Positions 1-64,000 of a stretch of 64,000 nucleotides of DNA are shown one piece after another; the first letter of the stretch is position 1, and every line of letters starts with the position of its first letter. The stretch is taken from positions 20,436 to 84,435 of the IMG/VR virus record IMGVR_UViG_3300040801_002714. The stretch is one strand, 5' to 3'. The position numbers were made by a program, and so were the translations under genes. This DNA comes from a virus (lineage: Duplodnaviria > Heunggongvirae > Uroviricota > Caudoviricetes). Under the pieces are notes generated by a model. That model did not search any database and was not told where the DNA came from. It worked only from the letters and a program-made list of their open reading frames with translations.

Positions 1-34
1 AATTATACTATATTTAGAAACGGCTGTCAAGCAG

Positions 35-2956
35 TTATCCGAAAAGTGATTCGAAATGACTGTCCGATGCGTTAGTCTTAGACAAGTCCCACTTGAGTAC
101 TCCAAGCAGGTTGTCTATCTTTTTGTCCACAATTGCAGCCTGCATAGCATCTTCATCAAACGGAAGATCAATGAACCAGTCGGGCAAGTGAGCTTCGTCG
201 ATCGGATAAGCAATGCTGGTCATGTTTGTTGCATTCTCTTTAAGCTTGCACACAATAATTTTCTGACCGTCAACAATCTTTGTGGTTTGTTTATCGTTGT
301 GTATGTCTAGCATCAAGTTCCAATTAAGGCTAGCGCGAACGTGACCAGGCATAGTAACTTTGCTGATCTTCTGTCCGCCCATTCTTTGTTGCATAGCAGA
401 TTCTTCGCGTTGACGATAACGAGTAAGATTGTTTACAGCTTTTGGCGTGCCCTTCTGCCAAGGTTTGAGTTCGTTAAATCTCACTTTGAAGTCGCGTACC
501 ATTTCAACTACGTCGGCTTCTGTCTTACCAGTCAGCGTTGCTAGCAGAATCTCACTGAGGAACTCCTGCACAAACTTAGGTGTGTCCGAGCGACGTAGAT
601 CAAGACCCATTGCCTTAACTTTACCTGGCTTGCCTCCGACGTCTTGTCGTTTTCCTTCGTTGTCATACACAAGAGCTGCATATCGTTTTTTCTTGATGTA
701 CAGTCCACTCTCTGCAACAATCTCTCGCCCGCTTTTAACTACACCTTCACTCTTCTCTCGCGGAACATTAAATGTCTCTAACAAAAAGTCAGGAAACGTG
801 TCACTTACGTCTTCAGCAATCTTGTCATATATTTCGGAGACTTGCTCTTTGCTCCACGGCATCTTACCTGCTTCGACATCTTCTGCCACAGCAGGATACG
901 CAGAAAAGTATGTGGAGTCAGTGTCACCGTAAATGATGCAGTCACCATAGTGGTCGTACACTCCGCATATATACTCGTTAGTCTTCGCAGCCATGTGCTT
1001 GGTAATGTTACGACCAGTCAGTGTTGTGCTTTGTCCTATTCTTTGGTCGAAGAAGCGTGACCCTGCGTTCAGTAGTGCTCCGTACGCTGAGTTCAAGTTA
1101 ATTTTCTTGACCAGCTGTCGTTTGTCCCAGTAGCTTTGAATTGTTTTTAATTCAGCAGCATCTCTGTACAGTGCCTTGCCATCTTTCACAGTGAGCTTGT
1201 GCTGATTCATATAATCAATCACACGCTTCTTGTTGCCTTCTTCTATTAGCTTGGCCAGCTTGTCCGGCTTAAAAGTCTGTTGCGGATCATACGGGTTAGC
1301 ATGGTTAGCTCTTTGGTCAACGTCACTGTCGGAGAACATGTGATCAGGAACAACGAATCCTTCTGCTTTTTCGTTGTCTTCTAACTGTGTATAGATCCAC
1401 AGTATCTTCTGCATCTGTTTACGTTCGCTGTACCAACGTGTTAACAGCCCGGGAATAACACCTTCCACGTCTGTGCGAAAGATTGTTCCGTTAGCACTAA
1501 TACACCAAGGCTCGCCACTTTCAAAAACAATCTTGCGAAGCTCGGCACCAGTCACAACATAAGTTTGTCCGGTCTCCATTTCGAGATTCACTTTGGTAGC
1601 ATTGTCGCCTTCTATGTAACCGTTCATCTCCAGAGGAGTGAATCTGTCATTCCACCAACCTGCGAATGTGTGGCTAGCAGCAGAGCTTTCGTATTTTTCG
1701 ATCTCAGATTGTGTTTGACTGAGATCTACTTGTCCCACAATCGTCTCAGGGCTCATGTTCAGCGCACGGATAACAGATGGATACAGTGAGTTCAAGTCCG
1801 AACTACCTACCCATTTGTGCAATCCTTTCTTAGGCGTTGCTACCCATCCGCCTGCTGCTCTAACATCGCCTTGTTTGTCACGCTTGTTAGGAACAACAAG
1901 CTCACGCTGGTGTGCTTCTATCACAACTGCCTGGTCAATAGTTGCTACCGCACCCATGGTGGTCGGAAGAAGAACACAGTTAGCATGGGCAATAGAACTA
2001 CACAGATCAACAAACTGTAGCTTTCTGTCTAGCTTGTCTAGAAGTGCAGTATCCTGAATGTTATATTCTAAGAACTTTTTGAAGTCGTTCTTATAAAGCT
2101 GATCAAGTGTTCCGTCATATGGAACTTTCTTCTCGCCTAGTTCATGTTCTGAGATTGCATCCAAGGAATAACTATGGCGCTCTTCGAACGTGTACTTCTT
2201 GTAAAGCTGCATGTAGTCAAGGTGCACACGACCGATAAGATCATATGTAGGACTCTCTTTGCCGCCTCGTTCAAATGTACGTGGCTTAGGTGCTTCTCCC
2301 CACAGGCACATTTTGCGAGTCTCTAGCTTGCCCAGTGTGCGAATGATCCTGTTAACAGTGTACGGAATATCGTATCCTTCACTGTTCCAACCGCTCAATA
2401 CATCTGCATCTTCGATTAGGTCAAGGAATGCTTTGAGCATCTCCTTTTCGCTTTTGAATAATATTACTTCGTCGCCTACTTCACGTGCAATTGCTCTTGC
2501 TTCTTCCCACGACAGTGTAGGCGGCGGCACTGCTAGACAGACCATTTGATCTATCCATTGCAAATGCACAGCAATTGAAGTGATCGGATTAAGTGCATCG
2601 CCCGGCTCCGAGTAACCTAGGTCTTTGTCGAAGTCGGTCTCGATGTCGAAGAATGCAACATGCAGTCTAGGAGTTTCTCCTGCAGAGTATTCTTGCTCTA
2701 AGCAACGAAACACAGCATTGATATCTGACTCCCACTTGCGTCCGCCGTACTGCTTTAACAGTGTGTTGCGTTCGCTTGCAGTGTTAGGCTGTATTCTTCT
2801 TACAGGATTTCCATAAATGGTTTTATGGGTTCCGCCCGGATCGTCAACATAAAAGTGCCAATCGGGTTTGTAGTCTCTGTAGATTCTTTCGCCATCGACT
2901 CTCTCGACAACGCGAATCATTTCTTCTTTTCTGAAGTGTAAGGCGTCTACGTACAT
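35..2956 (-). CDS. 43: DNA polymerase, family B (T4 gp43-like)
   Basis: Exonuclease motif FDIETDF; polymerase motifs A (DLNSLYPS), B (KINLNSAYG) and C (YGDTDS). The ORF track begins at a TTG at 2995; the ATG at 2956 with an AAGGA RBS is the likelier start. Confidence 0.93.
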   Translation of the reverse strand: MYVDALHFRKEEMIRVVERVDGERIYRDYKPDWHFYVDDPGGTHKTIYGNPVRRIQPNTASERNTLLKQYGGRKWESDINAVFRCLEQEYSAGETPRLHVAFFDIETDFDKDLGYSEPGDALNPITSIAVHLQWIDQMVCLAVPPPTLSWEEARAIAREVGDEVILFKSEKEMLKAFLDLIEDADVLSGWNSEGYDIPYTVNRIIRTLGKLETRKMCLWGEAPKPRTFERGGKESPTYDLIGRVHLDYMQLYKKYTFEERHSYSLDAISEHELGEKKVPYDGTLDQLYKNDFKKFLEYNIQDTALLDKLDRKLQFVDLCSSIAHANCVLLPTTMGAVATIDQAVVIEAHQRELVVPNKRDKQGDVRAAGGWVATPKKGLHKWVGSSDLNSLYPSVIRALNMSPETIVGQVDLSQTQSEIEKYESSAASHTFAGWWNDRFTPLEMNGYIEGDNATKVNLEMETGQTYVVTGAELRKIVFESGEPWCISANGTIFRTDVEGVIPGLLTRWYSERKQMQKILWIYTQLEDNEKAEGFVVPDHMFSDSDVDQRANHANPYDPQQTFKPDKLAKLIEEGNKKRVIDYMNQHKLTVKDGKALYRDAAELKTIQSYWDKRQLVKKINLNSAYGALLNAGSRFFDQRIGQSTTLTGRNITKHMAAKTNEYICGVYDHYGDCIIYGDTDSTYFSAYPAVAEDVEAGKMPWSKEQVSEIYDKIAEDVSDTFPDFLLETFNVPREKSEGVVKSGREIVAESGLYIKKKRYAALVYDNEGKRQDVGGKPGKVKAMGLDLRRSDTPKFVQEFLSEILLATLTGKTEADVVEMVRDFKVRFNELKPWQKGTPKAVNNLTRYRQREESAMQQRMGGQKISKVTMPGHVRASLNWNLMLDIHNDKQTTKIVDGQKIIVCKLKENATNMTSIAYPIDEAHLPDWFIDLPFDEDAMQAAIVDKKIDNLLGVLKWDLSKTNASDSHFESLFG

Positions 2957-2964
2957 TGAATTCC

Positions 2965-3252
2965 TTAGGCTAATATATTGAATAATCCTACACAACTAAC
3001 AATTGTGTAGAACAACATCAGCAATACCATAAAGGACGAGTGTCTTTTGAATGATGTGTAGGCTAGCATTGCTGCGCTAACTCCGTAGAGCAGTAATATA
3101 GTTAGCATTGGAGGGTTTGATGCAGCAAAAAAATTGAGCAGAGCGGATGCTGTCATACCCATCGCTGTTCCGAAAAGTTCCAGGAAGAAAACAAGCTTGT
3201 TCTCTTCCCAGGTTTCTTTCCAATATGCAGCAATATCCTTCAACAAGTTCAT
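2965..3252 (-). CDS. small membrane protein, hypothetical
   Basis: 95 aa with two or three hydrophobic helices. Confidence 0.45.
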   Translation of the reverse strand: MNLLKDIAAYWKETWEENKLVFFLELFGTAMGMTASALLNFFAASNPPMLTILLLYGVSAAMLAYTSFKRHSSFMVLLMLFYTIVSCVGLFNILA

Positions 3253-3527
3253 TACTTGCGACCAACTGCGTCTAGGATATCTTCGATCTCAGTCAGCTTG
3301 TCTTTTTCTTCTTGCAGGCTAGCCTTGTATGCCACGCGAATTGCTTTGTTTAGCTGTGCAGGCTTAAGGTCCATCTCTTCTGCAATAGACTTGACAGTTT
3401 CTTTTAGGCCGCCGTTTAGATCTTCTACTTCTTGTAGTACCTGGCAGCCCTCATTTACCAACTGCTTCAGGCGAGCAATATCTTCTTGGCGAAATTGGGT
3501 GCGATTGTACTGGCGTTCTTCAGACAT
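3252..3527 (-). CDS. hypothetical acidic protein
   Basis: 91 aa; GGAG RBS; consensus sigma70 promoter directly upstream. Confidence 0.6.
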   Translation of the reverse strand: MSEERQYNRTQFRQEDIARLKQLVNEGCQVLQEVEDLNGGLKETVKSIAEEMDLKPAQLNKAIRVAYKASLQEEKDKLTEIEDILDAVGRK

Positions 3528-3571
3528 GGTAACTCCATATGTAGTTATTGTTATACGGTTGTTATGCGGTG

Positions 3572-3600
3572 ATTATAACAGAAACGCCGGGCGGCGTCAA
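3572..3600 (-). promoter_or_regulatory. sigma70-type promoter TTGACG-N17-TATAAT
   Basis: Reverse complement of 3572-3600 reads TTGACG, a 17-nt spacer, then TATAAT. The spacer is a GC-rich hairpin (GACGCCG/CGGCGTC) that could also terminate the upstream gene. Confidence 0.55.
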
Positions 3601-3606
3601 CTGGAA

Positions 3607-4125
3607 TTATTTGAAATTGCCAGTACTGGCGTCTTGGTCGGTTTCGGTATAACCGTGAACTGGAGAGAACATACCGTTGCCATCGCCCATCATTTCTTCT
3701 TCTGGATTGTCGAAGTCAGGCATGTTTAGTTCTAGCCATTTGTGAATTATAGGACGAACGTCCATGTCGGGGAAGGCAGCTTGGGCATGTTGGATTTCGT
3801 TTGTCAGATTGTCATCGTCGATGAATTGAGTTACTTCATCAATTGTGATTGCACGATCGTCAACAGATAGCAGGTCACGAAGTCCCTGTCTTTCTTCTTT
3901 GGTTTGTGGTATCTTGTGAACAGCTTCAGTCAGTTCGCTTTCTGCAACTTTCAAACCATCATTGCCGTATCTCTGTCCAACGGTTTGCAAAATGTCATAC
4001 TTGCGCATACCTAGCTTTTTAAGGTCGTCGATAAATTTGAGGACATCGCCTTTGTTTGTCTTAGTGCCCTTCTTGGGCATTGGGAACGGTCCTGGCTTCT
4101 TTTTTAAAATTTCTATTATTTTCAT
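3607..4125 (-). CDS. hypothetical protein
   Basis: 172-aa ORF. Confidence 0.55.
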   Translation of the reverse strand: MKIIEILKKKPGPFPMPKKGTKTNKGDVLKFIDDLKKLGMRKYDILQTVGQRYGNDGLKVAESELTEAVHKIPQTKEERQGLRDLLSVDDRAITIDEVTQFIDDDNLTNEIQHAQAAFPDMDVRPIIHKWLELNMPDFDNPEEEMMGDGNGMFSPVHGYTETDQDASTGNFK

Positions 4126-4138
4126 CTCTGTCTCGAAT

Positions 4139-4486
4139 TTATTTTCTGAACGAACTCGGCAGTATGTTTACATTGAATCTGTTTGCTACCTTTACGAGAA
4201 CTGGCAAAACGAACACAGTACCTGGCAAAACAATTATACCTGCTAAGCCAACTGCGCGAATAACATCAAGGGCCTGGTCGTTTGCCCATTTTACTTCTTC
4301 GTCTGTTGCTAGTCCGTAGATGTGTAGTTCGTATATTCTCCACATCTCTACTGTTTCTTGCTTTTCCTCAGCAAATTGGTCGCGTATTTCTACTAATTTC
4401 TGGTGTACTTCTTCGCGACTAGTTGGAATCTGCTTTAATGTATTTAGTAAGTTTTTAGTCATCATGTTGTTTGATTTCCATCCCAA
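4139..4486 (-). CDS. hypothetical protein with C-terminal hydrophobic helix
   Basis: 115-aa ORF. Confidence 0.45.
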   Translation of the reverse strand: MGWKSNNMMTKNLLNTLKQIPTSREEVHQKLVEIRDQFAEEKQETVEMWRIYELHIYGLATDEEVKWANDQALDVIRAVGLAGIIVLPGTVFVLPVLVKVANRFNVNILPSSFRK

Positions 4487-5673
4487 CTTGTGTATCCATC
4501 GGGCATTGTGTTAACAAATGGAGTGGCACCAAAATTAGCCGTGGCCTCTGCAGAGTCATCTAGTGTGATTGCAGGGAACCATGAATTAAGATTAGACACC
4601 GTGGCATTGGTAAACTCTACAGGACCAGAACCCACATCGAATGAAAGTGTTTCATCATCGAGATTCAGCAACACCATAATGGTGTCGTTTGCACTGCTCC
4701 ACGCAGTACCTAATGCTTGTGTGTTGTTAGAAGGATATACACCTGTGCCGTCTTGGAAAACACCGATGCTTCCTGCGGTTTGTCCTAGATACGCATTTGA
4801 CACGTCTGCTGTGTCTAATGCGATACCTGCTGATAAATCTCTTCCAGATCCTAGCGCAAATGTTGTGGTTATTTCAAATGCAAATTTACCAGAACCTGTT
4901 TTAGACTCTGATCCCCACAGTCCGTACCAGTCGCTAGATCCTAGTTGTGTGGCAACTAAGCCCGTAACATCTAATGAAACTTCAGCGCCAACACCGATAC
5001 CTATTGTTCTGCGATCGAATATTACAGGTGCAGTTACATCAACTGGGCCTGCTCTCTGCTGTCCGTCCCAGCTTTGGTAACCTAGCGGAATAGAGTTATC
5101 AAAAAGATCAGATCCGTAATTAACTGTGACATTACTAGATATGCCGCGTAAACTGACTCCGGCAAAGTATTCAACACCGGTTTCTATCACATAAAAGTTT
5201 ATGCTTTCGTCTGTGGTATTCTTAAATCCTAACCTGCCGTTATCTAGGTCTGCCAACACCATTACTGTGTCACCTGACACATTCCAAGTAACTGATTGAG
5301 TTTGTTCGATAGGATTAGCAGTCCCACTTGCGTCTGCTAATAAACCGTAGCTGGTGCTGTCTTGTCCGAGCTCAGTAGTTACTGTAGTCGCACCTTGCAT
5401 GATGCCAACTGCGGCTTCAACGCTTGCGCTCGGAGTGAAGTTACTGGTAATTTCGAATACCCACTTGCCTGTGGTTCTTCCTACTGTGCTTCTAGTGTTT
5501 TCCCATGTACTGGTGCCGCCAGCAGCAGTAAGGTCGTTGTTTGACAAAACAATATTGGAGCCAATCGTTCCTGAGTCAAATGTAATCAACGGAAGGGCAG
5601 CAGTCGATACTAGATTCTGTGCCTTTAGAGCACCGGAGCATCCTAATCTTCCGCCAGAGAAATTAAAGCTCAT
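4462..5673 (-). CDS. SPRY/concanavalin-like tandem-domain protein, probable virion or adhesin protein
   Basis: 403 aa; two internal repeats (TGKWVFEITSNF... and GSGKFAFEITTTF...) typical of a B30.2/SPRY-like beta-sandwich; Gly/Thr/Ser-rich. Confidence 0.5.
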   Translation of the reverse strand: MSFNFSGGRLGCSGALKAQNLVSTAALPLITFDSGTIGSNIVLSNNDLTAAGGTSTWENTRSTVGRTTGKWVFEITSNFTPSASVEAAVGIMQGATTVTTELGQDSTSYGLLADASGTANPIEQTQSVTWNVSGDTVMVLADLDNGRLGFKNTTDESINFYVIETGVEYFAGVSLRGISSNVTVNYGSDLFDNSIPLGYQSWDGQQRAGPVDVTAPVIFDRRTIGIGVGAEVSLDVTGLVATQLGSSDWYGLWGSESKTGSGKFAFEITTTFALGSGRDLSAGIALDTADVSNAYLGQTAGSIGVFQDGTGVYPSNNTQALGTAWSSANDTIMVLLNLDDETLSFDVGSGPVEFTNATVSNLNSWFPAITLDDSAEATANFGATPFVNTMPDGYTSWDGNQTT

Positions 5674-5694
5674 TGTGTTACCTCTGGCAAGCCG

Positions 5695-6366
5695 TTAGCC
5701 CCAGCCTGAGTATGCAAAGTGGCCGCGCAGTCCCATGTTCCGATACCAATCTGCATTTTTGTTATCAGCATCTTCCTCGAGGCCCATTTCTTGCCTTATC
5801 TTTTTGAACACATCTCTTTTGAGGTTATCACTCAGCTTGTGAGAAAGAACTTCCGAAAACTGCTCGTAGTTGTCGTCCTGTGCATACTGTCTAGCTTTGC
5901 TAGCACTTGCACCTTCTACTCCTTCGGCATCAGGATCTCTGTCGCCTGCACTAACAACACGGAAGTTATCGATTCCCCACTCTTCGGCATAAGGCTTCAT
6001 GCCGGATTCAAATTCTTGTACTCTGTCATCGCCTACTACCATAGTGACATTATCGTACATGCCTGCAAGAAACTCTAGGGCTTGGTAAGGAGTTTTGATA
6101 GACTTGTCTGATGACACATTTACGCCAGGAAACATCGACTGTACCAGTCGCTTTTTGTATTCCCAGGACAAAGGATTATCTGGTGCTTTTTGCCGTTGCG
6201 ACAAATACACCATGTGATCTGCACCGTCACGTTTGGCCGCAGTAATCACACCATTTAACAGCTTTTCGTGACCTATCGTAGGCGGATTCATACGCGCAAA
6301 CGTAAACACTACGCTTCGGCCTGGGTTCTCTACTACGATTGTGGTTGGCATTGTTCTGCGAATCAT
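5695..6366 (-). CDS. HxGH-family nucleotidyltransferase, NMNAT/cytidylyltransferase-like
   Basis: N-terminal FTFARMNPPTIGHEKLL contains a (T/H)xGH motif; C-terminal SASKAR resembles an ISSTxxR-type motif; late-promoter-like motif upstream. Confidence 0.55.
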   Translation of the reverse strand: MIRRTMPTTIVVENPGRSVVFTFARMNPPTIGHEKLLNGVITAAKRDGADHMVYLSQRQKAPDNPLSWEYKKRLVQSMFPGVNVSSDKSIKTPYQALEFLAGMYDNVTMVVGDDRVQEFESGMKPYAEEWGIDNFRVVSAGDRDPDAEGVEGASASKARQYAQDDNYEQFSEVLSHKLSDNLKRDVFKKIRQEMGLEEDADNKNADWYRNMGLRGHFAYSGWG

Positions 6367-6391
6367 TGTGGACCTGTGTTCTAGTTTTGTG

Positions 6392-6399
6392 TATTTATC
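6392..6399 (-). promoter_or_regulatory. late-promoter-like motif GATAAATACACAAAAC
   Basis: GATAAATA lies 26 nt upstream of the ATG at 6366 and resembles T4 late TATAAATA; the same extended motif recurs at five other loci. Confidence 0.45.
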
Positions 6400-6404
6400 T
6401 GTTT

Positions 6405-6860
6405 TTAGAAATCAAATTTAGACAGATCAAGTAGCCAGCTTTCTTCCTTGTCTGCAGGTTGATAGTACACAGGAATAGTGCCTAGCTGCCTACTCAGAAA
6501 TATCTTAACAGCATTTAACAGCTTTACCTGCACTGGTGAAAGTAGCGACATATCAAACGACCCTGGCGAAACCTCGTCTAGCACAATTATTGGCTTTCTG
6601 TTTTCGTCTGCTTTCCATGACAAGATTGCACCACATGAATTGGGTCGCAATTCCTCGGTAAATTCAGACATGGTGCCTTGAACAGACAGCCAAACACATT
6701 CGTAATTCCTGCAAGGCGCGGGCCTAGAGGAATAGATGCCGCAACCTTTGTCCCAGTATTGGCACAGATTGTTTGCTTCTTTGAAAATTATGTCTGGATC
6801 TGTTTTGATTTCAAATCGCTGACAACATGCATTGCAGTCGCCGCATGAATTAATTAACAT
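6405..6860 (-). CDS. CxxCxxCC putative zinc- or iron-chelating domain protein (YkgJ/UPF0153-like)
   Basis: CGDCNACC motif plus further Cys residues; 151 aa. Confidence 0.55.
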   Translation of the reverse strand: MLINSCGDCNACCQRFEIKTDPDIIFKEANNLCQYWDKGCGIYSSRPAPCRNYECVWLSVQGTMSEFTEELRPNSCGAILSWKADENRKPIIVLDEVSPGSFDMSLLSPVQVKLLNAVKIFLSRQLGTIPVYYQPADKEESWLLDLSKFDF

Positions 6861-6886
6861 GGTATACCTATTTTTATTATCTACTT

Positions 6887-6915
6887 ATTATAGCGAGTGT
6901 GGCTAAGAAAGTCAA
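6887..6915 (-). promoter_or_regulatory. consensus sigma70 promoter TTGACT-N17-TATAAT
   Basis: Reverse complement reads TTGACT, a 17-nt spacer, then TATAAT, 27 nt upstream of the ATG at 6860. Confidence 0.6.
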
Positions 6916-6918
6916 GTC

Positions 6919-6948
6919 AAAAAAAAGCAGCCCGAAGGCTGCTTTTCT
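6919..6948. terminator. bidirectional rho-independent terminator
   Basis: A8-GCAGCC-CGAA-GGCTGC-TTTTCT hairpin between convergent gene ends. Confidence 0.7.
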
Positions 6949-6960
6949 ACAGGTTTGCTA

Positions 6961-9663
6961 TTAAGAGTTTCTGTAAGTGATGATAACTGTTGCAGATCCA
7001 ACTGTGCCTGGTGTGGCTACAGTCGCTTGAGCCTGCTGTGCAGAACCACCGTTTGCTACTCTTACATCCGAAAGGTAGATGCCAGTAGTTTCTGGATCGT
7101 TTTCGGAAGCTGCCATGTAGCTTGCTGCACCGTTAGTAGCATCACCAATTGTAACTGTTGTGACTGCATCAGATGCAGCAGTTACGTCTAGTGTTACACT
7201 TAGTACAGTTGCGTTAGCAGGAATACCATCTGCTGCGCCGATGTTCTGTGCAGTAGCAGAAGTTAGGTCAACTGTTCCTGTTACAGAACCAAGTGATCCT
7301 GGAGTAACCGAATCAGCAATAGCATTGTCAACATACAGCTTGTTAGGAATGTCGTCGTCTGCTGTTACGTTATTTTCGTAATCGGTAGTACCTGCTACAC
7401 TAATTACACCAGTTCCTGTTGGGAGGATGGAAATGTCATCATTTACGCCTGCGCTAGTAATGCTGTTTCCGTCCATGCTGATGTTACCACTATTCATGTT
7501 GATATCAGTGTCGAATACAACAACACCACCGTTCTCAAAAGTAACATCGTTGCCGGATGAAATTGACAGGTCGCCGCCATTAGTAATGATACCGTCGGTT
7601 CCTAAATCAAGCGTACCATCTTCTCCGCCAGCGTTACCTAGTGTTAGCTGGTTATTACCTGATCCACCTACGTTCTGGAAAAGGAAGTGAGCGTCTTGAG
7701 ACAGTGTGCCAGAAGCGTCAGTAAACACAACGCCGCCATCTGTGCTTAGGTTAGTTACACTAAATGTTCCAGCATTAACTGTGCTAGCTGTGTCAGTTTG
7801 AGTGAACACAGTAGTACCGTCTGCAACAGTGGTAATGGTACCGTCGGTTCCAGTATCAGTAACAGTTACACTGGTGTCTAGTTGAACAATCTGATTAGTT
7901 GCAATGTTAGCAATTTCGTCGTCAACATACTTCTTGTTAGGAATGTCGTCATCGTCAGTTACATTATCTTCGTAGTTGGTTGTGCCAGCTACACTAATAA
8001 CACCTGTTCCGTTCGGAACAATAACAATATCGACATTAGTGTCTGGTGTGTTAGTTGTGCTCTCAATGCTAATTGTTGGTGCACTGCCGGTTTCAGCGGC
8101 GTCAATTTGCAGGCCGTTTACAGTCTCTGTGCTAGGGGCAGACAAACGTAATATTGCGTCATTGGCTGCGCTAATAATTGTATCGGCTACGCCATTGGTT
8201 CCTAGATTTAAGTTTCCAGTACCAGCTGCTTCGACGGTAAAGTCTTGGTTACTTTCACCTTGTATACCTAGTTCGTCGAAAGACGTCCCGCCAATGTAAA
8301 ACTGCGCATTAGATTGAAGTTCCATAACTGGTGTTTTACCAGAGCCCCACCAGATACCAGATGCTAGCGTTAGAGTTCCTGAACCATCGACATACGTGAA
8401 CGTACCTTCATCACCGCCGCTAATGCTGTTTGCGGCTTCACCAGTAACACCATCGAGTGCTGTGACACTAACAGTACCGGTATTAAATGTGGTACCAGTC
8501 GATGTTGTGGTCATCATTGTGGTGCCGTCGGCGTTTGTGGTAATAGTTCCGTTTGCACCGGTGTCAGTGATTGTGACATCGGTGTCGTTCAGTACAATTT
8601 GACTCGGCGCTGTAGCAGCGTTAGCAATGTCTTGCACGCTGTAATAAACGTTTGCACTTGCACTTTCGTCATAAACCGGAATTCTATCAGTACCAGCAAC
8701 GCCTGCACCAACTGGCAAGTTTTGAATATCAAGGCCTAGCGTTGGGTTGCCAGCAGTACCGTCACCATTTGCAACAACAAGACCATCTAGTGCACCTGCG
8801 CCCTCTACTGCAATACTTCTGCTCGCATAAGTGTCAGCGGCAGTTCTTACCACAATACCGTCAGCAGTGATGCCAGTTGGTACGTTGAAGGTGTTAAGGA
8901 AGTTGGTAACGGTTACGCGAGATTCAACACCACCATCTAGTACGATGATTTCGTCAGTTCCTGCTAGTACGTCAACGCCAACAGAAGAAAGTTCGTTGAA
9001 GTCTACTTCAATTGTGTCGCCGCTTTTAGCAAGACCGTAACCTGCAACAATATCACCAGATACAGAGAAAAGTACCCAGTCTAGGTTGTCAGTGTTAAGA
9101 GTTAGCTCACCGGATCCTTGTAGTACCCAGCCAGTGTTGCTGTTAGTAGAACCAGCTTCAATGAAAGTAAAGTTACCACCAGATACTTCGTTAGAAGGAG
9201 AACCGTCTTGGTCTGGAGCACGTTCAATTGCACCAGATGCACCAGCAGTGGTTACAACGTAAATACCGTTTTCAGTTGCTGAAGTTTGATCTTTTACAAG
9301 AACGCGATCGTCTACAGCTAGGGTCACGCCGTCGAACGGACCAGCAGTTAGGTCAACTGAAGTAAATGCACCTGTTCCACCTGTACCGCCGGTAGAGTTA
9401 TAAGTACCGCCAATGTCGGATACTGTAGCTGCAAGACAGCTTTCTTTTGGATCTAGACCAGCTGCAACGCTGTCTACGTATTCTTTGGTAGCAACTTCGT
9501 TTGCTGTAGAAGGTGTTGCAACCTGAATATTAACTAGTGTTGTGCCATCAGATGTGAAACGGAAGTCGCCCGCACCTGAATTGTACACAAGGCGGCCGCC
9601 GCCTTTACCGAACTGTACGTCGTCCGCGATTCCGACCAGTCCGAATTTTTTAACATCTGCCAT
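6961..9663 (-). CDS. tail fibre-like structural protein
   Basis: 900 aa, Gly/Thr/Ser/Asp/Asn-rich; internal duplicated modules (IVPNGTGVISVAGTTNYEDNVTDDDDIPNKKYVDDEIA and ISILPTGTGVISVAGTTDYENNVTADDDIPNKLYVDNAIA); C-terminal about 80 aa homologous to the C-terminus of the next fibre protein. Confidence 0.7.
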   Translation of the reverse strand: MADVKKFGLVGIADDVQFGKGGGRLVYNSGAGDFRFTSDGTTLVNIQVATPSTANEVATKEYVDSVAAGLDPKESCLAATVSDIGGTYNSTGGTGGTGAFTSVDLTAGPFDGVTLAVDDRVLVKDQTSATENGIYVVTTAGASGAIERAPDQDGSPSNEVSGGNFTFIEAGSTNSNTGWVLQGSGELTLNTDNLDWVLFSVSGDIVAGYGLAKSGDTIEVDFNELSSVGVDVLAGTDEIIVLDGGVESRVTVTNFLNTFNVPTGITADGIVVRTAADTYASRSIAVEGAGALDGLVVANGDGTAGNPTLGLDIQNLPVGAGVAGTDRIPVYDESASANVYYSVQDIANAATAPSQIVLNDTDVTITDTGANGTITTNADGTTMMTTTSTGTTFNTGTVSVTALDGVTGEAANSISGGDEGTFTYVDGSGTLTLASGIWWGSGKTPVMELQSNAQFYIGGTSFDELGIQGESNQDFTVEAAGTGNLNLGTNGVADTIISAANDAILRLSAPSTETVNGLQIDAAETGSAPTISIESTTNTPDTNVDIVIVPNGTGVISVAGTTNYEDNVTDDDDIPNKKYVDDEIANIATNQIVQLDTSVTVTDTGTDGTITTVADGTTVFTQTDTASTVNAGTFSVTNLSTDGGVVFTDASGTLSQDAHFLFQNVGGSGNNQLTLGNAGGEDGTLDLGTDGIITNGGDLSISSGNDVTFENGGVVVFDTDINMNSGNISMDGNSITSAGVNDDISILPTGTGVISVAGTTDYENNVTADDDIPNKLYVDNAIADSVTPGSLGSVTGTVDLTSATAQNIGAADGIPANATVLSVTLDVTAASDAVTTVTIGDATNGAASYMAASENDPETTGIYLSDVRVANGGSAQQAQATVATPGTVGSATVIITYRNS
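7325..8030 (-). repeat. intragenic direct duplication of about 115 nt
   Basis: Near-identical nucleotide stretches around 7330-7440 and 7915-8030 encode the repeated VISVAGTT...DDDIPNK module. Confidence 0.6.
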
Positions 9664-9732
9664 GAGATATCTCCTTGTTCTATGATTTAATTTGCAAATT
9701 ATGTTGGCAAGAGCTTGCCTACATTCTGCTAG

Positions 9733-9740
9733 TATTTATC
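9733..9740 (-). promoter_or_regulatory. late-promoter-like motif GATAAATACTAG
   Basis: About 70 nt upstream of the tail-fibre ATG at 9663. Confidence 0.35.
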
Positions 9741-9761
9741 GGATTTTGGATGGAATTAACG

Positions 9762-11762
9762 TTATACGTATGTAACGATGATTGTTGCGGAACCTGTGGT
9801 TGCTCCGCCGGCAGTGAACGTGGCGTTGATGTCTACATCGTTGCCAGTCTGGTAGATAAAGTCGGGATTAGCTTCGTATGCACCGACGCTGGATAGGTCG
9901 ATAAATGCATCCGGCATGAGGGAATCTGTATCGGTTATATCGCCAATCTCTAGTGTAGGTGTTCCGTCAAATACAGAAGTAACTTCTACAACTACACTGG
10001 TAACTCTACGACCATTGCTGAGTGTTCCGATTAGTGTAGTCAATCCACTTGCGTTAGTTATAGTAGCTGTTAATGATCGAGCGTCTGTTGCTGTGCTATC
10101 TTCATTGCCTGTTTGTACCCAGCCAAATCCGTCCCAGATATAAAGTGCCCACTCGCCTGCATTGTTACCGGCACCGTCGTCGTTGTCGATAACGTAGGCC
10201 TGTTCGCCCACTGTGCCCATTGCAGGACGATCGCCTAGTGTGTTGTAAACAGTCACGCCACCGCTGCCTGGTGTAACAGCAAATTGCTCTACAACAAGCC
10301 CCGAAGGTAGAGCACCGTTTCTCACACTTTGCAAACCTAAATCAAACACCGGTGTTCCAGTTTCGTTGGTAAAGATGATACCACTACCATCAGCATTCGT
10401 GAATCGAATAAATGTGCCTGAGCTTGCTGGCGTACTTAACGGTACACCTGAGCCCGATGCTGGACCTGCAAAAGGTGTTCCACTAGTGTCGTTTGTAACG
10501 TTGACGATAGTTATTGGACCGCCACTTGCATTTTGTATTGTGAGTGAACTTGAACCTACACCAACTGCGGAAATATCTGTAATGCCAGCAGCATTGATCG
10601 TGTTTGCCATATCAGCAGCATTTGCAATAGCAGATCCAAATTCAATTGTTCCGTTAGTGACATCGTTAAATGTTACCAGTGTGCCGTTTATTGTGGCTTG
10701 TGTAGTTGTACCGATGTTTGCTACAACTCCGTATAGTAAGTTTCCAGGCACAGATGAAACTGAAGTAGGTGTCGGCAATTCTTGTGCAGTTACGTCGTGC
10801 TGACTTGTGGTTCCGTTAACGTCGCTTACTACGCTAGTTAAAGTAGATCCGGAAAAGGTAACCGGAACAGAGTTTATGCCTAGTACCGAGCCAACGTTGA
10901 CTGTGGTTAACGTGCTGTCAGTTACGTCTGGTGTAGAATCGGTTAACTGAATGTATGCAACTTTTGATGTGGTCCCTGGTGTCGTAGACAGGTTACCGGT
11001 AGTAGGATCAACATAAATTAGATCGCCTGCTGAGCCAGGAAGCGGCGGGTCAATGCCTTCTACTACTCGTGTAGTAGGAATAAAATAAAATACGTCAATG
11101 CCTGGACCTGTTCGGTCAACGGTACCTACCATTCTCTGTAGTTCGGCATCGCTGCTTACAGGTTTAAACAAGCCATCAGCAGGGTCTACCCATATACTAA
11201 CATTGTCTTGGAGACCGTGTCCACTTTGGAACACTCTCTGCCTAAACAGAGGATTGTTATTGTTAAAGCGTCCCAATACTTCTTGGCTGAATGTAAAGTC
11301 AGCAAGAGTAGAAGGTAGTGGGTTTAGAATAGGCAAACGCATTCCGTTGATCTCAAAAATCACAACAGAGGACGGTGTCGGGAAAATGCCGATACCGTTT
11401 ACATCTAAGAACGTATTGTACCTGTCGACATCCTCAACTGTGACAACAACTGTGTTGATCGAGCGAGACACAATGCCGATGATTTTCAAAGAGCGGCCCT
11501 GATCTGTGTCAGCTATCCAATTGCCAACATATACATCAAGTCCGTTATAAACAAATGGTTCTCGTGTGCTAGGATCGCCGTGTTGCTGTGCAGACACATT
11601 CAGTGTGAGCTCCCAACGATACGGTCTAGAGGATGTGCCGCCTACCCAATAAGGATCTCCCGGAAAGTCCTCATATGGCCACGCTTCTAAATCTGTTATA
11701 GAAGTTGCAGTGGCCGAGAGTACTTTGTTAGGTTGCTGCCTGTTGTCAGGTAGTGCGCTCAC
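9762..11762 (-). CDS. tail fibre or baseplate-like structural protein
   Basis: 666 aa, Thr/Gly/Ser-rich; C-terminal domain (...GDITDTDSLMPDAFIDL...SATIIVTYV) homologous to the C-terminus of 6961-9663. Confidence 0.6.
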   Translation of the reverse strand: MSALPDNRQQPNKVLSATATSITDLEAWPYEDFPGDPYWVGGTSSRPYRWELTLNVSAQQHGDPSTREPFVYNGLDVYVGNWIADTDQGRSLKIIGIVSRSINTVVVTVEDVDRYNTFLDVNGIGIFPTPSSVVIFEINGMRLPILNPLPSTLADFTFSQEVLGRFNNNNPLFRQRVFQSGHGLQDNVSIWVDPADGLFKPVSSDAELQRMVGTVDRTGPGIDVFYFIPTTRVVEGIDPPLPGSAGDLIYVDPTTGNLSTTPGTTSKVAYIQLTDSTPDVTDSTLTTVNVGSVLGINSVPVTFSGSTLTSVVSDVNGTTSQHDVTAQELPTPTSVSSVPGNLLYGVVANIGTTTQATINGTLVTFNDVTNGTIEFGSAIANAADMANTINAAGITDISAVGVGSSSLTIQNASGGPITIVNVTNDTSGTPFAGPASGSGVPLSTPASSGTFIRFTNADGSGIIFTNETGTPVFDLGLQSVRNGALPSGLVVEQFAVTPGSGGVTVYNTLGDRPAMGTVGEQAYVIDNDDGAGNNAGEWALYIWDGFGWVQTGNEDSTATDARSLTATITNASGLTTLIGTLSNGRRVTSVVVEVTSVFDGTPTLEIGDITDTDSLMPDAFIDLSSVGAYEANPDFIYQTGNDVDINATFTAGGATTGSATIIVTYV

Positions 11763-11770
11763 AGGTCACC

Positions 11771-13858
11771 TTAGAACATGAAGAATACAATAGTATGTTC
11801 GTTAACGGCGCCTGCTGTGTCGTTTGCATTTAGCTGTAATCTTATTTTACCGGTAACCATGTTAGTTAGCAGTTCGCCTGGGCTACCTGCAGAACCACCT
11901 GTGTCTACAATGTTTCCTAGTGCGCTGGATAGAGCAGGCATAGTCATCTTATAACCAAAGCCTCCTGCAAATCCGCCTACGCCAGTAAGGTCTTGGTAAG
12001 CATAGTAGATAATGCTTGTAGGTGGTCTGTTATAAGAAAATTCAAAGTTCACATATCTGGATGCTTCAATTGTGGTGCTTGTGATTCCGCTTGTTGCATC
12101 CTGCACACTGGTAATTGTTCCCAGGGCATTGTAGTTAATGCGAATGCTCTCTACAGTAGAACTTGTTGCACCAGGAGCAGCAGGCTCCCATGTGCTACCT
12201 GTGTTGTTCCAAGTTAATACGTCGCCGTCGTTCGGAGCAGAAGAACTTACGTCGTCTAAGTTGCCAAGCTCTGCACCAAATTCTACAGCATTGCCTGCAG
12301 CATTAACTCTAAGGATGTTAGTGGTTGCACCAGTATAGTTAGCTGGCGTATCTGTTAGACCAACAAAGTCGAAATCAGTGAAAGTAACAGCAGTTTCTGC
12401 ACCGTTGACTTGTAGAACTTGTCCAGCAGCACCAGAGTAATCAACTGGTGTGTCAGTAAGACCAACGAAGTCGTTAGTATCAAATACAAGAGCAGTTCCT
12501 GCAGGGTTAACTTTAACAATTTCGTTTGCTGCACCGGAGTAGTTAGCAGGAGTATCTGTAAGAGCAGTAAACTCTGTTACGCCGGATGGTGGAGTAATAA
12601 ATTCAAGAGCAGTTTCACCTACGTTAACTGCAACTACTTGGCCAGCTGCTCCAGTAAAGTTAGCAGGAGTATCAGTAAGTCCAGTAAATTCAGTTACGCC
12701 TGAAGGTGCTGCCACAAACTCAAGTCCGTTACCAGCAGCGTTAACACGCACAAACTGTCCTACTGCGCCAGTATAGTTAGCAGGAGTATCAGTTAGTTCA
12801 ATAAAATCAAAGTCGCCAAATGTAACAGCAGTTTCGCCGCCATTTACACGAAGTACCTGGCCGCCTGCTCCGGAATAATCAACTGGAGTATCGCTCAAAC
12901 CAACGAAGTCGTTGTCGTCAAAAATAAGAGCAGTACCTGCAACGTTGACCTTAACAACATTGCTAGCTGCGCCCGAGTAGTTAGCTGGAGTATCTGTTAG
13001 GGCAACAAACGATGTGTCGTCTGCAGAAATTAGAATGTTGTTGGCGTCGCCACCGAACGAAATGTTTGAACCTGGGCTCAGTGTTTTAAAGTTTAGTGTA
13101 CCGCCAGTTTCGTCACGGAATACTTCTGCGGTTCCTACACCTACGTTTGCCGCGCCAGTAATAGTACCAGTCGGCGGAGCCACAAACTCAAGTGCATCTT
13201 CTGTGCCGTTAACTGCAACAAACTGTCCTGACTGACCAGTGTAGTCTGTAGGAGTATCTGTTAGACCCGTAAATGTTGTAGAGCCAGAAGTAATAGTTAC
13301 AGGCTGGAATTCACCAGCAGTGTTATTCCATGCTAGCACTTGTCCATCTGTAACACCTGTGGTATCAACGTCATCAAGGAAACCAATTATGTGGGTGTGG
13401 TCTCCTCTAGCAGCAATATTTAACGATCCGTTAATGGTGCTGGTAGTTGTAAAGTCCACATTCAGTGTGTCACTCACAATCGATAGTCCAGTGCCTGCAT
13501 TTACGTCTAGTACTGGATCTAGTGCAGTGCCAGAGTTAGCAAGTCCTGCACCAGCTGTAACGCTGTTTACGCCGCCAGGTGCAATGTTAGTGAATTCTAC
13601 GCCATCTTCTGTTGCGTTAACAATTAGAACTTGTCCTGCCGCGCCTGCGTAATCAACAGGGGTATCAGAAAGATCTAAAAATGCAGTAGTGGTGCCGGCT
13701 GCTTGAAGTTGTACAATCTCTTCGCCCGAGCCGTTATCTCTTTTGAAATAAACTGTGCCGTCGAATGTATTAACCGCTAGTTCACCGAACAACAGTTCTG
13801 CTGTTGTTGGAACTGCACCGGTTGTGTTATTGGTTTTTAGTTTAATAGGTAATGCCAT
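11771..13858 (-). CDS. tail fibre protein with about 12 tandem 35-aa repeats
   Basis: Repeat unit F-x-GLTDTP-x-Y-[ST]-GAAGQ-x-[LV]-x-VN-x-G-x-A-[LV]-EF; N-terminus MALPIKL...ELLFGELAVN is fibre-like. Confidence 0.75.
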   Translation of the reverse strand: MALPIKLKTNNTTGAVPTTAELLFGELAVNTFDGTVYFKRDNGSGEEIVQLQAAGTTTAFLDLSDTPVDYAGAAGQVLIVNATEDGVEFTNIAPGGVNSVTAGAGLANSGTALDPVLDVNAGTGLSIVSDTLNVDFTTTSTINGSLNIAARGDHTHIIGFLDDVDTTGVTDGQVLAWNNTAGEFQPVTITSGSTTFTGLTDTPTDYTGQSGQFVAVNGTEDALEFVAPPTGTITGAANVGVGTAEVFRDETGGTLNFKTLSPGSNISFGGDANNILISADDTSFVALTDTPANYSGAASNVVKVNVAGTALIFDDNDFVGLSDTPVDYSGAGGQVLRVNGGETAVTFGDFDFIELTDTPANYTGAVGQFVRVNAAGNGLEFVAAPSGVTEFTGLTDTPANFTGAAGQVVAVNVGETALEFITPPSGVTEFTALTDTPANYSGAANEIVKVNPAGTALVFDTNDFVGLTDTPVDYSGAAGQVLQVNGAETAVTFTDFDFVGLTDTPANYTGATTNILRVNAAGNAVEFGAELGNLDDVSSSAPNDGDVLTWNNTGSTWEPAAPGATSSTVESIRINYNALGTITSVQDATSGITSTTIEASRYVNFEFSYNRPPTSIIYYAYQDLTGVGGFAGGFGYKMTMPALSSALGNIVDTGGSAGSPGELLTNMVTGKIRLQLNANDTAGAVNEHTIVFFMF
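12300..13690 (-). repeat. in-frame tandem repeats of about 105 nt, coding
   Basis: Recurring nucleotide blocks (e.g. agttagc[at]gg[ac]gtatc[tag]gt[ta]ag) match the protein repeats; imperfect, in frame, no spacers. Confidence 0.7.
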
Positions 13859-13875
13859 GACCTAACCTGTCTCCG

Positions 13876-14319
13876 TTAATATGTTCCACCGTCGATGAAG
13901 CTGGCAAACTCAACTGCTGTTTCTGAATTATTTACCTGGAGCACAAAGCCGCCTGATCCGTTGTAGCTGCTCGGAGTATCTACCAAGCTCAAGAATGTAG
14001 CAATTGTGGTACCATCAATAGTAAATGTCGGTGCACCAGGCGCAGGACTTCCGCTGCCGTATGTGCCACCGTCCAATTCGGGTATAAAAGTAACTGCGGT
14101 TTCAGTTGGATCTACAGCAAGAAGAAAACCTGCTGCGCCAGAATAGTTAAGAGGTGTGTCGCTCAGTCCAACAAAGCTCTCAAAGTCTAAGTCAGGAGCA
14201 ACACTGTTTACCCATGCTTTCTTTTCAGAATCGTATACAAGCAATTCGCCTTGTACAGGATTGCTGATGCAAAACGTTGGTGCATATTTGTTTAAAATTG
14301 CATTCTGCGACGAAATCAT
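13876..14319 (-). CDS. small fibre-associated protein carrying two copies of the same DTP-x-Y-xG repeat
   Basis: 147 aa; FVGLSDTPLNYSGAAGFLLAV and FLSLVDTPSSYNGSGGFVLQV. Confidence 0.55.
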   Translation of the reverse strand: MISSQNAILNKYAPTFCISNPVQGELLVYDSEKKAWVNSVAPDLDFESFVGLSDTPLNYSGAAGFLLAVDPTETAVTFIPELDGGTYGSGSPAPGAPTFTIDGTTIATFLSLVDTPSSYNGSGGFVLQVNNSETAVEFASFIDGGTY

Positions 14320-14328
14320 ACTGTCCCC

Positions 14329-14793
14329 TTACAAGCTCAATAAAACGCGGTCAATTTGGCCTAAAAAGTAACGACCATCTGCCTGTGGCATAGGTGTAGG
14401 CTCTATGTAATCTCGGGTTAAAACTGCCCTTAAAAAGGTAAAATTACCCACGAATGTGAACGCTTCTGTGCCCGAGTCACCTGTTGCAAGGTTCATTACC
14501 TGATCCTGACCACCTGTAGGATGCAGAGGATCCTTTGGATATGTCATGAATGGAAATTCACTACAATTGCCCCTAGCATCAATAAGATGAATCCAAAACC
14601 AATCTTCGTCCTGTGGTTCTAGTGCCAGCGTTCCCTGGATGCCAAACCCGCCAGTGAAGTTTTGATAAGTTACCTGTACAGTGTGAAGACCGTCTGTGTA
14701 CCCAAACCAGCTATCTGCTTTGATTGGCTCTCCGACTTTGTTGAAATCGTTGCCAGTATTTGTCAGCATGAGAATAGATTTTCTGGTGCTCAT
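14329..14793 (-). CDS. hypothetical structural protein
   Basis: 154 aa; GAAGG RBS; late motif 25 nt upstream. Confidence 0.5.
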   Translation of the reverse strand: MSTRKSILMLTNTGNDFNKVGEPIKADSWFGYTDGLHTVQVTYQNFTGGFGIQGTLALEPQDEDWFWIHLIDARGNCSEFPFMTYPKDPLHPTGGQDQVMNLATGDSGTEAFTFVGNFTFLRAVLTRDYIEPTPMPQADGRYFLGQIDRVLLSL

Positions 14794-14817
14794 AGTTCAA
14801 CCTTCAGTGTTTTGTAT

Positions 14818-14825
14818 TATTTATC
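14818..14825 (-). promoter_or_regulatory. late-promoter-like motif GATAAATAATACAAAAC
   Basis: 25 nt upstream of the ATG at 14793; RBS GAAGG follows. Confidence 0.45.
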
Positions 14826-14833
14826 AGAAACTA

Positions 14834-14842
14834 AATAAATAC
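14834..14842 (+). promoter_or_regulatory. late-promoter-like motif AATAAATAC, divergent partner
   Basis: About 36 nt upstream of the GTG at 14878, which has a GAAGGTGG RBS. Confidence 0.35.
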
Positions 14843-14877
14843 AGTATCAGTTAACAATACTCACAGAAGGTGGTCTT

Positions 14878-16275
14878 GTGCCCTTAAAATTTTTCGGAAA
14901 AACAAATTTACAAGGTTCTTTTACCCTAGGACCCAATGCTGACAACGACTTTGAGAGTGTGACAACGCTGCTAAAGTTCGAAAGTGGCGTTGATGATGAA
15001 ATACCCGGCAATACATATTCGCTAGCAGGATCAGCAGCAATTTCGTCTGCTCAAGCCAAATTTGGATCACAGAGTCTTTTTGTTCCTAGCGGATCGGGCA
15101 ATGCACTGACTATTTCAAACAGAGATTTTGGTTTTTTTGCAGAAAACGAATTTACTGTAGAACTTTGGTATTACTACACAGGCAACGCTCAGGCATCTGC
15201 CCGACTGTTTAAGACTAGAAATGCAGATGCAGTTGCAGGGCTAAATATTTCCCACGATGGTTCTGGTAACGACATTGTGGTTACTTGCAGTACTAACGGC
15301 ACAACAAACGGACTGACCATTACTGGCAATACACCTACACTAAATGATTGGAATCATATAGCTGTAACTAGGAACTCAAGCAATACAGTTACTTTGTGGC
15401 AAAATGGTGCTTCTACAGCTTCTGGTACTTTCTCCGGTGCCCTGCATTGGAACACTGCGGATACAACGGTTATCGGAGGCCAGAGCACAGGTACAGCAAG
15501 ATCCACTGCAGGATACATTGACGAGCTTAGAGTGTCCGCAGGTCTTGCAAGGTATGACGCAGCATTCACTGTTCCTGCAAGTCCTTTCTCGAATGAAAAA
15601 TTTAATCCAGTTAGAGAGATTACTGACCTAGATGATAATCCGAGTTCAGTTACCAGCAGAGTAACGTGGGATGTTGATGCAACTACTGATCGAGTTGCCA
15701 CAAACACATGGACTGGTATAAATTCTCCCTCGATAATAACAGATACGAACTTTGCAAAGTTTGCACCTGGTTCGCTGTACCTAGACAGATCAAGCAGTCA
15801 ATACATCCAAGCTAGTCAGCCGCTATTTCCTTCGACAGGTGACTTTACATTTGAATGTTGGTGCTTCTTGTTTGATCTAGATCCAAGTGGTCGTATACCT
15901 CTTGTTGCACAACACACGTCTGCTAACCCGGCTCGTTTCGTGCTTGGTATTAATAACGATGCAATCATGGGCTTCTTTGTGAACGGCATTGTAACTAATG
16001 CCACTGCTGTTTTCCCGTTCAACAAATGGGTTCATTTAGTTTGGCAACGAGACAGCGCGTCGATGTCTCTGTGGCAGGATGGAGAACCAGTAATCGACCA
16101 AGCCATTGTCGGAGCGGGAGCAGCTCTTGAACAAGCCAATACTACGCTAGGATATTTTGACTTCGGCCCGGAATACTGGAATGGTTATTTTGCTGATCTT
16201 AGAATGAGCGATATTCCTAGATATACTGAAGGACAACCAATTGAAGTGCCAACCGCGCCTTTGCCTATTGCATAA
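14878..16275 (+). CDS. concanavalin A-like/LamG tandem-domain protein, putative adhesin
   Basis: 465 aa; two LamG-like units (W-x-H-x-A-[VW] ... D-[ED]-[LW]-R-[VM]-[ST]); one of only two plus-strand genes in the structural cluster. Confidence 0.55.
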   Translation: MPLKFFGKTNLQGSFTLGPNADNDFESVTTLLKFESGVDDEIPGNTYSLAGSAAISSAQAKFGSQSLFVPSGSGNALTISNRDFGFFAENEFTVELWYYYTGNAQASARLFKTRNADAVAGLNISHDGSGNDIVVTCSTNGTTNGLTITGNTPTLNDWNHIAVTRNSSNTVTLWQNGASTASGTFSGALHWNTADTTVIGGQSTGTARSTAGYIDELRVSAGLARYDAAFTVPASPFSNEKFNPVREITDLDDNPSSVTSRVTWDVDATTDRVATNTWTGINSPSIITDTNFAKFAPGSLYLDRSSSQYIQASQPLFPSTGDFTFECWCFLFDLDPSGRIPLVAQHTSANPARFVLGINNDAIMGFFVNGIVTNATAVFPFNKWVHLVWQRDSASMSLWQDGEPVIDQAIVGAGAALEQANTTLGYFDFGPEYWNGYFADLRMSDIPRYTEGQPIEVPTAPLPIA

Positions 16276-16284
16276 GGAAATATT

Positions 16285-17031
16285 ATGTCTCTTACTTTTA
16301 CTGGAAAAACTACACTTACTGGAAAAACAACACAGAGCCCTTCGGCTACTGATCCACTTATCAGTAACGTGACATCTATTGTAAAATTTCAGTCTTACCC
16401 AGGGAACACTACGTTTCAAGATAGTATTACTGATGCAGTATGGACCGGGCAAGACCAAGCTGAAATTTCAGACGTCGAAAGTAAGTTTGGAGGAAGGTCC
16501 GGAGTTACTACTGGTACTGCCACTGACGAATGGACAACACCTTATGTAAGCGGCCCATATAACTTAGCAGACAGTGATTTTTGTGTAGAGGGATGGATTT
16601 TCCCTCAGACTTCAGGTAGCACCGGACATTTGATTGGACAATGGCAAACTGCCGCTAACTTCGGTTGGAACATAAGTTATAATGATGTTTCCCAAACATA
16701 TGTAGTCGAATGGTCAACCGATGGAAATTTCTCAGCACCTAGATCGATAACTGGCACATCGAGTCTTATCAATCGAGACGAATGGACACACCTTGCGTGG
16801 GTCAGGAACGGAGCAACGGGAACTATGTATGTTAATGGAGTTGCAGATTCGACTACTATTACGTTCAGTACTGATGTTATCTTTAACAGTACTTCCGATC
16901 CACACTTAGCAGGTAGTTCGGGCCAGGGCGATTATTTTCTGGGATACATGGATGATTGGAGGGTCACGATAGGTGACCCTCGCTACATCACAAACTTTAC
17001 TCCGCCGACTCAGTCGTTTCCGGTTCGATAA
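16285..17031 (+). CDS. concanavalin A-like/LamG-domain protein, paralog of the previous gene
   Basis: 248 aa; similar N-terminus (M-x-L-x-F-x-GKT-x-L-x-G); EWTHLAWVRNG ... YMDDWRVT; 3' end overlaps the clpA 3' end by 35 nt, convergently. Confidence 0.55.
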   Translation: MSLTFTGKTTLTGKTTQSPSATDPLISNVTSIVKFQSYPGNTTFQDSITDAVWTGQDQAEISDVESKFGGRSGVTTGTATDEWTTPYVSGPYNLADSDFCVEGWIFPQTSGSTGHLIGQWQTAANFGWNISYNDVSQTYVVEWSTDGNFSAPRSITGTSSLINRDEWTHLAWVRNGATGTMYVNGVADSTTITFSTDVIFNSTSDPHLAGSSGQGDYFLGYMDDWRVTIGDPRYITNFTPPTQSFPVR

Positions 17032-19267
17032 ACGACTCGACTTTCTGCTTGGCTGTGATAGACATCTTGCCGTCTTTGTAGTCGATCAATGCATGACCGC
17101 CTTCAAGCAAGTCACCGTATAGAATGTGCTCGGAAAGTTCTTCGCTGATTTCTTTCTGAATCAGCCTTTCCAGCGGACGAGCACCCATCAGCGGATCGTG
17201 TCCTTCTTTAGCTAGCCATTCTCTAGCTTCAGCAGTAACAGCAATGGTAATGTCTTTGTCTGCTACCTGCTCGTTTAGCATGGAGATCTGAGAATCCACA
17301 ATCATCCTGATCACGTCTGGCGTCAGCTTGTTAAACTCTACTACTTCGTCGAGCCTATTACGGAACTCTGGTGAGAAGTGCTTTTTGACTGCTGCCATCA
17401 TAGCGTCGCTGTGGTACTCGTCGACTTCTTCGGAGAAGCCTATGGTTCTCTTTTCAGCATCAGCAGCACCTAAGTTCGTTGTCATTACCACAGTGACGTT
17501 GTCGAAGTGCACTTTTTTGCTCTTGCTGGAGGTCAAGTGCCCTTCGTCCATCACCTGAAGCATAATGTTGAACACTTCGGGGTGTGCCTTTTCTACTTCG
17601 TCTAGCAGTAACACACAGTTCGGGTTCTGCTCAATTTCTGTGATCAGCTGACCGTCGCCCATTGTGCCTTCGCCGTGACCGACGTAGCCCGGAGGTGCAC
17701 CGATGAATTTCGATACCGTGTGCTTCTCCATGTACTCACTCATGTCAAAACGTACCAGCTTGGTGTTGAGTGCTTCGGCCAAGCGCTTGCACACTTCGGT
17801 CTTACCTACACCAGTTGGGCCCACAAGCAAGAAGTTGCCAATTGGCTTTCCTGATTTGCGCAAGCCTGCTTTTGCAACCTTGATGGCTTTGATCATTTTC
17901 TTCACAGCATGATCCTGACCAAACACCTTGCTGAGCACACGAGTTTCCAGTGTGCGCAGACCTTCGCTTTCTTTGAGGTCGATCATTTCCATAGGAATGC
18001 GAGCCATCTTACTCACCGTACGCAACACGCGATCAGGAGTAACAAAAGGCTCTTCTTCCAGCTTGGCTTTGGCGCCAGCTTGGTCCATGATGTCAATTGC
18101 TTTGTCCGGCAGGTACTTGCCCTTGAGGTAACGAACAGAAAGATCAACACACATATCGATTGTGCTCTCTTCGTATTCTACCTTGTGGAATTCCTCGTAG
18201 TATTTTTCCAGGCCAAGCAGAATGCGCTTGCTGTTTTCCACACTAGGCTCATTCACTTCAAACTTCTGGAACCTGCGCATCAGTGCACGATCTTTTTCGA
18301 TGTGCTCTGCAAACTCGTCGTAAGTAGTAGCACCCAAGCACATCAGCTTGCCTTTTGCCAGCAAAGGCTTGAGCAGGTTGCTCGCATCCATTGTGCTGCC
18401 TGTGGTGGCGCCCGCGCCCATGATCATGTGAATTTCGTCAATGAACAAAATCACATTACCACGATCTTCAATTTCGTTGAGGACGCCCTTCAAGCGATCT
18501 TCAAAATCGCCGCGATACTTCGTGCCTGCCAGCAGTGTTCCGATATCAAGGCTGAACACTGTCTTGTCCGCAATGGACGGAGGTACTTCGCCGTCCACGA
18601 TCTTCTTGGCCAGGCCCTCGGCAATAGCAGTCTTGCCCACGCCCGGTTCGCCCACAAAGATCACGTTATTCTTTCTACGGCGAGCAAGTACCTCAATGGC
18701 ACTGCCGATTTCTTCTTCTCTGCCGATCACAGGATCGATGTGTCCTTCCTGTGACTCCACGTTCAGGTCACGACAGTAAAGTGCAAGGGGAGACTCTTCT
18801 TCGGCCTTACGCTTCTCGTCGCGATCTTTGAGATAGTCGATCACTCTTTCTTCTGTCACTCCTGCGCGTTGCAAGAAGTAAACAGCGTATTCGTTTGTTT
18901 CCTTGAGCAAGGACGTTAGCACAGACTCAATTGAAACTTGATTCTGGCCGGTGAACTTGGCTTCGGTAAGCGCTCGCTGGTACACGCGATCAACGCGAGC
19001 AGTCCTGGTTGCTTTGTAGTTTGGATCCGTTTGCAGAATCAGCGGAGAAATTCTCTGTGCATGATTGTGCACGTGGTTGAGACACTCAGTATTGATCTCT
19101 GAATGATTCGCACCCAGCTTGATAAGGATGTCTTGAATCACACTGTCTTGCAGTAGACCGAGAAGAATGTGCTCGACAGTGATGTACTGGTGTGAATTGT
19201 CGTTTGCTACCTGCGCTGCATAATCAAATGCAGCCTTCGCTCTGTTGTTGTTACTTTCTTCTGCCAT
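16997..19267 (-). CDS. clpA: ATP-dependent Clp protease ATP-binding subunit ClpA
   Basis: 756 aa; Clp N-domain; two AAA modules (GEPGVGKT and GPTGVGKT); IGF ClpP-docking loop (RTIGFSEE); no ClpB middle domain. Confidence 0.92.
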   Translation of the reverse strand: MAEESNNNRAKAAFDYAAQVANDNSHQYITVEHILLGLLQDSVIQDILIKLGANHSEINTECLNHVHNHAQRISPLILQTDPNYKATRTARVDRVYQRALTEAKFTGQNQVSIESVLTSLLKETNEYAVYFLQRAGVTEERVIDYLKDRDEKRKAEEESPLALYCRDLNVESQEGHIDPVIGREEEIGSAIEVLARRRKNNVIFVGEPGVGKTAIAEGLAKKIVDGEVPPSIADKTVFSLDIGTLLAGTKYRGDFEDRLKGVLNEIEDRGNVILFIDEIHMIMGAGATTGSTMDASNLLKPLLAKGKLMCLGATTYDEFAEHIEKDRALMRRFQKFEVNEPSVENSKRILLGLEKYYEEFHKVEYEESTIDMCVDLSVRYLKGKYLPDKAIDIMDQAGAKAKLEEEPFVTPDRVLRTVSKMARIPMEMIDLKESEGLRTLETRVLSKVFGQDHAVKKMIKAIKVAKAGLRKSGKPIGNFLLVGPTGVGKTEVCKRLAEALNTKLVRFDMSEYMEKHTVSKFIGAPPGYVGHGEGTMGDGQLITEIEQNPNCVLLLDEVEKAHPEVFNIMLQVMDEGHLTSSKSKKVHFDNVTVVMTTNLGAADAEKRTIGFSEEVDEYHSDAMMAAVKKHFSPEFRNRLDEVVEFNKLTPDVIRMIVDSQISMLNEQVADKDITIAVTAEAREWLAKEGHDPLMGARPLERLIQKEISEELSEHILYGDLLEGGHALIDYKDGKMSITAKQKVESFIEPETTESAE

Positions 19268-19278
19268 GATTCATTTCC

Positions 19279-20058
19279 TTATACATCAAGTGAGCCTCTA
19301 GTTCGACTAACTATAAACTGCTTTTCTTCGTCAGTCAATTCTGTGGGAACGGTGATATTGCAGCGTATTAGTAAGTCGCCGCAAATGTCATATTCTGGAT
19401 TCGGCATGCCTAGGTTGGACATCTTAACTACCTGCCCGGGCTGTGTGCCTGCAGGAATTTTTACCGAATACTTTTTGCCTGAGATATGGGTTAGGTTAAC
19501 AGTAATTCCTGTCATTGCTTCAAACGCAGTAATGTTTATGTCTACTAGAAGGTCGTCGTTGGAGCGTTTGAATTTGCGATGCTGTTCAACTGTGATTCGA
19601 ATGTTCTTGTTGTGGAGGTGCAGAATGTTTCCTGTTCTTACTCCTCTAGGAACCTGCACATGTTCGTCGCCTAGGTCAATTGTGCATCCGTTGTATGCCT
19701 GTTCGAGCGTGAGCGATATACTGTAAACTCTGGCACGGTGCCTTGCCTGTTGTCTGTGGAACTCGTTAAGTATATCTTCGAACTCAGAAAACGGATTTCC
19801 ACTGAACCCGCCGTGTGCTGATCTCCAGTGGAACTGACCACCGTCGCCGCCTGCACTTTGTTGCAGATCGTACTGCTGTCTCTTTTCTGGATTTCCTACA
19901 ACGTCATAGGCAGCGTTGATTTCTGCCAAACGATCACCTGCATCTTCGTCTTTGTTTCGATCAGGATGATACTTCGCTGCTAGTTTGCGATATGCTTTTT
20001 TGATCTCTTCGGCTGAGGCATCGGGTTTTACGCCTAGCACTTCGTAGTGATCGTTCAT
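19279..20058 (-). CDS. J-domain co-chaperone (DnaJ/CbpA-like)
   Basis: YEVLGV...[15 protein letters not shown] with the HPD motif; no Zn-finger region; start overlaps the infA stop (TAATG). Confidence 0.85.
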
Positions 20059-20276
20059 TAGTGACGGTAGCTGATTCGTCCGAGGGTGAGATCGTAAGGG
20101 CTAAGTTCCACTGTGACTTTGTCGCCCAACACGATGCGAATGTTGTTCTTGCGAATTCTGCCATTCACAATGCAGTCCAGTTCGCGCTCCGATTCTTCCA
20201 ATCTTACTCGGAACCTTGCGCCAGGAAATACATCAATGACTTCGCCTTGGAATTCGATTACGTCTTGTTTACTCAT
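20058..20276 (-). CDS. infA: translation initiation factor IF-1
   Basis: 72 aa; near-collinear with E. coli IF-1 (FRV.LE ... [25 protein letters not shown]). Confidence 0.9.
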
Positions 20277-21025
20277 ACTGTTCTGTAAACGTACTGTAGA
20301 TCAGTTAAAAGGATTGTGGTTTCTCGGTGGGGGTCAGTTAGTGCAGTGCCTTTGCCTTCCAGTGTAACTACGTTCCATTGAGAACCTAGCATCTTTCTAA
20401 GGCTGTTTGTTTCGACGCTTTCGGCAAACAGTATAGGACTGCCTCCTAGCTGGTTACGGTTGGTTACATCGGTGTAGGAACCAGCATCAACAATCTTGCC
20501 AGCAACCACACAGTTCATAGCAGACATAATAGCGTAAGGCCCTGAATATGTCAAGCCGGATAAGTCCGATCTTTGAAGCGCTTCGGACACTGTATTCAGC
20601 AGTTTGAATTCGCTCTTAGGCATGTACAGTTCTGGGTCAGTTATAAAGTATTGATCCAGAGCAGGGTCAGTAAGTGGCACAGCTTCGTCTGTTAGGTACG
20701 GCTTTACTTTCCAGTCCATCTTACCTGTTAGGTTTTCGATGTCTTTGACTAGATATTTAAATGTCTCTGGAAATATTTCGTTGCGCTCAAGCTCTACAAA
20801 AATCAAGTAACGGCCTAGTTCATCTGGATTAGGACTAACTTCGGTGTCTAGTACATCTACGCTACCACGCTGAACAAACGTGTTGAAATCTCGAGCAGGA
20901 TCATCGTCTTTAGCATAAAAGCCGATTACCACAACTTCTTCTGGCTTTCCTGATTTAGGATCAAATTCATCTAAGGAGATGAGAGGAAAAATTGTGTCCT
21001 TGAGATCACCGTGCCTAAGACTCAT
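20273..21025 (-). CDS. hypothetical protein
   Basis: 250 aa; ATGA overlap with infA, same operon. Confidence 0.55.
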
Positions 21026-21570
21026 TAAAATTCTCCTAGATCTTCTTGCTCTTCGTCTGTGTCGTTTAGTGCTGCTTCTGCTTCTCTTCGCTTCATTTGC
21101 TCAGCAGCAATTTTTTCCTGATCTGCACGAATCTCATCTTCTAGGAATTCGTTGTATGCATCCAGTCTGTCCATCACATACTTAGCTGGCATTTGAATGC
21201 GAACTACCCACACAGGAAGTTCTTCGATTTTAGCCTGCTTGGTCTTTGGATCTTTCCAATCCTTAGGGCTCATAATTCTGCGAGGCTGACACAGTGTATC
21301 ACGATCATAGGATACTCTGCATCCGATCTTTTCTAGTCTTAGTGCTCCATCTGGATCTGGCATCAGCTTCTCAGGAAACATCCAATATGTGGTGAACCAG
21401 TATCTTTCAACCTCAGGACCCTTTACTAGCTCGCCGCAAGTCCAGTTACGATAGCTGAATAGTTCGGTAGCATCAAGAGTTCTTTCAAACTCCATTAACA
21501 GATCCATAACGTCATCGCCCCTTGTGATTCGGGCAAGCGTATTTTTGATATCTTCAAGTCCCTGTGGCAT
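21025..21570 (-). CDS. hypothetical protein
   Basis: 181 aa; first gene of the operon ending in clpA; late motif 23 nt upstream. Confidence 0.55.
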   Translation of the reverse strand: MPQGLEDIKNTLARITRGDDVMDLLMEFERTLDATELFSYRNWTCGELVKGPEVERYWFTTYWMFPEKLMPDPDGALRLEKIGCRVSYDRDTLCQPRRIMSPKDWKDPKTKQAKIEELPVWVVRIQMPAKYVMDRLDAYNEFLEDEIRADQEKIAAEQMKRREAEAALNDTDEEQEDLGEF

Positions 21571-21592
21571 GAGTAAATTCCTTTGTTTTTAG

Positions 21593-21600
21593 TATTTATC
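21593..21600 (-). promoter_or_regulatory. late-promoter-like motif GATAAATACTAAAAAC
   Basis: 23 nt upstream of the ATG at 21570; AAAGGAA RBS. Confidence 0.45.
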
Positions 21601-21788
21601 ACACTTGCTAATAATATTTTTAAAATCAGACAGTTTATCTTTTCCAAGGCATCCAACTAAATATATTTGTAATGACACACTACGTTACGACCTTTCAATC
21701 AACCCTTAATATCCCTATACCAAAACGTTGGGGCAGTACAAGCTGCACCTAGTGTTCTGGCGAACTGATTTCCAAGGAGGAAACTAAA

Positions 21789-22508
21789 TTGGGCAAGAGA
21801 AAATTAAACAGTAAGAGAGTAGTTGAGCTTGCAGAAGTAAACGAGCCGATAAAATTTCACAGATCACGCAAAGTTGACATCATACCTAAAAACTTAGCCC
21901 AGGAAGAATATGTAAGTCAGCTGTTTAATCACGAAAAAAGGATTGTATTTGCAGTAGGACCTGCGGGAACAGGTAAAACACTACTGGCTGTTCTACGAGC
22001 AATCAAAGCATACAAAGAAGGAGAAGTTAACCGAATAGTTATCACACGACCTGCAGTATCTGTAGACGAACAACACGGATTTTTGCCAGGTGATCTAAAC
22101 CAAAAGATGGAGCCATGGACTAGGCCAATCATGGATGTATTCGAAGAATACTGGACACCTAGAGAAATCAAAAACATGTTAGAAGAACGAGTAATTGAGA
22201 TTTCCCCATTAGCTTACATGAGAGGACGAACATTCAAGTACAGCTATATTGTCGCAGATGAAATGCAAAACGCAACACCGGATCAAATGAAGATGTTGCT
22301 GACACGCATTGGCGAAGGATCACAAATGAGCGTGACAGGTGACCTTCAGCAGCACGACAGAGGTTTCGATAAAAACGGACTTAAAGACTTTCTCGAGAGA
22401 GTAAATAAAAGTAACGCAAGTGGCATTGCAATCTGCACTTTTGATAGCGAGCACGTTGAGCGCGATGAGATTGTTGCAGAGGTGTTGGGAATTTACGACC
22501 GCACCTAA
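21789..22508 (+). CDS. phoH: PhoH-like ATPase
   Basis: Walker A GPAGTGKT, DExx IVADEMQNA; TTG start with AAGGAGG RBS. Confidence 0.9.
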   Translation: MGKRKLNSKRVVELAEVNEPIKFHRSRKVDIIPKNLAQEEYVSQLFNHEKRIVFAVGPAGTGKTLLAVLRAIKAYKEGEVNRIVITRPAVSVDEQHGFLPGDLNQKMEPWTRPIMDVFEEYWTPREIKNMLEERVIEISPLAYMRGRTFKYSYIVADEMQNATPDQMKMLLTRIGEGSQMSVTGDLQQHDRGFDKNGLKDFLERVNKSNASGIAICTFDSEHVERDEIVAEVLGIYDRT

Positions 22509-22514
22509 AACACC

Positions 22515-22545
22515 AAAGGGGAGCCTAGCTCCCCTTTTCTTTTCC
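22515..22545. terminator. rho-independent terminator
   Basis: GGGGAGC-CTA-GCTCCCC followed by TTTTCTTTTCCC immediately after the phoH stop; convergent genes meet here. Confidence 0.7.
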
Positions 22546-22755
22546 CAGAGTATTCTCTCGATGTTCATACCATTCGTGGTCCCAGATCCAGAAGGTCCAA
22601 TTCATTTCGCTGAATGACCATTTCTCAAGCAAGTGATATTTGCCTGCACAGATCCATCTGATTCGAACACGATATACCCATTCTATTCGCCACAGCGAAA
22701 ATAGTAGCACGAACACCAAAGAAAACAGAAACAAAATTAATGCAGTTTCGGTCAT
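22525..22755 (-). CDS. small membrane protein, hypothetical
   Basis: 76 aa with an N-terminal hydrophobic helix. Confidence 0.4.
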   Translation of the reverse strand: MTETALILFLFSLVFVLLFSLWRIEWVYRVRIRWICAGKYHLLEKWSFSEMNWTFWIWDHEWYEHRENTLGKEKGS

Positions 22756-23063
22756 TACATGCAGTCCTTCAATTCTGGATTTTCACTTCCCTGCATTTTT
22801 CGAAAAGTGAGCTCTTGAGTTCGCGTCTTGATTTTGTAAGAACACCAAGAATGAATTCGGTCAACTCTGCGCTCAAATTCAAAGTCGCCTGTGATTTTTT
22901 GTTTCTGAAGATCGATTAATTCATGGGCAGCATCCATATAGATACGGATGAGCTCTTCCTCTGTGCCAACTACATATTCCCGATTCGGCATAATCGGATT
23001 AGTGATTCGTGTGTAGAGTGATGGTATCTTCGGACGATAGGTTTTTACAATAATCTTACTCAA
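22755..23063 (-). CDS. paralog family A member 1, hypothetical
   Basis: C-terminal ...RIHSWCSYKIKTRTQELTFRKMQG shared with the next three genes. Confidence 0.55.
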   Translation of the reverse strand: MSKIIVKTYRPKIPSLYTRITNPIMPNREYVVGTEEELIRIYMDAAHELIDLQKQKITGDFEFERRVDRIHSWCSYKIKTRTQELTFRKMQGSENPELKDCM

Positions 23064-23416
23064 AACTTACCTGCCAGTTTTGCCACGGTCATGTTCTTTC
23101 TGTGCGTTTCCAAACGATGATCACACCATTGTTCTATGCGTTTAATCCTTCGTCCCAGGAGCTTCCAATCTGGATCAGACAAATTACATGCAGATCTACG
23201 AATTCCCAGGGTTTTGTCAATTACACGACTGATCAATACTTGACGCATCTCACGGTAAATCAGTTCAACTGCTTCGGCGTGATTGTCAGGGTACAAACGA
23301 TCTCCTATACGACAAACACCTCGTTCGTCGTGATCTACGATCCCAGTAAAAGGTTGCAGGTATACTTTAACATCTGGTGCAATAGAATACACCCTAGCAG
23401 AATGTAGCCTAGCCAC
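23060..23416 (-). CDS. paralog family A member 2
   Basis: C-terminal IKRIEQWCDHRLETHRKNMTVAKLAGKF. Confidence 0.55.
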   Translation of the reverse strand: MARLHSARVYSIAPDVKVYLQPFTGIVDHDERGVCRIGDRLYPDNHAEAVELIYREMRQVLISRVIDKTLGIRRSACNLSDPDWKLLGRRIKRIEQWCDHRLETHRKNMTVAKLAGKF

Positions 23417-23741
23417 GAAGTCTAGCCATAGTTAGGCGTTCTCGTTGAACGCGGCGGATATGATTGCAGAGATCAGTGATACGAACGATTCTACGATAAT
23501 ATTCAGATTCAGATAGTACTTTATCTTCTTTCAATTTCTTGGTGTGACCAACAAGGCGAATTCTAAGATTCTCGTAGTGATTGTCGATTTCTTCCGCAGA
23601 GTGTAAGCGAACGATCATTCTCTTGATCATGGCACCCTTGGAGCCACGAAAATTGCCAGTGTTCCACAGTGCTTCTACATACGGTTCTGGGTCTAAATAA
23701 TTATTCATAATTTCTCTTAATTGTGCATAATGCCGATGCAC
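23409..23741 (-). CDS. paralog family A member 3
   Basis: C-terminal IVRITDLCNHIRRVQRERLTMARLRG. Confidence 0.55.
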   Translation of the reverse strand: MHRHYAQLREIMNNYLDPEPYVEALWNTGNFRGSKGAMIKRMIVRLHSAEEIDNHYENLRIRLVGHTKKLKEDKVLSESEYYRRIVRITDLCNHIRRVQRERLTMARLRG

Positions 23742-23743
23742 AA

Positions 23744-24178
23744 TTATTCACCTTTCAGTCGTGCAAACACTAACTCTTCGGTTGCCTTTTTCAAACGATA
23801 ATCGTGCCATTGATTTATTCTTGCCTGTCTTCGCTCGATCTCTTTTTGTATCTTACTGTGTTTGCGCTTTCCTGCCCATATTTCTCTATACCAGCGGATA
23901 GCAAGATGCCGATGAAGATTAGCCAGTAATTGCTCGCGAGCAAAATCCATGGTCTTAACGATATCTTCTTCGTAGCAGTGTTCAAAAGATTGTGTATGAT
24001 AAGGAACTTTCGTACGATGTGGTTCGTTTTGCCAATTCCCACGACGATGCCTTCTTCTGGGACCTAGGTCACTTATGTTGATTACGACGTAAGGGACTTT
24101 ATTCCAGAATACTTTGCCGGTGCCACTGCCTCTTTGGTACACGTTATACATTGGCTGGTAATTATTTCTCGTTGCCAA
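23744..24178 (-). CDS. paralog family A member 4
   Basis: C-terminal [27 protein letters not shown]. Confidence 0.55.
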
Positions 24179-25157
24179 ACGTCTGGTTAACCTGATTGTT
24201 GACTCTTACAAAAGTCGTGCACTTGGGCAAATCTTTCAGATTACGAGCACCAACATATGTACATGCACTTCGTAACCCTCCGAGAATATCTCGCAGAGTA
24301 TTAGCGAGCGGACCACGACTAGGAACAGATACAGTCTTTCCTTCGCTTGCTCTGTATTCAGCAACACCACCTGAATACTTGCCCATTGCAGTGTCGGAGC
24401 TCATGCCATAGAATTCTGTTCCGGTTTCATCGTGGCCAGCAAGCATTCCGCCCAACATTACAAAGTCGGCACCTGCGCCAAACGCTTTTGCAACATCACC
24501 TGGGCAAGTGCATCCACCGTCAGCAATAATATGGCCGCCGAGTCCGTGTGCAGCATCAGCACACTCTATCACAGCAGAAAGTTGTGGATAGCCAACTCCG
24601 GTTTTAACGCGGGTTGTACAAACACTTCCGGGACCAATGCCAACCTTAACAACGTCTGCGCCAGCAAGTATTAGTTCCTGCGTCATATCTGCTGTGACTA
24701 CGTTTCCAGCAATGATAACTTTATCTTCCCATTCGTTGCGAACTCTTCTTACCATGTCGCTAAACACTTCCGAGTAGCCGTTGGCAACGTCTAGGCAAAT
24801 ATATTCGATATCGGAGTTTGCTTCTAAGATGCTGTACAGTTTTGTAATATCATCTTTAAGAATACCACTGGAAATAGCAACATTCGATGAGAACATTGCC
24901 TTCTTCCATTGTTCAGGACTGTAGTGTTTGTGCATACAAGTGAACATTCTGTACTGGCTCATAAGTTTGTGAACCTCGAATGTTCCGACCGTGTCCATGT
25001 TTGCAGTCATAATAGGAACACCGTGGTATTCTACGTCTGCATGTTTGAACTTATAGGTCTTGTGTAGGTCCACATCCTTTCTAGAGCCAAGGGTGCTACG
25101 CTTGGGGCGGATGAGCACATCGGAGTAATCTAGCTTTACCGAATCTTCTATCTGCAT
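24162..25157 (-). CDS. guaC: GMP reductase
   Basis: 331 aa, collinear with E. coli GuaC ([66 protein letters not shown]). Confidence 0.92.
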
Positions 25158-25813
25158 TAGTACATAATTCCATAATGTTCAATAATATGATTATACGCAT
25201 CGCGCCAAGGGTGGTCAATGTCGAGCCTTGGGAACAAATCTGTCTGATAGTGGCGGTTATATTCTGTATCAACCAGCAAAGTCTTTAGTCCTACTTCGTG
25301 CCCTGCTTCTGCATTCTTGAAGTGGTCTTCAATCCAAAATAAGCCAGTGCCGCCCCACTGGCTAAGAACGTGCTGTTTACTAGCGCCGATGGGCAAACAG
25401 ATCAATTCTTCAAATACTTCTCCGGGGCCGATGCTTTCCTGAAACACCACTTCGATGTTGTGTGCTCTGTGCTCGTATGCATCCGGATGATCACTCAAGC
25501 TGGTAATCATAGTGAATCGAAAACCTCGCTCGGCCAACTTCTCGACGTACTCAACAGCATCACGATATGGTTCTAGTTCTGCGATAAGTGGACCTTCGTT
25601 AAACTCTCTAACGCAGTCAGTCACTTCGTCGAATGTCATGTCGTACTTCTTTGCAGATACTTCTCTAATGTAACGATACTGGATATTGTACATGTGCTCT
25701 GTGCCGGGCACAGGACGATATCCTTTGGTTTGCATGAATGCATCGAAGCCTTTATTCCAATTAAGTAGAACTCCGTCTACATCGGTCAGTATGTGTCTAT
25801 CTTTGACTGGCAT
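25157..25813 (-). CDS. HAD-superfamily hydrolase, 5'(3')-deoxyribonucleotidase (NT5C)-like
   Basis: HAD motif [10 protein letters not shown] at the N-terminus; 218 aa, common in T4-like phages. Confidence 0.5.
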
Positions 25814-26033
25814 AATAATCTATAATCTCCTGTTCTTCTTGTTGTTGGCGGAATCGTGCATAGTCTAGGTCCATCCACTCGTCCTCGGTTTTAGTCAATC
25901 CACAGTTAGGACAACTTACCAACAAAATGTTATCTTCGACTTCGTGTATCCATGGAGTCTTGTCTCCGAACCTAGCGTTCTTTACGCACCCTGCACAGCC
26001 ACACGCATATTCTGTTCCGCAGTTAGGACACAT
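25797..26033 (-). CDS. small zinc-ribbon protein
   Basis: CPNCG...CGCAGC...CPNCG. Confidence 0.45.
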   Translation of the reverse strand: MCPNCGTEYACGCAGCVKNARFGDKTPWIHEVEDNILLVSCPNCGLTKTEDEWMDLDYARFRQQQEEQEIIDYYASQR

Positions 26034-26341
26034 TATTCGGACTTGAATTCCTTTTTCAGTTCGCCCATTTGCTGGGGGTAGTTCTTTTCTAGATATTTCA
26101 CAAACTCAGGATAGCTGCCTTCTTCACTGCGATTCTTAACTACTTTTTCATTAAGATAATCTAGTATTACCGAAGCTGTGCTACGATGTCTGTTTTTCAG
26201 ATTGTCCACAAACTCGCATCTTTCTGAAACACCAACTTTGCCTTCGTCGTTAGGCGGCTGTTGAATGTGAGTGATCACGATGTAGATATTTTTAGGATCC
26301 TTTTTTCTTACAGGGTTGTATAGCATTTTACGCCTTTGCAA
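26033..26341 (-). CDS. hypothetical protein
   Basis: 102 aa, downstream of the clamp-loader gene. Confidence 0.45.
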   Translation of the reverse strand: MQRRKMLYNPVRKKDPKNIYIVITHIQQPPNDEGKVGVSERCEFVDNLKNRHRSTASVILDYLNEKVVKNRSEEGSYPEFVKYLEKNYPQQMGELKKEFKSE

Positions 26342-27257
26342 TCATTTCCAGTTCGACCAACGTCGCACTAAGGTTAATTTCAGGATCACCACACGAAGTG
26401 TGCTTCACAAGTCCGTTGCGTATCACAAGGATTGCTTGATCCTCCTTGTCGGAGTCTCCGTTGGCCCAGAAGTCTAAGTTGGTATACAAGAATCTGTAGA
26501 ACTCGTCGTATTCCTCAAGAGTGATCTTGTCGCAGATCATTTGCCTTGCTTCCTTGTACATGCCTTCTTTGAACATGGCAACCATCTGTAGCTTGTAATC
26601 GCTTTCGCTAGAGTCGCCTTGGTTCGGAGGAAGCAGCTTGCCTTCTTGTGTGTTCTGCTGACAGAGATTGATGCACTTGCGCATATCTGGGTATGTTGCA
26701 CTCACATACATATCCAGTGTTTCGAGATCCACTTCTACCTCTTCGGTTACAAGGATAGTGGCAACACGAGCAGTAAACTCTGTGCTGTCTAGCTTTTCGA
26801 TATGGAAGCCCTGACACCTGCTGTGAATTGCAGGAATAATCTTGTGAGGATAGTTGCAGGTTAGAATGAACCTACAGTAATTCGAATAGTTTTCAATTAG
26901 ATTGCGCAAGGCGGCCTGTGCGTTAGCAGATAGATAGTCAGCCTCGTCTAGAAGTACATATCGAAAATCACCAAAGCCCATCGTGGTAACAAACTTGTGT
27001 ATTCTGTCTCGTACATCATCGACACTGTTTGTCATGGACCCGTTCATTTCTAGAACGTCGCCCCAGTCTACGCCAAGTTCTTCTATTAGGACTTTTGCAA
27101 GTGTGGTCTTACCGGATCCTTGCACTCCGGAAAATAGCAAGTGTGGAATAGCGCCTGAGTCTACCCAGCCTTGTACCTGCTTTTTTTGTGCTTCGTCTCT
27201 GAACACATATTCAGAAATAGTTGAAGGACGAAATTTCTCAACCCAAAGCTCACGCAT
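26328..27257 (-). CDS. 44: clamp loader large subunit (gp44/RFC-like AAA+)
   Basis: KFRPST..., Walker A GVQGSGKTT, DEAD box LLDEADYL, sensor HSRC; collinear with T4 gp44. Confidence 0.88.
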   Translation of the reverse strand: MRELWVEKFRPSTISEYVFRDEAQKKQVQGWVDSGAIPHLLFSGVQGSGKTTLAKVLIEELGVDWGDVLEMNGSMTNSVDDVRDRIHKFVTTMGFGDFRYVLLDEADYLSANAQAALRNLIENYSNYCRFILTCNYPHKIIPAIHSRCQGFHIEKLDSTEFTARVATILVTEEVEVDLETLDMYVSATYPDMRKCINLCQQNTQEGKLLPPNQGDSSESDYKLQMVAMFKEGMYKEARQMICDKITLEEYDEFYRFLYTNLDFWANGDSDKEDQAILVIRNGLVKHTSCGDPEINLSATLVELEMIAKA

Positions 27258-27316
27258 AGGAACTTACCCTTGAAGTTATTGTTATGCGCCTATTGTAACA
27301 GAAACAGCAGTGGCTG

Positions 27317-27682
27317 TCAACGCTTGAGTTGGGCTGCGTCGATTCCCTGTACAGTGTGTTCTCCTGCAAAAGTTTCTCCGAATGGTTGATCACTTACTAA
27401 GAGTGCAGCATCTGGCCATTCGATTTTCCAGATCTGTTTAGTTTCGCCAGATGCAGAATCATGCACACCGAACGCACGAGTCCAGCGACCGTGTCGAACT
27501 AGAAGCCACTGTCCGGGTTCAACGCGGTCGACACCTTCGCCCACAGCATATACACGACACCAACGAGGACGAATGCCGTCGCTCTTTCCGTTGTCGTTAA
27601 GTAAGACAATTTTTCCTACAATGCGTTCACCGTTTTGTATGTCGTCTACAAGAACAGTTCCGGGTAATGCTTTAATTTTCAT
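27317..27682 (-). CDS. possible GroES/gp31/CocO-like co-chaperonin
   Basis: 121 aa; loose collinearity with Cpn10 (MKIKALPGTVLV ... VYAVGEG ...); weak. Confidence 0.3.
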   Translation of the reverse strand: MKIKALPGTVLVDDIQNGERIVGKIVLLNDNGKSDGIRPRWCRVYAVGEGVDRVEPGQWLLVRHGRWTRAFGVHDSASGETKQIWKIEWPDAALLVSDQPFGETFAGEHTVQGIDAAQLKR

Positions 27683-28086
27683 TATTGGTCGCCTTCATCT
27701 TCCTCAATGTCTTCCAGGATGATATCGCCTTCTTCGGTGATAGTCTCCTTCTTCTTTTTATTGCTCGTCTTGCGAGTTTTGTTACTAGTTTGTCGAACCT
27801 TCGACTCACTCTTTTCTGATGGAATTTCTCTATCAAATACTTCTTCTTGCGCTTTCGCATCTTGGTCGCCCTTCACACTCATTTTTGTGCTACTAGATGA
27901 AGTTGACTTGTAGTGTTTGCGAGCACGGTTCTGAGTAGTTTCAATTATCTGTCCGCCTGGGCCCAGTTTATCGCCTTTGGCGTTTACGCCCATGTTCCCT
28001 GCTGCCACAGTTTGTTCGTGCTTACGGCGCAGTTCTTCCATGTCTACTCTTTTTCCGCGGTAGCTTTTGTATGTTCTTTTTGCCAT
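27682..28086 (-). CDS. highly charged basic/acidic protein, hypothetical
   Basis: 134 aa; Lys/Arg-rich N-terminal half, acidic C-terminus. Confidence 0.5.
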   Translation of the reverse strand: MAKRTYKSYRGKRVDMEELRRKHEQTVAAGNMGVNAKGDKLGPGGQIIETTQNRARKHYKSTSSSSTKMSVKGDQDAKAQEEVFDREIPSEKSESKVRQTSNKTRKTSNKKKKETITEEGDIILEDIEEDEGDQ

Positions 28087-28096
28087 TGTTGTTATC

Positions 28097-28621
28097 CTAT
28101 TTTAAAAATTCTTCTATCGGCAAATCATATTTAATGCTGTCGATTTTATGAATGCCGATCTTATATAATATGTATGAGGACACACTTGATCCTCTTCCTA
28201 CTCCCCAAACTGTGCCATTCTCTCGAAAATGGTCAACAAGAAAAATCAATGCACGTAGTACGTCAATTAATCCACGCTCTTCGTACATCATGTATTCAAC
28301 ACAGACTCTTTCTCGTTCTGTGTCGTTGCTGCATCGTTCTAGTACAAATTCTAAAACGTCGATAGTCTTGTATTTTTCGTCAATATGCCAGGTGTTGGCG
28401 TTTTCTTCGTGAAACTGTTCAACTGTGCCTGAGTACCCCGGCTTCGATAAACTGCTAGGATGGTGCAGAACTTCTTCAGCAGAAGAATTGTATATATCCC
28501 GCTCTGCATCATCCTCAATGCACACACCTTCTACACTCTTGCCATTCAGCAATAGCTGCACAGCTTGCTCTGTAGTAAGAATGCTTTGGCTGTATTCGTT
28601 TAAACGGTTTTTGGTTTCCAT
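28097..28621 (-). CDS. DnaE (Pol III alpha) palm-fragment-like protein
   Basis: C-terminal LIFLVDHFRENGTVWGVGRGSSVSSYILYKIGIHKIDSIKYDLPIEEFLK matches the Pol III alpha segment ...GPGRGSAAGSLVAY.LGIT..DPL..DLLFERFL that precedes the catalytic PDFD.DF; the ORF stops before the catalytic aspartates. Confidence 0.5.
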   Translation of the reverse strand: METKNRLNEYSQSILTTEQAVQLLLNGKSVEGVCIEDDAERDIYNSSAEEVLHHPSSLSKPGYSGTVEQFHEENANTWHIDEKYKTIDVLEFVLERCSNDTERERVCVEYMMYEERGLIDVLRALIFLVDHFRENGTVWGVGRGSSVSSYILYKIGIHKIDSIKYDLPIEEFLK

Positions 28622-29289
28622 TTTTCCGTTTTGATGATTTCGGTTGCGGCTTCTACAGGAACGGTTGCTTCTTCTAGCTGTTCTTCAAACGATTCGAGCG
28701 GGTCTATTACATCGGCGTAGATGTCGCTCAGTTTGTCTTTGCAGTCTTTTGGTTTTAAGAACTCAAATGCAAAACCGTCTGCTCGGTGCCACCACGGCTT
28801 GCGATGTAGTGATGGCATGTCTACAAATTCCTTCACAGTTTTCGGAATAAAGTATGGGCCGGAGAACACATACGAACAGCTCATATCTGATGCTTCTAGC
28901 TCTACTTCGTCAATGTTGAGATCGTCGCCAGCAATAGCAGACAGTTTAGCATGAAACAATTGCACTAGAATGTCGTCTGTTGGTTCACCCGGACAGTGCA
29001 TCATTGTGTTCGATGAATATGCTGCTAGTGCTGTGCCGGCTTCGTTATCAATGCTAGACACAATCACACAAGGCAAATAACTTTCGAACCAAAAGTAGAT
29101 CTTTTGAAAAGCTCGCGAACTTCTCTCCTGAACTTGTTCTATCGAAACCGAAGGATCGTTTGTTTCGATAATTGCTGCGACCTTTGCACTCAGTTTCCAC
29201 GTAGTAGGTGTGACCATGTCGCCCACGATACGCACACCTGGGAAGCTGAAATTGATCTGCATGAAATTACGGTTGAGATTATTCTTCAT
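28600..29289 (-). CDS. hypothetical protein
   Basis: 229-aa ORF. Confidence 0.5.
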   Translation of the reverse strand: MKNNLNRNFMQINFSFPGVRIVGDMVTPTTWKLSAKVAAIIETNDPSVSIEQVQERSSRAFQKIYFWFESYLPCVIVSSIDNEAGTALAAYSSNTMMHCPGEPTDDILVQLFHAKLSAIAGDDLNIDEVELEASDMSCSYVFSGPYFIPKTVKEFVDMPSLHRKPWWHRADGFAFEFLKPKDCKDKLSDIYADVIDPLESFEEQLEEATVPVEAATEIIKTEKWKPKTV

Positions 29290-29557
29290 TATTATCTGCC
29301 TGTTCGATTGTGCCTAGTTCTATTGGTTCTAGACCGGTTTTCTTTTCTTTAGCATTCTTAGAATCAGCTTCTGCCTGCATTGATCTTTGCATACGTGCCT
29401 GCCTTTCTGTTTCAAGAGCAAGTATGGTCTGTTCAATGCTAGACACAGTGGCGTTATGCCCCTGACGCTGCTGATCTGCTAAGTGTACATAACATTTTTG
29501 AAGCTTTGTAATGATTTCATCATCCGTCAGTTCACTAGGATCGTAAAGAGGGTGCAT
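29279..29557 (-). CDS. hypothetical protein
   Basis: 92 aa, coiled-coil-like. Confidence 0.45.
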   Translation of the reverse strand: MHPLYDPSELTDDEIITKLQKCYVHLADQQRQGHNATVSSIEQTILALETERQARMQRSMQAEADSKNAKEKKTGLEPIELGTIEQADNNEE

Positions 29558-30006
29558 TACTTGCCGTCGTCCTTTTCTTGATTGGCAGTAAAGGTATCTC
29601 CGAGCAATTTGTGAATGTAATCAGTGCGGTGTAGTTCATCAGTCAAATCACCGATAGTAGGACTTGGACTGCCTGTGATTGTTCCACTGGTTGTGTATGG
29701 ACTAACGGTATTCCAATCGATAGTACTGTTATCATTGTAGTACTTTCCGGGACCATACCAGTTGTTTCTGTTGATGTTTCTTTTTTCTAGATCAACTTCG
29801 TTGCGAAGCTGTCTGACTTCGTTCCTCAACTGCTGGATCTCGGCGAGCAAGCTAGTTAAAGGGCCTTCCTCGGTTGGTGATTCAGTTAGTGCAACGACGA
29901 TTAAAAGCTCACGCCATGCATTTTTGATATTGTCGCTTTCGCTGGTTAGGATTTTGTCGATCAGTCTGACCGCATCCATTAATTCTTGTTCTTTCATGTG
30001 GGCCAC
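29557..30006 (-). CDS. hypothetical protein
   Basis: 149 aa; heptad-like LRNEVRQLRNEV. Confidence 0.45.
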   Translation of the reverse strand: MAHMKEQELMDAVRLIDKILTSESDNIKNAWRELLIVVALTESPTEEGPLTSLLAEIQQLRNEVRQLRNEVDLEKRNINRNNWYGPGKYYNDNSTIDWNTVSPYTTSGTITGSPSPTIGDLTDELHRTDYIHKLLGDTFTANQEKDDGK

Positions 30007-30055
30007 CTCCTTGCATATTTATTGTGTTTTTTAGCAGGCCCGCTAATATTGTGAT

Positions 30056-30523
30056 CTAGTTTACGTAGCAATCACCTAGGAAAAATACCAATTTAGGTTT
30101 ATATCTGTGTATCAATTCCTGATGCCGATCTCGGCTTATCACAAGCGGACCGTCAAAGATAAAGAACTCAATGCCACCTTTCAAAGTGAAATATGTTCGT
30201 GACTCGGGTGATATGAATCTGGAATCACCTCGAATCAACGAAGGAACGTCTGTTATTCTGTCGTGTATCCCAGGCGCTCTTGTTGTTACCAGCCTTCGGT
30301 TTTTCTCTGTTTCAGTAACAATAACACCAGTTGGATATTTTCTAGCAGCCATTATCGCTGCTTGAGTGTGACCCGACTGTCTGGGCATACGTATGGCTAT
30401 GTGGTAAAACCCGTGCCTTTCTTTTTCGAGTTCAGAACCACCCGAAGGAACAAACACGTTATCATGCTGCCAGATTGCGTGTTCAATTGTGTCCAGCAGT
30501 AAGCCAACCGAATCCACGTTCAC
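30056..30523 (-). CDS. hypothetical protein
   Basis: 155-aa ORF. Confidence 0.45.
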   Translation of the reverse strand: MNVDSVGLLLDTIEHAIWQHDNVFVPSGGSELEKERHGFYHIAIRMPRQSGHTQAAIMAARKYPTGVIVTETEKNRRLVTTRAPGIHDRITDVPSLIRGDSRFISPESRTYFTLKGGIEFFIFDGPLVISRDRHQELIHRYKPKLVFFLGDCYVN

Positions 30524-30787
30524 TTAGGAATACTTCTGAATCTCTTCGCGGCTTACTACGTCACCCAGTGATTGAAGCTTGAGTGCGGTGATGTCTTCTT
30601 CCTTGAGGTAGTAAACCTCAGACAGAGTTGCAGCACTGGATCCTTCTCTCACAGACCAGTCCTTGCAGACGAACGTTGACAAAAAGATTCTCCAGCCGCC
30701 GCCTTTAAGACGAACCGGAAGAATCGGTCGAATTTTCTGGTAGGTAGTAACCTGGCGTACTGGCTCACCTGAATCAAACATGTTCAC
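30524..30787 (-). CDS. hypothetical protein
   Basis: 87 aa. Confidence 0.4.
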   Translation of the reverse strand: MNMFDSGEPVRQVTTYQKIRPILPVRLKGGGWRIFLSTFVCKDWSVREGSSAATLSEVYYLKEEDITALKLQSLGDVVSREEIQKYS

Positions 30788-31008
30788 AGTTCCTCTTCGT
30801 CAATTTCTAAATCGTCGAGATCGTCACGGGTAATTCCGTAACGCTCACGAATGTCTTGGATGTGTTGTGCAATCGCAACATCACCTTCATAACTGTTGGT
30901 CACGTAAAACATCGCGCCTAGGTCAGAAGGAACTTCGTCTGGTGTCTGAGCCGGAGCGAAGCTGAGAAGAAATTTCAAGTCTGCTTGTAGTTGTTCTGTG
31001 TCCATCAA
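30784..31008 (-). CDS. hypothetical acidic protein
   Basis: 74 aa. Confidence 0.4.
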   Translation of the reverse strand: MMDTEQLQADLKFLLSFAPAQTPDEVPSDLGAMFYVTNSYEGDVAIAQHIQDIRERYGITRDDLDDLEIDEEEL

Positions 31009-31241
31009 TACTCTTTCTTTTTCAGTTTGACGTTGGGGTTGCGTATATACTTCTGCTCACAAAATAGCTTCTTTGCTTCGTGCGAGCAATAGCGTGGGGT
31101 GTTTCCTGTCGGCGTGCAACTGTCCACAAATGCTTGCAGCTTTTTGTGGTTCTCTTCAGGGCACTCACTGACCAGCACATATGGATCGTCGCTACATGCA
31201 CTGGTCAGTAAAAGCACTAAAATCAGGGTAAAAATACGCAT
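31005..31241 (-). CDS. small lipoprotein
   Basis: Signal peptide MRIFTLILVLLLTSAC with lipobox LTSAC; 78 aa. Confidence 0.55.
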   Translation of the reverse strand: MRIFTLILVLLLTSACSDDPYVLVSECPEENHKKLQAFVDSCTPTGNTPRYCSHEAKKLFCEQKYIRNPNVKLKKKEY

Positions 31242-31249
31242 AATCAGTC

Positions 31250-31278
31250 ACAAAATAGCGGGGTTTTACCCCCGCTAT
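31250..31278 (-). terminator. rho-independent terminator after the SPFH gene
   Basis: ATAGCGGGG-TTTTA-CCCCGCTAT, a perfect 9-bp stem, followed by a T-run on the minus strand. Confidence 0.65.
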
Positions 31279-31289
31279 TCTCAGGTCAG

Positions 31290-32699
31290 TTACTTACCTT
31301 GTCCGGTAATAGTAGTGTCCACGTTGAGCTGGCGAGCCAGGTTCAGGCTCATCAGCTGGTTCAGCGTCTGCATCTCAGTATTGGCGCCAGTCGGTACGTC
31401 GCCTCCACCATTGCCACCGCCCAGTACTGTTACGTTGGTCGGCACCGCACGTTTCGCAGATGCTTCAGCCCACACTTCTTGTGCACGGACCCATGCATCC
31501 AATTTCTGCTGGAGCGCGCCGTCACCTTCAATACGTGCTTCACGCTCGTATTTGTCAGCGTCAGCCAGAACCTCTTTGGACTGTGCAATCAGTCTATCAC
31601 GTTCCAGCTGAATAGCAGCAGCCTCACGTTGAATCTCCGCCTGCTCTTTCACACGCTCGGCTTCGATTAGTGCCAGAGCCTTTTCAGTCTCTGCTTCGGT
31701 GGTGCGCTTGATCTGAGCTTTCTTGACCTTGGCCTGTTCTTCAGCAATCTCGCGATCACCTCGCACAATAGCCAGTTGCTTCTGCTCTTCTTCCTGGATA
31801 CGCTGTTCACGTGCCACCGAACGATCCGCAGATGCTTTCTGTTGCATCTCCATACGCTGGATAAACGCATGGTTCGGAGTAAAGTCCGTGATCTTCGCGT
31901 CCACTACCTGGATACCAAAGCGCTGGTAGTTATGACTACGAGTCTTGAATGACCCGTCTTCGTTCATCAGCTTGGTAACACGGAAGTAAGTTTGCTCCTG
32001 GTCTCCGTACTCTTCTTGGTCAGTGCCTTTGCTAGCATCAGCACTTGCAGTACGCGGGGTACTTGCGTCTGCGCGAATCTCTTCACGCTGCACAATAAAG
32101 ATACCATTGCGCATCTGGTAGTCGTAGTCCAGCTGGAAGTCGTTACGCTTACCGTTAAAGTAATCTTCTGCACTCATCAATGAGGAGCTTGCAGTGATTA
32201 CCTGTTCCACAGTGGGAATCAGTTCGGTGCGCAGCAGGTTATCCGGAGTACGATATTCCTCTGCCAGAGCCAGGAATGTTTCGGGGTCGTCAGGCAGACG
32301 GAAACGAGTAGTCTGTTTGACTTTACCATCTACCCTGTCCAACATACGAATGGTATGTGGGGGCAGAATTGAAGCCGAGCTCTCCTCACCTTCTTCGTCG
32401 ACACGAACAGTATGAGCAACACTCATTGCCTTGCGCCAGGGCACAACAGTACCGAACAACTTGAGCTTCCAGCCCGGACTGTTGTAGCCGACCACTTCAC
32501 CTGTAATCAGTCGTACTTGGTAATTGTAGCCCGGGTCGGCATAAAAGAATGCACCGGTCCAGCCGCCGCCAAGGACCATAGCAAAACCGAGGATACCGAC
32601 AAGAGCGCTTGCACCACTTCGCACACTCTCAGGCAAGAATCGCCTTCCGATCGCGAAGTAACCTACAAGGATTATCAATCCCAAAATAATCAAGAACAT
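31290..32699 (-). CDS. SPFH/band-7 (prohibitin/HflKC-like) membrane protein
   Basis: N-terminal TM helix, SPFH core, long Glu/Lys/Arg/Ala/Gln coiled coil (QKQLAIVRGDREIAEEQAKVKKAQI...); 469 aa. Confidence 0.75.
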   Translation of the reverse strand: MFLIILGLIILVGYFAIGRRFLPESVRSGASALVGILGFAMVLGGGWTGAFFYADPGYNYQVRLITGEVVGYNSPGWKLKLFGTVVPWRKAMSVAHTVRVDEEGEESSASILPPHTIRMLDRVDGKVKQTTRFRLPDDPETFLALAEEYRTPDNLLRTELIPTVEQVITASSSLMSAEDYFNGKRNDFQLDYDYQMRNGIFIVQREEIRADASTPRTASADASKGTDQEEYGDQEQTYFRVTKLMNEDGSFKTRSHNYQRFGIQVVDAKITDFTPNHAFIQRMEMQQKASADRSVAREQRIQEEEQKQLAIVRGDREIAEEQAKVKKAQIKRTTEAETEKALALIEAERVKEQAEIQREAAAIQLERDRLIAQSKEVLADADKYEREARIEGDGALQQKLDAWVRAQEVWAEASAKRAVPTNVTVLGGGNGGGDVPTGANTEMQTLNQLMSLNLARQLNVDTTITGQGK

Positions 32700-32767
32700 A
32701 GTTCTCTCCTAGTTGATATGACTCTTGCGAGTCGGTTAAATGCACAACATGTGCATGTTGAAAATCT

Positions 32768-33322
32768 TTACTCCAGCGTCCACAGCACCTTGTGCATGTC
32801 GGTAACTGTTTCGTCGATAATGGTCTCGATGATTTTCCAGTTACCTCGTGCAAGTCCTGCACCAATCAACGGAAAGTGCAGAACGGATTCGACAGCTTGG
32901 TTTTCTGCTCCAACACGATTGATTTCCGTGAAGCAGCGAACCACAGCTTCGTAATCGACATAACGTTCAGCATTCGGATCGTCTGGGTGTCCTGCATAGT
33001 AGCGTTGGGTCATTGCGTTCACAACAACTAAGGGATTCCTGGGCAGGCTATCTTCTTGACCAAAGAGATCGACACCAGGGCCGCCGTTCACGTAGACGAA
33101 CTGAGTCGAACCGAGCTCAAGCTGGTGTGTCTGTTGCACACCGTTGTAATCGTCCCAGTAACCTTCTTCCCAGATGTTGTGGTAGGTCTCAAACACGACC
33201 GGCCACTTGTCTCGAATCAGCTTGGCAATTCCGGAACCCATCTTGCCCTGACAGTTGCAACCGTGAACTAGAAATCCAGAGGTTGCACCAGTTAACATAT
33301 CTCCGACACGATGTTCAATCAT
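32768..33322 (-). CDS. macro domain protein, TARG1/OARD1/DarG-like
   Basis: VHGCNCQGKMGSGIAKL and HFPLIGAGLARGNW match the TARG1-type macro signature; the ORF track extends to 33415, but the Met at 33322 avoids overlap with the pilin-like gene. Confidence 0.75.
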   Translation of the reverse strand: MIEHRVGDMLTGATSGFLVHGCNCQGKMGSGIAKLIRDKWPVVFETYHNIWEEGYWDDYNGVQQTHQLELGSTQFVYVNGGPGVDLFGQEDSLPRNPLVVVNAMTQRYYAGHPDDPNAERYVDYEAVVRCFTEINRVGAENQAVESVLHFPLIGAGLARGNWKIIETIIDETVTDMHKVLWTLE

Positions 33323-33323
33323 A

Positions 33324-33680
33324 TTACTTGTCCGTTGCGACGGGTGATTGGCAGTAGATTCTGTAGTGCTTGGTATCTGTTTCGAACTCATAGTATGAGC
33401 CGGTCGAACAAGCAACTACCATTTCTATCTGTACAGCAAAGCGCGATACATCTGTGCTGTTGGCCGATACCCTGTTCAGGTGATCTTCTTGCACGACGCG
33501 ACCAGGGCCCGGTGCAGCTTCGATCCCAGTATAAGGCACAGACTCTGTTCTCGGTCGAGATTCTTCCCCGGATAGCACACCGGAAATAAACGGGGCGATT
33601 ATCGTGGCAAAAATGCCGATAATCGCAATCACAATGATCAGTTCAATCAGCGTGAATCCTTTATTCGCGAAGGTCTTCAT
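33324..33680 (-). CDS. type IV pilin-like protein (prepilin-type N-terminus)
   Basis: MKTFANKG|FTLIELIIVIAIIGIFATI is a class III signal with conserved F+1 and E+5; C-terminal Cys pair (ACSTG...YRIYCQS) typical of a pilin D-region; 118 aa. Confidence 0.7.
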   Translation of the reverse strand: MKTFANKGFTLIELIIVIAIIGIFATIIAPFISGVLSGEESRPRTESVPYTGIEAAPGPGRVVQEDHLNRVSANSTDVSRFAVQIEMVVACSTGSYYEFETDTKHYRIYCQSPVATDK

Positions 33681-33894
33681 AGTCTATGCCCATAATCTTG
33701 AGGATGGATGAAACAGTTAGGAGGCATCCTATCAGTAGAGCAATACCAATGCCGCCTGTGATTAGATACAGTATCGGGTCATATCCGGAAAAGCCGAAGT
33801 AGATGGATACAACGGCTAGCATGCCTGACACAAATGCCTGCATAACCAGCATCGCTGCTTTCCGTCCGATCTCTACTTCTTCGTCATAACCCAT
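33661..33894 (-). CDS. small two-helix membrane protein
   Basis: 77 aa, two hydrophobic helices. Confidence 0.45.
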   Translation of the reverse strand: MGYDEEVEIGRKAAMLVMQAFVSGMLAVVSIYFGFSGYDPILYLITGGIGIALLIGCLLTVSSILKIMGIDYEDLRE

Positions 33895-33909
33895 GCAGCT
33901 ATTACAACA

Positions 33910-34344
33910 TTAATTGGTAATATTGTCAACTAATTCTTCAACTGCATAATCGTCGGGTAAACCGCGAATGAACACAGTGAATTTTGTATTGGATGGATAT
34001 ACTGGCTTCAGTTTCATACCTTCGTCGCCCAGTGCTAATCGCATAGCAGTGAGATCGAATTCATCATGAAAACCAAAATAGCTATCTCGAATGCTTAGGT
34101 GTGCACGGTATCTGCTTCTGTTGCTCAGCATCTTTTGCCAATCTTTTTGGCTGAGATATACAGTGCTAGGGCAAGGTGTGTAGCACCAGGTTCCCTGTGA
34201 GTGACGTCGACACCATTGTCGTACTTCCATGAACCTCACGCATTGTGAAATTGAGTTATAGTCTTCGACTATATCCCTTATCCTCACAAATTTAAATCCA
34301 CAGCCGGAAGGAACAAACTGCCCGGCCATTAGTGCGTCGGCCAT
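33910..34344 (-). CDS. hypothetical protein
   Basis: 144-aa ORF. Confidence 0.45.
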   Translation of the reverse strand: MADALMAGQFVPSGCGFKFVRIRDIVEDYNSISQCVRFMEVRQWCRRHSQGTWCYTPCPSTVYLSQKDWQKMLSNRSRYRAHLSIRDSYFGFHDEFDLTAMRLALGDEGMKLKPVYPSNTKFTVFIRGLPDDYAVEELVDNITN

Positions 34345-34775
34345 TATTTAATCACTTTGTGCCAGTGTGCAAGAAGACTACGGACCAACTTGGTCATTAA
34401 TAGATTCTGTTGTTCTCTGTCGCTTTCTTCGAACTCATCATCGTATGCAGTGTATCGAACAAGGTCGCGAGCAGACGACAGATGTGATGCTCCGTCTGTG
34501 GTAATAAAGGACAGCAATACCGTGTGGTCTTTGTCTTGTAGTTTTTCAATCAGCTTATCGTTTTCATCGAATTCTACAATGTGCAGAGATACAATCTGCT
34601 GCAAAGGAATGATGTTGTGATCGACATCATATATGAACGGACTGATCCACAAATCTCTGTATCTGATCGGCTCAACTCCCAAATGAACATGATCGGCATA
34701 CAGTGAGTCAATTAGATCCAGCGCTTTCATCCGTGGCCTCTCGTTAGCGCCCAATCTTGTAGAACTTGGTAACAT
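34344..34775 (-). CDS. hypothetical protein
   Basis: 143-aa ORF. Confidence 0.45.
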   Translation of the reverse strand: MLPSSTRLGANERPRMKALDLIDSLYADHVHLGVEPIRYRDLWISPFIYDVDHNIIPLQQIVSLHIVEFDENDKLIEKLQDKDHTVLLSFITTDGASHLSSARDLVRYTAYDDEFEESDREQQNLLMTKLVRSLLAHWHKVIK

Positions 34776-35104
34776 TCTTTCATCATAAATTCTGATTTTT
34801 CATTTTCGTTCCAGCTTTCGAATGATTTTTCTAGCTGATTGTATCCTATTATGAAACTGTTTTGCTTGATAGAAACTTTATGTGTTCTTCCGCTATCTGT
34901 AGTTAGAGTGATCAGTGACGCATGGTCACCCTTTAGTTTTTCTGCAACCTGTTCTTCGGATTTTCCATCGATAAAATCCAAGAAGATTGATTCTACTTTA
35001 TCGAGGGCAACAAAATGACCTTCGGTCGAAATTAATGTTGTGTACGTTGGGGTGTTTTTATTAATGCTCGACCGAATGATTCTTTCTTTTTGGTTGCGAT
35101 CCAT
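34727..35104 (-). CDS. hypothetical protein
   Basis: 125-aa ORF. Confidence 0.4.
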   Translation of the reverse strand: MDRNQKERIIRSSINKNTPTYTTLISTEGHFVALDKVESIFLDFIDGKSEEQVAEKLKGDHASLITLTTDSGRTHKVSIKQNSFIIGYNQLEKSFESWNENEKSEFMMKECYQVLQDWALTRGHG

Positions 35105-35108
35105 TGCT

Positions 35109-35489
35109 TCACCTATGCAGACCTTTAAGCTTCAGTGCTGTCATCGTTTCTCGTGTGAAGCATAATCTTCCACCAGGTATGTATCTGTCTATCTTGACAC
35201 CGAGCATGTCTTCCAGTATAGCGCCGGCCGCCACATCATCGTGAGAACGATCTTTTATAACCGTGTACCCTTGCTCGAAAGGAACAAAGATATAATCGGC
35301 GTAGTAACTCACACGCTGAGTTGTCATACCAGGTGAAGTATATATCAGTGCTCGATGAATGTCCGATCCGATAATATACTTCTCGGGAACCTTTCTTGCA
35401 AATTCTTCAAAGTGCCCTTGAATAATATCGTCTATGGGATCTCGGTTCAGCATAGAACCTCCGAGCGAGAACTTGACAGTTCGAGTCAC
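35109..35489 (-). CDS. hypothetical protein
   Basis: 126-aa ORF. Confidence 0.45.
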   Translation of the reverse strand: MTRTVKFSLGGSMLNRDPIDDIIQGHFEEFARKVPEKYIIGSDIHRALIYTSPGMTTQRVSYYADYIFVPFEQGYTVIKDRSHDDVAAGAILEDMLGVKIDRYIPGGRLCFTRETMTALKLKGLHR

Positions 35490-35791
35490 ATCAGCGCAAG
35501 TGCAGACACCAGGCTCTCGTCGAACTTGGTGTTGTACACAACAACACGAATCGAAGGAGTCTTGCCTTTTCGAAGCTGTTTGAGCACAGGACGAGGACAG
35601 GTCCAGTTTTCTTTGCCGTGGCCGGCATAGAAATTCATGTGCTTGATGAATTTCCTGAAGTGAGGCTCGTCACGAATAGTAATCTGAAATTCGCAGTGAA
35701 TTGATTCGCCTGACATCTCGTTGTCCTTGTCGTCTGTGTTACTGGTTATGTTCATTACACTGCTGTGTAGAATTCTGTCAACTAAAATCAA
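35486..35791 (-). CDS. hypothetical protein
   Basis: 101-aa ORF. Confidence 0.4.
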   Translation of the reverse strand: MILVDRILHSSVMNITSNTDDKDNEMSGESIHCEFQITIRDEPHFRKFIKHMNFYAGHGKENWTCPRPVLKQLRKGKTPSIRVVVYNTKFDESLVSALALM

Positions 35792-36299
35792 ACTTTAGGT
35801 TATATCGTGTTTTCATCTCCAACATTGCTTCTGCGTTGCCTATTGCATCGTCAACTGGGTGATGAGTGTGCTTGGTCTTGCGATATTTGCGGAAATTCGC
35901 TCTCTGATTACGCTTAATGCCCTTATATAAGCTGTTGATATTATGGCTGGACCAACCGAATGGGTTCTGACCCAAAAATCGGTGAAAATAGTAGTTGATA
36001 AACGCAAAATCGAAGCCGTTGTTGTCTGCCCAGAATATGGGCCTGCCTCGATTGTTGTTTAGCAGCCACTCTGCAAAGTCCTTCATGGTCTTCTCTGACT
36101 CAGGAAAAGTCATGCACTCTTCGCGACTGTGCCCGCTTACTGCTAGTGCTTCAGGAATCCATTGATCGGATATTGGCAAGCATTGCCCATAGAAAGTTCT
36201 GTTCAGTCCTGGCTCCACGATCACAGCGCCGAAGCTTACCATGCTGTATAATCCTGGCACAGGGCCATCTGCTTCTATGTCTACCACAATGTTAGTCAT
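35778..36299 (-). CDS. DEDDh 3'-5' exonuclease (DnaQ/RNase T/DexA-like)
   Basis: Exo I VVDIEADG; Exo III HHPVDDAIGNAEAM (H-x4-D). Confidence 0.7.
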   Translation of the reverse strand: MTNIVVDIEADGPVPGLYSMVSFGAVIVEPGLNRTFYGQCLPISDQWIPEALAVSGHSREECMTFPESEKTMKDFAEWLLNNNRGRPIFWADNNGFDFAFINYYFHRFLGQNPFGWSSHNINSLYKGIKRNQRANFRKYRKTKHTHHPVDDAIGNAEAMLEMKTRYNLKFDFS

Positions 36300-36762
36300 C
36301 GAGTTTCTCCTCCGGAATCATGGATCCGTGTGCCACTGGTCGGTAAGGAGCAACGCTAACATGCGATCCTGACTTTTCCCAGGTAAACAGTCCTTCGACA
36401 CACCCGTCTCGAAATTGGTAGTGTCCGTCACGCATCATTTCGAACATGATGAAAAAATTGCTTATGTTGCAGTAAACTTCTTTGGCTGTTACACCTTTCA
36501 GTTTATCAAATGTGTTTTCTTCGTCGTCTGCATCTTTTTCAAGGGTGAGCCAAACTGATGTGCTGGTCGAAGTCATGAATACTTCGCTGTACCTCAGCCT
36601 TGCATGGAAGACTGGTATGTGTAACTTTTCGTGTCTCTTGGCAAACTCTTTTTGTTCGCCCCAGCCCTGGTCGCCGCTCATGATGAATCCGTCGTCATCG
36701 ACCGCTACAGTCCAGTTTACTGTCTTAGGCAGATGTCCTACCACATTCATAGTTGCCACCAC
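36292..36762 (-). CDS. hypothetical protein
   Basis: 156-aa ORF. Confidence 0.45.
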   Translation of the reverse strand: MVATMNVVGHLPKTVNWTVAVDDDGFIMSGDQGWGEQKEFAKRHEKLHIPVFHARLRYSEVFMTSTSTSVWLTLEKDADDEENTFDKLKGVTAKEVYCNISNFFIMFEMMRDGHYQFRDGCVEGLFTWEKSGSHVSVAPYRPVAHGSMIPEEKLDD

Positions 36763-37088
36763 TCTTTTTTATAATCAGGCAGATCTTCTTTTATCCTCCA
36801 GTGGTCTTCCTCGATGCCGCCGTATTTGAGTTCTCTAGCAACAGCATCTTGAGGAGTAGTTCGGTGTTGATAAAAATCATGTAAGTCTTCGGGGTTTCTC
36901 CACAGGTAGGAATATTTTTGAAGCCAGACCACAGTCTCTTCGTTGATACGAACAGGGAAAAGAGCAAAACCGGTTTGCCATCCCATGCGTCGAGCAACAC
37001 GAGTAGTATGCTTCTCACGCTGCCTTTCGATCTTTCTTCTTTCCTTGTTTCTGTCTCGGACTCTAGAAGAAGCAAAATTGATGATCAT
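36747..37088 (-). CDS. hypothetical basic protein
   Basis: 113-aa ORF. Confidence 0.4.
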   Translation of the reverse strand: MIINFASSRVRDRNKERRKIERQREKHTTRVARRMGWQTGFALFPVRINEETVVWLQKYSYLWRNPEDLHDFYQHRTTPQDAVARELKYGGIEEDHWRIKEDLPDYKKEWWQL

Positions 37089-37501
37089 TCTTCAATCTCC
37101 CTTTTATAGGTGTAACACTGTATTTCGTATTCTCGGTCCTGACGCTGAAAAATGTAAACACCATCTTTGTTGCACTTTTTCCAGATAGTTCTTTCCCAGT
37201 CTACCTGCACTACAACTTCGCCACTGGCATTAACTGCCTGTCGTGTTATGGGTCGCGTCGCTGGATCGGGAGGACAAGACCTTTCGCCGTTGTCTAATAT
37301 GAAACAGCCATTGGCGTCTTTGGGGTAGGTCGCAAGTCGACGAAGTTCGGATTTGGTTTTAGGAGAATTAGTTTTAGGAACATACGAATCGTCGCTCGAA
37401 CAAGCAGACAGAAACAAGCTACCAAGCGTCAGTGCCGTAACGAAGTTCGCACCACTTTTCCAGAATGTACCTTTCGACCTCATCTTCAATACTCTCGTCA
37501 A
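37085..37501 (-). CDS. lipoprotein
   Basis: ...FVTALTLGSLFLSACSSDD with lipobox LSAC; start probably the internal Met at about 37483. Confidence 0.5.
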   Translation of the reverse strand: MTRVLKMRSKGTFWKSGANFVTALTLGSLFLSACSSDDSYVPKTNSPKTKSELRRLATYPKDANGCFILDNGERSCPPDPATRPITRQAVNASGEVVVQVDWERTIWKKCNKDGVYIFQRQDREYEIQCYTYKREIEE

Positions 37502-37745
37502 AATGTCGTCTTTTGTGTTTGTCTACACCAGCACTGTCTATATTAAACAAATCCGACAAATCAATCAAGTGTATCTGATGCTCTGTTCTCAAGTATAGAG
37601 GGTTTACAGGTGTGCTAACACTAGAGGATAGTTCTGTCGCTGTGCCCAGCTCATCACGAAATTTTTCTTTGCGTATGGACAGCACATCTTTGAGACAAAC
37701 ATAGTCTCCTTCGACGCTTTTGAATACTAGCGAAACTGGCTTCAT
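37419..37745 (-). CDS. hypothetical protein
   Basis: 108 aa; 3' end overlaps the lipoprotein ORF in another frame. Confidence 0.35.
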   Translation of the reverse strand: MKPVSLVFKSVEGDYVCLKDVLSIRKEKFRDELGTATELSSSVSTPVNPLYLRTEHQIHLIDLSDLFNIDSAGVDKHKRRHFDESIEDEVERYILEKWCELRYGTDAW

Positions 37746-38743
37746 TTTTTCATCTCCATTAACGCTGCTTTTAGTCTTTTTGTAGATTTTTCAGTGCCCG
37801 AAAGTACTTCGACCATAGCCTCTTGTTCAAGCCAGTCTTTAGTTTCCGGTAGCAACGATAGTGTTACTTTACGTGGGCGAACAATTCGGATAAATTCCTT
37901 GCTGCCCACGAACAATATCCATTGCTTTGCATTAAGCTTAGACGCTCTCATTTGGTCTATGGTAATCATGTTCATGAGCTCTGGCCTCTGTTTCATTAAA
38001 TTCCGAACTCCGCTTGCATTGCTAATGTTGCTGATGTTCTCTAAACACAACGGAGCAAAATAAGCAAAATCAAATTTAAGCAGGTGATGCCAGCCGTATT
38101 CGTCTACCTTGTTAAGCGGTAGATCAAACTTCTTGAAGAAACTAGGTTTTCTCGACGCAATTGTAAACATGGCCGATTTTGTCATTTTGTTGAAATCTAT
38201 ATGTTTCATCATTTTCTTTTGATGTGAAACAAACAGATCAGCTTTTAAGTGGACCGGCAATTTCGATGGATTGCACGACTCCTCAAATCTAGAAAAGTTG
38301 CTGCGAAGTAACAGAGCACGATCTTCTGCAGCCAGAGCCGCAATGTCAAAATACTGTGGTTCCTTTTTAAACAGTTCTAGCAGTGTGGGATAGTCCAGTG
38401 CTTTCCTTAGTGCTGCTTCTACAGGGTTGTGCTTTCTTTTTCTTATCATTTCGTCTATTCCCTCAGGCGTAATCCACGACTCAAGAGTAAGCGACCAATT
38501 CGACCAAGTCATAGAACGAGGGCGAATAAGAGGGGCCCCAGCCAATGCCAGATCTCTTACTAGGCCATTGTAGGAATGCTGCTTCCTTAGCTTGTGAATA
38601 AACGAAGTGAAAAGAATGGTTTCTCTTCTCTTCTGATTATTGCGAAAGCGAAGCGTAAATCCATGTAGCCAAGGATGGTACTTCGATCTCTCGATTATTG
38701 CAATAGCTAGGTGCTTGTCTTCGTCGGTAGTGTGTGTTTTCAT
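37742..38743 (-). CDS. hypothetical protein
   Basis: 333-aa ORF. Confidence 0.5.
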   Translation of the reverse strand: MKTHTTDEDKHLAIAIIERSKYHPWLHGFTLRFRNNQKRRETILFTSFIHKLRKQHSYNGLVRDLALAGAPLIRPRSMTWSNWSLTLESWITPEGIDEMIRKRKHNPVEAALRKALDYPTLLELFKKEPQYFDIAALAAEDRALLLRSNFSRFEESCNPSKLPVHLKADLFVSHQKKMMKHIDFNKMTKSAMFTIASRKPSFFKKFDLPLNKVDEYGWHHLLKFDFAYFAPLCLENISNISNASGVRNLMKQRPELMNMITIDQMRASKLNAKQWILFVGSKEFIRIVRPRKVTLSLLPETKDWLEQEAMVEVLSGTEKSTKRLKAALMEMKK

Positions 38744-38754
38744 TTTTATGTCAC

Positions 38755-38788
38755 TAAAAAAGGGCGAAACTTGTTAGTTCCGCCCTTT
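38755..38788 (-). terminator. rho-independent terminator after nadV
   Basis: AGGGCGAAAC-TTGTTA-GTTCCGCCCT; the minus strand then reads TTTTTT. Confidence 0.7.
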
Positions 38789-38819
38789 AGTATACTGGTT
38801 ACTAGCTAGCTGTCAACAG

Positions 38820-40313
38820 CTAAATAATTCCAGCGTTCTTTCGTACTTCATCCATGGTGGTCTCTTTGACCATCTCGCCGTTTTCGTACACGGTTTCGAG
38901 TGCATATTCCCAGCCGAACTTACTTACGTACTCTTGAGCAACTTCTGTGGTCATGGTTTCGTATGCACCGGTTTGAGTGTTATACATCAGCTCAAGTCGG
39001 CCCTTTTTGCTGGCCTTGAAGCTGCTGGCCTGCTCGTCCTTTTCCCAGGTATTGGGATCGTACACAGCAGGTGCCTTGAACACTTCAACCCAATCATCGC
39101 CGTCCAGTACTGCACAGCACTTGACCGCAAACTTCTGAGTGTCACGGTTGTTCTTTTGCAGAAGTCCACCGCCCATGCCGAACGCGATGTTCGAGATGCT
39201 CCACTTTTCGTCGACCAAGCTCATCACGATTGCGTAGACATCGTGGATGTCAATGCCATCGCCCTGGATCACGCGCACATTGTTCAGCACCTTGTAGCCT
39301 TTGCTGTTCACGGTGTGCCCAAACACCTTGTCCAGTTCGCGAACAACCTGCACCGGAGTAGCAATCGGATCGCCTGAGTCCGGACGGAATACCCAGGTTG
39401 CACCACTGTCTTCCAGACGCTGCTTGAACTTGGGTGCAATCTCGCGGATGAATCGCATCCAGTCGTAGCTGTCGATCACTGTTGCAAAAATTGCACCATC
39501 TTTTGCGTAAGCATCGAACATCTGTTCCAGCAGTTGAGGTTCGCCGTCCGGGCCGTGCATAGTAGTGGTGCTGTGCTCAGAAGCCGGAATGGAGAATGCG
39601 CTCATCTCGCAGTTGTATGCAAGGTTTGCTGCCAGCACCGCAATGGTAGTGTCACTGCCCAGGAAGCTGACCAGGTGACCTGCGCCAGCAAATGCAGCAC
39701 CTTCACTTGAAGAAATACCACGTGAGCCGAAGTCGTGTAGCTTGAACGGAATCTCCGCGTAAGGATCGTCTGCAGAACGACGCAGACCTTCCAGGATGAT
39801 TTCGCGGATCGCGTAGCTCTCTGTTGCCACAGTGGTCGGGCTCCACACACGAAGCAGCTTGGCCTCGAAGTAGCTCACGATGCTGAACACACGAGGATCG
39901 TCTACTGTGCTTTCGATTGTGAACAGCACATTCTTGACCGGAATGATGCTGCCTTCTTTTGCAGCGCGAACACGGATCGGCCATTTGCCGTCGTAGTCCT
40001 CAACCACAGCACGGAGCGCAATTTCCAGATCGTCAGTGACGTTCTCCATCAGGTGTGCTCGCTGGAACTGGATGATGTTGTCCACCTGCGGGTGTGTCAG
40101 GCGCTGCAAGAAAAATTCCTTGAGCAGCATCTGCATACCAAACCACAGAACGAAATCATGTTTTCCGCCTCGGCTCTCGCCGTAGGAGATCATGCGCTTC
40201 GCACCCTTGAGGTACTGCGGAATGTGGGTCAGTTTATAACTGTCAGTATCACCTGCGATACCGTAGTTTTCACGAATTGCGGCAAGAATGCCATTTGAGT
40301 TTACAGTTGTCAT
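38820..40313 (-). CDS. nadV: nicotinamide phosphoribosyltransferase (Nampt)
   Basis: 497 aa; N-terminal DTDSYKLTHIPQY and overall collinearity with Nampt; AGAGGAG RBS. Confidence 0.9.
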   Translation of the reverse strand: MTTVNSNGILAAIRENYGIAGDTDSYKLTHIPQYLKGAKRMISYGESRGGKHDFVLWFGMQMLLKEFFLQRLTHPQVDNIIQFQRAHLMENVTDDLEIALRAVVEDYDGKWPIRVRAAKEGSIIPVKNVLFTIESTVDDPRVFSIVSYFEAKLLRVWSPTTVATESYAIREIILEGLRRSADDPYAEIPFKLHDFGSRGISSSEGAAFAGAGHLVSFLGSDTTIAVLAANLAYNCEMSAFSIPASEHSTTTMHGPDGEPQLLEQMFDAYAKDGAIFATVIDSYDWMRFIREIAPKFKQRLEDSGATWVFRPDSGDPIATPVQVVRELDKVFGHTVNSKGYKVLNNVRVIQGDGIDIHDVYAIVMSLVDEKWSISNIAFGMGGGLLQKNNRDTQKFAVKCCAVLDGDDWVEVFKAPAVYDPNTWEKDEQASSFKASKKGRLELMYNTQTGAYETMTTEVAQEYVSKFGWEYALETVYENGEMVKETTMDEVRKNAGII

Positions 40314-40489
40314 AATAGAACTCCTCTATTGACGGTTATTTGCCGCCGGTCTATCCAGCGGACTTTTCTTTCTCTTGTGCAACAGTCAGTGCTCGTTCTG
40401 CACAGCCTATTGCATCACCAAATTCTTCGACCCAGTTTCTCTCCTTCTTTTCGGGTGGAGGACAGCATGGGCACGGTATGTATTCTTGT

Positions 40490-40939
40490 TCAGCCATAGT
40501 TGAATGACCAGTACAGTTCTTCTGTGAGAGCGATATCTTCTTCGCTCAGGTTTTCGCTAGCGAACTTTTCGATCGGGTCGAAATCGCTACCACTGGTGTG
40601 GTGCATGTCAAGGACGTTGCCAAGCTCGTAACCAGCGAAGCGGAACCAGTTACGTATGTCGTGAATTACCTGCGTCTGTGTGTCCAGGTCCTCGATCTCA
40701 TAGGAACTGTATCCTATTGCCATCGGGTCACCGCAGCACACATCGTGTATGCCATACTTCTCTTCGCTCTTCCGAATGAAGTCATCGAGATCTGGATCTT
40801 CGCCGTATGCTAGATCGCGTAGCCGAAGCGCTTCCTCGCGATTCTTGGCACCGATCGTAAAGCAAACAGTTCGCACGTTAATCTGTTCGCTGTCTTCCGA
40901 ATCGGAAGTGAACTCAAAGACGAAACCGAACTTATGCAT
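40490..40939 (-). CDS. hypothetical acidic protein
   Basis: The ORF track extends to 41008; the internal Met (MHKFGFVFEF) avoids a long overlap with alkB. Confidence 0.45.
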   Translation of the reverse strand: MHKFGFVFEFTSDSEDSEQINVRTVCFTIGAKNREEALRLRDLAYGEDPDLDDFIRKSEEKYGIHDVCCGDPMAIGYSSYEIEDLDTQTQVIHDIRNWFRFAGYELGNVLDMHHTSGSDFDPIEKFASENLSEEDIALTEELYWSFNYG

Positions 40940-41552
40940 CGTGTGCCTCCATGTTAACACCGACGTTGTAGTGGTAGTAATTTTTGCTGCCTGCAATATT
41001 CTGCGCATTGCGGAAAGTTAGGTTGATGCGCGGATCAACTGCCTTTGCAGTTTTGGGTACATGGTGTTCCCAATCCGCCTGGCACCGACCGTGCATGACT
41101 AACAGGTCACCGTGGCCCAGTTGAAATTCTTGCTTCTCGCGTGTTTCCTTGTTGCGAAGCAGGAAGCGTCGTTCGCCGCCTAGGCTGATGCTAGCAATTG
41201 TGGGCTCTGGACCCAGAAACTTTTCATCATCGGAATGCCAGCTGATGCTGTCGCGACCATCGCGGTAGTAGCTCATCAGTACATAGTTGAATGCTGCGCT
41301 GATCTGCTCCGTGACTGAGTCCATAAGCTCTTGCAGGTAGTCCGGGATAGCGCGAGGATCAACTCCGCTCACTGTCTCAGGATTGTCGTCGTGGTAACCG
41401 TAGCAGTTAGTTAGCCTGGGCGTGAACACAGTGCCCCATGGCTTCTGATAACGAACATGGTTCCAGGGAGTATCGTGCTTGAGCAAGCGGAACAGACGAG
41501 TTGCTGCTTCGCTCTGGATAAATCCTGGTATGTAAGTTACAATATCCTGCAT
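40932..41552 (-). CDS. alkB: AlkB-family 2OG-Fe(II) dioxygenase
   Basis: WHSDDE; IASISLG; LGHGDLLVMHG..Q..WEHHVPK; RINLTFR; all collinear with E. coli AlkB. Confidence 0.85.
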   Translation of the reverse strand: MQDIVTYIPGFIQSEAATRLFRLLKHDTPWNHVRYQKPWGTVFTPRLTNCYGYHDDNPETVSGVDPRAIPDYLQELMDSVTEQISAAFNYVLMSYYRDGRDSISWHSDDEKFLGPEPTIASISLGGERRFLLRNKETREKQEFQLGHGDLLVMHGRCQADWEHHVPKTAKAVDPRINLTFRNAQNIAGSKNYYHYNVGVNMEAHDA

Positions 41553-41557
41553 GGCTC

Positions 41558-42223
41558 TTACCGCTTTGATCTTACCTCTATTGTAGCATCTGGAGAATAT
41601 TCAGTCAAGAACTCTGTGGCCTCTGCAGGCACCTTAAACTCCAGGCCCGGACGGACATTGGGGATATGGTTCTCTCTCCAACCTCCACGATCACGGTGCA
41701 CCGTGTAATCCTTGCTTGCACAGATTTCAACAAATCGGTCCAGCTCTTCCGACGAGCTGACCGGAATGAAATACTCGTACTTCAATGCAGGCTCACTGGC
41801 ACGAACAAAAGTCGGCGTGTCTTCCGGTACACGAACATCATGTATGCCAGACTCTTTCTGCAGACTGGCCAGACGATGAATGTTGGTGTGCGGGTTGTAT
41901 ACGTCAATACCATCGAATTTGAACTTTTCGTCTAGTTCATGACCTGCTGCTGCCTGGGCAGCTTTGTAGGCAGTGCGGATCACCTCGGTATCGGTCATCG
42001 TAACCTGGAGCGGCCACAGTCGGCAGTACTGCCTTGTCATCTCGCCGATGCCACAGTCGAGAGGATCAGCTTCGTTGTCTTCCGCATCGAACTGAATCTG
42101 TAACGCGAAGTCACCGTTGCGTTCACGTATCACAAATTCGAATGGCTCTTCGAAAATGTGGCACTCGACTCTGCTCAGTAGATTGCGAAAAGTCTCTTCC
42201 GTTTGCAGTATCTTGTCAGTCAT
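41558..42223 (-). CDS. hypothetical protein
   Basis: The ORF track start at 42328 adds 35 low-complexity residues; the internal Met (MTDKILQ) is likelier. Confidence 0.45.
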   Translation of the reverse strand: MTDKILQTEETFRNLLSRVECHIFEEPFEFVIRERNGDFALQIQFDAEDNEADPLDCGIGEMTRQYCRLWPLQVTMTDTEVIRTAYKAAQAAAGHELDEKFKFDGIDVYNPHTNIHRLASLQKESGIHDVRVPEDTPTFVRASEPALKYEYFIPVSSSEELDRFVEICASKDYTVHRDRGGWRENHIPNVRPGLEFKVPAEATEFLTEYSPDATIEVRSKR

Positions 42224-42650
42224 ACTCGACCTCTTCTCGCTCGCAGAGCTCCTGGTAAATTTCTTCGGTGGTCTTGTTCTTGCTGTCGGGGACCAAGTTA
42301 CCGAGTTCGGCCGCTTCGAGGAAATCAAAACCCAATTCCTTCAGTTCCGGAATTGCCTTGCACTGGAATGCAAGATTCAGGTGCGTCTTTTCGCACAGGT
42401 CGTTTTCAATTGCCCGATCGAACGTGCCCGAAGAATGCATCATCGACAGGAACGCCAGTACGCCAGGCCACAGTTCGTCGGTAACTGCTTCCTTGTTGTA
42501 CACGAGCTCGACAGCGCCATCAGCTTTCCTGAGGTTGGCCAGCTGTACTTCGTCGTTCTGGTCAGGTACGTACACAAACTCCCAAAGGTTATCAAACCGC
42601 CCAGGGAATTTTTCAGTTACAGCTTCGATGTGATCTACGATTGCAGTCAT
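42216..42650 (-). CDS. hypothetical protein
   Basis: The internal Met (MTAIVDHIE) is likelier than the ORF-track start at 42872. Confidence 0.45.
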   Translation of the reverse strand: MTAIVDHIEAVTEKFPGRFDNLWEFVYVPDQNDEVQLANLRKADGAVELVYNKEAVTDELWPGVLAFLSMMHSSGTFDRAIENDLCEKTHLNLAFQCKAIPELKELGFDFLEAAELGNLVPDSKNKTTEEIYQELCEREEVEYD

Positions 42651-42663
42651 TGTGTACCTCCTA

Positions 42664-43200
42664 TCAGTACTGTTCTGCAGGGTGAACTGATTCAAGTAAG
42701 CGAATATGCAGAGCGTATGCTTCTGCAAGTTTAATCGAAAGACGACTCTTGATCTTGAAGTCCGGATCCGGACACTTGAGGATCTGCAGGTTAATGCAGT
42801 CCTCGCCCCAGCCACCATTGCGAACATACAGCTTGGATACAGAGAACTGTGTGTTTGCAGGGATGGTGACATCGAAGCTGGCGCGATCTCGGTAATTAAG
42901 CTGATCGCCGTTCGGGTAAAAATAAGTCTCGTCGTAGCCGTTCAATGGAACCGGCTCCCACGCCTCCTCGGGAAGATCGACGCCTTTTGCCGGGTGAATG
43001 CCTGCATACTGTGGCTTCAGTTTTGCGCCCATGCGCTGCTTCTTTACCACATTAATCAGGCCCTTGGCAACAATCACATGCTGGTTACCAGCAGTAGCGG
43101 GCCAATCCCAGAACAGCTTCACTGTGCAATCCTGGGTGGTCTCGAACTTCAGGTTGCAGTGAGGGATAAACAGCCTGGTTTCAAATCCTTTCTTAAACAT
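42664..43200 (-). CDS. hypothetical protein
   Basis: 178-aa ORF. Confidence 0.5.
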   Translation of the reverse strand: MFKKGFETRLFIPHCNLKFETTQDCTVKLFWDWPATAGNQHVIVAKGLINVVKKQRMGAKLKPQYAGIHPAKGVDLPEEAWEPVPLNGYDETYFYPNGDQLNYRDRASFDVTIPANTQFSVSKLYVRNGGWGEDCINLQILKCPDPDFKIKSRLSIKLAEAYALHIRLLESVHPAEQY

Positions 43201-43535
43201 TACTTGCCCATCCTCTTCAAAAATTCTTCGACATCGGAGCGGCGTATTGTGATACGCTCGACTTCAACACTGTTGCCAGACTTGAATTTGTCTAGCACGA
43301 GATCTGCCAGGTCAAACATCACGTCTGCATTTTCGTCCCAAACACGACGTGAAGAATCAATTGCACTTTTGCGCTGACTGAATTTCTCTTGTGCATACAC
43401 TTTAAGTTCAAGTGCTCGTGCCACTTTAGATTCAGCTCGCTGCATTAGAGTGCTGATTAGAACAGACGCCAACTCGGTGGAATCTTCGGTGTCCATGTTA
43501 GCAATCATCTTCTGAAACTCTCGATTCTTGCTCAT
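43200..43535 (-). CDS. hypothetical protein
   Basis: 111-aa ORF. Confidence 0.45.
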   Translation of the reverse strand: MSKNREFQKMIANMDTEDSTELASVLISTLMQRAESKVARALELKVYAQEKFSQRKSAIDSSRRVWDENADVMFDLADLVLDKFKSGNSVEVERITIRRSDVEEFLKRMGK

Positions 43536-43538
43536 TGC

Positions 43539-43724
43539 TTAGCCTCCGGTGACGTCCAAAAATTTGCCACATTTGGGGCAGTGCAGGCTACGAAAGGCTT
43601 TTGCTCTTTCGTTAACAACCGCCTTGCACAATTTGTCAGGGCTCTTTTTGCAGCCAGGCATAATGACTTTGAGTCTGCCTCCGGGTGCGCCAAGTCGTGT
43701 GCGAACCATGTTTCGTGAGTTCAT
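43539..43724 (-). CDS. small zinc-ribbon protein
   Basis: CKKSPDKLC...CPKCGKF; 61 aa. Confidence 0.4.
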   Translation of the reverse strand: MNSRNMVRTRLGAPGGRLKVIMPGCKKSPDKLCKAVVNERAKAFRSLHCPKCGKFLDVTGG

Positions 43725-44800
43725 TACTTTGCCCTCGCTGTCAACATGGATATTATACTGTGGTGATCTTCAAAAATCAACTCCGGCATATCCAGTGCAG
43801 TACTGATTGGGAACCACTTAGCTTCGGCTGCATCATCTGCACCTTTGACCACAGGCAGCTTGCCGTCGTCGGGTCCAGGCAGTTCAATGAGGAATGCTTG
43901 CGTGATTGTTCTACCACGCAGGCTTCTGTTGGGATGATCAAACACCTGGCTGTGAGTGATGTTTGCGTCTAGGACCTTGGGCGGAACTTTCAGCTTGGTC
44001 TCTTCGCGCAGCTCGCGCAAGCAACTCACACGCCCAGTTTCGTTCGGGTCAATGTAACCACCAGGCAGTGCCCACAGACCTTTGCCCGGCGCAGCCTTGC
44101 GTCGAATCAGCAACACATGACCGCCTTGCAGGACAACGGCGTCTACAGTATTCAGCGTGACAGGGTAAGGACTGTCTTTCCACTGTTCTTGATACTTGCG
44201 TATGAACTGATACTCTTCGACAATTCGTTTCCACTCGCCAGTGTCGTATCTATTCTCCAAGATCCAGTCAAACACTACCCTGGGCATTACACTGCGCACA
44301 AACGTGATCTTGTTTTCAAACATCAGCTGGCGAATCTGGGTAGCGTCGATCGGGTGCTCGCCCACTTCGATGAACTTGCCCGAGTCCAGAAAATCGTAGC
44401 TCGGAAACCAACGAAGGTAAAACGTGCTTTCGTCCTTTTCGTGCCCGACGATAACAACACTGTCCTCTAGGTTGTTGAAACCTACACAACGAGTGATTGC
44501 AGTTTGTACCTGGGTGACCCACTTGTTGTCTTCGTAGAGAAAGTCACGAGCAGGGCGGATGTGAAGGCCCAAATTCGGATTGAACCTGTCCATGTGATCA
44601 CGAACAGCGATCTCAATCATCTGCTTGCGTTCATCAAACGTAAATGGATTCTTTGGGGTGCGTGGTTGATCTGCGGATCCTACCAGTACCAAGACTTCGT
44701 CTGCTTGGCTGTAGGCTTTTTCGATCAAGGACATGTGTCCTAGGTGGAAAGGCTGGAATCGTCCAATAACGACCGCCAGACTGTATGGCTTTTGCGACAT
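43724..44800 (-). CDS. nadM: bifunctional NMN adenylyltransferase/Nudix hydrolase (NadM/NatV-like)
   Basis: N-terminal VIGRFQPFHLGH (archaeal-type NMNAT HxGH); C-terminal Nudix box GLWALPGGYIDPNETGRVSCLRELREETKL. Confidence 0.9.
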   Translation of the reverse strand: MSQKPYSLAVVIGRFQPFHLGHMSLIEKAYSQADEVLVLVGSADQPRTPKNPFTFDERKQMIEIAVRDHMDRFNPNLGLHIRPARDFLYEDNKWVTQVQTAITRCVGFNNLEDSVVIVGHEKDESTFYLRWFPSYDFLDSGKFIEVGEHPIDATQIRQLMFENKITFVRSVMPRVVFDWILENRYDTGEWKRIVEEYQFIRKYQEQWKDSPYPVTLNTVDAVVLQGGHVLLIRRKAAPGKGLWALPGGYIDPNETGRVSCLRELREETKLKVPPKVLDANITHSQVFDHPNRSLRGRTITQAFLIELPGPDDGKLPVVKGADDAAEAKWFPISTALDMPELIFEDHHSIISMLTARAK

Positions 44801-44869
44801 AATCGAACTCCTCGATTAAATTTGTAGTGAGCTGGTCTATCCTGCTCAACTGTATTTAGCTTGTGTGTA

Positions 44870-44899
44870 ATAGTAGCACACAAATTTTCGGTTTGTCAA
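44870..44899 (-). promoter_or_regulatory. sigma70-like promoter TTGACA-N18-TACTAT
   Basis: Reverse complement of 44870-44899, upstream of the nadM ATG at 44800. Confidence 0.45.
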
Positions 44900-45144
44900 C
44901 TGCGTGATTTGAGCTTTGCAATCAATGCAGTAGCTGGATCAATTTTAAAGGTGTTGTAGGATTGGTGCATACTTGCGCCTGTGCGGAGAAACCCTGATTG
45001 GCCGACCGGATGAACCCAAGCTACGTCGTCTTCTGCACTTCTTACCTGACCGAGTCGGAGATCATTTGTTAGACCGTCGATGTAGATAACATAGTCGCCC
45101 TCCTCGAGCAGATTGCCTGCTAGGTCTCTTGCTTCTTCGATCAA
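44896..45144 (-). CDS. paralog family B member 1, hypothetical
   Basis: LEEGDYVIYI...LGQV...ATALIAKL pattern shared with the next three genes. Confidence 0.5.
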   Translation of the reverse strand: MIEEARDLAGNLLEEGDYVIYIDGLTNDLRLGQVRSAEDDVAWVHPVGQSGFLRTGASMHQSYNTFKIDPATALIAKLKSRS

Positions 45145-45158
45145 GGGTTAATAGTCCT

Positions 45159-45422
45159 TTATTTTCGGTTGCACAGTCGAGCAACCAGTGCATCTTGTTC
45201 GGAAATATACACAGCATCATGGGGATAAAATGGCTGAACAACAGACATGCTTACGGCTGGGTTTTGAATTTCTACCTCGATGATTCCTGTCTTTTCGTCT
45301 GGATCAGTAAGTATTTTTCCTATGGTGAGCATAGGATCATCTTTGTCTGTCCATCTTGAATTACGTCTTGCGACGGCAACCCAGTTCCCGACAGCGAGTG
45401 GCCGGCCAGCAATATCCTTCAT
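45159..45422 (-). CDS. paralog family B member 2
   Basis: VGNWVAV...IGKI...DALVARL. Confidence 0.5.
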   Translation of the reverse strand: MKDIAGRPLAVGNWVAVARRNSRWTDKDDPMLTIGKILTDPDEKTGIIEVEIQNPAVSMSVVQPFYPHDAVYISEQDALVARLCNRK

Positions 45423-45709
45423 CTGGTTTTCCTCAAGAGATATGCAGTAATTGCTTCATCTGCATTGTGCAGTTTCACGACCTGTCTCGGATAACGAAGT
45501 GTGCTAGCACCCATGCCCGTGGGACGCTCAAGCCACTCTATTCGAATTTTCTTTTCGCTGATACGTATGATTTTACCTACCGCAAGGTCACCGTACTTTC
45601 CGAGGTTAGAGACTACCCAATCCCCTTCTTCGAGGATTTGCTCGATTAAATCTCTTTTCGGTTCAGACATTGGAACCTGCCAGTATTTTTGCAGTAAGGA
45701 GAGCACCAT
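45419..45709 (-). CDS. paralog family B member 3
   Basis: EEGDWVVS...VGKI...EAITAYL. Confidence 0.5.
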   Translation of the reverse strand: MVLSLLQKYWQVPMSEPKRDLIEQILEEGDWVVSNLGKYGDLAVGKIIRISEKKIRIEWLERPTGMGASTLRYPRQVVKLHNADEAITAYLLRKTR

Positions 45710-45941
45710 GTTGCATCTCCAGTGTATGTACTAGATCTCCGGTAATTTTTAAAATTTCTGCATGGCTCCACCACATCGATGTTTCTCTCGGAGATTCTAG
45801 AAAATAAGCCTTTACGCACTCACTGCTTTTTGATATTTTCCTTACCTTCCCAAAGAGGAAAGTATTTTCAAATCGCGTACTCGCCGAAACAACTGTAATC
45901 CAGTTTCCTATTTCGACTTTTTGTTCGCAGCAGTCTTTCAT
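45663..45941 (-). CDS. paralog family B member 4
   Basis: IGNWITVV...FGKV...GALLTAKI. Confidence 0.5.
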   Translation of the reverse strand: MKDCCEQKVEIGNWITVVSASTRFENTFLFGKVRKISKSSECVKAYFLESPRETSMWWSHAEILKITGDLVHTLEMQHGALLTAKILAGSNV

Positions 45942-46165
45942 TTACTTTCGGCTGCTTCCTTGTATCTTTTTCTGTCGGAGTCTTGCAGTGAAAGTCTGCG
46001 GTGAGTGTCGAGTACATTAGACATCAGACTCGATACTGCTAGCTCTACAAGAGGCCGGCGAACACAGCCGTTTGCAAACGTCCCGTCGGCTTTCGGAAAA
46101 CGAGCAACGGTGTCTTCCATTTCGGTCTCGGATGTTACGCCGTCAATAGTTACAGAAATCTTCAT
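45938..46165 (-). CDS. hypothetical protein
   Basis: 75-aa ORF. Confidence 0.4.
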   Translation of the reverse strand: MKISVTIDGVTSETEMEDTVARFPKADGTFANGCVRRPLVELAVSSLMSNVLDTHRRLSLQDSDRKRYKEAAESK

Positions 46166-46174
46166 AAGTTCACC

Positions 46175-46582
46175 TCATTTTTCGATGCTACAGGTCCAGC
46201 CTTCTTTTTCAAGATCACTGAACCCTTTGGGTTGTTCGGTATCCCACTCAGTGCTGAATAAAAATCGATCTTGCCAGCCGGAAGTAGATCCTCCGCCCTG
46301 ATCGGCTTTGATCCATTTAGACAGCTCTGGATGATTAGAAACAAATTCTCGTACTGCACCTTCGATGCCGGTGTCAGTATAACAAAGACCAAACTGGCCA
46401 GCGTCGCGGTCATGGTACCAGCTGATTTCTGCTGACCATTCTTCGCCGTCATATCGGCGGATTTCTACATCGACTGTATGAAAAGTGACTTCTGTGCCTT
46501 CTTTCATATCCCAGTGCCCGTCGCCCTTGGCAACAGCAGTGAAGTCCACATAAAAAGTTTTAATTGCAGATTCGACAAACAT
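46175..46582 (-). CDS. hypothetical protein
   Basis: 135 aa; no SD at the first ATG, so the start may be the internal Met. Confidence 0.45.
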   Translation of the reverse strand: MFVESAIKTFYVDFTAVAKGDGHWDMKEGTEVTFHTVDVEIRRYDGEEWSAEISWYHDRDAGQFGLCYTDTGIEGAVREFVSNHPELSKWIKADQGGGSTSGWQDRFLFSTEWDTEQPKGFSDLEKEGWTCSIEK

Positions 46583-46621
46583 AAAAAAGCCCTCGCGTAT
46601 TGTGATATTACAACGAGGGCT
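46583..46621 (-). terminator. rho-independent terminator after the lipoprotein gene
   Basis: AGCCCTCG followed by an 18-nt loop then CGAGGGCT; the minus strand then reads TTTTTT. Confidence 0.6.
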
Positions 46622-46640
46622 GAGTTATGTCAAGATGAAG

Positions 46641-47168
46641 TTATTGCTGTGCTTTGTCCTTCTCAGCTTCAACAATATTGTCAGCAGTGATACGATCTGC
46701 TTTTTCTTGTGCTTCTTTCTTCGCAGCTTCTGCTTCTTTCTTTGCAGCTTCTAGCGCACGGCGCTCTGCTTTACGAGCTTCTAGGGCAGCTTCTGGGCAA
46801 CCGTAGTCAGACCATTCAGTTGGGCACTCACCTGGCTCCCATCCTGTGTCCTTCAAGAACTCAGTGTTAATTGGTGGAAGATCTTCGAAGATATCTGCGT
46901 CCCAATCAACTGTGAATGTGCCTGGGCAGTGTAGCCAGAATACAAAAGCTTCGGATCCGTCTTCGTTGTAGCCTCTCTGCCATAGGTCGCGCGACAGTTC
47001 TTGGATTTCCTGTTCACGGATGGTCTCTGGTAGTAGGCAGTAGACGCCCAGTGTAGCGTGAAGACCGTTGAATACGTTTGCTTCAGCAGTCTTTGTTACC
47101 TGGTGCGCATTCTTGCATCCAGTCAAAAGCACAAGACTGAAAATTGCTATGAATGATAGATATTTCAT
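46641..47168 (-). CDS. lipoprotein with Ala/Lys/Glu-rich C-terminus
   Basis: MKYLSFIAIFSLVLLTGC with lipobox LLTGC; 175 aa; late motif upstream. Confidence 0.6.
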   Translation of the reverse strand: MKYLSFIAIFSLVLLTGCKNAHQVTKTAEANVFNGLHATLGVYCLLPETIREQEIQELSRDLWQRGYNEDGSEAFVFWLHCPGTFTVDWDADIFEDLPPINTEFLKDTGWEPGECPTEWSDYGCPEAALEARKAERRALEAAKKEAEAAKKEAQEKADRITADNIVEAEKDKAQQ

Positions 47169-47208
47169 GAAATTTCTCCAAAGTAGAGTAAAGTGTTATA
47201 ACAGCAAC

Positions 47209-47216
47209 TATTTATC
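47209..47216 (-). promoter_or_regulatory. late-promoter-like motif GATAAATAGTTG
   Basis: 41 nt upstream of the ATG at 47168. Confidence 0.4.
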
Positions 47217-47231
47217 TCTACTTGGAAATTT

Positions 47232-47450
47232 TCAGTCTTCGGCGAAGAATACTCCCCACATAAAGCACCACAAAGATATTATTAAAATTACAACTAGTGT
47301 GGGAACTGCATACCACTCATCGTTCTCTACGGTGTGCATGAACCAGAAAGCATAGAACATTCCGCCGATTGATACTGCTACCGAAAGCAAGCGAATAACG
47401 TAATAGAGAAAAGGAAAATCCCTATGAATAAACTCTAGCAGTTCACTCAT
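47232..47450 (-). CDS. small membrane protein
   Basis: 72 aa, two hydrophobic helices. Confidence 0.45.
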   Translation of the reverse strand: MSELLEFIHRDFPFLYYVIRLLSVAVSIGGMFYAFWFMHTVENDEWYAVPTLVVILIISLWCFMWGVFFAED

Positions 47451-47820
47451 CGTCTTCTTCTAGGGCCATTTCGTTTTCGATTCTTGTGATTGCATCGTCG
47501 ATGTCCTGAAGCAAACTGTCAATGGGAACGTATGCAACACGATCTGCAATTTTGACCAGCAGCTTTACAATAATCTCCATGCGCTGATTCATTGCCCATT
47601 CTGTAGTGGTCATGTGCTGACCCTTCGAATGAACGGCATTATACAGCTCTTGTTCGAGCAGTTCTTGAAAGCTGTCAATTTCCGGCTTTGCCATTTTGGT
47701 CTCCTGGAATGTCCTCAACTGTGGTGTAGCGGTGTCCGTCTGGATGAAAGCTCTCGCTTTTGAAGCGATTAATCTCTGGGTATATTTCGATGACTTTCCA
47801 TTTGTTGCCTCGAATGACAA
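47443..47820 (-). CDS. hypothetical protein
   Basis: 125-aa ORF. Confidence 0.45.
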   Translation of the reverse strand: MSFEATNGKSSKYTQRLIASKARAFIQTDTATPQLRTFQETKMAKPEIDSFQELLEQELYNAVHSKGQHMTTTEWAMNQRMEIIVKLLVKIADRVAYVPIDSLLQDIDDAITRIENEMALEEDDE

Positions 47821-47843
47821 CTTCTTGTCCGATTTCTACCATG

Positions 47844-48155
47844 TTATTGCTCCATCCTTGTTCTAACGTATTCTGCTATTGTTTCTGCATGGCAGGGCTC
47901 TGGGCTGCACCAGCACACCAGTTCGATGTCATGGTCTTGTGCTACTTCTATGAGGCGATTGATTGCACGGCTGAATGGTTCTCGATCGGCGTTTTCCTCG
48001 AACCACACTCGATGCTGTTCTATCACTTCGTCGCGATCGCCGTGTTCGCCGATGCGAAAAGGATTTCCTAGAAGTGCAGGTCTGCCGACATAAAAGCGAA
48101 CTGTTCCTTCGGGACGTTCGCCCATTGTGCTCTTATTGACTACACTGATAGTCAC
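47844..48155 (-). CDS. DUF4326-like protein
   Basis: YVGRP...GNPF......LVCWCSPEPCHA pattern. Confidence 0.5.
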   Translation of the reverse strand: MTISVVNKSTMGERPEGTVRFYVGRPALLGNPFRIGEHGDRDEVIEQHRVWFEENADREPFSRAINRLIEVAQDHDIELVCWCSPEPCHAETIAEYVRTRMEQ

Positions 48156-48440
48156 TTAATCTGCCACTGGTTTCCAGAGGTGCTTGTTGTAATGCATGAA
48201 CACATAACGATTCAATTCGTTGGCTTTCCATCGAGCTGTGGTTATCGTAAAATAAGTGCTTCCACTAACATTCTCGACTTCGCCCGCTTCGTCAAATCTG
48301 CACACATGAATATCGTCATCGCGGGTGCACACATCATACGGACCTTCATGATAGGGTTCGTAATCTAACCAAGCATAGAATGCAACATTGGCCGCGACCA
48401 GAAACACAATGTATAGCGCTAAACTAATTTTCGCTTTCAC
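48156..48440 (-). CDS. hypothetical protein with N-terminal TM helix
   Basis: 94-aa ORF. Confidence 0.45.
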   Translation of the reverse strand: MKAKISLALYIVFLVAANVAFYAWLDYEPYHEGPYDVCTRDDDIHVCRFDEAGEVENVSGSTYFTITTARWKANELNRYVFMHYNKHLWKPVAD

Positions 48441-48612
48441 CTTTCAGTTTCCTCACTAATATTTGATGTTCGATGTATTTGGCCGCTTCAGGATGATTGC
48501 GCTTGATGGATTCTGGAACTCCGCCAATTCTTTCGTAGTGCCTGATTAGGTTCTGTATCACCTTGTTAGTGGCTGCGTGTTCTATCGGAACTTTTCGATG
48601 GGTGTCGTCCAT
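48424..48612 (-). CDS. hypothetical protein
   Basis: 62-aa ORF. Confidence 0.35.
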   Translation of the reverse strand: MDDTHRKVPIEHAATNKVIQNLIRHYERIGGVPESIKRNHPEAAKYIEHQILVRKLKGESEN

Positions 48613-48984
48613 CTAGAAATAATCGTCAATACGCTCGACTACTTCTGCGCCCTGATCCACAAAATACTGCCTGAGGTCAATGTAACACTGTGATGCATTT
48701 CTGCACTTCGAGTTCAACCCTCCAGAACCACACTCACCGTCGGTAAGGTGAATCATCTCTACGTCGCAGTCGTCAGCCTGTGACATATCAATTTCGCCGG
48801 GCTGACCATTGGCGTTGTCCCAGGTCACAAAACCACAGATGTAGAACTGTGTGGTGGACCCTACAGCAGAAACGATGAGATTGGTGGTATCAACATCGCC
48901 TCCTTTTGTAGTGGCCTCGACTGCGTTGACTGTGCTCAGCGCAGCCAAGTCGTTTGCAATCTTGTCAGTGTTCCAGTGAAACAT
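48613..48984 (-). CDS. hypothetical protein
   Basis: 123-aa ORF. Confidence 0.45.
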   Translation of the reverse strand: MFHWNTDKIANDLAALSTVNAVEATTKGGDVDTTNLIVSAVGSTTQFYICGFVTWDNANGQPGEIDMSQADDCDVEMIHLTDGECGSGGLNSKCRNASQCYIDLRQYFVDQGAEVVERIDDYF

Positions 48985-48988
48985 AAGT

Positions 48989-50224
48989 TTACCCTTTTAC
49001 GCACATTACTTGCTTGAGAGTGTGCACAACATCCACGAGGTCAGTTTGTGCTGCCATTACCGCATCGATATCTTTGTATGCACCCGGTGTCTCGTCGAGC
49101 ACGCCAATGTCTTTACGGCACTCAACGCCCTGTGTCGCACGTTCGTGGTCTTCCACAGTAAATGCCTGCTTGGCCTTTGAACGGCTCATGGTACGACCTG
49201 CACCGTGTGAGCATGAACAGAATGAATCTGCGTTGCCTTTGCCTCGCACAATGTATGACTTCGCACCCATTGAGCCAGGAATGATTCCGTAGTCACCGAA
49301 ACGAGCACGTACTGCACCTTTACGAGTCACATGCACATTTGCACCAAAGTGGTTCTCCATCTCCACATAGTTGTGGTGACAGTTGATTGCTTCTTTGGTG
49401 ATAGTGAACTGTGGCAAATGGCGACGAAGTGCTACCAATGCCAGTTCCATCATGGCCTGACGGTTACGACGAGCGTAATCCTGTGCCCAGCCCACTGCTT
49501 CGACGTAAGCATCGTATGGCTCGGTGCCCTGCACCAAGTAACCGAGGTCACGGTTTGGCAACTGAATGAAATGTCGTTCACAGTACTCTTTGGCTGCTTC
49601 AATAAAGTAGCGACCAATGCCGTTGCCGATGCCACGTGATCCAGAATGCAGCATTACCCACACATCGTTGTTCTCGTCCAAGCACAACTCAACGAAGTGG
49701 TTACCTCCGCCAAGTGTACCGACCTGGTGATAAATTTTGTCGTCAGGGTTTCGAACAGTGTGCTCGAGTGCAGGTGTACGTGCTACCAAACGTTCCCAGC
49801 CAGATTTGATCTGCTTGTTCTGATTGTTCAGCATTTTCACTGTGTCACGGTGATCACGGTGCCCCAGGCTTGAGCGAGTGTGCTCAGCTTGTCCAACAGG
49901 AATCATGCGCTCGACAGAATTTCGAACGTTATGAAGGGAATCTGGGAGGTCATCAGCAGTCAGGCTCAAACGCAGGGCGTTCATGCCACAGCCAATATCA
50001 ACACCCACCGCGGAAGGAATGATTGCGCCTTTGGTTGCAATCACAGATCCTACTGTTGCACCTTTGCCTAGGTGTACATCAGGCATCACTGCAACATGCT
50101 TGTGAATAAAGGGCAGGCTGGCGATATCTCGCAGCTGATCCATTGCGGCTGATTCCACAGGGACACCCTTGGTCCACATCTTAACCAATGCGTTCGATGA
50201 CTGAATGATGTTGATATTTGACAT
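48989..50224 (-). CDS. rtcB: RNA-splicing ligase RtcB
   Basis: 411 aa; CSCSHGAGR, HHNY and metal-binding His/Cys pattern collinear with RtcB. Confidence 0.9.
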   Translation of the reverse strand: MSNINIIQSSNALVKMWTKGVPVESAAMDQLRDIASLPFIHKHVAVMPDVHLGKGATVGSVIATKGAIIPSAVGVDIGCGMNALRLSLTADDLPDSLHNVRNSVERMIPVGQAEHTRSSLGHRDHRDTVKMLNNQNKQIKSGWERLVARTPALEHTVRNPDDKIYHQVGTLGGGNHFVELCLDENNDVWVMLHSGSRGIGNGIGRYFIEAAKEYCERHFIQLPNRDLGYLVQGTEPYDAYVEAVGWAQDYARRNRQAMMELALVALRRHLPQFTITKEAINCHHNYVEMENHFGANVHVTRKGAVRARFGDYGIIPGSMGAKSYIVRGKGNADSFCSCSHGAGRTMSRSKAKQAFTVEDHERATQGVECRKDIGVLDETPGAYKDIDAVMAAQTDLVDVVHTLKQVMCVKG

Positions 50225-50262
50225 AACTATTTCCTCTTAGTGTATAATATAGCAAACACCTT

Positions 50263-50270
50263 ATTTATGT
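50263..50270 (-). promoter_or_regulatory. late-promoter-like motif CATAAATAAGG
   Basis: 39 nt upstream of the rtcB ATG; AAGAGGA RBS. Confidence 0.35.
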
Positions 50271-50302
50271 GCAAGGAAATATTTTGTGGATATTAGTGAA
50301 CA

Positions 50303-50944
50303 CTAATACCTGATAGGACGCTCTCTTTCTAGCATTTCATCGGCGCTAACTCGCTTTCCGATCAGTGTCATAAACAGCACATCGCTAGTTTCGATCCTGA
50401 TTTCTTTAGGCTTCTTGGTAATTTTCTGGTTAGCAAATTGCTGTTGTCTGGACTCACGTATACGATAGCGACTGAAATTGTCTTTGGCAAATCTTCTCAT
50501 TGCGAGATCGTGCAGACCGTTAAATCCGAAAAGATCATACGTGATGTGATTTTTGGTCTTTTCTACTTCGAACAGAAAGTCTCCGTGGCACCACATGTAA
50601 AGGTCTTCTTCGATAAACTCTGGCTTAACAACATATGAAGGATCAGGAACTTTCTCTGTTTTTAGACTCTTTCTTTTTCTTCTGTACCATGAGTCCCAGG
50701 CGTGATGAGGAGAAGTGTCACACAGTGCTTCTGCGTATTCATACCTGGACGTTGGGTCCATTTCAAGCATCAGTTTTGCAAGGTCGTGTGAGTACACCGG
50801 AACTGTCTTGATGTCTGTCTTGCATTTCTTGTTGACTGAAAATGCGCGAAGCTCAAGATCGATTCCGTAAAGAAGATAGCTCAGGAAGTCTCTTGCACGA
50901 GAATTTCCTAAGCCAATCTTTATTGTGTCTCGATAAGAAGTCAT
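50303..50944 (-). CDS. hypothetical protein
   Basis: 213-aa ORF. Confidence 0.5.
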   Translation of the reverse strand: MTSYRDTIKIGLGNSRARDFLSYLLYGIDLELRAFSVNKKCKTDIKTVPVYSHDLAKLMLEMDPTSRYEYAEALCDTSPHHAWDSWYRRKRKSLKTEKVPDPSYVVKPEFIEEDLYMWCHGDFLFEVEKTKNHITYDLFGFNGLHDLAMRRFAKDNFSRYRIRESRQQQFANQKITKKPKEIRIETSDVLFMTLIGKRVSADEMLERERPIRY

Positions 50945-51993
50945 TACGAGTTACCGATGCCGATTTTCCTTTCCGAATCCGTAGAGGCCGGCTTAGTGTT
51001 AATCATAGACTTAAGCCTTTTCACAGTTTCGTCAAAATCTTTGCCTAGGCACTCTACACTCACAATCAGTTCCTTCATGTGTGCTACAGAGAAGCCTTCA
51101 GTTGATTCAACCCACAGATCCAGTTTGTCCGGATCCTCGACCAGCTTGCTGTGTTTAGCAGTTAGGAACACACGGCGACACAGCTCGTCCGGCATACCAA
51201 CGTGAATGACTTCATCAAAGCGGCTTGGGCGACTGGTTATGCGCTTGTCCAGCTTTTCCGGATAGTTAGTTGTAGCGACAAACACAATGTTGTCTACTTG
51301 CAATTCGCCATCCAGCATGGCAAGGATATCGCTTTCGCCCCATGTGGTCACAATTGAGTCAATGTCTTCCATGATCATTACGATTGGACGACTGGGCTCA
51401 ATGGTGCGAAGGATACGCAGACCTTCTGCATCATAATCTGGTCTGGAGCAATATATGGATATACCTCCCAGGTTAACGATTTGCTGACTCAGTCTTTGCA
51501 CACATGAAGTTTTACCAGAGCCGGGCGGGCCATACAGCAGCACACCCCTTTTCCAGAGGAAACCGAAGTCTCGGAAGTACTGTTCTCTTTTCCAGAATTC
51601 AGCGATGCCTTCTAGTACCCTCTCAGTGCTACCGTCTGGAAGTTCGATGAGAGAATCCAGGTTCACCTGCTTCTTGGTAAAGTAGTAACCGATGTTTTGA
51701 TTCCACTGCACAATGTACTGGCCAGGAGGCAGATTGTCTACTGCCCTTTCACAAGCCGCATAGTTTTCACCCTGAGCGGACCACATACGACCTGTGTTTT
51801 TGGTCATATCGTATTCGCTAATGGTGGGATCATCCTCTACGCATGGTGCTACTTCACAAGAATCTTCTGCTTGTGAGCCTGCAACAGCATGGAAACTTTC
51901 GTAATCGTCGCTCATTCTTCTTTTGGTCCTATGAGGCTGGTTAATAGGCATTCCTGTTCTAGGATTAACTTTTCTGTTACGTCTCCTAATCAC
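50944..51993 (-). CDS. classical AAA-family ATPase
   Basis: Walker A LLYGPPGSGKT, Walker B IMEDID, second region of homology TTNYPEKLDKRITSRPSRFD. Confidence 0.8.
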   Translation of the reverse strand: MIRRRNRKVNPRTGMPINQPHRTKRRMSDDYESFHAVAGSQAEDSCEVAPCVEDDPTISEYDMTKNTGRMWSAQGENYAACERAVDNLPPGQYIVQWNQNIGYYFTKKQVNLDSLIELPDGSTERVLEGIAEFWKREQYFRDFGFLWKRGVLLYGPPGSGKTSCVQRLSQQIVNLGGISIYCSRPDYDAEGLRILRTIEPSRPIVMIMEDIDSIVTTWGESDILAMLDGELQVDNIVFVATTNYPEKLDKRITSRPSRFDEVIHVGMPDELCRRVFLTAKHSKLVEDPDKLDLWVESTEGFSVAHMKELIVSVECLGKDFDETVKRLKSMINTKPASTDSERKIGIGNS

Positions 51994-52406
51994 AGGTCGC
52001 CGTCTTTACGGTTCTCCGAATAAAATGCATCAAACTCTCCACCTGGGTAACGAGCCTTCAGCTTCTCAATGTTCTCTAGGATAACATCTACTGGATCAAT
52101 GTTCAAGGCCATACATGCCTGTGCCCAATACCAGATAATGTCACCTAATTCGCGCTTGAGGTGAAAAATGTTTTCGTCGTTGACCGGCTTACCCTGGAAT
52201 AGCATTTTCTTGAGAACTTCGTCGAATTCGCCAGATTCGCTTGCAAGTCCCACGCCGCCTGTTAAGTATCTTGGAACGTTGATTCCTGCAGCATGTAATT
52301 CTCTCACACGATCGATAAACGTCTCGATGTCTTTGCTTTCGTCACTGGTTACAGTATCGACAAACCGAGAATAGTTTGCCATAAATTGTCTTGCTTCGTT
52401 TTCCAT
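51990..52406 (-). CDS. mazG: MazG-like nucleotide pyrophosphohydrolase
   Basis: 138 aa; ELGDIIWYWAQ...LENIEKL, an all-alpha NTP-PPase pattern. Confidence 0.7.
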   Translation of the reverse strand: MENEARQFMANYSRFVDTVTSDESKDIETFIDRVRELHAAGINVPRYLTGGVGLASESGEFDEVLKKMLFQGKPVNDENIFHLKRELGDIIWYWAQACMALNIDPVDVILENIEKLKARYPGGEFDAFYSENRKDGDL

Positions 52407-52439
52407 AGGTCTCTCTTATTATTATTGGATTGTTGTTTG

Positions 52440-53315
52440 TTAATAGTATTCGTCGTCCCACCGACTGGCAATTTCCTCGCCACGATTAATCATGATTGAT
52501 GCTAACCTGAAATGAGCATTGACATCACCTTCTTGGCCAGCGTGACCGGGCAGTACCCAGGTCCGGTGAATTTGGCGATAGAAAGCGTTAAGGAATTCCA
52601 TCTCTACCATGTTTTGCATTACTTCTCGACACTGATCCTTTGTCTTACCATCTCGTTCCATATTCATTAAAACGACTTCAGGATGACCTTCGGTCAACAC
52701 TAAACCGAGTCGGCGAAAAGCAAATAGATCTACTAGATAATTCTTTTGGTGGGTAAATCCCAGATGAGAACCAAGAGGATTAATTATCTTTCCTTCAAAA
52801 TACTCATCGAAGTCTTCCATTACGTCTGCTACAGTTTTAGTCACACCCCAGTCTTCGTTTTCTTTTCTGAGCTCTACTCGTTGTTCTGACATCACATCAT
52901 CGAAAACATCTTTTCTGATCTGAATATGATGAATTCTGTACTCGTCAGGGCGACTCCGTGTGTTGGTCTTGTAGAGAAGACGATCGTCTTGATCGGCTTG
53001 CATGAACTCGTCCCAGGTCGCAGTTTTAGGATTCAGCTCTGGAGCAGTAACATATCCACTCTCGGACAGTATTTCTTCCTGGGGCAGAGCGTTTTTGCGT
53101 AGAATGTTCAGTATGGGCTCTACGGTAAGACCTGTAGGACTGTGCACTAGACCATAGTCGTCGTATTTTCCCAAGCAATACATTGCGAAGGGAGCGGCAT
53201 AACGAAATTCAAAGTTACCTTCTTCGTGTCCGATGAAAATGCAAACCACATCCTCTTCGGCAAAAATCGGAAGATTACTCAGTGCACAGGTTTGGTTCCA
53301 ACTTCCCATTATCAA
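52440..53315 (-). CDS. hypothetical protein
   Basis: 291-aa ORF. Confidence 0.5.
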   Translation of the reverse strand: MIMGSWNQTCALSNLPIFAEEDVVCIFIGHEEGNFEFRYAAPFAMYCLGKYDDYGLVHSPTGLTVEPILNILRKNALPQEEILSESGYVTAPELNPKTATWDEFMQADQDDRLLYKTNTRSRPDEYRIHHIQIRKDVFDDVMSEQRVELRKENEDWGVTKTVADVMEDFDEYFEGKIINPLGSHLGFTHQKNYLVDLFAFRRLGLVLTEGHPEVVLMNMERDGKTKDQCREVMQNMVEMEFLNAFYRQIHRTWVLPGHAGQEGDVNAHFRLASIMINRGEEIASRWDDEYY

Positions 53316-53336
53316 GTACCGTTAAAAATAATGCCC

Positions 53337-53365
53337 AGTTTACTGTTTTGATAAGATTTTGTCAA
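53337..53365 (-). promoter_or_regulatory. sigma70-like promoter TTGACA-N17-TAAACT
   Basis: Reverse complement of 53337-53365; the -35 overlaps the dCMP deaminase stop codon. Confidence 0.4.
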
Positions 53366-53964
53366 TCTTCCCACTCAACCGTTCTGACGGTTACTCTAGC
53401 TTCATCAATCATTGTGGTAACACAGTCATCTAAGTGATAATGAGTGCCTGTACCTTTGCCAGCAAAGGGAATATTAGGTCCTACGATTTCAATTATGCCT
53501 GCTTGAATAAATGCTCTGGTGCAATCTGCACAGGGAATGGGTTCCCAGTTCAAGTAAGCAGTACATCCCTTGAGACTAACGCCGACTCTTGCAGCATTAT
53601 AGACTGCGTTTCTTTCGGCGTGTTCTACCCACTTGTATTTTACTCCGCCCTCTCTGCTCCAGCGCTCAGGATCGACTTCTGTTTCACTTTCCACAACAGT
53701 CTCGATCTTGATGGGTTTGGCCTGAGGTATTGAACCGTCTGTGGTAATACCCCCAACGTTTAATTCAATTTCTTCAAGTCCGTCAACTAGCGCCATTTCT
53801 CTGACACCACGAGGAAATCCGTTGAAGCCTAGGCTTCGAACTTCTTTGTCTGGCCCTACAATCACACAGCCGACTTTGGTACTGGGGTCTTTAGATTTTT
53901 CTGCAACTAACATGGCCTGACGAATAAAGAATTCGTCCCAGCCTTTTTGACTCTGGGTGCTCAT
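53362..53964 (-). CDS. cd: dCMP deaminase
   Basis: HAERNA...PCADC zinc-binding deaminase motifs; 200 aa. Confidence 0.85.
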   Translation of the reverse strand: MSTQSQKGWDEFFIRQAMLVAEKSKDPSTKVGCVIVGPDKEVRSLGFNGFPRGVREMALVDGLEEIELNVGGITTDGSIPQAKPIKIETVVESETEVDPERWSREGGVKYKWVEHAERNAVYNAARVGVSLKGCTAYLNWEPIPCADCTRAFIQAGIIEIVGPNIPFAGKGTGTHYHLDDCVTTMIDEARVTVRTVEWED

Positions 53965-54005
53965 ATTTTTCCTTTTTATTTTTATTATTAAGCGAATTCA
54001 CAACA

Positions 54006-54290
54006 CTACCAGTATGGATTGCCTCTTAGTTTTGCTGCAACTTCGTCTCGATCTAGTTCTTTGAAAATTTCTCTAAGATCGATGTCGCTGGGTCGTTCGT
54101 CGTAGTCGACTTCGACTATTACACAATCGTCATATTCCTTACGACGATCTTTGTGCCGGCGAAATAGCTTGAGATGCTTCATTAATCTGTCGTGTGTTGG
54201 CCAGATTTTTCCAGTTCGGTTAAAGACCGGAAACAGGCCACCGTTAGAATAGAGGCCATCGGAGTTTTTGATCTTGTATCCTACTGTCAT
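54006..54290 (-). CDS. hypothetical protein
   Basis: 94-aa ORF. Confidence 0.4.
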   Translation of the reverse strand: MTVGYKIKNSDGLYSNGGLFPVFNRTGKIWPTHDRLMKHLKLFRRHKDRRKEYDDCVIVEVDYDERPSDIDLREIFKELDRDEVAAKLRGNPYW

Positions 54291-54292
54291 AA

Positions 54293-54805
54293 TTATCTCG
54301 CCAAAGGCATCTGTACTAGACGAAGCGCTTCGAACTCGAAGTCAGTAAATGTGTCTACAACTTCAAAGGAGTTGTCGTGAGTAAAAATTACTTCACCTGT
54401 TTTTCGATCCTTGTTCCACACAATGGATCGGTCCTTGATATATTTGATTCCGTCTTCGTAAATCTTGCTGGGCAGGATCACAGCAAGACAAGTGAGCAGT
54501 CCTTGCATAGCTTCTTCAGATTCATAAAAGGATGCCCAGGGGTAAGTGCTATCCGGTCTACTGAGAAACGCTTGAATCTCTGCAAGACTCTCAGAGTTGC
54601 CGCCATTCTTGCACACAAACGTTTCGTGCTTGGTTACCCATTCGTGAACCATATCGCACATCTTGCGATATTCTTCCTCATCACCAAAATCCATCTGTGG
54701 ATAACGATACGAGTCTACAAGACGAACCGCAGCATGACCGGCTTGGATGCCTTGCTGGATCGAACTTAGTTGAAAGTGTCCGAAGGTGTAAAGTCTGTAT
54801 TCCAT
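54293..54805 (-). CDS. hypothetical protein
   Basis: 170-aa ORF. Confidence 0.45.
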   Translation of the reverse strand: MEYRLYTFGHFQLSSIQQGIQAGHAAVRLVDSYRYPQMDFGDEEEYRKMCDMVHEWVTKHETFVCKNGGNSESLAEIQAFLSRPDSTYPWASFYESEEAMQGLLTCLAVILPSKIYEDGIKYIKDRSIVWNKDRKTGEVIFTHDNSFEVVDTFTDFEFEALRLVQMPLAR

Positions 54806-55032
54806 GTTACACGTAGCTCATTCATTCGTTCTTTGGTCTTGCGAGACAGCACAACATACCTAGTTCGCTGTTCTCCTTCTGGTAACTCTTCAAGTAGACG
54901 TCTGTAGTGCTCGTTCAGAATCACTACATCCTCTGCTTCAGCTGAATTGATTATACATTCTGTGGCTTCAAGGTCAAGCTGCAAGAAATCGTTCATTATT
55001 ATTATCCTCTTGTATTCCATATTATAACACAA
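54766..55032 (-). CDS. hypothetical protein
   Basis: 88-aa ORF. Confidence 0.4.
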   Translation of the reverse strand: MCYNMEYKRIIIMNDFLQLDLEATECIINSAEAEDVVILNEHYRRLLEELPEGEQRTRYVVLSRKTKERMNELRVTWNTDFTPSDTFN

Positions 55033-55068
55033 TTGCGATTTTTGTCAAGGCATGTTATAATTCGAAAC

Positions 55069-55392
55069 ATGAGTAAGAAACAGAAAGAACATTTCGAAGT
55101 ACTAATTAGATTCTACGGCGGCCGTGAAGAATTGATCAAACGGTTCGGCGTAGAAAATCCCAGTCTTCAGGACCGAACTGCATACTTTAACGAGTTATGG
55201 GAAAAGTACGAACACGAAATCAACCTGAATGACCTAGACTTAAAAGCAAGCGGTCATGAACACCTTGTGAGTTATCTTCGCACCAAGTTCGGTGCCTTCG
55301 AGATCATCAAGCGAGGCAATCGCCTCAGATTCCACAAAGCGGAAGATGCACTTTTCGTTAAGATGAGGTATATGAAAACTTCCCGCTCGTAA
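55069..55392 (+). CDS. hypothetical protein (plus-strand moron)
   Basis: The ORF track starts at a TTG at 55033; the ATG at 55069 (MSKKQKEHFEV) lies 7 nt after a TATAAT box, implying a near-leaderless transcript. Confidence 0.45.
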   Translation: MSKKQKEHFEVLIRFYGGREELIKRFGVENPSLQDRTAYFNELWEKYEHEINLNDLDLKASGHEHLVSYLRTKFGAFEIIKRGNRLRFHKAEDALFVKMRYMKTSRS

Positions 55393-55408
55393 GCGGGAAG
55401 TTTGTGTG
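55377..55408 (+). terminator. rho-independent terminator
   Basis: ACTTCCCGCT-CGTAA-GCGGGAAGT followed by TTGTGTG; the stop codon sits in the loop. Confidence 0.65.
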
Positions 55409-55474
55409 AAGTGTATTGCCGTGTCCCTTCGGCAAAATCATTGAGTGGAGTAACCGCTTACACTCGTAAAATAT

Positions 55475-56074
55475 TTATCTCATGTCAGCGATTTGGTCAG
55501 CGAGGCCAATTTCGATGGTTTCTTTTGCACTCATGAACGTGTCACGATCAAGCAGCTCGACCATCTGCTCTCTGGTCACTTTCGGATTCGAACAGTGCTC
55601 CATATAGAGGTCGGTCATGATGTCTTTGGTCTTGTTGAACTCGTCCATGTGTCTCTGCATATCTGACACAGTGCCAGATGTTCCTGCAGAAGGTTGGTGA
55701 ATCATGGTTCTTGCTCTCGGCAGCATATAGCGATGCCCGGGCTCTCCGCCACTGTGCAAGAAGCTACCCATTGAACAGGCTTGACCCAAGCAGAAAGTAT
55801 GAACTGGACTTTTGATGTACTTCATCACATCGTAAATTGCCAGTCCGTCAGTAACAGATCCACCCGGGCTGTTAATGTAGAAGTTGATCGGCTTGTCTGG
55901 ATTTTCTGCTTCCAAGAATAGCATAGATGCTACTAGACGATCTGCTTTGGTCTCCTCAACAACGCCTGTTAAGAACACCACACGTTCTACCATCAATCGA
56001 CTGTAAATGTCGAATGCACGTTCGCCGCGAGCAGTCTGCTCAACTACCATTGGGACAAGATTACTGTTTTGCAT
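55475..56074 (-). CDS. clpP: ATP-dependent Clp protease proteolytic subunit ClpP
   Basis: 199 aa, near-collinear with E. coli ClpP; catalytic Ser (GQACSMGS), His (MIHQP) and Asp (DRDTFMSA); AAAGGAA RBS. Confidence 0.93.
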
Positions 56075-56106
56075 TTATCGTTCCTTTATGTGATAAATAG
56101 TTGTAT

Positions 56107-56488
56107 GAAGATTAAAGACATCCTATCAGAAAGTAGTGCACCACTAGTTGCTCAATATCACCGCGGCGTCGACGAAGACTTCGACTCATACTTTAATCCT
56201 CAAGCTGCGATGATAGCAGAACTAAACCGAGAACACTACAAAAAATACTTTTCAGATTTCGATCTAACTGGAATTGTTCCCGTATTTGAAAAAGATGACG
56301 GATTCCACGACCCCGAAGCCGAATCCTGGGACAATAAGCCGATTGAAGGTGATCCACAGAGCGCCGGGTATAGAGGACAACAAAATGCGCTTCATCGAGC
56401 AGGTCTGCCACACGATGAAAATGTCCAAAGGTATAATGTCCGCGCATTTAACTATGATCTCTCTTACGATCTAAACAGTTCGGGCTAA
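56107..56488 (+). CDS. hypothetical protein (plus-strand moron)
   Basis: The ORF track starts at 56069; the Met at 56107 (MKIKDIL) is likelier; GATAAATAG motif 10 nt upstream. Confidence 0.4.
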
Positions 56489-56685
56489 TAGCCACGAACT
56501 TTTTCTAATTCTGCAAGCGCCTGTTTAATGTCTTTGTCTGCTTCTTGATATTCTTTTGGGCATCGAGCTTCAAGCAGTTTAGCTAGACTCCTGTAATACT
56601 CTAACTCTTCTACAGCGGCGCCTGGGTTATCGTAGTAAAAATTGAGTTCATCATTCTCGATAAGTGTTAGCTGAGGGGCTGACAT
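56485..56685 (-). CDS. hypothetical protein
   Basis: 66-aa ORF. Confidence 0.35.
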   Translation of the reverse strand: MSAPQLTLIENDELNFYYDNPGAAVEELEYYRSLAKLLEARCPKEYQEADKDIKQALAELEKVRGY

Positions 56686-57005
56686 AGTATATACCCTAAT
56701 CCTCCAACAAGTATGAGCGTTCCCACCGGGAGTCTTTCTAAGATCCCATACAAAGTCATGACAGTGTTTTCGAAAGGCAATACTGGATCATCTACTTCGC
56801 CGTTGCCTTTAAGGACTTCCGCCGTGACATCGTCGGGCAGATAATAGTAGAACTGCACATCGGACATTGTGTCTTCTGGGGAAGAACCACTGGACAGAAA
56901 AGAAGCGCGATAGTAGGCATCTTGTAACCAGATCCAACCACCATTGCAGTTGCGAACTGGGCGCCATGCATACCAAGGCTTAAAAGCTGTCCAGTATATG
57001 TCCAT
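56667..57005 (-). CDS. hypothetical protein
   Basis: 112-aa ORF. Confidence 0.4.
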   Translation of the reverse strand: MDIYWTAFKPWYAWRPVRNCNGGWIWLQDAYYRASFLSSGSSPEDTMSDVQFYYYLPDDVTAEVLKGNGEVDDPVLPFENTVMTLYGILERLPVGTLILVGGLGYILCQPLS

Positions 57006-57007
57006 TG

Positions 57008-57790
57008 CTAGTCCATGATTTTCTCGAGAGCTGCGGCTACACTTGCTGCAAAGTCAGGATCGTAATTGTCCTTGTCTTCGTTCAGTGAGTCCATGTTCTC
57101 CAGCGCCCACATCCAATAGTCTAAGGGCACACTCTCGAGGGGTTTACCTTTGTGTTTGCCAAATGGCATAGTATCATAAATAATAGGCTCTTGCAACCAT
57201 TGCAGAACCTGACTCATGTAAGGCTTATCTTTGTCGATAATTGTAAGCTCTTCCATTTTATCTATGCAGTATTCTAACAGGTGTGCTGTTACCAGTGCGT
57301 CGGAGTCTGCTCTGTGGTGTTCAATTTTGTGATCTGCAGGATCCAGTATATCAAAACGATATCTCAGGTACGGTAGCTTGAAGTTGGTCACAGTAGGGTC
57401 GCCGCCAAACAGTTTTTGGCTCATACGCATGGTGCAAATCCAAACCGGGTAATCAATGCCGTAACGTTGCAGGACATTTTCGTCATAGAAACTGTTATGA
57501 GCAACACACACAGCTTCTCCGCCAAATGCATCTAAAAACTCTTTCACGTTGTCAGTGAAATCTTCGAAGTGCGAACAGCGTTCGACCATTTTGTTTGTGA
57601 TGTTTGTTATAGACGAAACTTCAGCAGAGATCGGTTCGTATGGCTTAAACAACTCACCGAACGTAATCCAACTGTCGCCGTCCATGAATGCTCTGCCCAG
57701 TTCAATCACTTCGGCAACTTTGTAATCTAGGTCAGTAGTTTCTGTGTCTATTACAACACAGTTCTTTAAAAATTCATCTCTATGAGACAT
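57008..57790 (-). CDS. DEDD 3'-5' exonuclease (DnaQ/epsilon-like)
   Basis: Exo I VIDTETTDL; Exo II region CVAHNSFYDENVL; Exo III HRADSDALVTAHLL. Confidence 0.7.
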   Translation of the reverse strand: MSHRDEFLKNCVVIDTETTDLDYKVAEVIELGRAFMDGDSWITFGELFKPYEPISAEVSSITNITNKMVERCSHFEDFTDNVKEFLDAFGGEAVCVAHNSFYDENVLQRYGIDYPVWICTMRMSQKLFGGDPTVTNFKLPYLRYRFDILDPADHKIEHHRADSDALVTAHLLEYCIDKMEELTIIDKDKPYMSQVLQWLQEPIIYDTMPFGKHKGKPLESVPLDYWMWALENMDSLNEDKDNYDPDFAASVAAALEKIMD

Positions 57791-57852
57791 GAGGAGTTCC
57801 TCAGTTATTGTTGTATGTGGATTATAACAGAAATTGACTGTTAGGTCTACGA

Positions 57853-59355
57853 TTAATCGTAGTCTAAGTCAAGGGTTATCGAAGTTGAAAAATCGTCTAG
57901 CTTCTTATCGTTTTCGTCTATGCTGGCTAGATCAACTTCATAGCCCCATAGTCGCTTCATGTGGAAGATACAGTCCATTGCGTCCTCTTCTTCCAGTAAT
58001 TCTCCGTTCACTACATGGTGCACTAGCTCGAGTGTTCTAGTAGTTTTAATGTTTGAGTTAACTACCTGGATGTTTGGATCTTGATTTCCTACCTCATACT
58101 GGTCAGCAAGGGTGCTGCGTATTTTTCGATAGCCATCTCGATTGTGTATTGAACGAACTTCGTAAAAATCTTCTTCGGAGTTATTGTTAATCGAGAACAT
58201 TCTCATGTCTCTCATCAGCTTAGGACTAAGGAACTGTCTAACAAAGCTCTCGTCTCTGTAATTTTCGACAGCATGTTTGATAACTTCGATGTGATTTTCG
58301 CCTGCGATGTCGGGGAACCACTCGCGATCTTCTTTGGTAGGATCTTTACAGATGCGCTCAATGTCTCTAAACATGTTAAGACCTAACGCATAGGGGTTAA
58401 AATGCCCCATTTGTGTGTAATCTCCTTGCCATACCACGTTGCTGTGTACGTGTTTAAACTCTAGCATGGCACCTTCGGAAATTAGCCCTTTATCGTACAA
58501 TCTCTCCAGCATATAACAGTGAACCCAGCAAGCAAAACCTTCGTTCATTACCTTGGTTTGACGCTGCGGATAAAAGTACTGCGATATCATTCTCACAATA
58601 CGAATGATTTCTCTTTGCCATGTTTCTAAACTTGGGCTGTTCTTTTCAATAAACTTGAGAATATTCTCTTCGGGCTCAGGCGGAAAGTTCTTTTCTTTTT
58701 TCTTCTTACGTTCTTTGGCAGTTTCTTGCCACAGCACATTGACCTGGCTCTGTATGTATTCTTCGCGTTCTTTCTGCCTGTTCTTTTCTTCCATGATGCT
58801 GAGCTTGCTAGGCTTCTTGTAACGATCGATACCTTGGTTACGAAGCGCATGGGCACTGTCTATGATTCTCTCAACTTCGTGATAGCCGTATCTTTCTTCG
58901 CATTCAGCAATATAGTTTTTTGCAAATAGAAGATAGTCGATAATAGAGTCTGCTTTAGTCCACTCTTTGAACAGATAATTGTTTTTAAAGAAGTGATTGT
59001 GTCCGAAACCTGCGTGGGCAATTACCAAGGCCTGAATAGTGGCGGAGTTTTCCTCCATGAGATAGTTAATACAAGGATTTGAATTAATTACTAGCTCGTA
59101 TGCTAGGCCACTTTTTCCAGATCTGTATTTCTGTTCTTCGCCCACAAACACTTTACCGAAGCTCCAGTGATTATATCCTACTGGCATGCCGACGCTAGCA
59201 TATGCATCTAGCATCTGTGTGCTGGTAATCACTTCGAACTGATTTGGATAACAGTTAAGGCCTAGCTCTTCGTCTGCAATTTCTGCACATGCATCAGCCA
59301 CACGTTCGATAGTTTCGAACGACCAATCAGAATCTTCGAACAGTAGTTTACTCAC
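57853..59355 (-). CDS. spoVR: SpoVR/YcgB-family protein
   Basis: 500 aa; YPNQFEVITSTQMLDAYASVGMP and LAYELVINSNPCINYLMEEN collinear with E. coli YcgB; start overlaps the yeaH stop (ATGA). Confidence 0.88.
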   Translation of the reverse strand: MSKLLFEDSDWSFETIERVADACAEIADEELGLNCYPNQFEVITSTQMLDAYASVGMPVGYNHWSFGKVFVGEEQKYRSGKSGLAYELVINSNPCINYLMEENSATIQALVIAHAGFGHNHFFKNNYLFKEWTKADSIIDYLLFAKNYIAECEERYGYHEVERIIDSAHALRNQGIDRYKKPSKLSIMEEKNRQKEREEYIQSQVNVLWQETAKERKKKKEKNFPPEPEENILKFIEKNSPSLETWQREIIRIVRMISQYFYPQRQTKVMNEGFACWVHCYMLERLYDKGLISEGAMLEFKHVHSNVVWQGDYTQMGHFNPYALGLNMFRDIERICKDPTKEDREWFPDIAGENHIEVIKHAVENYRDESFVRQFLSPKLMRDMRMFSINNNSEEDFYEVRSIHNRDGYRKIRSTLADQYEVGNQDPNIQVVNSNIKTTRTLELVHHVVNGELLEEEDAMDCIFHMKRLWGYEVDLASIDENDKKLDDFSTSITLDLDYD

Positions 59356-60659
59356 GCATCTTCCTTCTTAAACAATTCTCTAAACACACCATATACTTCT
59401 TCGGGCTGATCTACCTGGGCTGTTGCTAGGTTGCTGTGGTGTGCCTTTAGTGATTTATATATCGGCCATATGCCAAACTCTTGCCCACCGTACCACATGC
59501 CACGCATCTCATTCATTCCATTTACTTCAATGTATGCAAAGAACTGACACATTGGCAATATGGTCTTGTCTAATATTTGAGTAAGTGGCTGGTTGTCATT
59601 CATGAAGTTGTCGCCGTCTGACGCCTGGGCACAATATATGTTCCATTCGTTTTCGTCGTAGCGTTCTTTTTGAATTTTGTACATTAGCTCGAAACCTGAA
59701 CTAACCACTGTGCCACCACTTTCTCTGCTATGGAAAAATTCTTCTTCTGTGCATTCTGTTGCGCGGCTGTGATGGCGAATAAAAACAACATCAACCTGAT
59801 CATATTTGTATTCCAAGAACAAATAAAGCAGTAGGTAGAATCTTTTTGCTAGATCCTTTTCGTGTTCGCCCATACTTGCAGAAACATCCATTACACAGAA
59901 CATAACTGCTTTGTGTTTTGGCTTCGGTACGTTTTCGTAGTTGCGATAACGCAGGTCAATTGGATCAAGAAAAGGAATGTTGCCTGACTTACGGCGTAGT
60001 GTTGCTAATTCTTTTTCTAGTTCTTCGATTTCTGTCTTTTGCTTTGCAGTCGGATTCTTTACTGCATAAAGCTCTTCCAGGAGCTCTTTGATTTCTCGAA
60101 TACGTCTTAGTTTAGGACGCTTGAGTGCGATGCGTCTGCCTATGCTATTCTTCATTGAACGAAGAAGGTCGAGGTTTGCAGGAGTGCCGTCGTTCACAAA
60201 CCCCGCCCTAGTCTTCGTAAAAGAAACAGACTCTTTTTGTGTTTTCTTTTTGAGATTAGGAAGCTCTAATCCTTCGAACAATATGTCGTTGAATTCGTCT
60301 TTGCTAATTGGGAAGGTAAAACTATCTTCTCCTTCCCCATCTGGTGAACCCTGCTTACCACCACTTCCTTCGCCTCCCTGGGGCTTCTCGATTAGGTCAC
60401 CCGGAACAAACTCTTTGTTGCCAGGAAGCACAAAATCTTTATTGCCTGTTTTATGATTGTGACGGAAAGTCGGTTCGTGTGTGCCGTCCGACACAGGCAC
60501 ATTGACGTCTTGATCGTCACTGGAAGTGATAGAACGATCTAGCAGACCGTCCTTGACACTTTTCCTTAGCTGCTCCTTTGCTCTTTTTAAAAATCTCTGT
60601 CTGTTTCCTAGATTTTTTCCGCTTGGGTTCAGCCTTCTATCAATAATAGAATGCGACAT
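59352..60659 (-). CDS. yeaH: YeaH/YhbH (DUF444) protein
   Basis: IDRRLNPSGKN..NRQRFL.R, Gly-rich loop KPQGGEGSGG, VMFCVMDVSASMG, WNIY.AQASDGDN; start at the Met at 60659, which overlaps the prkA stop (TAATG). Confidence 0.88.
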   Translation of the reverse strand: MSHSIIDRRLNPSGKNLGNRQRFLKRAKEQLRKSVKDGLLDRSITSSDDQDVNVPVSDGTHEPTFRHNHKTGNKDFVLPGNKEFVPGDLIEKPQGGEGSGGKQGSPDGEGEDSFTFPISKDEFNDILFEGLELPNLKKKTQKESVSFTKTRAGFVNDGTPANLDLLRSMKNSIGRRIALKRPKLRRIREIKELLEELYAVKNPTAKQKTEIEELEKELATLRRKSGNIPFLDPIDLRYRNYENVPKPKHKAVMFCVMDVSASMGEHEKDLAKRFYLLLYLFLEYKYDQVDVVFIRHHSRATECTEEEFFHSRESGGTVVSSGFELMYKIQKERYDENEWNIYCAQASDGDNFMNDNQPLTQILDKTILPMCQFFAYIEVNGMNEMRGMWYGGQEFGIWPIYKSLKAHHSNLATAQVDQPEEVYGVFRELFKKEDA

Positions 60660-62596
60660 TAAGATTTTTGTACTCGGGTAAACCATTCAACGAGTCGTCT
60701 AGTCTGACGCTCGCTGTATCCTTTGGCTAGCATACGATCAACAAACTCATCGTGCTTTTCCTGGTCCTTAGAGCTCGACTTAGTTCCAAAGCTAATTACA
60801 GGCAATAGCTCTTCTGTGTTCGAGAACATACGTTTTTCGATAACTTCGCGTAGTTTTTCGTAACTGGTCCAGCTAGGATTTTCTCCGCCGTTGTTTGCTC
60901 TTGCACGAAGAACAAACTGCACCACTTCACCTCGGAAATCTTTAGGATTTGCAATGCTAGCAGGCTTCTCGATTTTCTCTAGCTCGGAGTTAAGAATTTC
61001 TCTGTCGAACATTTGCCCAGTGTCTGGGTCGCGATAGTCAGTATCCTGGCACCAAGCATCTGCATACTCAACGTAACGATCGAATAGGTTCTGGCCATAT
61101 TCACCGTAGCTTTCTAGGTATGCTTTTTGAATCTCATAACCAATAAAGTCTTTGTATTCTTCGGTCATGTATTCTTTGATTAGCTCAAGATACTTGTCTT
61201 CGATTTCGTCTGGCATTTGTTCTTGGCGAATTGCCTGTTCCAGGATATACATCATGTGCACTGGATCAGCAGCCACTTCTTCTGGATCGAAGTTGAATGT
61301 TTGAGATAGCACTTTGAACGCGAAACGAGTGCTCATGCCGTTCATGCCTTCGTCAACGCCTGCTTCTTCTTTGTATTCGTGCAGGGTGCGCGCCTTAGGA
61401 TCTTTGTCCTTAAGATTTTCACCATTGTACACAAGCATCTTGCTTACTGCGTTCGAGTTCTTGTGCTCTTTCAGTCTTGTTAGCACAGAGAAGTCTGCCA
61501 ACAGCTCAAGTGTCTTAGGTGCAAGCGGTGCATTGCCCAGTGAGCTATCGCGAATCATCTTCTTGTAAATGTTTACTTCTTCGTCTCTGCGCAAGCAGTA
61601 AGGAACTTTAACAATGTAAATTCTATCTAAGAATGCTTCGTTGTTTTTGTTGTTGCGGAATGTTGTCCACTCACTTTCGTTTGAGTGTGCAAGAACAATA
61701 CCCTGGAATGGGATTGCACCTAGTCCTTCTTCGGTACCGTTGTAGTTGCTTTCTTGTGTTGCAGTTAGTAGAGGGTGAAGCACTTTGATCGGCGCCTTAA
61801 ACATCTCTACGAATTCCATCAAACCTTGGTTAGCGTGACACAGTCCTCCAGAGAAGCTGTATGCATCTGGATCGTTTTGACTGAAATCTTCTAGCTGACG
61901 AATGTCAACCTTACCTACAAGTGAACTAATATCCTGGTTGTTATCGTCGCCTGGTTCTGTTTTAGAAATTGCAATTTGGTTGAGCTTGCTTGGCCACATC
62001 TTAACTACGCTGAACTGACTTACATCGTTGCCGAAGTCTCTCAGTCTTTTTAGTGCCCACGGACTAGGAATAAGATTTTGTAGGTAACGACGAGAAACAC
62101 CGTACTCGTCTTCTAATAGATCTTTGTATTTTTCTTCTGCAAAAAGACCAAGTGGACTTTCAAACACAGGGCTAATTTCGTCGCCTGCCTTTAGTACATA
62201 AATGGGCTGTAGCTCCATTAGTGCTTTAAGTCTTTCTGCAAGACTGGACTTAGCAGAACCAACCGGACCTAGCAAATACAGTACCTGTTTCTTTTCTTCT
62301 AATCCTTGTGCTGCATGTCGGAAAAAACTAACGATGCGCTCAATGGTATCTTCCATACCGTAGAAGTCTTCGAATGCTTCGTACTGCTTGATTGTTCTGT
62401 TTTGGAAAATTCGGGAAAGTTTTGGATCTTTTGAGGTGTCTACAGTTTTAGGTTCACCAATTGCTGCAACCATACGCTCTGCAGGACTAGCGTAAGTAAG
62501 AGGATCCGCTTTACAAAGAGCAAAGTACTCCTCTAAAGACATTTCTTCTTGTTTGCGTTTATCTTGTTCACTCGAAAATAAGTCAAACAATTCCAT
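60659..62596 (-). CDS. prkA: PrkA/YeaG serine protein kinase (AAA-like N-domain plus kinase domain)
   Basis: 645 aa, collinear with E. coli YeaG from the N-terminus (AERM.AAIGEP..VDT...P.LSRIF.NR.I..Y.AFE.FYGMED.IE.IVSF..HAAQGLEEKKQ.LYLLGPVG..KSSLAERLK). Confidence 0.93.
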   Translation of the reverse strand: MELFDLFSSEQDKRKQEEMSLEEYFALCKADPLTYASPAERMVAAIGEPKTVDTSKDPKLSRIFQNRTIKQYEAFEDFYGMEDTIERIVSFFRHAAQGLEEKKQVLYLLGPVGSAKSSLAERLKALMELQPIYVLKAGDEISPVFESPLGLFAEEKYKDLLEDEYGVSRRYLQNLIPSPWALKRLRDFGNDVSQFSVVKMWPSKLNQIAISKTEPGDDNNQDISSLVGKVDIRQLEDFSQNDPDAYSFSGGLCHANQGLMEFVEMFKAPIKVLHPLLTATQESNYNGTEEGLGAIPFQGIVLAHSNESEWTTFRNNKNNEAFLDRIYIVKVPYCLRRDEEVNIYKKMIRDSSLGNAPLAPKTLELLADFSVLTRLKEHKNSNAVSKMLVYNGENLKDKDPKARTLHEYKEEAGVDEGMNGMSTRFAFKVLSQTFNFDPEEVAADPVHMMYILEQAIRQEQMPDEIEDKYLELIKEYMTEEYKDFIGYEIQKAYLESYGEYGQNLFDRYVEYADAWCQDTDYRDPDTGQMFDREILNSELEKIEKPASIANPKDFRGEVVQFVLRARANNGGENPSWTSYEKLREVIEKRMFSNTEELLPVISFGTKSSSKDQEKHDEFVDRMLAKGYSERQTRRLVEWFTRVQKS

Positions 62597-62674
62597 GTGT
62601 GTGCACTCCTTGAATTATTATACTACTACTTATTCCTTTTGCAGGAACAGGAGACGGTTAAAAGAACTGAAACT

Positions 62675-62703
62675 ATTATATGACGAAACTCAGAGAAAGT
62701 CAA
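62675..62703 (-). promoter_or_regulatory. consensus sigma70 promoter TTGACT-N17-TATAAT for the prkA operon
   Basis: Reverse complement reads TTGACT, a 17-nt spacer, then TATAAT; about 70-nt leader with AAGGAG RBS before the ATG at 62596. Confidence 0.6.
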
Positions 62704-62715
62704 TGAAAATTAGTC

Positions 62716-62748
62716 AGAAAAATGCCGGAGTTTTTAGGCCCCGGCATT
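62716..62748 (-). terminator. rho-independent terminator
   Basis: AATGCCGG followed by a 12-nt loop then CCGGCATT; the minus strand then reads TTTTCTG; lies between the acidic-protein gene and the prkA promoter. Confidence 0.6.
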
Positions 62749-62754
62749 CTGTGA

Positions 62755-64000
62755 TTAACCGTTTAAGGCTTTTAGTACCTTGAGTACGTCAGGATCAGCA
62801 CTCTCGTTCATAGACTTTTTAATAGCCTTATCACGTGAGCCTTTCCATTCGTCTTCGCTGCTTTCGATCTCTCCGTCACCGTCGTAATCTTTGTCAGCTT
62901 TTTCGCCTTCGTACATGCCTTCGTTAGACATTACCATTCTGTCATGAATGCGTTTGAGCAGCTTAGGACTCATGCCAACTAGATCATCCATGTCGTAGTA
63001 TTTGTCTCCGCCAAGACCCAAGTCTTGCATGTGAAGAATTGCACCAATTACACCTGACATTTCGTCCGATGCGTCTCTTGCACTAGCCGGTTCAATATCT
63101 AAGTCCATGTCAGGAGCAGCACGGTCTGTTGACGCTACGTCGTCCATGTCAATGTCTACCATTGCATCTGGATCTTCGTCGTCTAGGTCGTACACTTCTG
63201 GATCGTCTTCAGCCGGAACTTCTTCCATTTCGTCGTCGTCTTCAGCAATTGGGCTACAAGAAAGTGGGCTCTCTTCGCCGTCTTCGTTCTCGCCGTCGCA
63301 ATCAGCATCTTCGTCGAAATAGTCAGCTTCGAACACATCGTATTCATCGTCGCCTTCTGCTAGATCATAAACTGCATCGTATACTTCGTTCTCTTCGATA
63401 GCTGCTTCGTCGCAACCTTCTTTGGTGTCCGGGAAGCATTTGTCGCAATCGTAGCTACCGCAGTCGCAGTCTTTGTCTTCCTCAACTGTTTCCTTGTTTC
63501 CGAGCTCGTCGTTGAGACCTTTCTCAATAACACTCATCCACTTTTCTAAATCTTCCATCGGTGATTCCCCATGTTCTACGTCAATTCTATTATCTTCCAC
63601 CTGTGACATAGGTGAAAGTGACCCGTCATTATCTGTGTTCATGAACTGGTCGCTTATTCTTTCTTCAGGTGCAGCAGTCACATATTCGATTGGATAGCTT
63701 TGCTCTTGACTGTCTACGTTACATACTGCGCTTTTACCATCTAGTGCATATGCAACAAACACGCCGTATCCTTCGCCGTTACCTGCTCCGTAGAGATTGT
63801 CAATTTTAACCATTTCACCAGGCTGTAGATCTGGCTTATCTGGCAAGTAATGATTATCTCCGTCTACTTCTGCATATCGCTGTTCTTCTGTATTGCCTGC
63901 ATAGTAGCTATCGCCTGGGTCTGCAAATGCTTCCAGGCTGTCTAAACGAAATTCTTGAGGTTCGCCTTTGATGTTTACAATGCAGGTGCCACGGCCGGGC
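62755..64000 (-). CDS. extremely acidic Asp/Glu-rich protein, partial (5' end beyond window)
   Basis: The reading frame stays open to the window edge upstream of the TTG at 63846; C-terminal half is over 40% Asp/Glu with Cys clusters (CDCGSYDCDKC). Confidence 0.6.
   Translation of the reverse strand, partial: PGRGTCIVNIKGEPQEFRLDSLEAFADPGDSYYAGNTEEQRYAEVDGDNHYLPDKPDLQPGEMVKIDNLYGAGNGEGYGVFVAYALDGKSAVCNVDSQEQSYPIEYVTAAPEERISDQFMNTDNDGSLSPMSQVEDNRIDVEHGESPMEDLEKWMSVIEKGLNDELGNKETVEEDKDCDCGSYDCDKCFPDTKEGCDEAAIEENEVYDAVYDLAEGDDEYDVFEADYFDEDADCDGENEDGEESPLSCSPIAEDDDEMEEVPAEDDPEVYDLDDEDPDAMVDIDMDDVASTDRAAPDMDLDIEPASARDASDEMSGVIGAILHMQDLGLGGDKYYDMDDLVGMSPKLLKRIHDRMVMSNEGMYEGEKADKDYDGDGEIESSEDEWKGSRDKAIKKSMNESADPDVLKVLKALNG

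Follow-up and report, generated by a model that had tools for sequence, protein, structure and literature searches.

The 64,000-nucleotide stretch of viral DNA analysed here (the window) carries on its minus strand, at 33324..33680, a genuine phage gene of accessory character, which encodes a short prepilin-type protein (a precursor of 118 amino acids with a predicted mature form of 110 amino acids), called the mini-pilin below. Judged by its leader, its cleavage motif and its profile matches, the protein belongs to the class of proteins with a class III (prepilin) signal. Its sequence is pilin-like across the N-terminal 30-40 residues only and does not demonstrably make it a pilin or a pseudopilin. 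From the sequence and from analogy with known systems we tentatively favour a reading that falls somewhat short of probable: the mini-pilin would be a solitary protein, processed by the prepilin peptidase PilD of the host, and would act on the type IV filament machinery of the host, with exclusion as the likeliest benefit.

A prepilin signal at the N-terminus

The gene begins with an ATG that has an in-frame stop two codons 5' of it in the reading of the ORF, and since this stop fixes the ATG, the leader is exactly MKTFANKG. In the annotated frame the codon-usage log-odds are positive in both the N- and the C-terminal halves, as in the adjoining genes, and they are negative for the antisense ORF at 33311-33589. 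The JGI gene call reads 'prepilin-type N-terminal cleavage/methylation domain-containing protein'. An ORF without function, spurious or in decay, might be suspected from the weak Shine-Dalgarno sequence and from searches that returned no homologue except the protein itself; nevertheless this explanation is hardly credible, since curated HMMs recognise the motif with significant scores, the in-frame codon bias extends over both halves of the gene, the packing with the neighbouring genes is operon-like, tight and overlapping, and many analogous viral genes exist.

The leader peptide (residues 1-8, 33657..33680, minus strand), as read from the sequence and from the inferred cleavage site, ends with Gly-1 and is short and basic, with K2 and K7 among its 8 residues. 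It is followed by FTLIELIIVIAIIGIFATIIAPFISG, giving Gly-1, Phe+1 and Glu+5, and the residues FTLIELIIVIAIIGIFATIIAPF behind the leader show the pattern of the class, with Phe or Met at +1 and Glu at +5 at the head of a helix in which some 20 residues are hydrophobic; the full product is MKTFANKG, then FTLIELIIVIAIIGIFATIIAPFISGVLSGEESRPRTESVPYTGIEAAPGPGRVVQEDHLNRVSANSTDVSRFAVQIEMVVACSTGSYYEFETDTKHYRIYCQSPVATDK. The PilD cut is predicted between Gly8 and Phe9 (G/FTLIE), and the mature protein has Gly14 and Pro22 in register with type IVa pilins. Both N-terminal methylation models scored above their curated cut-offs, namely Pfam PF07963 N_methyl with 33.1 bits (E=3.7e-8, cut-off 21.2) and TIGR02532 with 35.8 bits (E=4.4e-9, cut-off 16.3). 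An earlier note on this DNA had described a phage-encoded canonical prepilin leader with Gly-1, Phe+1 and Glu+5, and this description was confirmed by the ORF reading, by PF07963 and TIGR02532 and by the phage gene content of the window. When all six frames of the 64-kb window were scanned, the prepilin motif was found in the mini-pilin only.

The hydrophobic helix alpha1-N was placed at residues 9-36 (33573..33656, minus strand) on the basis of AF2, Kyte-Doolittle hydropathy and alignment with pilin N-termini. In the single-sequence AF2 model the helix covers residues 11-36 with pLDDT 84-89, and the Kyte-Doolittle 19-mer maximum of alpha1-N is 2.99. The best PDB sequence matches were pilin N-termini (E=6e-5 to 0.08), in the order Geobacter PilA-N (6e-5), Vibrio PilA and MshA, PAK pilin and, as a weaker match, GspG. 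Additionally, 6-7 PHROG families matched through the N-terminus (13280, 10597, 11263, 27437, 11596 and 3433), one of which (3433) is annotated 'pilin'.

The linker, the C-terminal domain and the limits of homology

In place of the alpha1-C of canonical pilins the mini-pilin has a linker rich in Pro, Gly, Ser, Glu and Arg (residues 37-76, 33453..33572, minus strand), which is predicted to be disordered, the AF2 pLDDT being below 50 for residues 38-47 and 49-78. It leads to a small orphan C-terminal domain (residues 77-118, 33327..33452, minus strand), modelled by AF2 as a helix at 77-93 and a hairpin at 96-109 with pLDDT of about 70. The protein has exactly two cysteines, both in this domain: Cys91 (33408-33410) and Cys110 (33351-33353), 18 residues apart, the latter standing 8 residues from the C-terminus. 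The model as a whole was built from a single sequence and is of low confidence (mean pLDDT 60.9). In this low-confidence model the helix stops at residue 36, with neither a continuous alpha1 of about 50 residues nor a beta-sheet head, and when it was compared by Foldseek with BFVD and PDB, no match at E <= 0.001 was obtained.

The mini-pilin agrees with type IVa major pilins (PilA/PilE, Geobacter PilA-N) in leader length and charge, Gly-1, Phe+1, Glu+5, Gly14 and Pro22, and differs from them in having no amphipathic alpha1-C, no detectable beta-sheet head and no nearby assembly genes. The earlier proposal that a Cys pair close to the C-terminus mimics the pilin D-region agrees with the placement of the cysteines, which lie near the end like those of the D-region, and about 70% of the viral mini-pilins listed carry at least two Cys as well. 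Neither a D-region-like disulfide nor a pilin head was confirmed, and no profile, PDB or fold match was seen past residue ~48.

This limit recurred in every search. Family matches in Pfam, NCBIfam and PHROGs span residues ~5-40 only, and neither these families (Pfam, NCBIfam) nor phmmer, PDB sequence comparison or Foldseek returned a pilin match past residue ~48. Comparison with pilin HMMs had been suggested beforehand, and its outcome was divided: the N-terminal methylation models scored above their cut-offs as given above, whereas the full-length pilin and pseudopilin models remained far below theirs. Among the pseudopilin equivalogs GspG reached 25.9 bits against a cut-off of 88.85, GspH 26.6 against 80, GspJ 12.8 against 64.85 and GspI 12.5 against 44.35; among the pilin models PilA_Myxo reached 29.4 bits against 400, PRK10574 21.7 against 138 and ComGC 20.4 against 75. 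The alignments with PilA_Myxo, PRK10574 and ComGC covered residues 6-35 of the mini-pilin only, and those with GspG and GspH residues 7-33 only; what is common to the T2SS pseudopilins GspG/GspH and the mini-pilin is the N-terminal cleavage/methylation domain, at scores below the cut-offs.

When 1.84 billion cluster representatives were searched exhaustively with phmmer, 107 matches at E <= 1e-3 were obtained. Besides the mini-pilin itself these scored 36-52 bits and were nearly all N-terminal; the few longer alignments were to unrelated small pilins of Gram-positive type without shared Cys or motif, and no homologue of the linker or of the C-terminal part was found among these 1.84 billion representative proteins. 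A word search of 5.8 billion proteins returned the mini-pilin itself and P0002 alone, a protein of 127 aa with 39% identity over 79 aa whose likeness is essentially N-terminal. By tblastn there was no match in 50,697 GenBank phages, and no related locus was found in IMG/VR with the mini-pilin protein. Recent capture of a host pilin was considered and rejected, since the mini-pilin has no full-length homologue anywhere searched.

The phage, the variable slot and the neighbouring SPFH gene

The source of the window is a large uncultured T4-superclade-like phage. Its family-B DNA polymerase shares 40-43% identity with its counterparts in the jumbo phages Phosso and Atu_ph07 and in 121Q-like phages; the window also encodes tail, baseplate and virion proteins, a Lon-like protease, RtcB, NAMPT, an NMNAT-Nudix fusion, an AlkB-like oxygenase, a GMP reductase/IMPDH-type enzyme and a clamp loader. 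Megablast of the region 30000-38000 gave no match in GenBank phages. No integrase was found among the window ORFs scanned and the phage is apparently lytic. Pilus or T2SS assembly genes were not found among the ~66 window ORFs scanned with Pfam and PHROGs.

The mini-pilin stands in a tightly packed neighbourhood in which all genes lie on the minus strand. Upstream there is a conserved hypothetical protein of 144 aa (33910..34344, minus strand; 29% identity to L005:3680-4024) with no family match in Pfam, NCBIfam or PHROGs, followed after a gap of 15 nt by tm77 (33661..33894, minus strand), an ORFan of 77 aa with two hydrophobic segments, taken as two TM helices. No homologue of tm77 except itself was found, and no family match in Pfam, NCBIfam, PHROGs or PADLOC. 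Its 3' end overlaps the start of the mini-pilin gene by 20 nt, and the two are probably translationally coupled. On the other side, the ATG of a macro-domain gene (184 aa, 32768..33322, minus strand; Pfam Macro, phrog_335) lies 1 nt past the mini-pilin stop. The N-terminus of the macro protein is DarG-like, and apart from this DarG-like match PADLOC reported no defence system near the mini-pilin. After a further 68 nt comes the gene of an SPFH/Band 7 membrane protein (469 aa, 31290..32699, minus strand; Pfam Band_7 E=2.4e-10, phrog_11908 E=6.6e-67), 625 bp downstream of the mini-pilin. Co-transcription of the cluster is likely; promoter- and terminator-like sites near the mini-pilin are no commoner than in shuffled sequence.

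The neighbours are genes of early or host-takeover type together with membrane proteins, and there are no lysis or structural genes among them. A virion component was rejected, the mini-pilin gene standing outside the structural module. A role in lysis or its timing, in which tm77 would be holin- or antiholin-like and the mini-pilin its i-spanin or antiholin-like partner, is suggested by the overlap of the two-TM tm77 gene with the gene of a membrane protein of type-II topology and by a faint resemblance of tm77 to the holin family phrog_6995. We regard it as very unlikely: the E value of that resemblance (0.45) is not significant, the adjoining genes include neither an endolysin nor an o-spanin lipoprotein nor any other lysis gene, and the periplasmic part of the mini-pilin is Pro/Gly-rich and, by AF2, beta-rich or disordered instead of the coiled coil typical of i-spanins. 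Furthermore, a SAR (signal-anchor-release) domain was rejected, since the hydrophobicity of the TM segment is much too high for such a domain.

The conservation of this region was followed through relatives of the SPFH protein at 109 loci (26 from IMG/VR, 80 from metagenomes and three cultured phages), and none of them has a homologue of the mini-pilin or of tm77. The closest relative, L005, whose SPFH protein is 68% identical, keeps both flanking genes, that of the 144-aa protein with 29% identity (E=9e-19) and that of the macro protein with 42%, and has an S8 subtilase between them where the window has tm77 and the mini-pilin. Because the latter two are absent from the relatives and L005 has the subtilase in their place, tm77 and the mini-pilin form a lineage-specific insert in a variable slot, flanked upstream by the 144-aa gene and downstream by the macro gene. 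Such an insert is typical of accessory or moron genes.

Viral prepilin ORFs were collected from IMG/VR by a DNA pattern scan with one motif variant, GFTLIEL-x-[IVM]-V, which gave at least 120 loci and at least 117 prepilin ORFs with lengths of 25-389 aa. In nearly all of the 117 ORFs listed the motif lies no more than 20 residues from the ORF start; the mature length is 60-125 aa in about 31 of them, most with at least two Cys, and all those listed with a mature length of up to 100 aa (38/38) are singletons in their locus. Some of the listed ORFs are carried by contigs of 358-424 kb (L058, L074 and L094), and the one in L058 has the same layout as the mini-pilin, with alpha1-N, a Pro-rich linker and a Cys pair. 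One family has a counterpart in culture, a homologue annotated as hypothetical in the T4-like cyanophage Synechococcus phage BUCT-ZZ01. The protein of the window fits this informal phage class of mini-pilins (mature length up to ~125 aa, single copy, motif at the start, divergent C-terminus that frequently carries a Cys pair). Its own C-terminus resembles none among the viral prepilin ORFs listed, and hhalign against the commonest IMG/VR mini-pilin family (alignment A2) aligned residues 5-34 only.

An SPFH gene was present in 12 of the 114 prepilin-bearing IMG/VR loci listed, always on the same strand, and Band_7 was above the Pfam cut-off in 10 of these 12 genes. Short viral pilins, defined by a mature length of up to 100 aa, had an SPFH gene within 2.5 kb in 9/27 cases among the loci listed versus 1/72 for long ones (Fisher p=2e-5); counted by lineages of C-terminal sequence, the linkage among the loci listed was 6/20 for short versus 1/22 for long (p=0.04). 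These figures come from IMG/VR, which may include host DNA, and from crude ORF calling. The pilin-linked SPFH proteins fall into several subfamilies with 21-70% identity, one of them flotillin-like, and small two-TM ORFs recur next to the viral pilin and SPFH genes. The window itself shows the arrangement of a short pilin with an SPFH gene on the same strand. As far as our literature search shows, the linkage between SPFH genes and the short pilins of viruses is unreported, no paper that ties SPFH genes to phage pilins having been found. In PhiSH19 an SPFH gene adjoins an annotated superinfection-exclusion gene (PMC3220722).

The recurrence of SPFH genes beside short viral pilins might reflect a role in the membrane that has no connection with pili, and class III signals also serve non-pilin proteins. 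The mini-pilin might be a membrane-anchored periplasmic partner in a module with the SPFH and two-TM proteins, acting outside pili, where the prepilin N-terminus would serve mainly as an anchor, possibly cleaved, and the inner membrane would be remodelled or protected; membrane integrity, regulation of FtsH or other proteases and exclusion at the step of DNA entry are possible roles. The location of tm77, mini-pilin and SPFH genes on one strand within 2.6 kb, the preference of Band_7 genes for short pilins in the counts given above, the recurrence of adjoining two-TM ORFs and the rarity of SPFH genes among GenBank phages (two subfamilies occur in 22 and 62 records, respectively, out of 50,697) all speak for such a partner. 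Nevertheless we consider it doubtful, though a possibility of some weight: a mere anchor hardly explains the exact G/FTLIE, Gly14 and Pro22, and co-location may reflect only a common region of early or membrane genes. The link is moreover one-sided, SPFH loci being mostly without pilins, and SPFH proteins evidently do not need a prepilin partner: no prepilin motif was found within 5-6 kb of the SPFH gene at any of the 109 related loci, nor a prepilin ORF in any of the four cultured phages with L120-type SPFH genes. An obligatory SPFH-pilin pair was rejected on these two counts.

A wider scheme can also be conceived, in which short phage mini-pilins and SPFH or flotillin-like scaffolds, often with two-TM proteins, would make up a hitherto unrecognised system of envelope-level exclusion or takeover spread across unrelated large phages: the PilD-processed alpha1-N would target the type IV filament platforms of the host or the inner-membrane pilin pool, and these sites would be sequestered or remodelled by the SPFH cage. 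We consider this general scheme improbable.

Proposed action on host type IV filaments and comparison with known systems

In the reading that we favour, interference with host type IV filaments, the mini-pilin would be inserted through Sec/SRP, and the host prepilin peptidase (PilD/GspO) would strip MKTFANKG and N-methylate Phe1, which is Phe9 of the precursor. Any such processing would have to be by the host because no polytopic protein (at least 5 TM segments) that could be an A24 peptidase is present in the window. The mature mini-pilin is expected to be a bitopic inner-membrane protein with its small C-terminal domain in the periplasm, probably disulfide-bonded. It would then most likely enter the pilin pool of the host through alpha1-N and Glu5, because it is by alpha1-N, with its Glu5, that pilin subunits dock into the assembly platform and the filament core. 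There it may play the part of a decoy, of a cap or of a poison subunit, or compete for PilD, so that T4P, MSHA or T2SS filaments would be altered or shut down in the infected cell; a subunit lacking alpha1-C and the beta-sheet head may fail to pack into the filament. The likely gain would be the exclusion of pilus-dependent competitor phages or the blocking of pilus functions during infection. The presence of PilD, T4P or T2SS in the host is assumed. The occurrence of one prepilin ORF in 64 kb and the singleton status of short viral prepilins fit parasitism on host machinery better than a filament of the phage's own.

It should be emphasized that prepilin genes in phages are not very unusual and that phage pilin-like proteins are known already. 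The function put forward in the earlier note (PilD processing, joining or poisoning of pili or the T2SS, and exclusion) is plausible by analogy, having direct precedent and being the same in kind as what is known. One precedent is P-FimU, the minor-pilin mimics of Pseudomonas F10-like prophages, which replace the minor pilin and block tip-binding phages (Sztanko et al., Cell Rep 2026, PMC12952977). Like P-FimU, the mini-pilin is phage-encoded with a prepilin N-terminus, and use of host T4P and phage exclusion are proposed for both. The P-FimU proteins, unlike the mini-pilin, are full-length FimU homologues with a pilin fold from temperate phages; the mini-pilin has an orphan C-terminus and belongs to a large, apparently lytic phage. 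Full-length homology to host pilins, the hallmark of the P-FimU/P-PilA type, is absent from the mini-pilin in the sets of 5.8 and 1.84 billion proteins. Virulent phages also carry PilA-like proteins and truncated PilA proteins of ~60 residues (PMC12952977). With these truncated proteins and with the PHROG families the mini-pilin shares its shortness, its solitary occurrence, its prepilin type and a phage of lytic type, and it differs from them by its greater length (110 aa mature) and by the linker, predicted to be disordered, with the Cys-pair domain, neither of which resembles those families.

The pilins PilA1 and PilA2 of the haloarchaeal SNJ2 provirus are assembled by the host machinery (PMC12426801). 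They resemble the mini-pilin in being virus-encoded with a class III signal and in their need of host assembly machinery, which is presumed for the mini-pilin; they differ in being archaeal products of a temperate virus that form dominant surface filaments, whereas there is no sign that the mini-pilin polymerises. This precedent nevertheless lends some colour to the view that the mini-pilin is a functional filament subunit or tip, polymerised by host machinery, which would change adhesion, motility or receptor display for the phage without inhibition. Glu5, alpha1-N, Gly14 and Pro22 are the canonical determinants of assembly, and very short pilins do form filaments, Geobacter PilA-N being the best PDB match. 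A disordered linker of 40 residues with a tiny head is, however, unlike known filament-forming pilins, a large lytic-looking phage gains less from a lasting modification of its host, and the gene is an orphan in a variable slot, so we hold this possibility to be quite unlikely.

Phage proteins that are not pilins can also inhibit type IV pili. Tip and Aqs1 are inhibitors of this kind. Like T4 Imm and Sp, they belong among the small phage proteins, early or accessory and often located in the membrane, that block superinfection at the envelope. Such proteins target PilB/PilC or the injection machinery and do not act as pilin mimics. The Pf protein, Tip, Aqs1 and Imm/Sp are not known to carry a prepilin signal or to be related in sequence to the mini-pilin. 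The Pf protein is presented as a non-pilin phage inhibitor of type IV pili in PMC8764522.

Many phages use type IV pili as receptors, and the same pili power motility, adhesion and the uptake of DNA. Only lately have phage-made pilin mimics been shown to function in the exclusion of other phages. The mini-pilin is an extreme case among them, in which a large phage of lytic type has retained only the end of the pilin that serves processing and assembly and joined to it a unique mini-domain. Two groups of phage membrane proteins that are still little understood become open to concrete tests through the statistical linkage of SPFH genes with the short pilins of viruses. Should the mini-pilin prove to be a PilD substrate that disturbs pili or the T2SS, it would reveal how small a part of a pilin suffices to hijack the machinery, and it might serve as a compact tool for blocking type IV pili or the T2SS.

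Short prepilin-type ORFs and their Band_7/SPFH neighbours

The prepilin-SPFH arrangement of the window (31290-33894) has counterparts in other viral genomes. Among the IMG/VR matches listed, a Band_7/SPFH gene was found within 2.5 kb and on the same strand for 9 of the 27 short prepilin ORFs (mature length up to 100 aa) versus only one of the 72 longer ones (p=2e-5); when lineages were counted among these matches, an SPFH gene stood near the prepilin ORF in 6/20 short and 1/22 long cases (p=0.04). A prepilin ORF together with Band_7/SPFH occurs at the IMG/VR loci L048, L054, L065, L080, L086, L094, L105, L120, L143 and L144, and the prepilin-SPFH set further includes L044 and L075. Small ORFs (~58 aa) with two TM segments are frequent neighbours of the short prepilin ORFs and the SPFH genes. 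The linkage does not hold conversely, pilins being rare at SPFH loci. SPFH proteins 42-46% identical to that of the window were also recognized on five metagenome contigs of 459-897 kb (L164, L177, L184, L186, L209), which could derive from huge phages or from cellular genomes.

Among cultured phages, the T4-like cyanophage Synechococcus phage BUCT-ZZ01 has an 83-aa prepilin-type protein (MRKEKG/FTLIEAM…; L151:4995-5246, corresponding to ON615601 84785-85036), annotated only as hypothetical. It contains the RC…GKGVxC loop which is conserved in the commonest IMG/VR mini-pilin family among the matches listed.

The macro-domain gene and the variable slot

In the mechanical ORF list the macro-domain gene extends over 32768-33415 and begins at a TTG (33415) within the mini-pilin gene; its start is likely the ATG at 33320-33322, 1 nt past the mini-pilin stop, which gives 184 aa and matches the JGI call. 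At its N-terminus the protein is similar to the macro domain of DarG (E=1.8e-6 with NCBIfam and 9.6e-10 with PADLOC).

The 33324-33894 slot, occupied in the window by the 77-aa two-TM ORF and the mini-pilin, was compared with L005:4051-5001 and L005:5539-5982 in the closest relative, where an S8 subtilisin-like peptidase fills it and an additional JAB/RadC-like gene separates the macro and SPFH genes. This region looks like a hot spot of accessory-gene exchange.

Other genes of the window

Two small ORFs (31005-31241 and 37085-37501) have lipoprotein-like N-termini (…LLLTSAC/SDD and …SLFLSAC/SSDD, respectively); together with the two-TM ORF, the mini-pilin and the SPFH protein, they make the region rich in envelope proteins. 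A 174-aa ORF (28097-28621) aligns to PF07733, the bacterial DNA polymerase III alpha NTPase domain, over just 76 residues (E=1.2e-9); such a fragment is an odd companion to a family-B polymerase in one phage. Among the very few plus-strand genes are two adjoining paralogues (14878-16275 and 16285-17031) matching baseplate-wedge/virion-structural PHROGs (3545, 24074, 13163). Auxiliary genes encode a Lon-like ATP-dependent protease (phrog_4871, 16997-19267), a GMP reductase/IMPDH-family enzyme (24162-25157), an AlkB-like 2OG-Fe(II) oxygenase (40932-41552) and an RtcB RNA ligase (48989-50224).

NAD-related genes

The macro-domain gene lies near a NAMPT gene (38820-40313) and a cytidylyltransferase-like/NUDIX gene of the NadR-type NMNAT-Nudix kind (43724-44800), which are 3.4 kb apart. 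This pair is reminiscent of the phage NAD+ reconstitution pathway, which counters NAD-depleting defences.

Follow-up and report, generated by a model that had tools for sequence, protein, structure and literature searches.

A host-type prkA-yeaH-spoVR operon with a predicted sigma70 promoter in an uncultivated jumbo-phage lineage

Here, we analysed a stretch of 64,000 nucleotides of phage DNA (the window) and identified in it a complete set of the genes prkA (yeaG), yeaH (yhbH) and spoVR (ycgB), which are adjacent to each other on the minus strand (62596-57853) and are all full-length (Table 1). The reading that we favour, and regard as reasonably likely, is that they form a functional, host-derived operon that has long been fixed in an uncultivated jumbo myovirus lineage and that may remodel proteins or quiesce host metabolism. 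We consider the operon to be fixed in the phage because of its conserved synteny, its matching codon usage and the P-loop variant and promoter of the clade. In most bacteria, prkA, the DUF444 gene and spoVR constitute a single operon, which has been linked to sporulation and nitrogen starvation as well as to quiescence and growth recovery. The biochemistry of this module has been elusive through about 30 years of work and, to our knowledge, few gene sets without an agreed biochemical function are conserved as widely in bacteria and archaea.

Table 1. Positions of the trio and of the neighbouring elements in the window
Feature	Position	Strand	Details
Intrinsic terminator	62714..62750	-	hairpin 62750-62719; GC core GCCGGGG/CUCCGGC; U5 run
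Sigma70-type promoter, TTGACT-N17-TATAAT	62675..62703	-	-35 at 62703-62698; -10 at 62680-62675; 11/12
5' leader	62597..62674	-	about 70 nt; Shine-Dalgarno AAGGAG at 62611-62606
prkA/yeaG	60659..62596	-	645 aa; ATG start; AAA+ ATPase domain and PrkA C-terminal domain
yeaH/yhbH (DUF444)	59352..60659	-	435 aa; ATG start; same length in JGI call
spoVR/ycgB	57853..59355	-	500 aa; GTG start
Promoter-like TAGACC-N17-TATAAT, extended -10 TG	57821..57849	-	10/12; in 62-nt gap after spoVR
RNase_T/DnaQ-like exonuclease	57008..57790	-	260 aa; RNase_T 5.5e-15

The assignment of the three proteins, made in an earlier note on this DNA, was confirmed by profile searches against Pfam and NCBIfam, in which all of them exceeded the curated cut-offs. 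PrkA matched AAA_PrkA (PF08298; 1e-166, 554.8 bits) and PrkA_C (PF06798; 4e-69, 233.5 bits), each with a cut-off of 25 bits, as well as NF011999 over residues 1-645 of 645 (1163.7 bits, cut-off 576). YeaH matched DUF444 (PF04285; 1e-156, 522.7 bits, cut-off 27) and NF003707 (564.4 bits, cut-off 396), and its score against TIGR02877, the Firmicute sporulation type, stayed below the cut-off (235 vs 468). Matches of SpoVR included SpoVR (PF04293; 4e-165, 549.9 bits), SpoVR_C (PF24755; 4.5e-15, 55.8 bits) and NF008737 (754.2 bits, cut-off 679). Judged by such profiles, the trio belongs to the proteobacterial YeaG/YeaH/YcgB equivalog families. The JGI gene calls gave 100% identical products of the same lengths (645, 435 and 500 aa), and the gene order is that of bacteria, being the same in nearly all of the 160 comparison loci that had room for it. 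A 444-aa yeaH reading frame starting at 60686 was ruled out, since homologues and the JGI call favour the start at the TAATG overlap.

None of the family-invariant residues has been lost in PrkA, YeaH or SpoVR. In an alignment of 40 sequences, PrkA retained approximately 270 invariant columns; K116 of the Walker A motif (GPVGSAKSS), S117 and E264 (within the segment EFVEMFK) were the same in every sequence, and K428, also invariant, aligns with K426 of enterobacterial YeaG, a residue that was treated as 'catalytic' in the K426A mutant of E. coli YeaG (PMC10954441). The AlphaFold2 model of YeaH begins with about 120 disordered residues, continues in long helices and ends in a vWA domain that was matched by Foldseek to other vWA domains (3e-6, probability 1.00), including NorD and the MIDAS domain of MDN1. 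Its MIDAS motif, DxSxS...T...D, is intact (D258, S260, S262, T317 and D348, all invariant). More than 100 invariant columns were retained in SpoVR, which is 53% identical to E. coli YcgB, with the invariant motifs HAxxGH (H114, H119) and, some 150 residues further on, NEGxA (E272). The retention of conserved residues was thus borne out at K116, K428, the MIDAS and the invariant columns. At 60-80% amino-acid identity, saturation of synonymous sites makes dN/dS unsuitable here, and invariant-column retention and conservation relative to neighbouring genes were used instead; they point to strong purifying selection on the trio of the phage clade. The trio in the window is real and intact, and it is probably functional.

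That the window comes from a phage was supported by its gene content, which includes a T4-type PolB, baseplate and tail proteins, NAMPT, RtcB, ClpP and a ClpA-like protein. The earlier description of this phage as T4-like holds only loosely: PolB falls within the T4-type family (phrog_262), but its best matches (40-43%) are to the jumbo phages Phosso, Atu_ph07 and 121Q, and the T4 late-promoter motif TATAAATA has no occurrence in the 64 kb, so that a T4-type late promoter was rejected. At the DNA level, the region matched none of 50,697 phage records, and relatives were recognized only from their proteins. The window is a phage, which is distantly related to the jumbo myoviruses and not T4 proper.

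Related jumbo-phage contigs from metagenomes, at least eight in number and from different samples, have the trio in the same place. The same order and neighbours (RNase_T exonuclease, ClpP and MazG) are present in L003/L004, L045, L167, L168 and L169/L170, and the region upstream of the trio encodes ClpX, S21, HSP20, ClpS and DNA ligase in L168 and L172, and some of these in L167 and L169. Of the genes that the window shares with L003, those of the trio are the best conserved (PrkA at 77%, compared with 52% for ClpP and 48% for the exonuclease). In L003/L004, the closest relative, yeaH and spoVR each have a 1-nt insertion, which, if real, would imply that the trio is dispensable there. Codon usage of the trio agrees with that of the other window genes (r = 0.95), and its GC content is 42.6% vs 45.5% in the window comparison. 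A wider IMG/VR survey gave 136 PrkA relatives, most of which share the trio alone with the window and carry the bacterial GG P-loop; most were not counted as phage-borne, since host flank or mis-called contigs probably account for many of them. In this survey, further genes were shared with the window only in L003/L004 and L045 and, more loosely, in L064, L080 and L082.

The P-loop distinguishes the phage clade from bacteria. The SA variant (GPVG-SA-KSS) is common to the clade and the Ralstonia phage RsoM2USA, whereas GG is found in each of the 80 bacterial species representatives (GSAKS in the window vs GGGKS in bacteria). An identical GPVGSAKS P-loop is found in PDB entry 9xip, which matches the window PrkA at 5.6e-50 and for which a literature search retrieved no paper. 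The window PrkA reaches a plateau of 67-70% identity to PrkA of alpha-, beta- and gammaproteobacteria and is 66% identical to enterobacterial YeaG. When 143 PrkA sequences were placed in a neighbour-joining tree, that of the window grouped with those of L004 and L045 as a clade; a distant outgroup, long phage branches and the bacterial identity plateau prevent the tree from revealing the donor lineage.

The consensus promoter that had been proposed upstream of prkA is present, with 78 nt between the end of its -10 hexamer and the prkA ATG, and the claim was strengthened by comparison with other loci. Eleven sites scoring at least 11/12 occur in the whole window, all on the coding minus strand, where 1.13 +/- 1.06 were expected; the local count of weaker sites (at least 9/12) was 13 vs 14.7 by chance. 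Within the clade, prkA promoters of 11-12/12 were identified in six of eight members (the window, L003, L167, L168, L169 and L172), and a strong promoter was absent upstream of prkA in L045 and L171. On the other hand, the sigma70 score upstream of the operon never exceeded 10/12 among 79 bacterial loci. The E. coli yeaGH genes have RpoS- and RpoN-dependent promoters (PMC10954441; PMC4664914), including NtrC/RpoN control (PMC10954441), whereas the phage-encoded operon of the window has the consensus sigma70 type instead, and no sigma54-like element was found upstream of its prkA. The best reading is that the trio was rewired to host sigma70 in the phage lineage, as these promoter comparisons suggest. 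The terminator said to precede the promoter was also found; its hairpin begins 5 nt past the stop codon of an upstream acidic ORF and folds at -20.3 kcal/mol (z = -4.85), a value equalled by none of 200 shuffles. Terminator-like hairpins just 5' of the promoter were read by eye in L003 and L167. The 5' leader showed no notable structure (z = -0.18), which ruled out a riboswitch or other structured leader.

The prkA stop and the yeaH start overlap as TAATG (60661-60657), as reported previously, with one base shared. No Shine-Dalgarno sequence lies upstream of the yeaH ATG, which together with the overlap fits coupling by reinitiation; this overlap was seen in none of 80 bacterial loci. At the second junction, which had been given as ATGA, the actual overlap of the yeaH stop and spoVR start is GTGA (59355-59352), with spoVR starting at GTG and AAGGAAG located 4 nt upstream (59366-59360). 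The exact 4-nt yeaH/spoVR overlap exists in 15 of 77 bacterial loci, and we regard it as inherited from bacteria. Stoichiometric co-expression, which the overlaps had been said to imply, does not follow: an overlap implies coupling, not stoichiometry, and the one between yeaH and spoVR is also bacterial.

A phage-borne trio is not new, as versions of it are already carried by RsoM2USA, phiYS40/TMA and huge phages, where our survey for the triad recovered it in addition to the related contigs. RsoM2USA, a 344-kb Ralstonia jumbo myovirus, has the complete trio in the same order (ORF30-ORF29-ORF28), with 58%, 38% and 51% identity to PrkA, YeaH and SpoVR of the window; the two also share the 4-nt yeaH/spoVR overlap, the SA P-loop and two further genes (w43724, NadR-like, and w54293), but the sigma70 score upstream in RsoM2USA is just 8/12, with no strong promoter. 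Its genome paper names PrkA and SpoVR, placing the latter under replication and repair (PMC8504454), and all three proteins are labelled hypothetical in the GenBank record. Four huge phages with unannotated records (LR745206, LR756502 and LR756504, all three of 635-642 kb, and LR756511) have PrkA of 61-64% identity along with YeaH and SpoVR; unlike the window, their P-loop is of the GG type, spoVR of LR756502 lies about 245 kb from prkA, and the trio genes of LR756504 are split by insertions. In the Thermus phages phiYS40/TMA (YS40_056-059), phiLo, MN1 and Lalka, whose hosts are Deinococcota, a serine kinase and SpoVR are annotated with a DUF444-like gene adjacent. These versions are highly divergent (25-29% identity) and their order (DUF444-like, SpoVR, an unannotated 617-aa ORF, serine kinase) differs from that of the window. 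Since the genes had previously been annotated in RsoM2USA and Thermus phages, the advance made here is incremental and not new in kind.

The role of the trio in infection, its 'early' expression and the 'lytic' lifestyle of the phage are matters that we infer from the DNA. The statement of the earlier note that the role is not established stands, and a literature search found no functional study of a phage-borne trio. In the scheme that we propose, host RNA polymerase with sigma70 would transcribe the operon on DNA entry, bypassing the RpoS and NtrC/RpoN starvation control known for E. coli yeaGH, and ribosomes finishing prkA would reinitiate at yeaH (TAATG) and then at spoVR (GTGA). The three proteins might act as one machine, in which PrkA is the AAA+ motor, YeaH the vWA/MIDAS adaptor (compare NorQ/NorD) and SpoVR their partner, possibly with a zincin-like fold; the machine would remodel or degrade specific proteins. 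The bacterial module quiesces metabolism and helps cells to survive starvation. Most likely, the phage would use the machine to impose or tune such a state in the infected cell, so that nutrient-poor hosts could stay productive through a long jumbo-phage infection. A point against this proposal is that a virus would seem to work against its own interests by quiescing the metabolism of its host.

What PrkA does is disputed, so that the 'kinase active site' of the earlier note is not a safe description. PrkA/YeaG was reported as a kinase (PMC4664914) and later claimed as an ATP-dependent protease (PMC9512850), while another study, which assigned it to AAA+ clade III, could detect neither activity (PMC13001217). 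E. coli YeaG-YeaH and YcgB have the same families and domain order as the window proteins, at the equivalog level in NCBIfam. Among known systems, the MoxR-type AAA+/vWA-MIDAS pairs (NorQ-NorD, RavA-ViaA, CbbQ-CbbO; also Rea1/MDN1) resemble the trio in that an AAA+ gene is followed by a vWA/MIDAS gene; unlike them, PrkA is a family of its own, carries an additional C-terminal domain and has SpoVR as an obligate third partner. A more specific version of our proposal is that the trio is a split ATP-driven remodelling or proteolytic machine with a zincin-fold subunit, captured by the jumbo-phage lineage, transcribed constitutively through host sigma70 next to the phage Clp system, and forcing or steering the starvation-quiescence programme of the host in the course of long infections. 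We hold this to be tentative and rather unlikely. SpoVR lacks the HExxH zinc-binding/catalytic motif, HAxxGH having Ala where the catalytic Glu is expected, and no support for a zincin fold came from Foldseek against the PDB, profile hmmsearch against the PDB or hhalign against E. coli PepN. No paper tying SpoVR to metallopeptidases was found in a literature search. Compared with AAA+ zinc metalloproteases of the FtsH/YME1 type, the trio has HAxxGH in place of HExxH and consists of separate polypeptides without a membrane anchor, and fold similarity to them was confirmed by neither Foldseek nor sequence profiles.

It is also possible, although we think it doubtful, that the trio serves the proteins of the phage itself, as an AAA+/vWA chaperone and partner that assembles, matures or quality-controls phage complexes alongside the phage ClpP, ClpA-like, ClpX, ClpS and HSP20. 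Across the clade the trio shares a block with phage genes for Clp and HSP20 proteins, NorD and the MIDAS domain of MDN1 are similar to the vWA domain of YeaH, MoxR-vWA systems mature enzymes, and PrkA is an AAA+ protein (PMC13001217). However, the phage proteins are near-equivalogs of the bacterial ones without phage-specific domains, which suggests the same conserved cellular targets, and PrkA scored below the threshold of the MoxR-type family AAA_5 in Pfam (17 vs 22 bits).

Less probable still is that the phage proteins antagonise or pre-empt host dormancy for example by competing with the host YeaG/YeaH/YcgB or by disturbing their timing, so that refractory quiescence is blocked. Host yeaGH promotes metabolic quiescence and a longer lag (PMC10954441; PMC4664914), and both the GG to SA change in the P-loop and expression uncoupled from starvation signals could be understood in this way. 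Nevertheless, a poison subunit needs one gene, whereas all three have been retained with every invariant residue, and the presence of the SA P-loop in the solved structure 9xip is compatible with a folded, presumably working protein.

A counter-defence or superinfection-exclusion module is very improbable: early jumbo-phage genes without an assigned function often are such modules, and, anecdotally, a point mutation in yeaG swept through a single line of T7-resistant E. coli (PMC10044975), but none of the three proteins matched a family in the PADLOC defence-system models, and the bacterial module is a conserved housekeeping-type stress operon that is not linked to defence islands. That the trio is passenger DNA without a phage role (acquired by recent horizontal transfer, joined to the phage by chimeric assembly or left over as host flank) is hardly credible, because the high identity to many proteobacterial PrkA, the record of Enterobacter phage LAU1 with yeaGH merely as host flank and the IMG/VR matches limited to the trio are opposed by the synteny across samples, fully ameliorated codon usage, the clade-specific P-loop and promoter, and the conservation of the trio relative to other genes shared with L003.

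If the trio is fixed in a jumbo-phage clade as we propose, manipulating its pathway would pay off for the virus. The phage trio appears to be uncoupled from stress sigma factors, adjoins phage Clp, ClpS and HSP20 genes, and may offer a compact version, predicted to be constitutively expressed, for biochemistry and substrate hunting; it would also add to the picture of giant phages with their own toolkits for proteostasis and host physiology. Were the split-machine reading true, the phages would carry a self-contained version of a widespread bacterial module that is free of regulation and leads directly to its substrates.

The operon had been described as an insulated unit, which is supported upstream by the terminator but not downstream, where no terminator was found after spoVR and the promoter-like site and the RNase_T gene follow directly. 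With regard to the upstream terminator, it was missed by a pattern scan. In six of the seven related contigs that reach past spoVR, the exonuclease gene is found downstream of the trio, in four of them directly after it; this gene is syntenic in L003, L004, L045, L167, L168 and L169, is absent in L171, and is possibly co-transcribed with the trio.

Three adjacent minus-strand genes of the window had been described in the earlier note as full-length homologues of PrkA/YeaG, YeaH/YhbH (DUF444) and SpoVR/YcgB, and profile searches placed all three proteins in these families. PrkA matched AAA_PrkA (1e-166) and the PrkA C-terminal domain (4e-69) in Pfam and the NCBIfam equivalog PRK15455 (score 1164, cut-off 576); YeaH matched DUF444 (1e-156) and PRK05325.1-2 (564, cut-off 396), and SpoVR matched SpoVR (4e-165), SpoVR_C (4.5e-15) and PRK11767 (754, cut-off 679). 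All family-invariant residues were retained in the three proteins. Judged from these profiles, the family assignments are secure and the trio belongs to the YeaG/YeaH/YcgB type of proteobacteria; for the window YeaH, the NCBIfam model of the Firmicute sporulation YhbH scored under its cut-off. The start codons are confirmed by gene calls from JGI, whose products are 100% identical and equally long.

The operon is compact. One base is common to the stop of prkA and the start of yeaH, as previously read, and the yeaH ATG lacks a Shine-Dalgarno sequence, an arrangement that fits termination-reinitiation coupling of yeaH to prkA. The second junction, mis-read before as ATGA, is a 4-nt GTGA overlap, so the spoVR start codon is GTG, with AAGGAAG just 5' of it. 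With this one base corrected, the earlier observation was confirmed, and its interpretation is partly supported. An 84-aa ORF antisense within prkA matched nearly every comparison locus, which we attribute to the very strong conservation of PrkA; it is no evidence for a gene.

Coordinates of features in the window and, where a contig is named, in related phages
Feature	Position	Strand	Remark
prkA	60659-62596	-	645 aa; ATG start; AAGGAG Shine-Dalgarno 8-9 nt upstream
yeaH	59352-60659	-	435 aa
spoVR	57853-59355	-	500 aa
prkA/yeaH junction	60661-60657	-	TAATG
yeaH/spoVR junction	59355-59352	-	GTGA
Walker A of PrkA	about 62243-62269		prkA codons 110-118; variant loop also in L001, L003, L045 and PrkA clusters P0003-P0034 (SA; TA in P0013)
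Promoter	62703-62675	-	sigma70-type; TTGACT-N17-TATAAT; 11/12 match
Upstream terminator	62750-62719	-	12-bp hairpin then U5; -20.3 kcal/mol; z = -4.85
TAGACC-N17-TGtTATAAT element	62-nt gap 3' of spoVR		leads straight into RNase_T-type exonuclease gene
sigma70 sites at least 11/12 (-35 starts)	62703, 55048, 54977, 38816, 35781, 33929, 27320, 25218, 20554, 6915, 3600	-	55048-55021: perfect 12/12 with extended -10
Antisense ORF in prkA	61314-61568	+	84 aa
Acidic ORF	62755-63846	-	363 aa; listed TTG start; no Pfam match
ORF between ClpP and trio	56069-56488	+	139 aa; 4-nt overlap with end of convergent minus-strand 56485-56685
ClpP	55475-56074	-
ClpA-like unfoldase	16997-19267	-	756 aa; double AAA+ (Clp_N, AAA, AAA_2, ClpB_D2-small)
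dCMP deaminase	53362-53964	-
MazG-like pyrophosphohydrolase	51990-52406	-
Single-domain AAA ATPase	50944-51993	-
RtcB RNA ligase	48989-50224	-
NadR-like cytidylyltransferase-Nudix fusion	43724-44800	-
Nicotinamide phosphoribosyltransferase	38820-40313	-
Inserted C (ccaCggcaat, tttCggccat)	L003 10176-10186, 11585-11592		also in L004
DUF7487 gene	L167 13268-14776		502 aa

By its predicted genes, the window is phage DNA: among the products are a DNA polymerase of the T4 family, tail and baseplate-wedge-like proteins and a head-decoration-like protein, as well as NAMPT, NadR-like NMNAT-Nudix, RtcB, MazG, dCMP deaminase, ClpP and a ClpA-like ATPase. The former description as a T4-like phage holds loosely, through the polymerase family, but this is not T4 proper: the identity of PolB to its counterparts in jumbo phages (Phosso, Atu_ph07, a Vibrio phage and the 121Q/Rak2 group) reaches no more than 40-43%, no DNA-level match of the region was found among 50,697 phage records, and the window lacks the T4 late-promoter motif TATAAATA. 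Downstream of ClpP, a gene cluster encodes RtcB, the MazG-like enzyme, the dCMP deaminase and a single-domain AAA ATPase.

A protein search returned one PrkA 100% identical to that of the window, from a JGI contig of 97 kb, together with about 20 clusters whose identity is 71-81%, against a plateau of 67-70% for bacterial PrkA. A survey of related phage genomes, which the earlier note had proposed, found the trio in the contigs behind several of these clusters (L167-L172, 33-223 kb), and in the IMG/VR contigs L003/L004, the closest relative, and L045. A common layout (DNA ligase, one or two large ORFs, prkA, yeaH, spoVR, RNase_T exonuclease, ClpP, MazG) is shared by most of L167-L172 and by L003/L004 and L045; ClpX, ribosomal protein S21, HSP20 and ClpS lie farther upstream in L168 and L172, with subsets in L167 and L169. 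In L171 (223 kb) the trio is present, the exonuclease and ClpP neighbours are missing, and DNA ligase is downstream instead. Identity between the window and L003 is 77% for PrkA, 59-66% for YeaH and 58-70% for SpoVR, and lower for the neighbours (ClpP 52%, MazG 55%, exonuclease 48%). Codon usage of the trio follows that of the other window genes (r = 0.95; GC 42.6% vs 45.5%). The P-loop GPVG-SA-KSS is common to the phage clade and the Ralstonia jumbo phage RsoM2USA, with TA instead of SA in phiYS40 and PrkA cluster P0013, and GGGKSS in 80 of 80 bacterial species representatives; the SA form marks the phage lineage at the ATP-binding loop. Together, synteny, relative conservation, codon usage and the P-loop variant rule out both a chimera and a recent passenger; passenger DNA is effectively excluded as an explanation. 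They indicate an old acquisition maintained by purifying selection.

Several irregularities were seen among the relatives. In L003/L004, a pair of contigs with 99.95% identity from the metagenomes IMG 3300021083 and 3300021076, one extra C ahead of GGC shifts the reading frame in yeaH and likewise in spoVR; the remainder is stop-free and conserved, and prkA and the neighbour genes are intact. These insertions could be a sequencing artefact (systematic error), a very recent inactivation or something stranger. A DUF7487 gene separates yeaH from spoVR in L167 (182 kb), so in at least one relative an interruption of the trio is tolerated. The 139-aa plus-strand ORF that parts ClpP from the trio-exonuclease run in the window has a conserved opposite-strand homologue in L003/L004 (45% identity). 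At the position of the extremely acidic (D/E-rich) ORF that is the upstream neighbour of the trio, related phages have large unannotated ORFs.

Outside this clade, a PrkA homologue was present in 17 of the 50,697 phage records (about 0.03%), including RsoM2USA, 11 Thermus phage records and four huge phages of 595-642 kb; the trio is rare among phages yet recurrent in large ones. It is not new for phages: ORF30-29-28 of RsoM2USA form a complete trio in the same order as the window, all labelled hypothetical in GenBank, with PrkA and SpoVR listed in the genome paper (PMC8504454), and the 2006 record of phiYS40 annotates YS40_057 as SpoVR and YS40_059 as a serine kinase. In two huge phages of 636-642 kb the trio is broken up: spoVR lies ~245 kb from prkA-yeaH in LR756502, and in LR756504 inserts of ~1.4 and 1.9 kb lie between the genes, with SpoVR matched as two pieces. 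Enterobacter phage LAU1, one of the 17 records, is merely host flank with yeaGH and no ycgB.

The promoter and the terminator preceding it, both noticed earlier, are present upstream of prkA, and the ~70-nt leader of prkA has no notable structure on folding. An 11/12 match on its own might be fortuitous, given that weak promoter-like sites occur no more often than background in the 9 kb around it. Three controls argue against mere chance. First, the 64-kb window contains 11 sites of at least 11/12, all on the minus strand, which bears nearly all genes; Markov-shuffled sequence would give 1.13 +/- 1.06. Second, the equivalent intergenic region, not alignable at the DNA level in related contigs, nonetheless keeps a strong promoter (12/12 in L003, L168 and L172, 11/12 in L167 and L169); L045 and L171 are without one. 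Third, the best sigma70 score within 250 nt upstream of 79 bacterial prkA loci was never above 10/12. These comparisons show a predicted strong sigma70-type promoter kept across the phage clade and missing from bacteria. The claim that the unit is insulated holds upstream but not downstream: no terminator follows spoVR and the exonuclease gene comes directly next. The eleven coding-strand sites are mostly just 5' of gene starts, so the jumbo phage seems to depend strongly on the sigma70 RNA polymerase of its host.

The window PrkA keeps Walker A K116 and S117, the EFVEMFK segment (E264) and K428, which aligns with K426 of E. coli YeaG, mutated as a "catalytic" residue (PMC10954441). The earlier label of kinase is unsafe even so: one study of B. 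subtilis PrkA found ATP-dependent protease activity and no kinase activity (PMC9512850), and highly purified B. anthracis PrkA, classed as a clade III AAA+ ATPase like YME1/FtsH, had neither (PMC13001217). A solved PrkA-family structure (9xip/9xiq/9xir; match 5.6e-50) has the P-loop GSAKS as in the window; our literature search found no paper describing it. In the YeaH model (pLDDT 73), ~120 disordered N-terminal residues are followed by long helices and, at the C-terminus, a vWA domain. Foldseek paired it with vWA domains (E = 3e-6, probability 1.00), among them NorD from the NorQD complex and the MIDAS domain of MDN1; the YeaH MIDAS residues D258, S260, S262, T317 and D348 are invariant. In the SpoVR model, which is of good quality (pLDDT 79.5, pTM 0.80), the invariant motifs HAxxGH (H114, H119) and NEGxA (E272) are on confidently modelled helices. 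The latter resembles the NEGFA motif of gluzincins, whereas the canonical HExxH is missing, and nothing came from Foldseek, from a profile search of PDB or from an hhalign comparison with PepN; a possible zincin link is therefore a lead, not a finding. H119 aligns with H127 of E. coli YcgB, and in one line of an evolution experiment the H127Y mutation rose to a frequency of 64%, an anecdotal case (PMC10044975).

In bacteria, the three genes show the tightest mutual cofitness in six species (10.1101/072470), the yeaGH promoters of E. coli are RpoS- and NtrC/RpoN-dependent, and the module aids metabolic quiescence of nitrogen-starved cells and long-term survival; for timely regrowth, the sRNA SdsR must turn it down (PMC4664914, PMC10954441). 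The phage would have removed this stress control, and the sigma70 RNA polymerase of its host would transcribe the trio as a coupled set, probably early. It is likely that PrkA acts as an AAA+ motor, YeaH as a vWA adaptor and SpoVR as a third subunit of an assembly that remodels or degrades particular proteins. The most likely benefit is control over the starvation or quiescence state of the host in a long jumbo-phage infection; the latent period of RsoM2USA is 270 min (PMC8504454). ClpP and the ClpA-like protein of the window, with ClpX, ClpS, HSP20 and S21 encoded just upstream of the trio in its relatives, make a phage-borne proteostasis toolkit. A rival explanation is a phage-internal chaperone working beside the phage Clp system. 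Alternatively, the trio might antagonise host dormancy; counter-defence is a further rival to control of host quiescence. The literature search found no work on the function of the trio in a phage, which bears out the former statement that its role is not established. Phage-borne trios were already known, if rare; new here are the conservation across a jumbo-phage clade, the rewired promoter and a structural hint on the mode of action. The window also carries an NAD+ salvage pair (nicotinamide phosphoribosyltransferase and the NadR-like fusion), with homologues in RsoM2USA and the IMG/VR contig L064.
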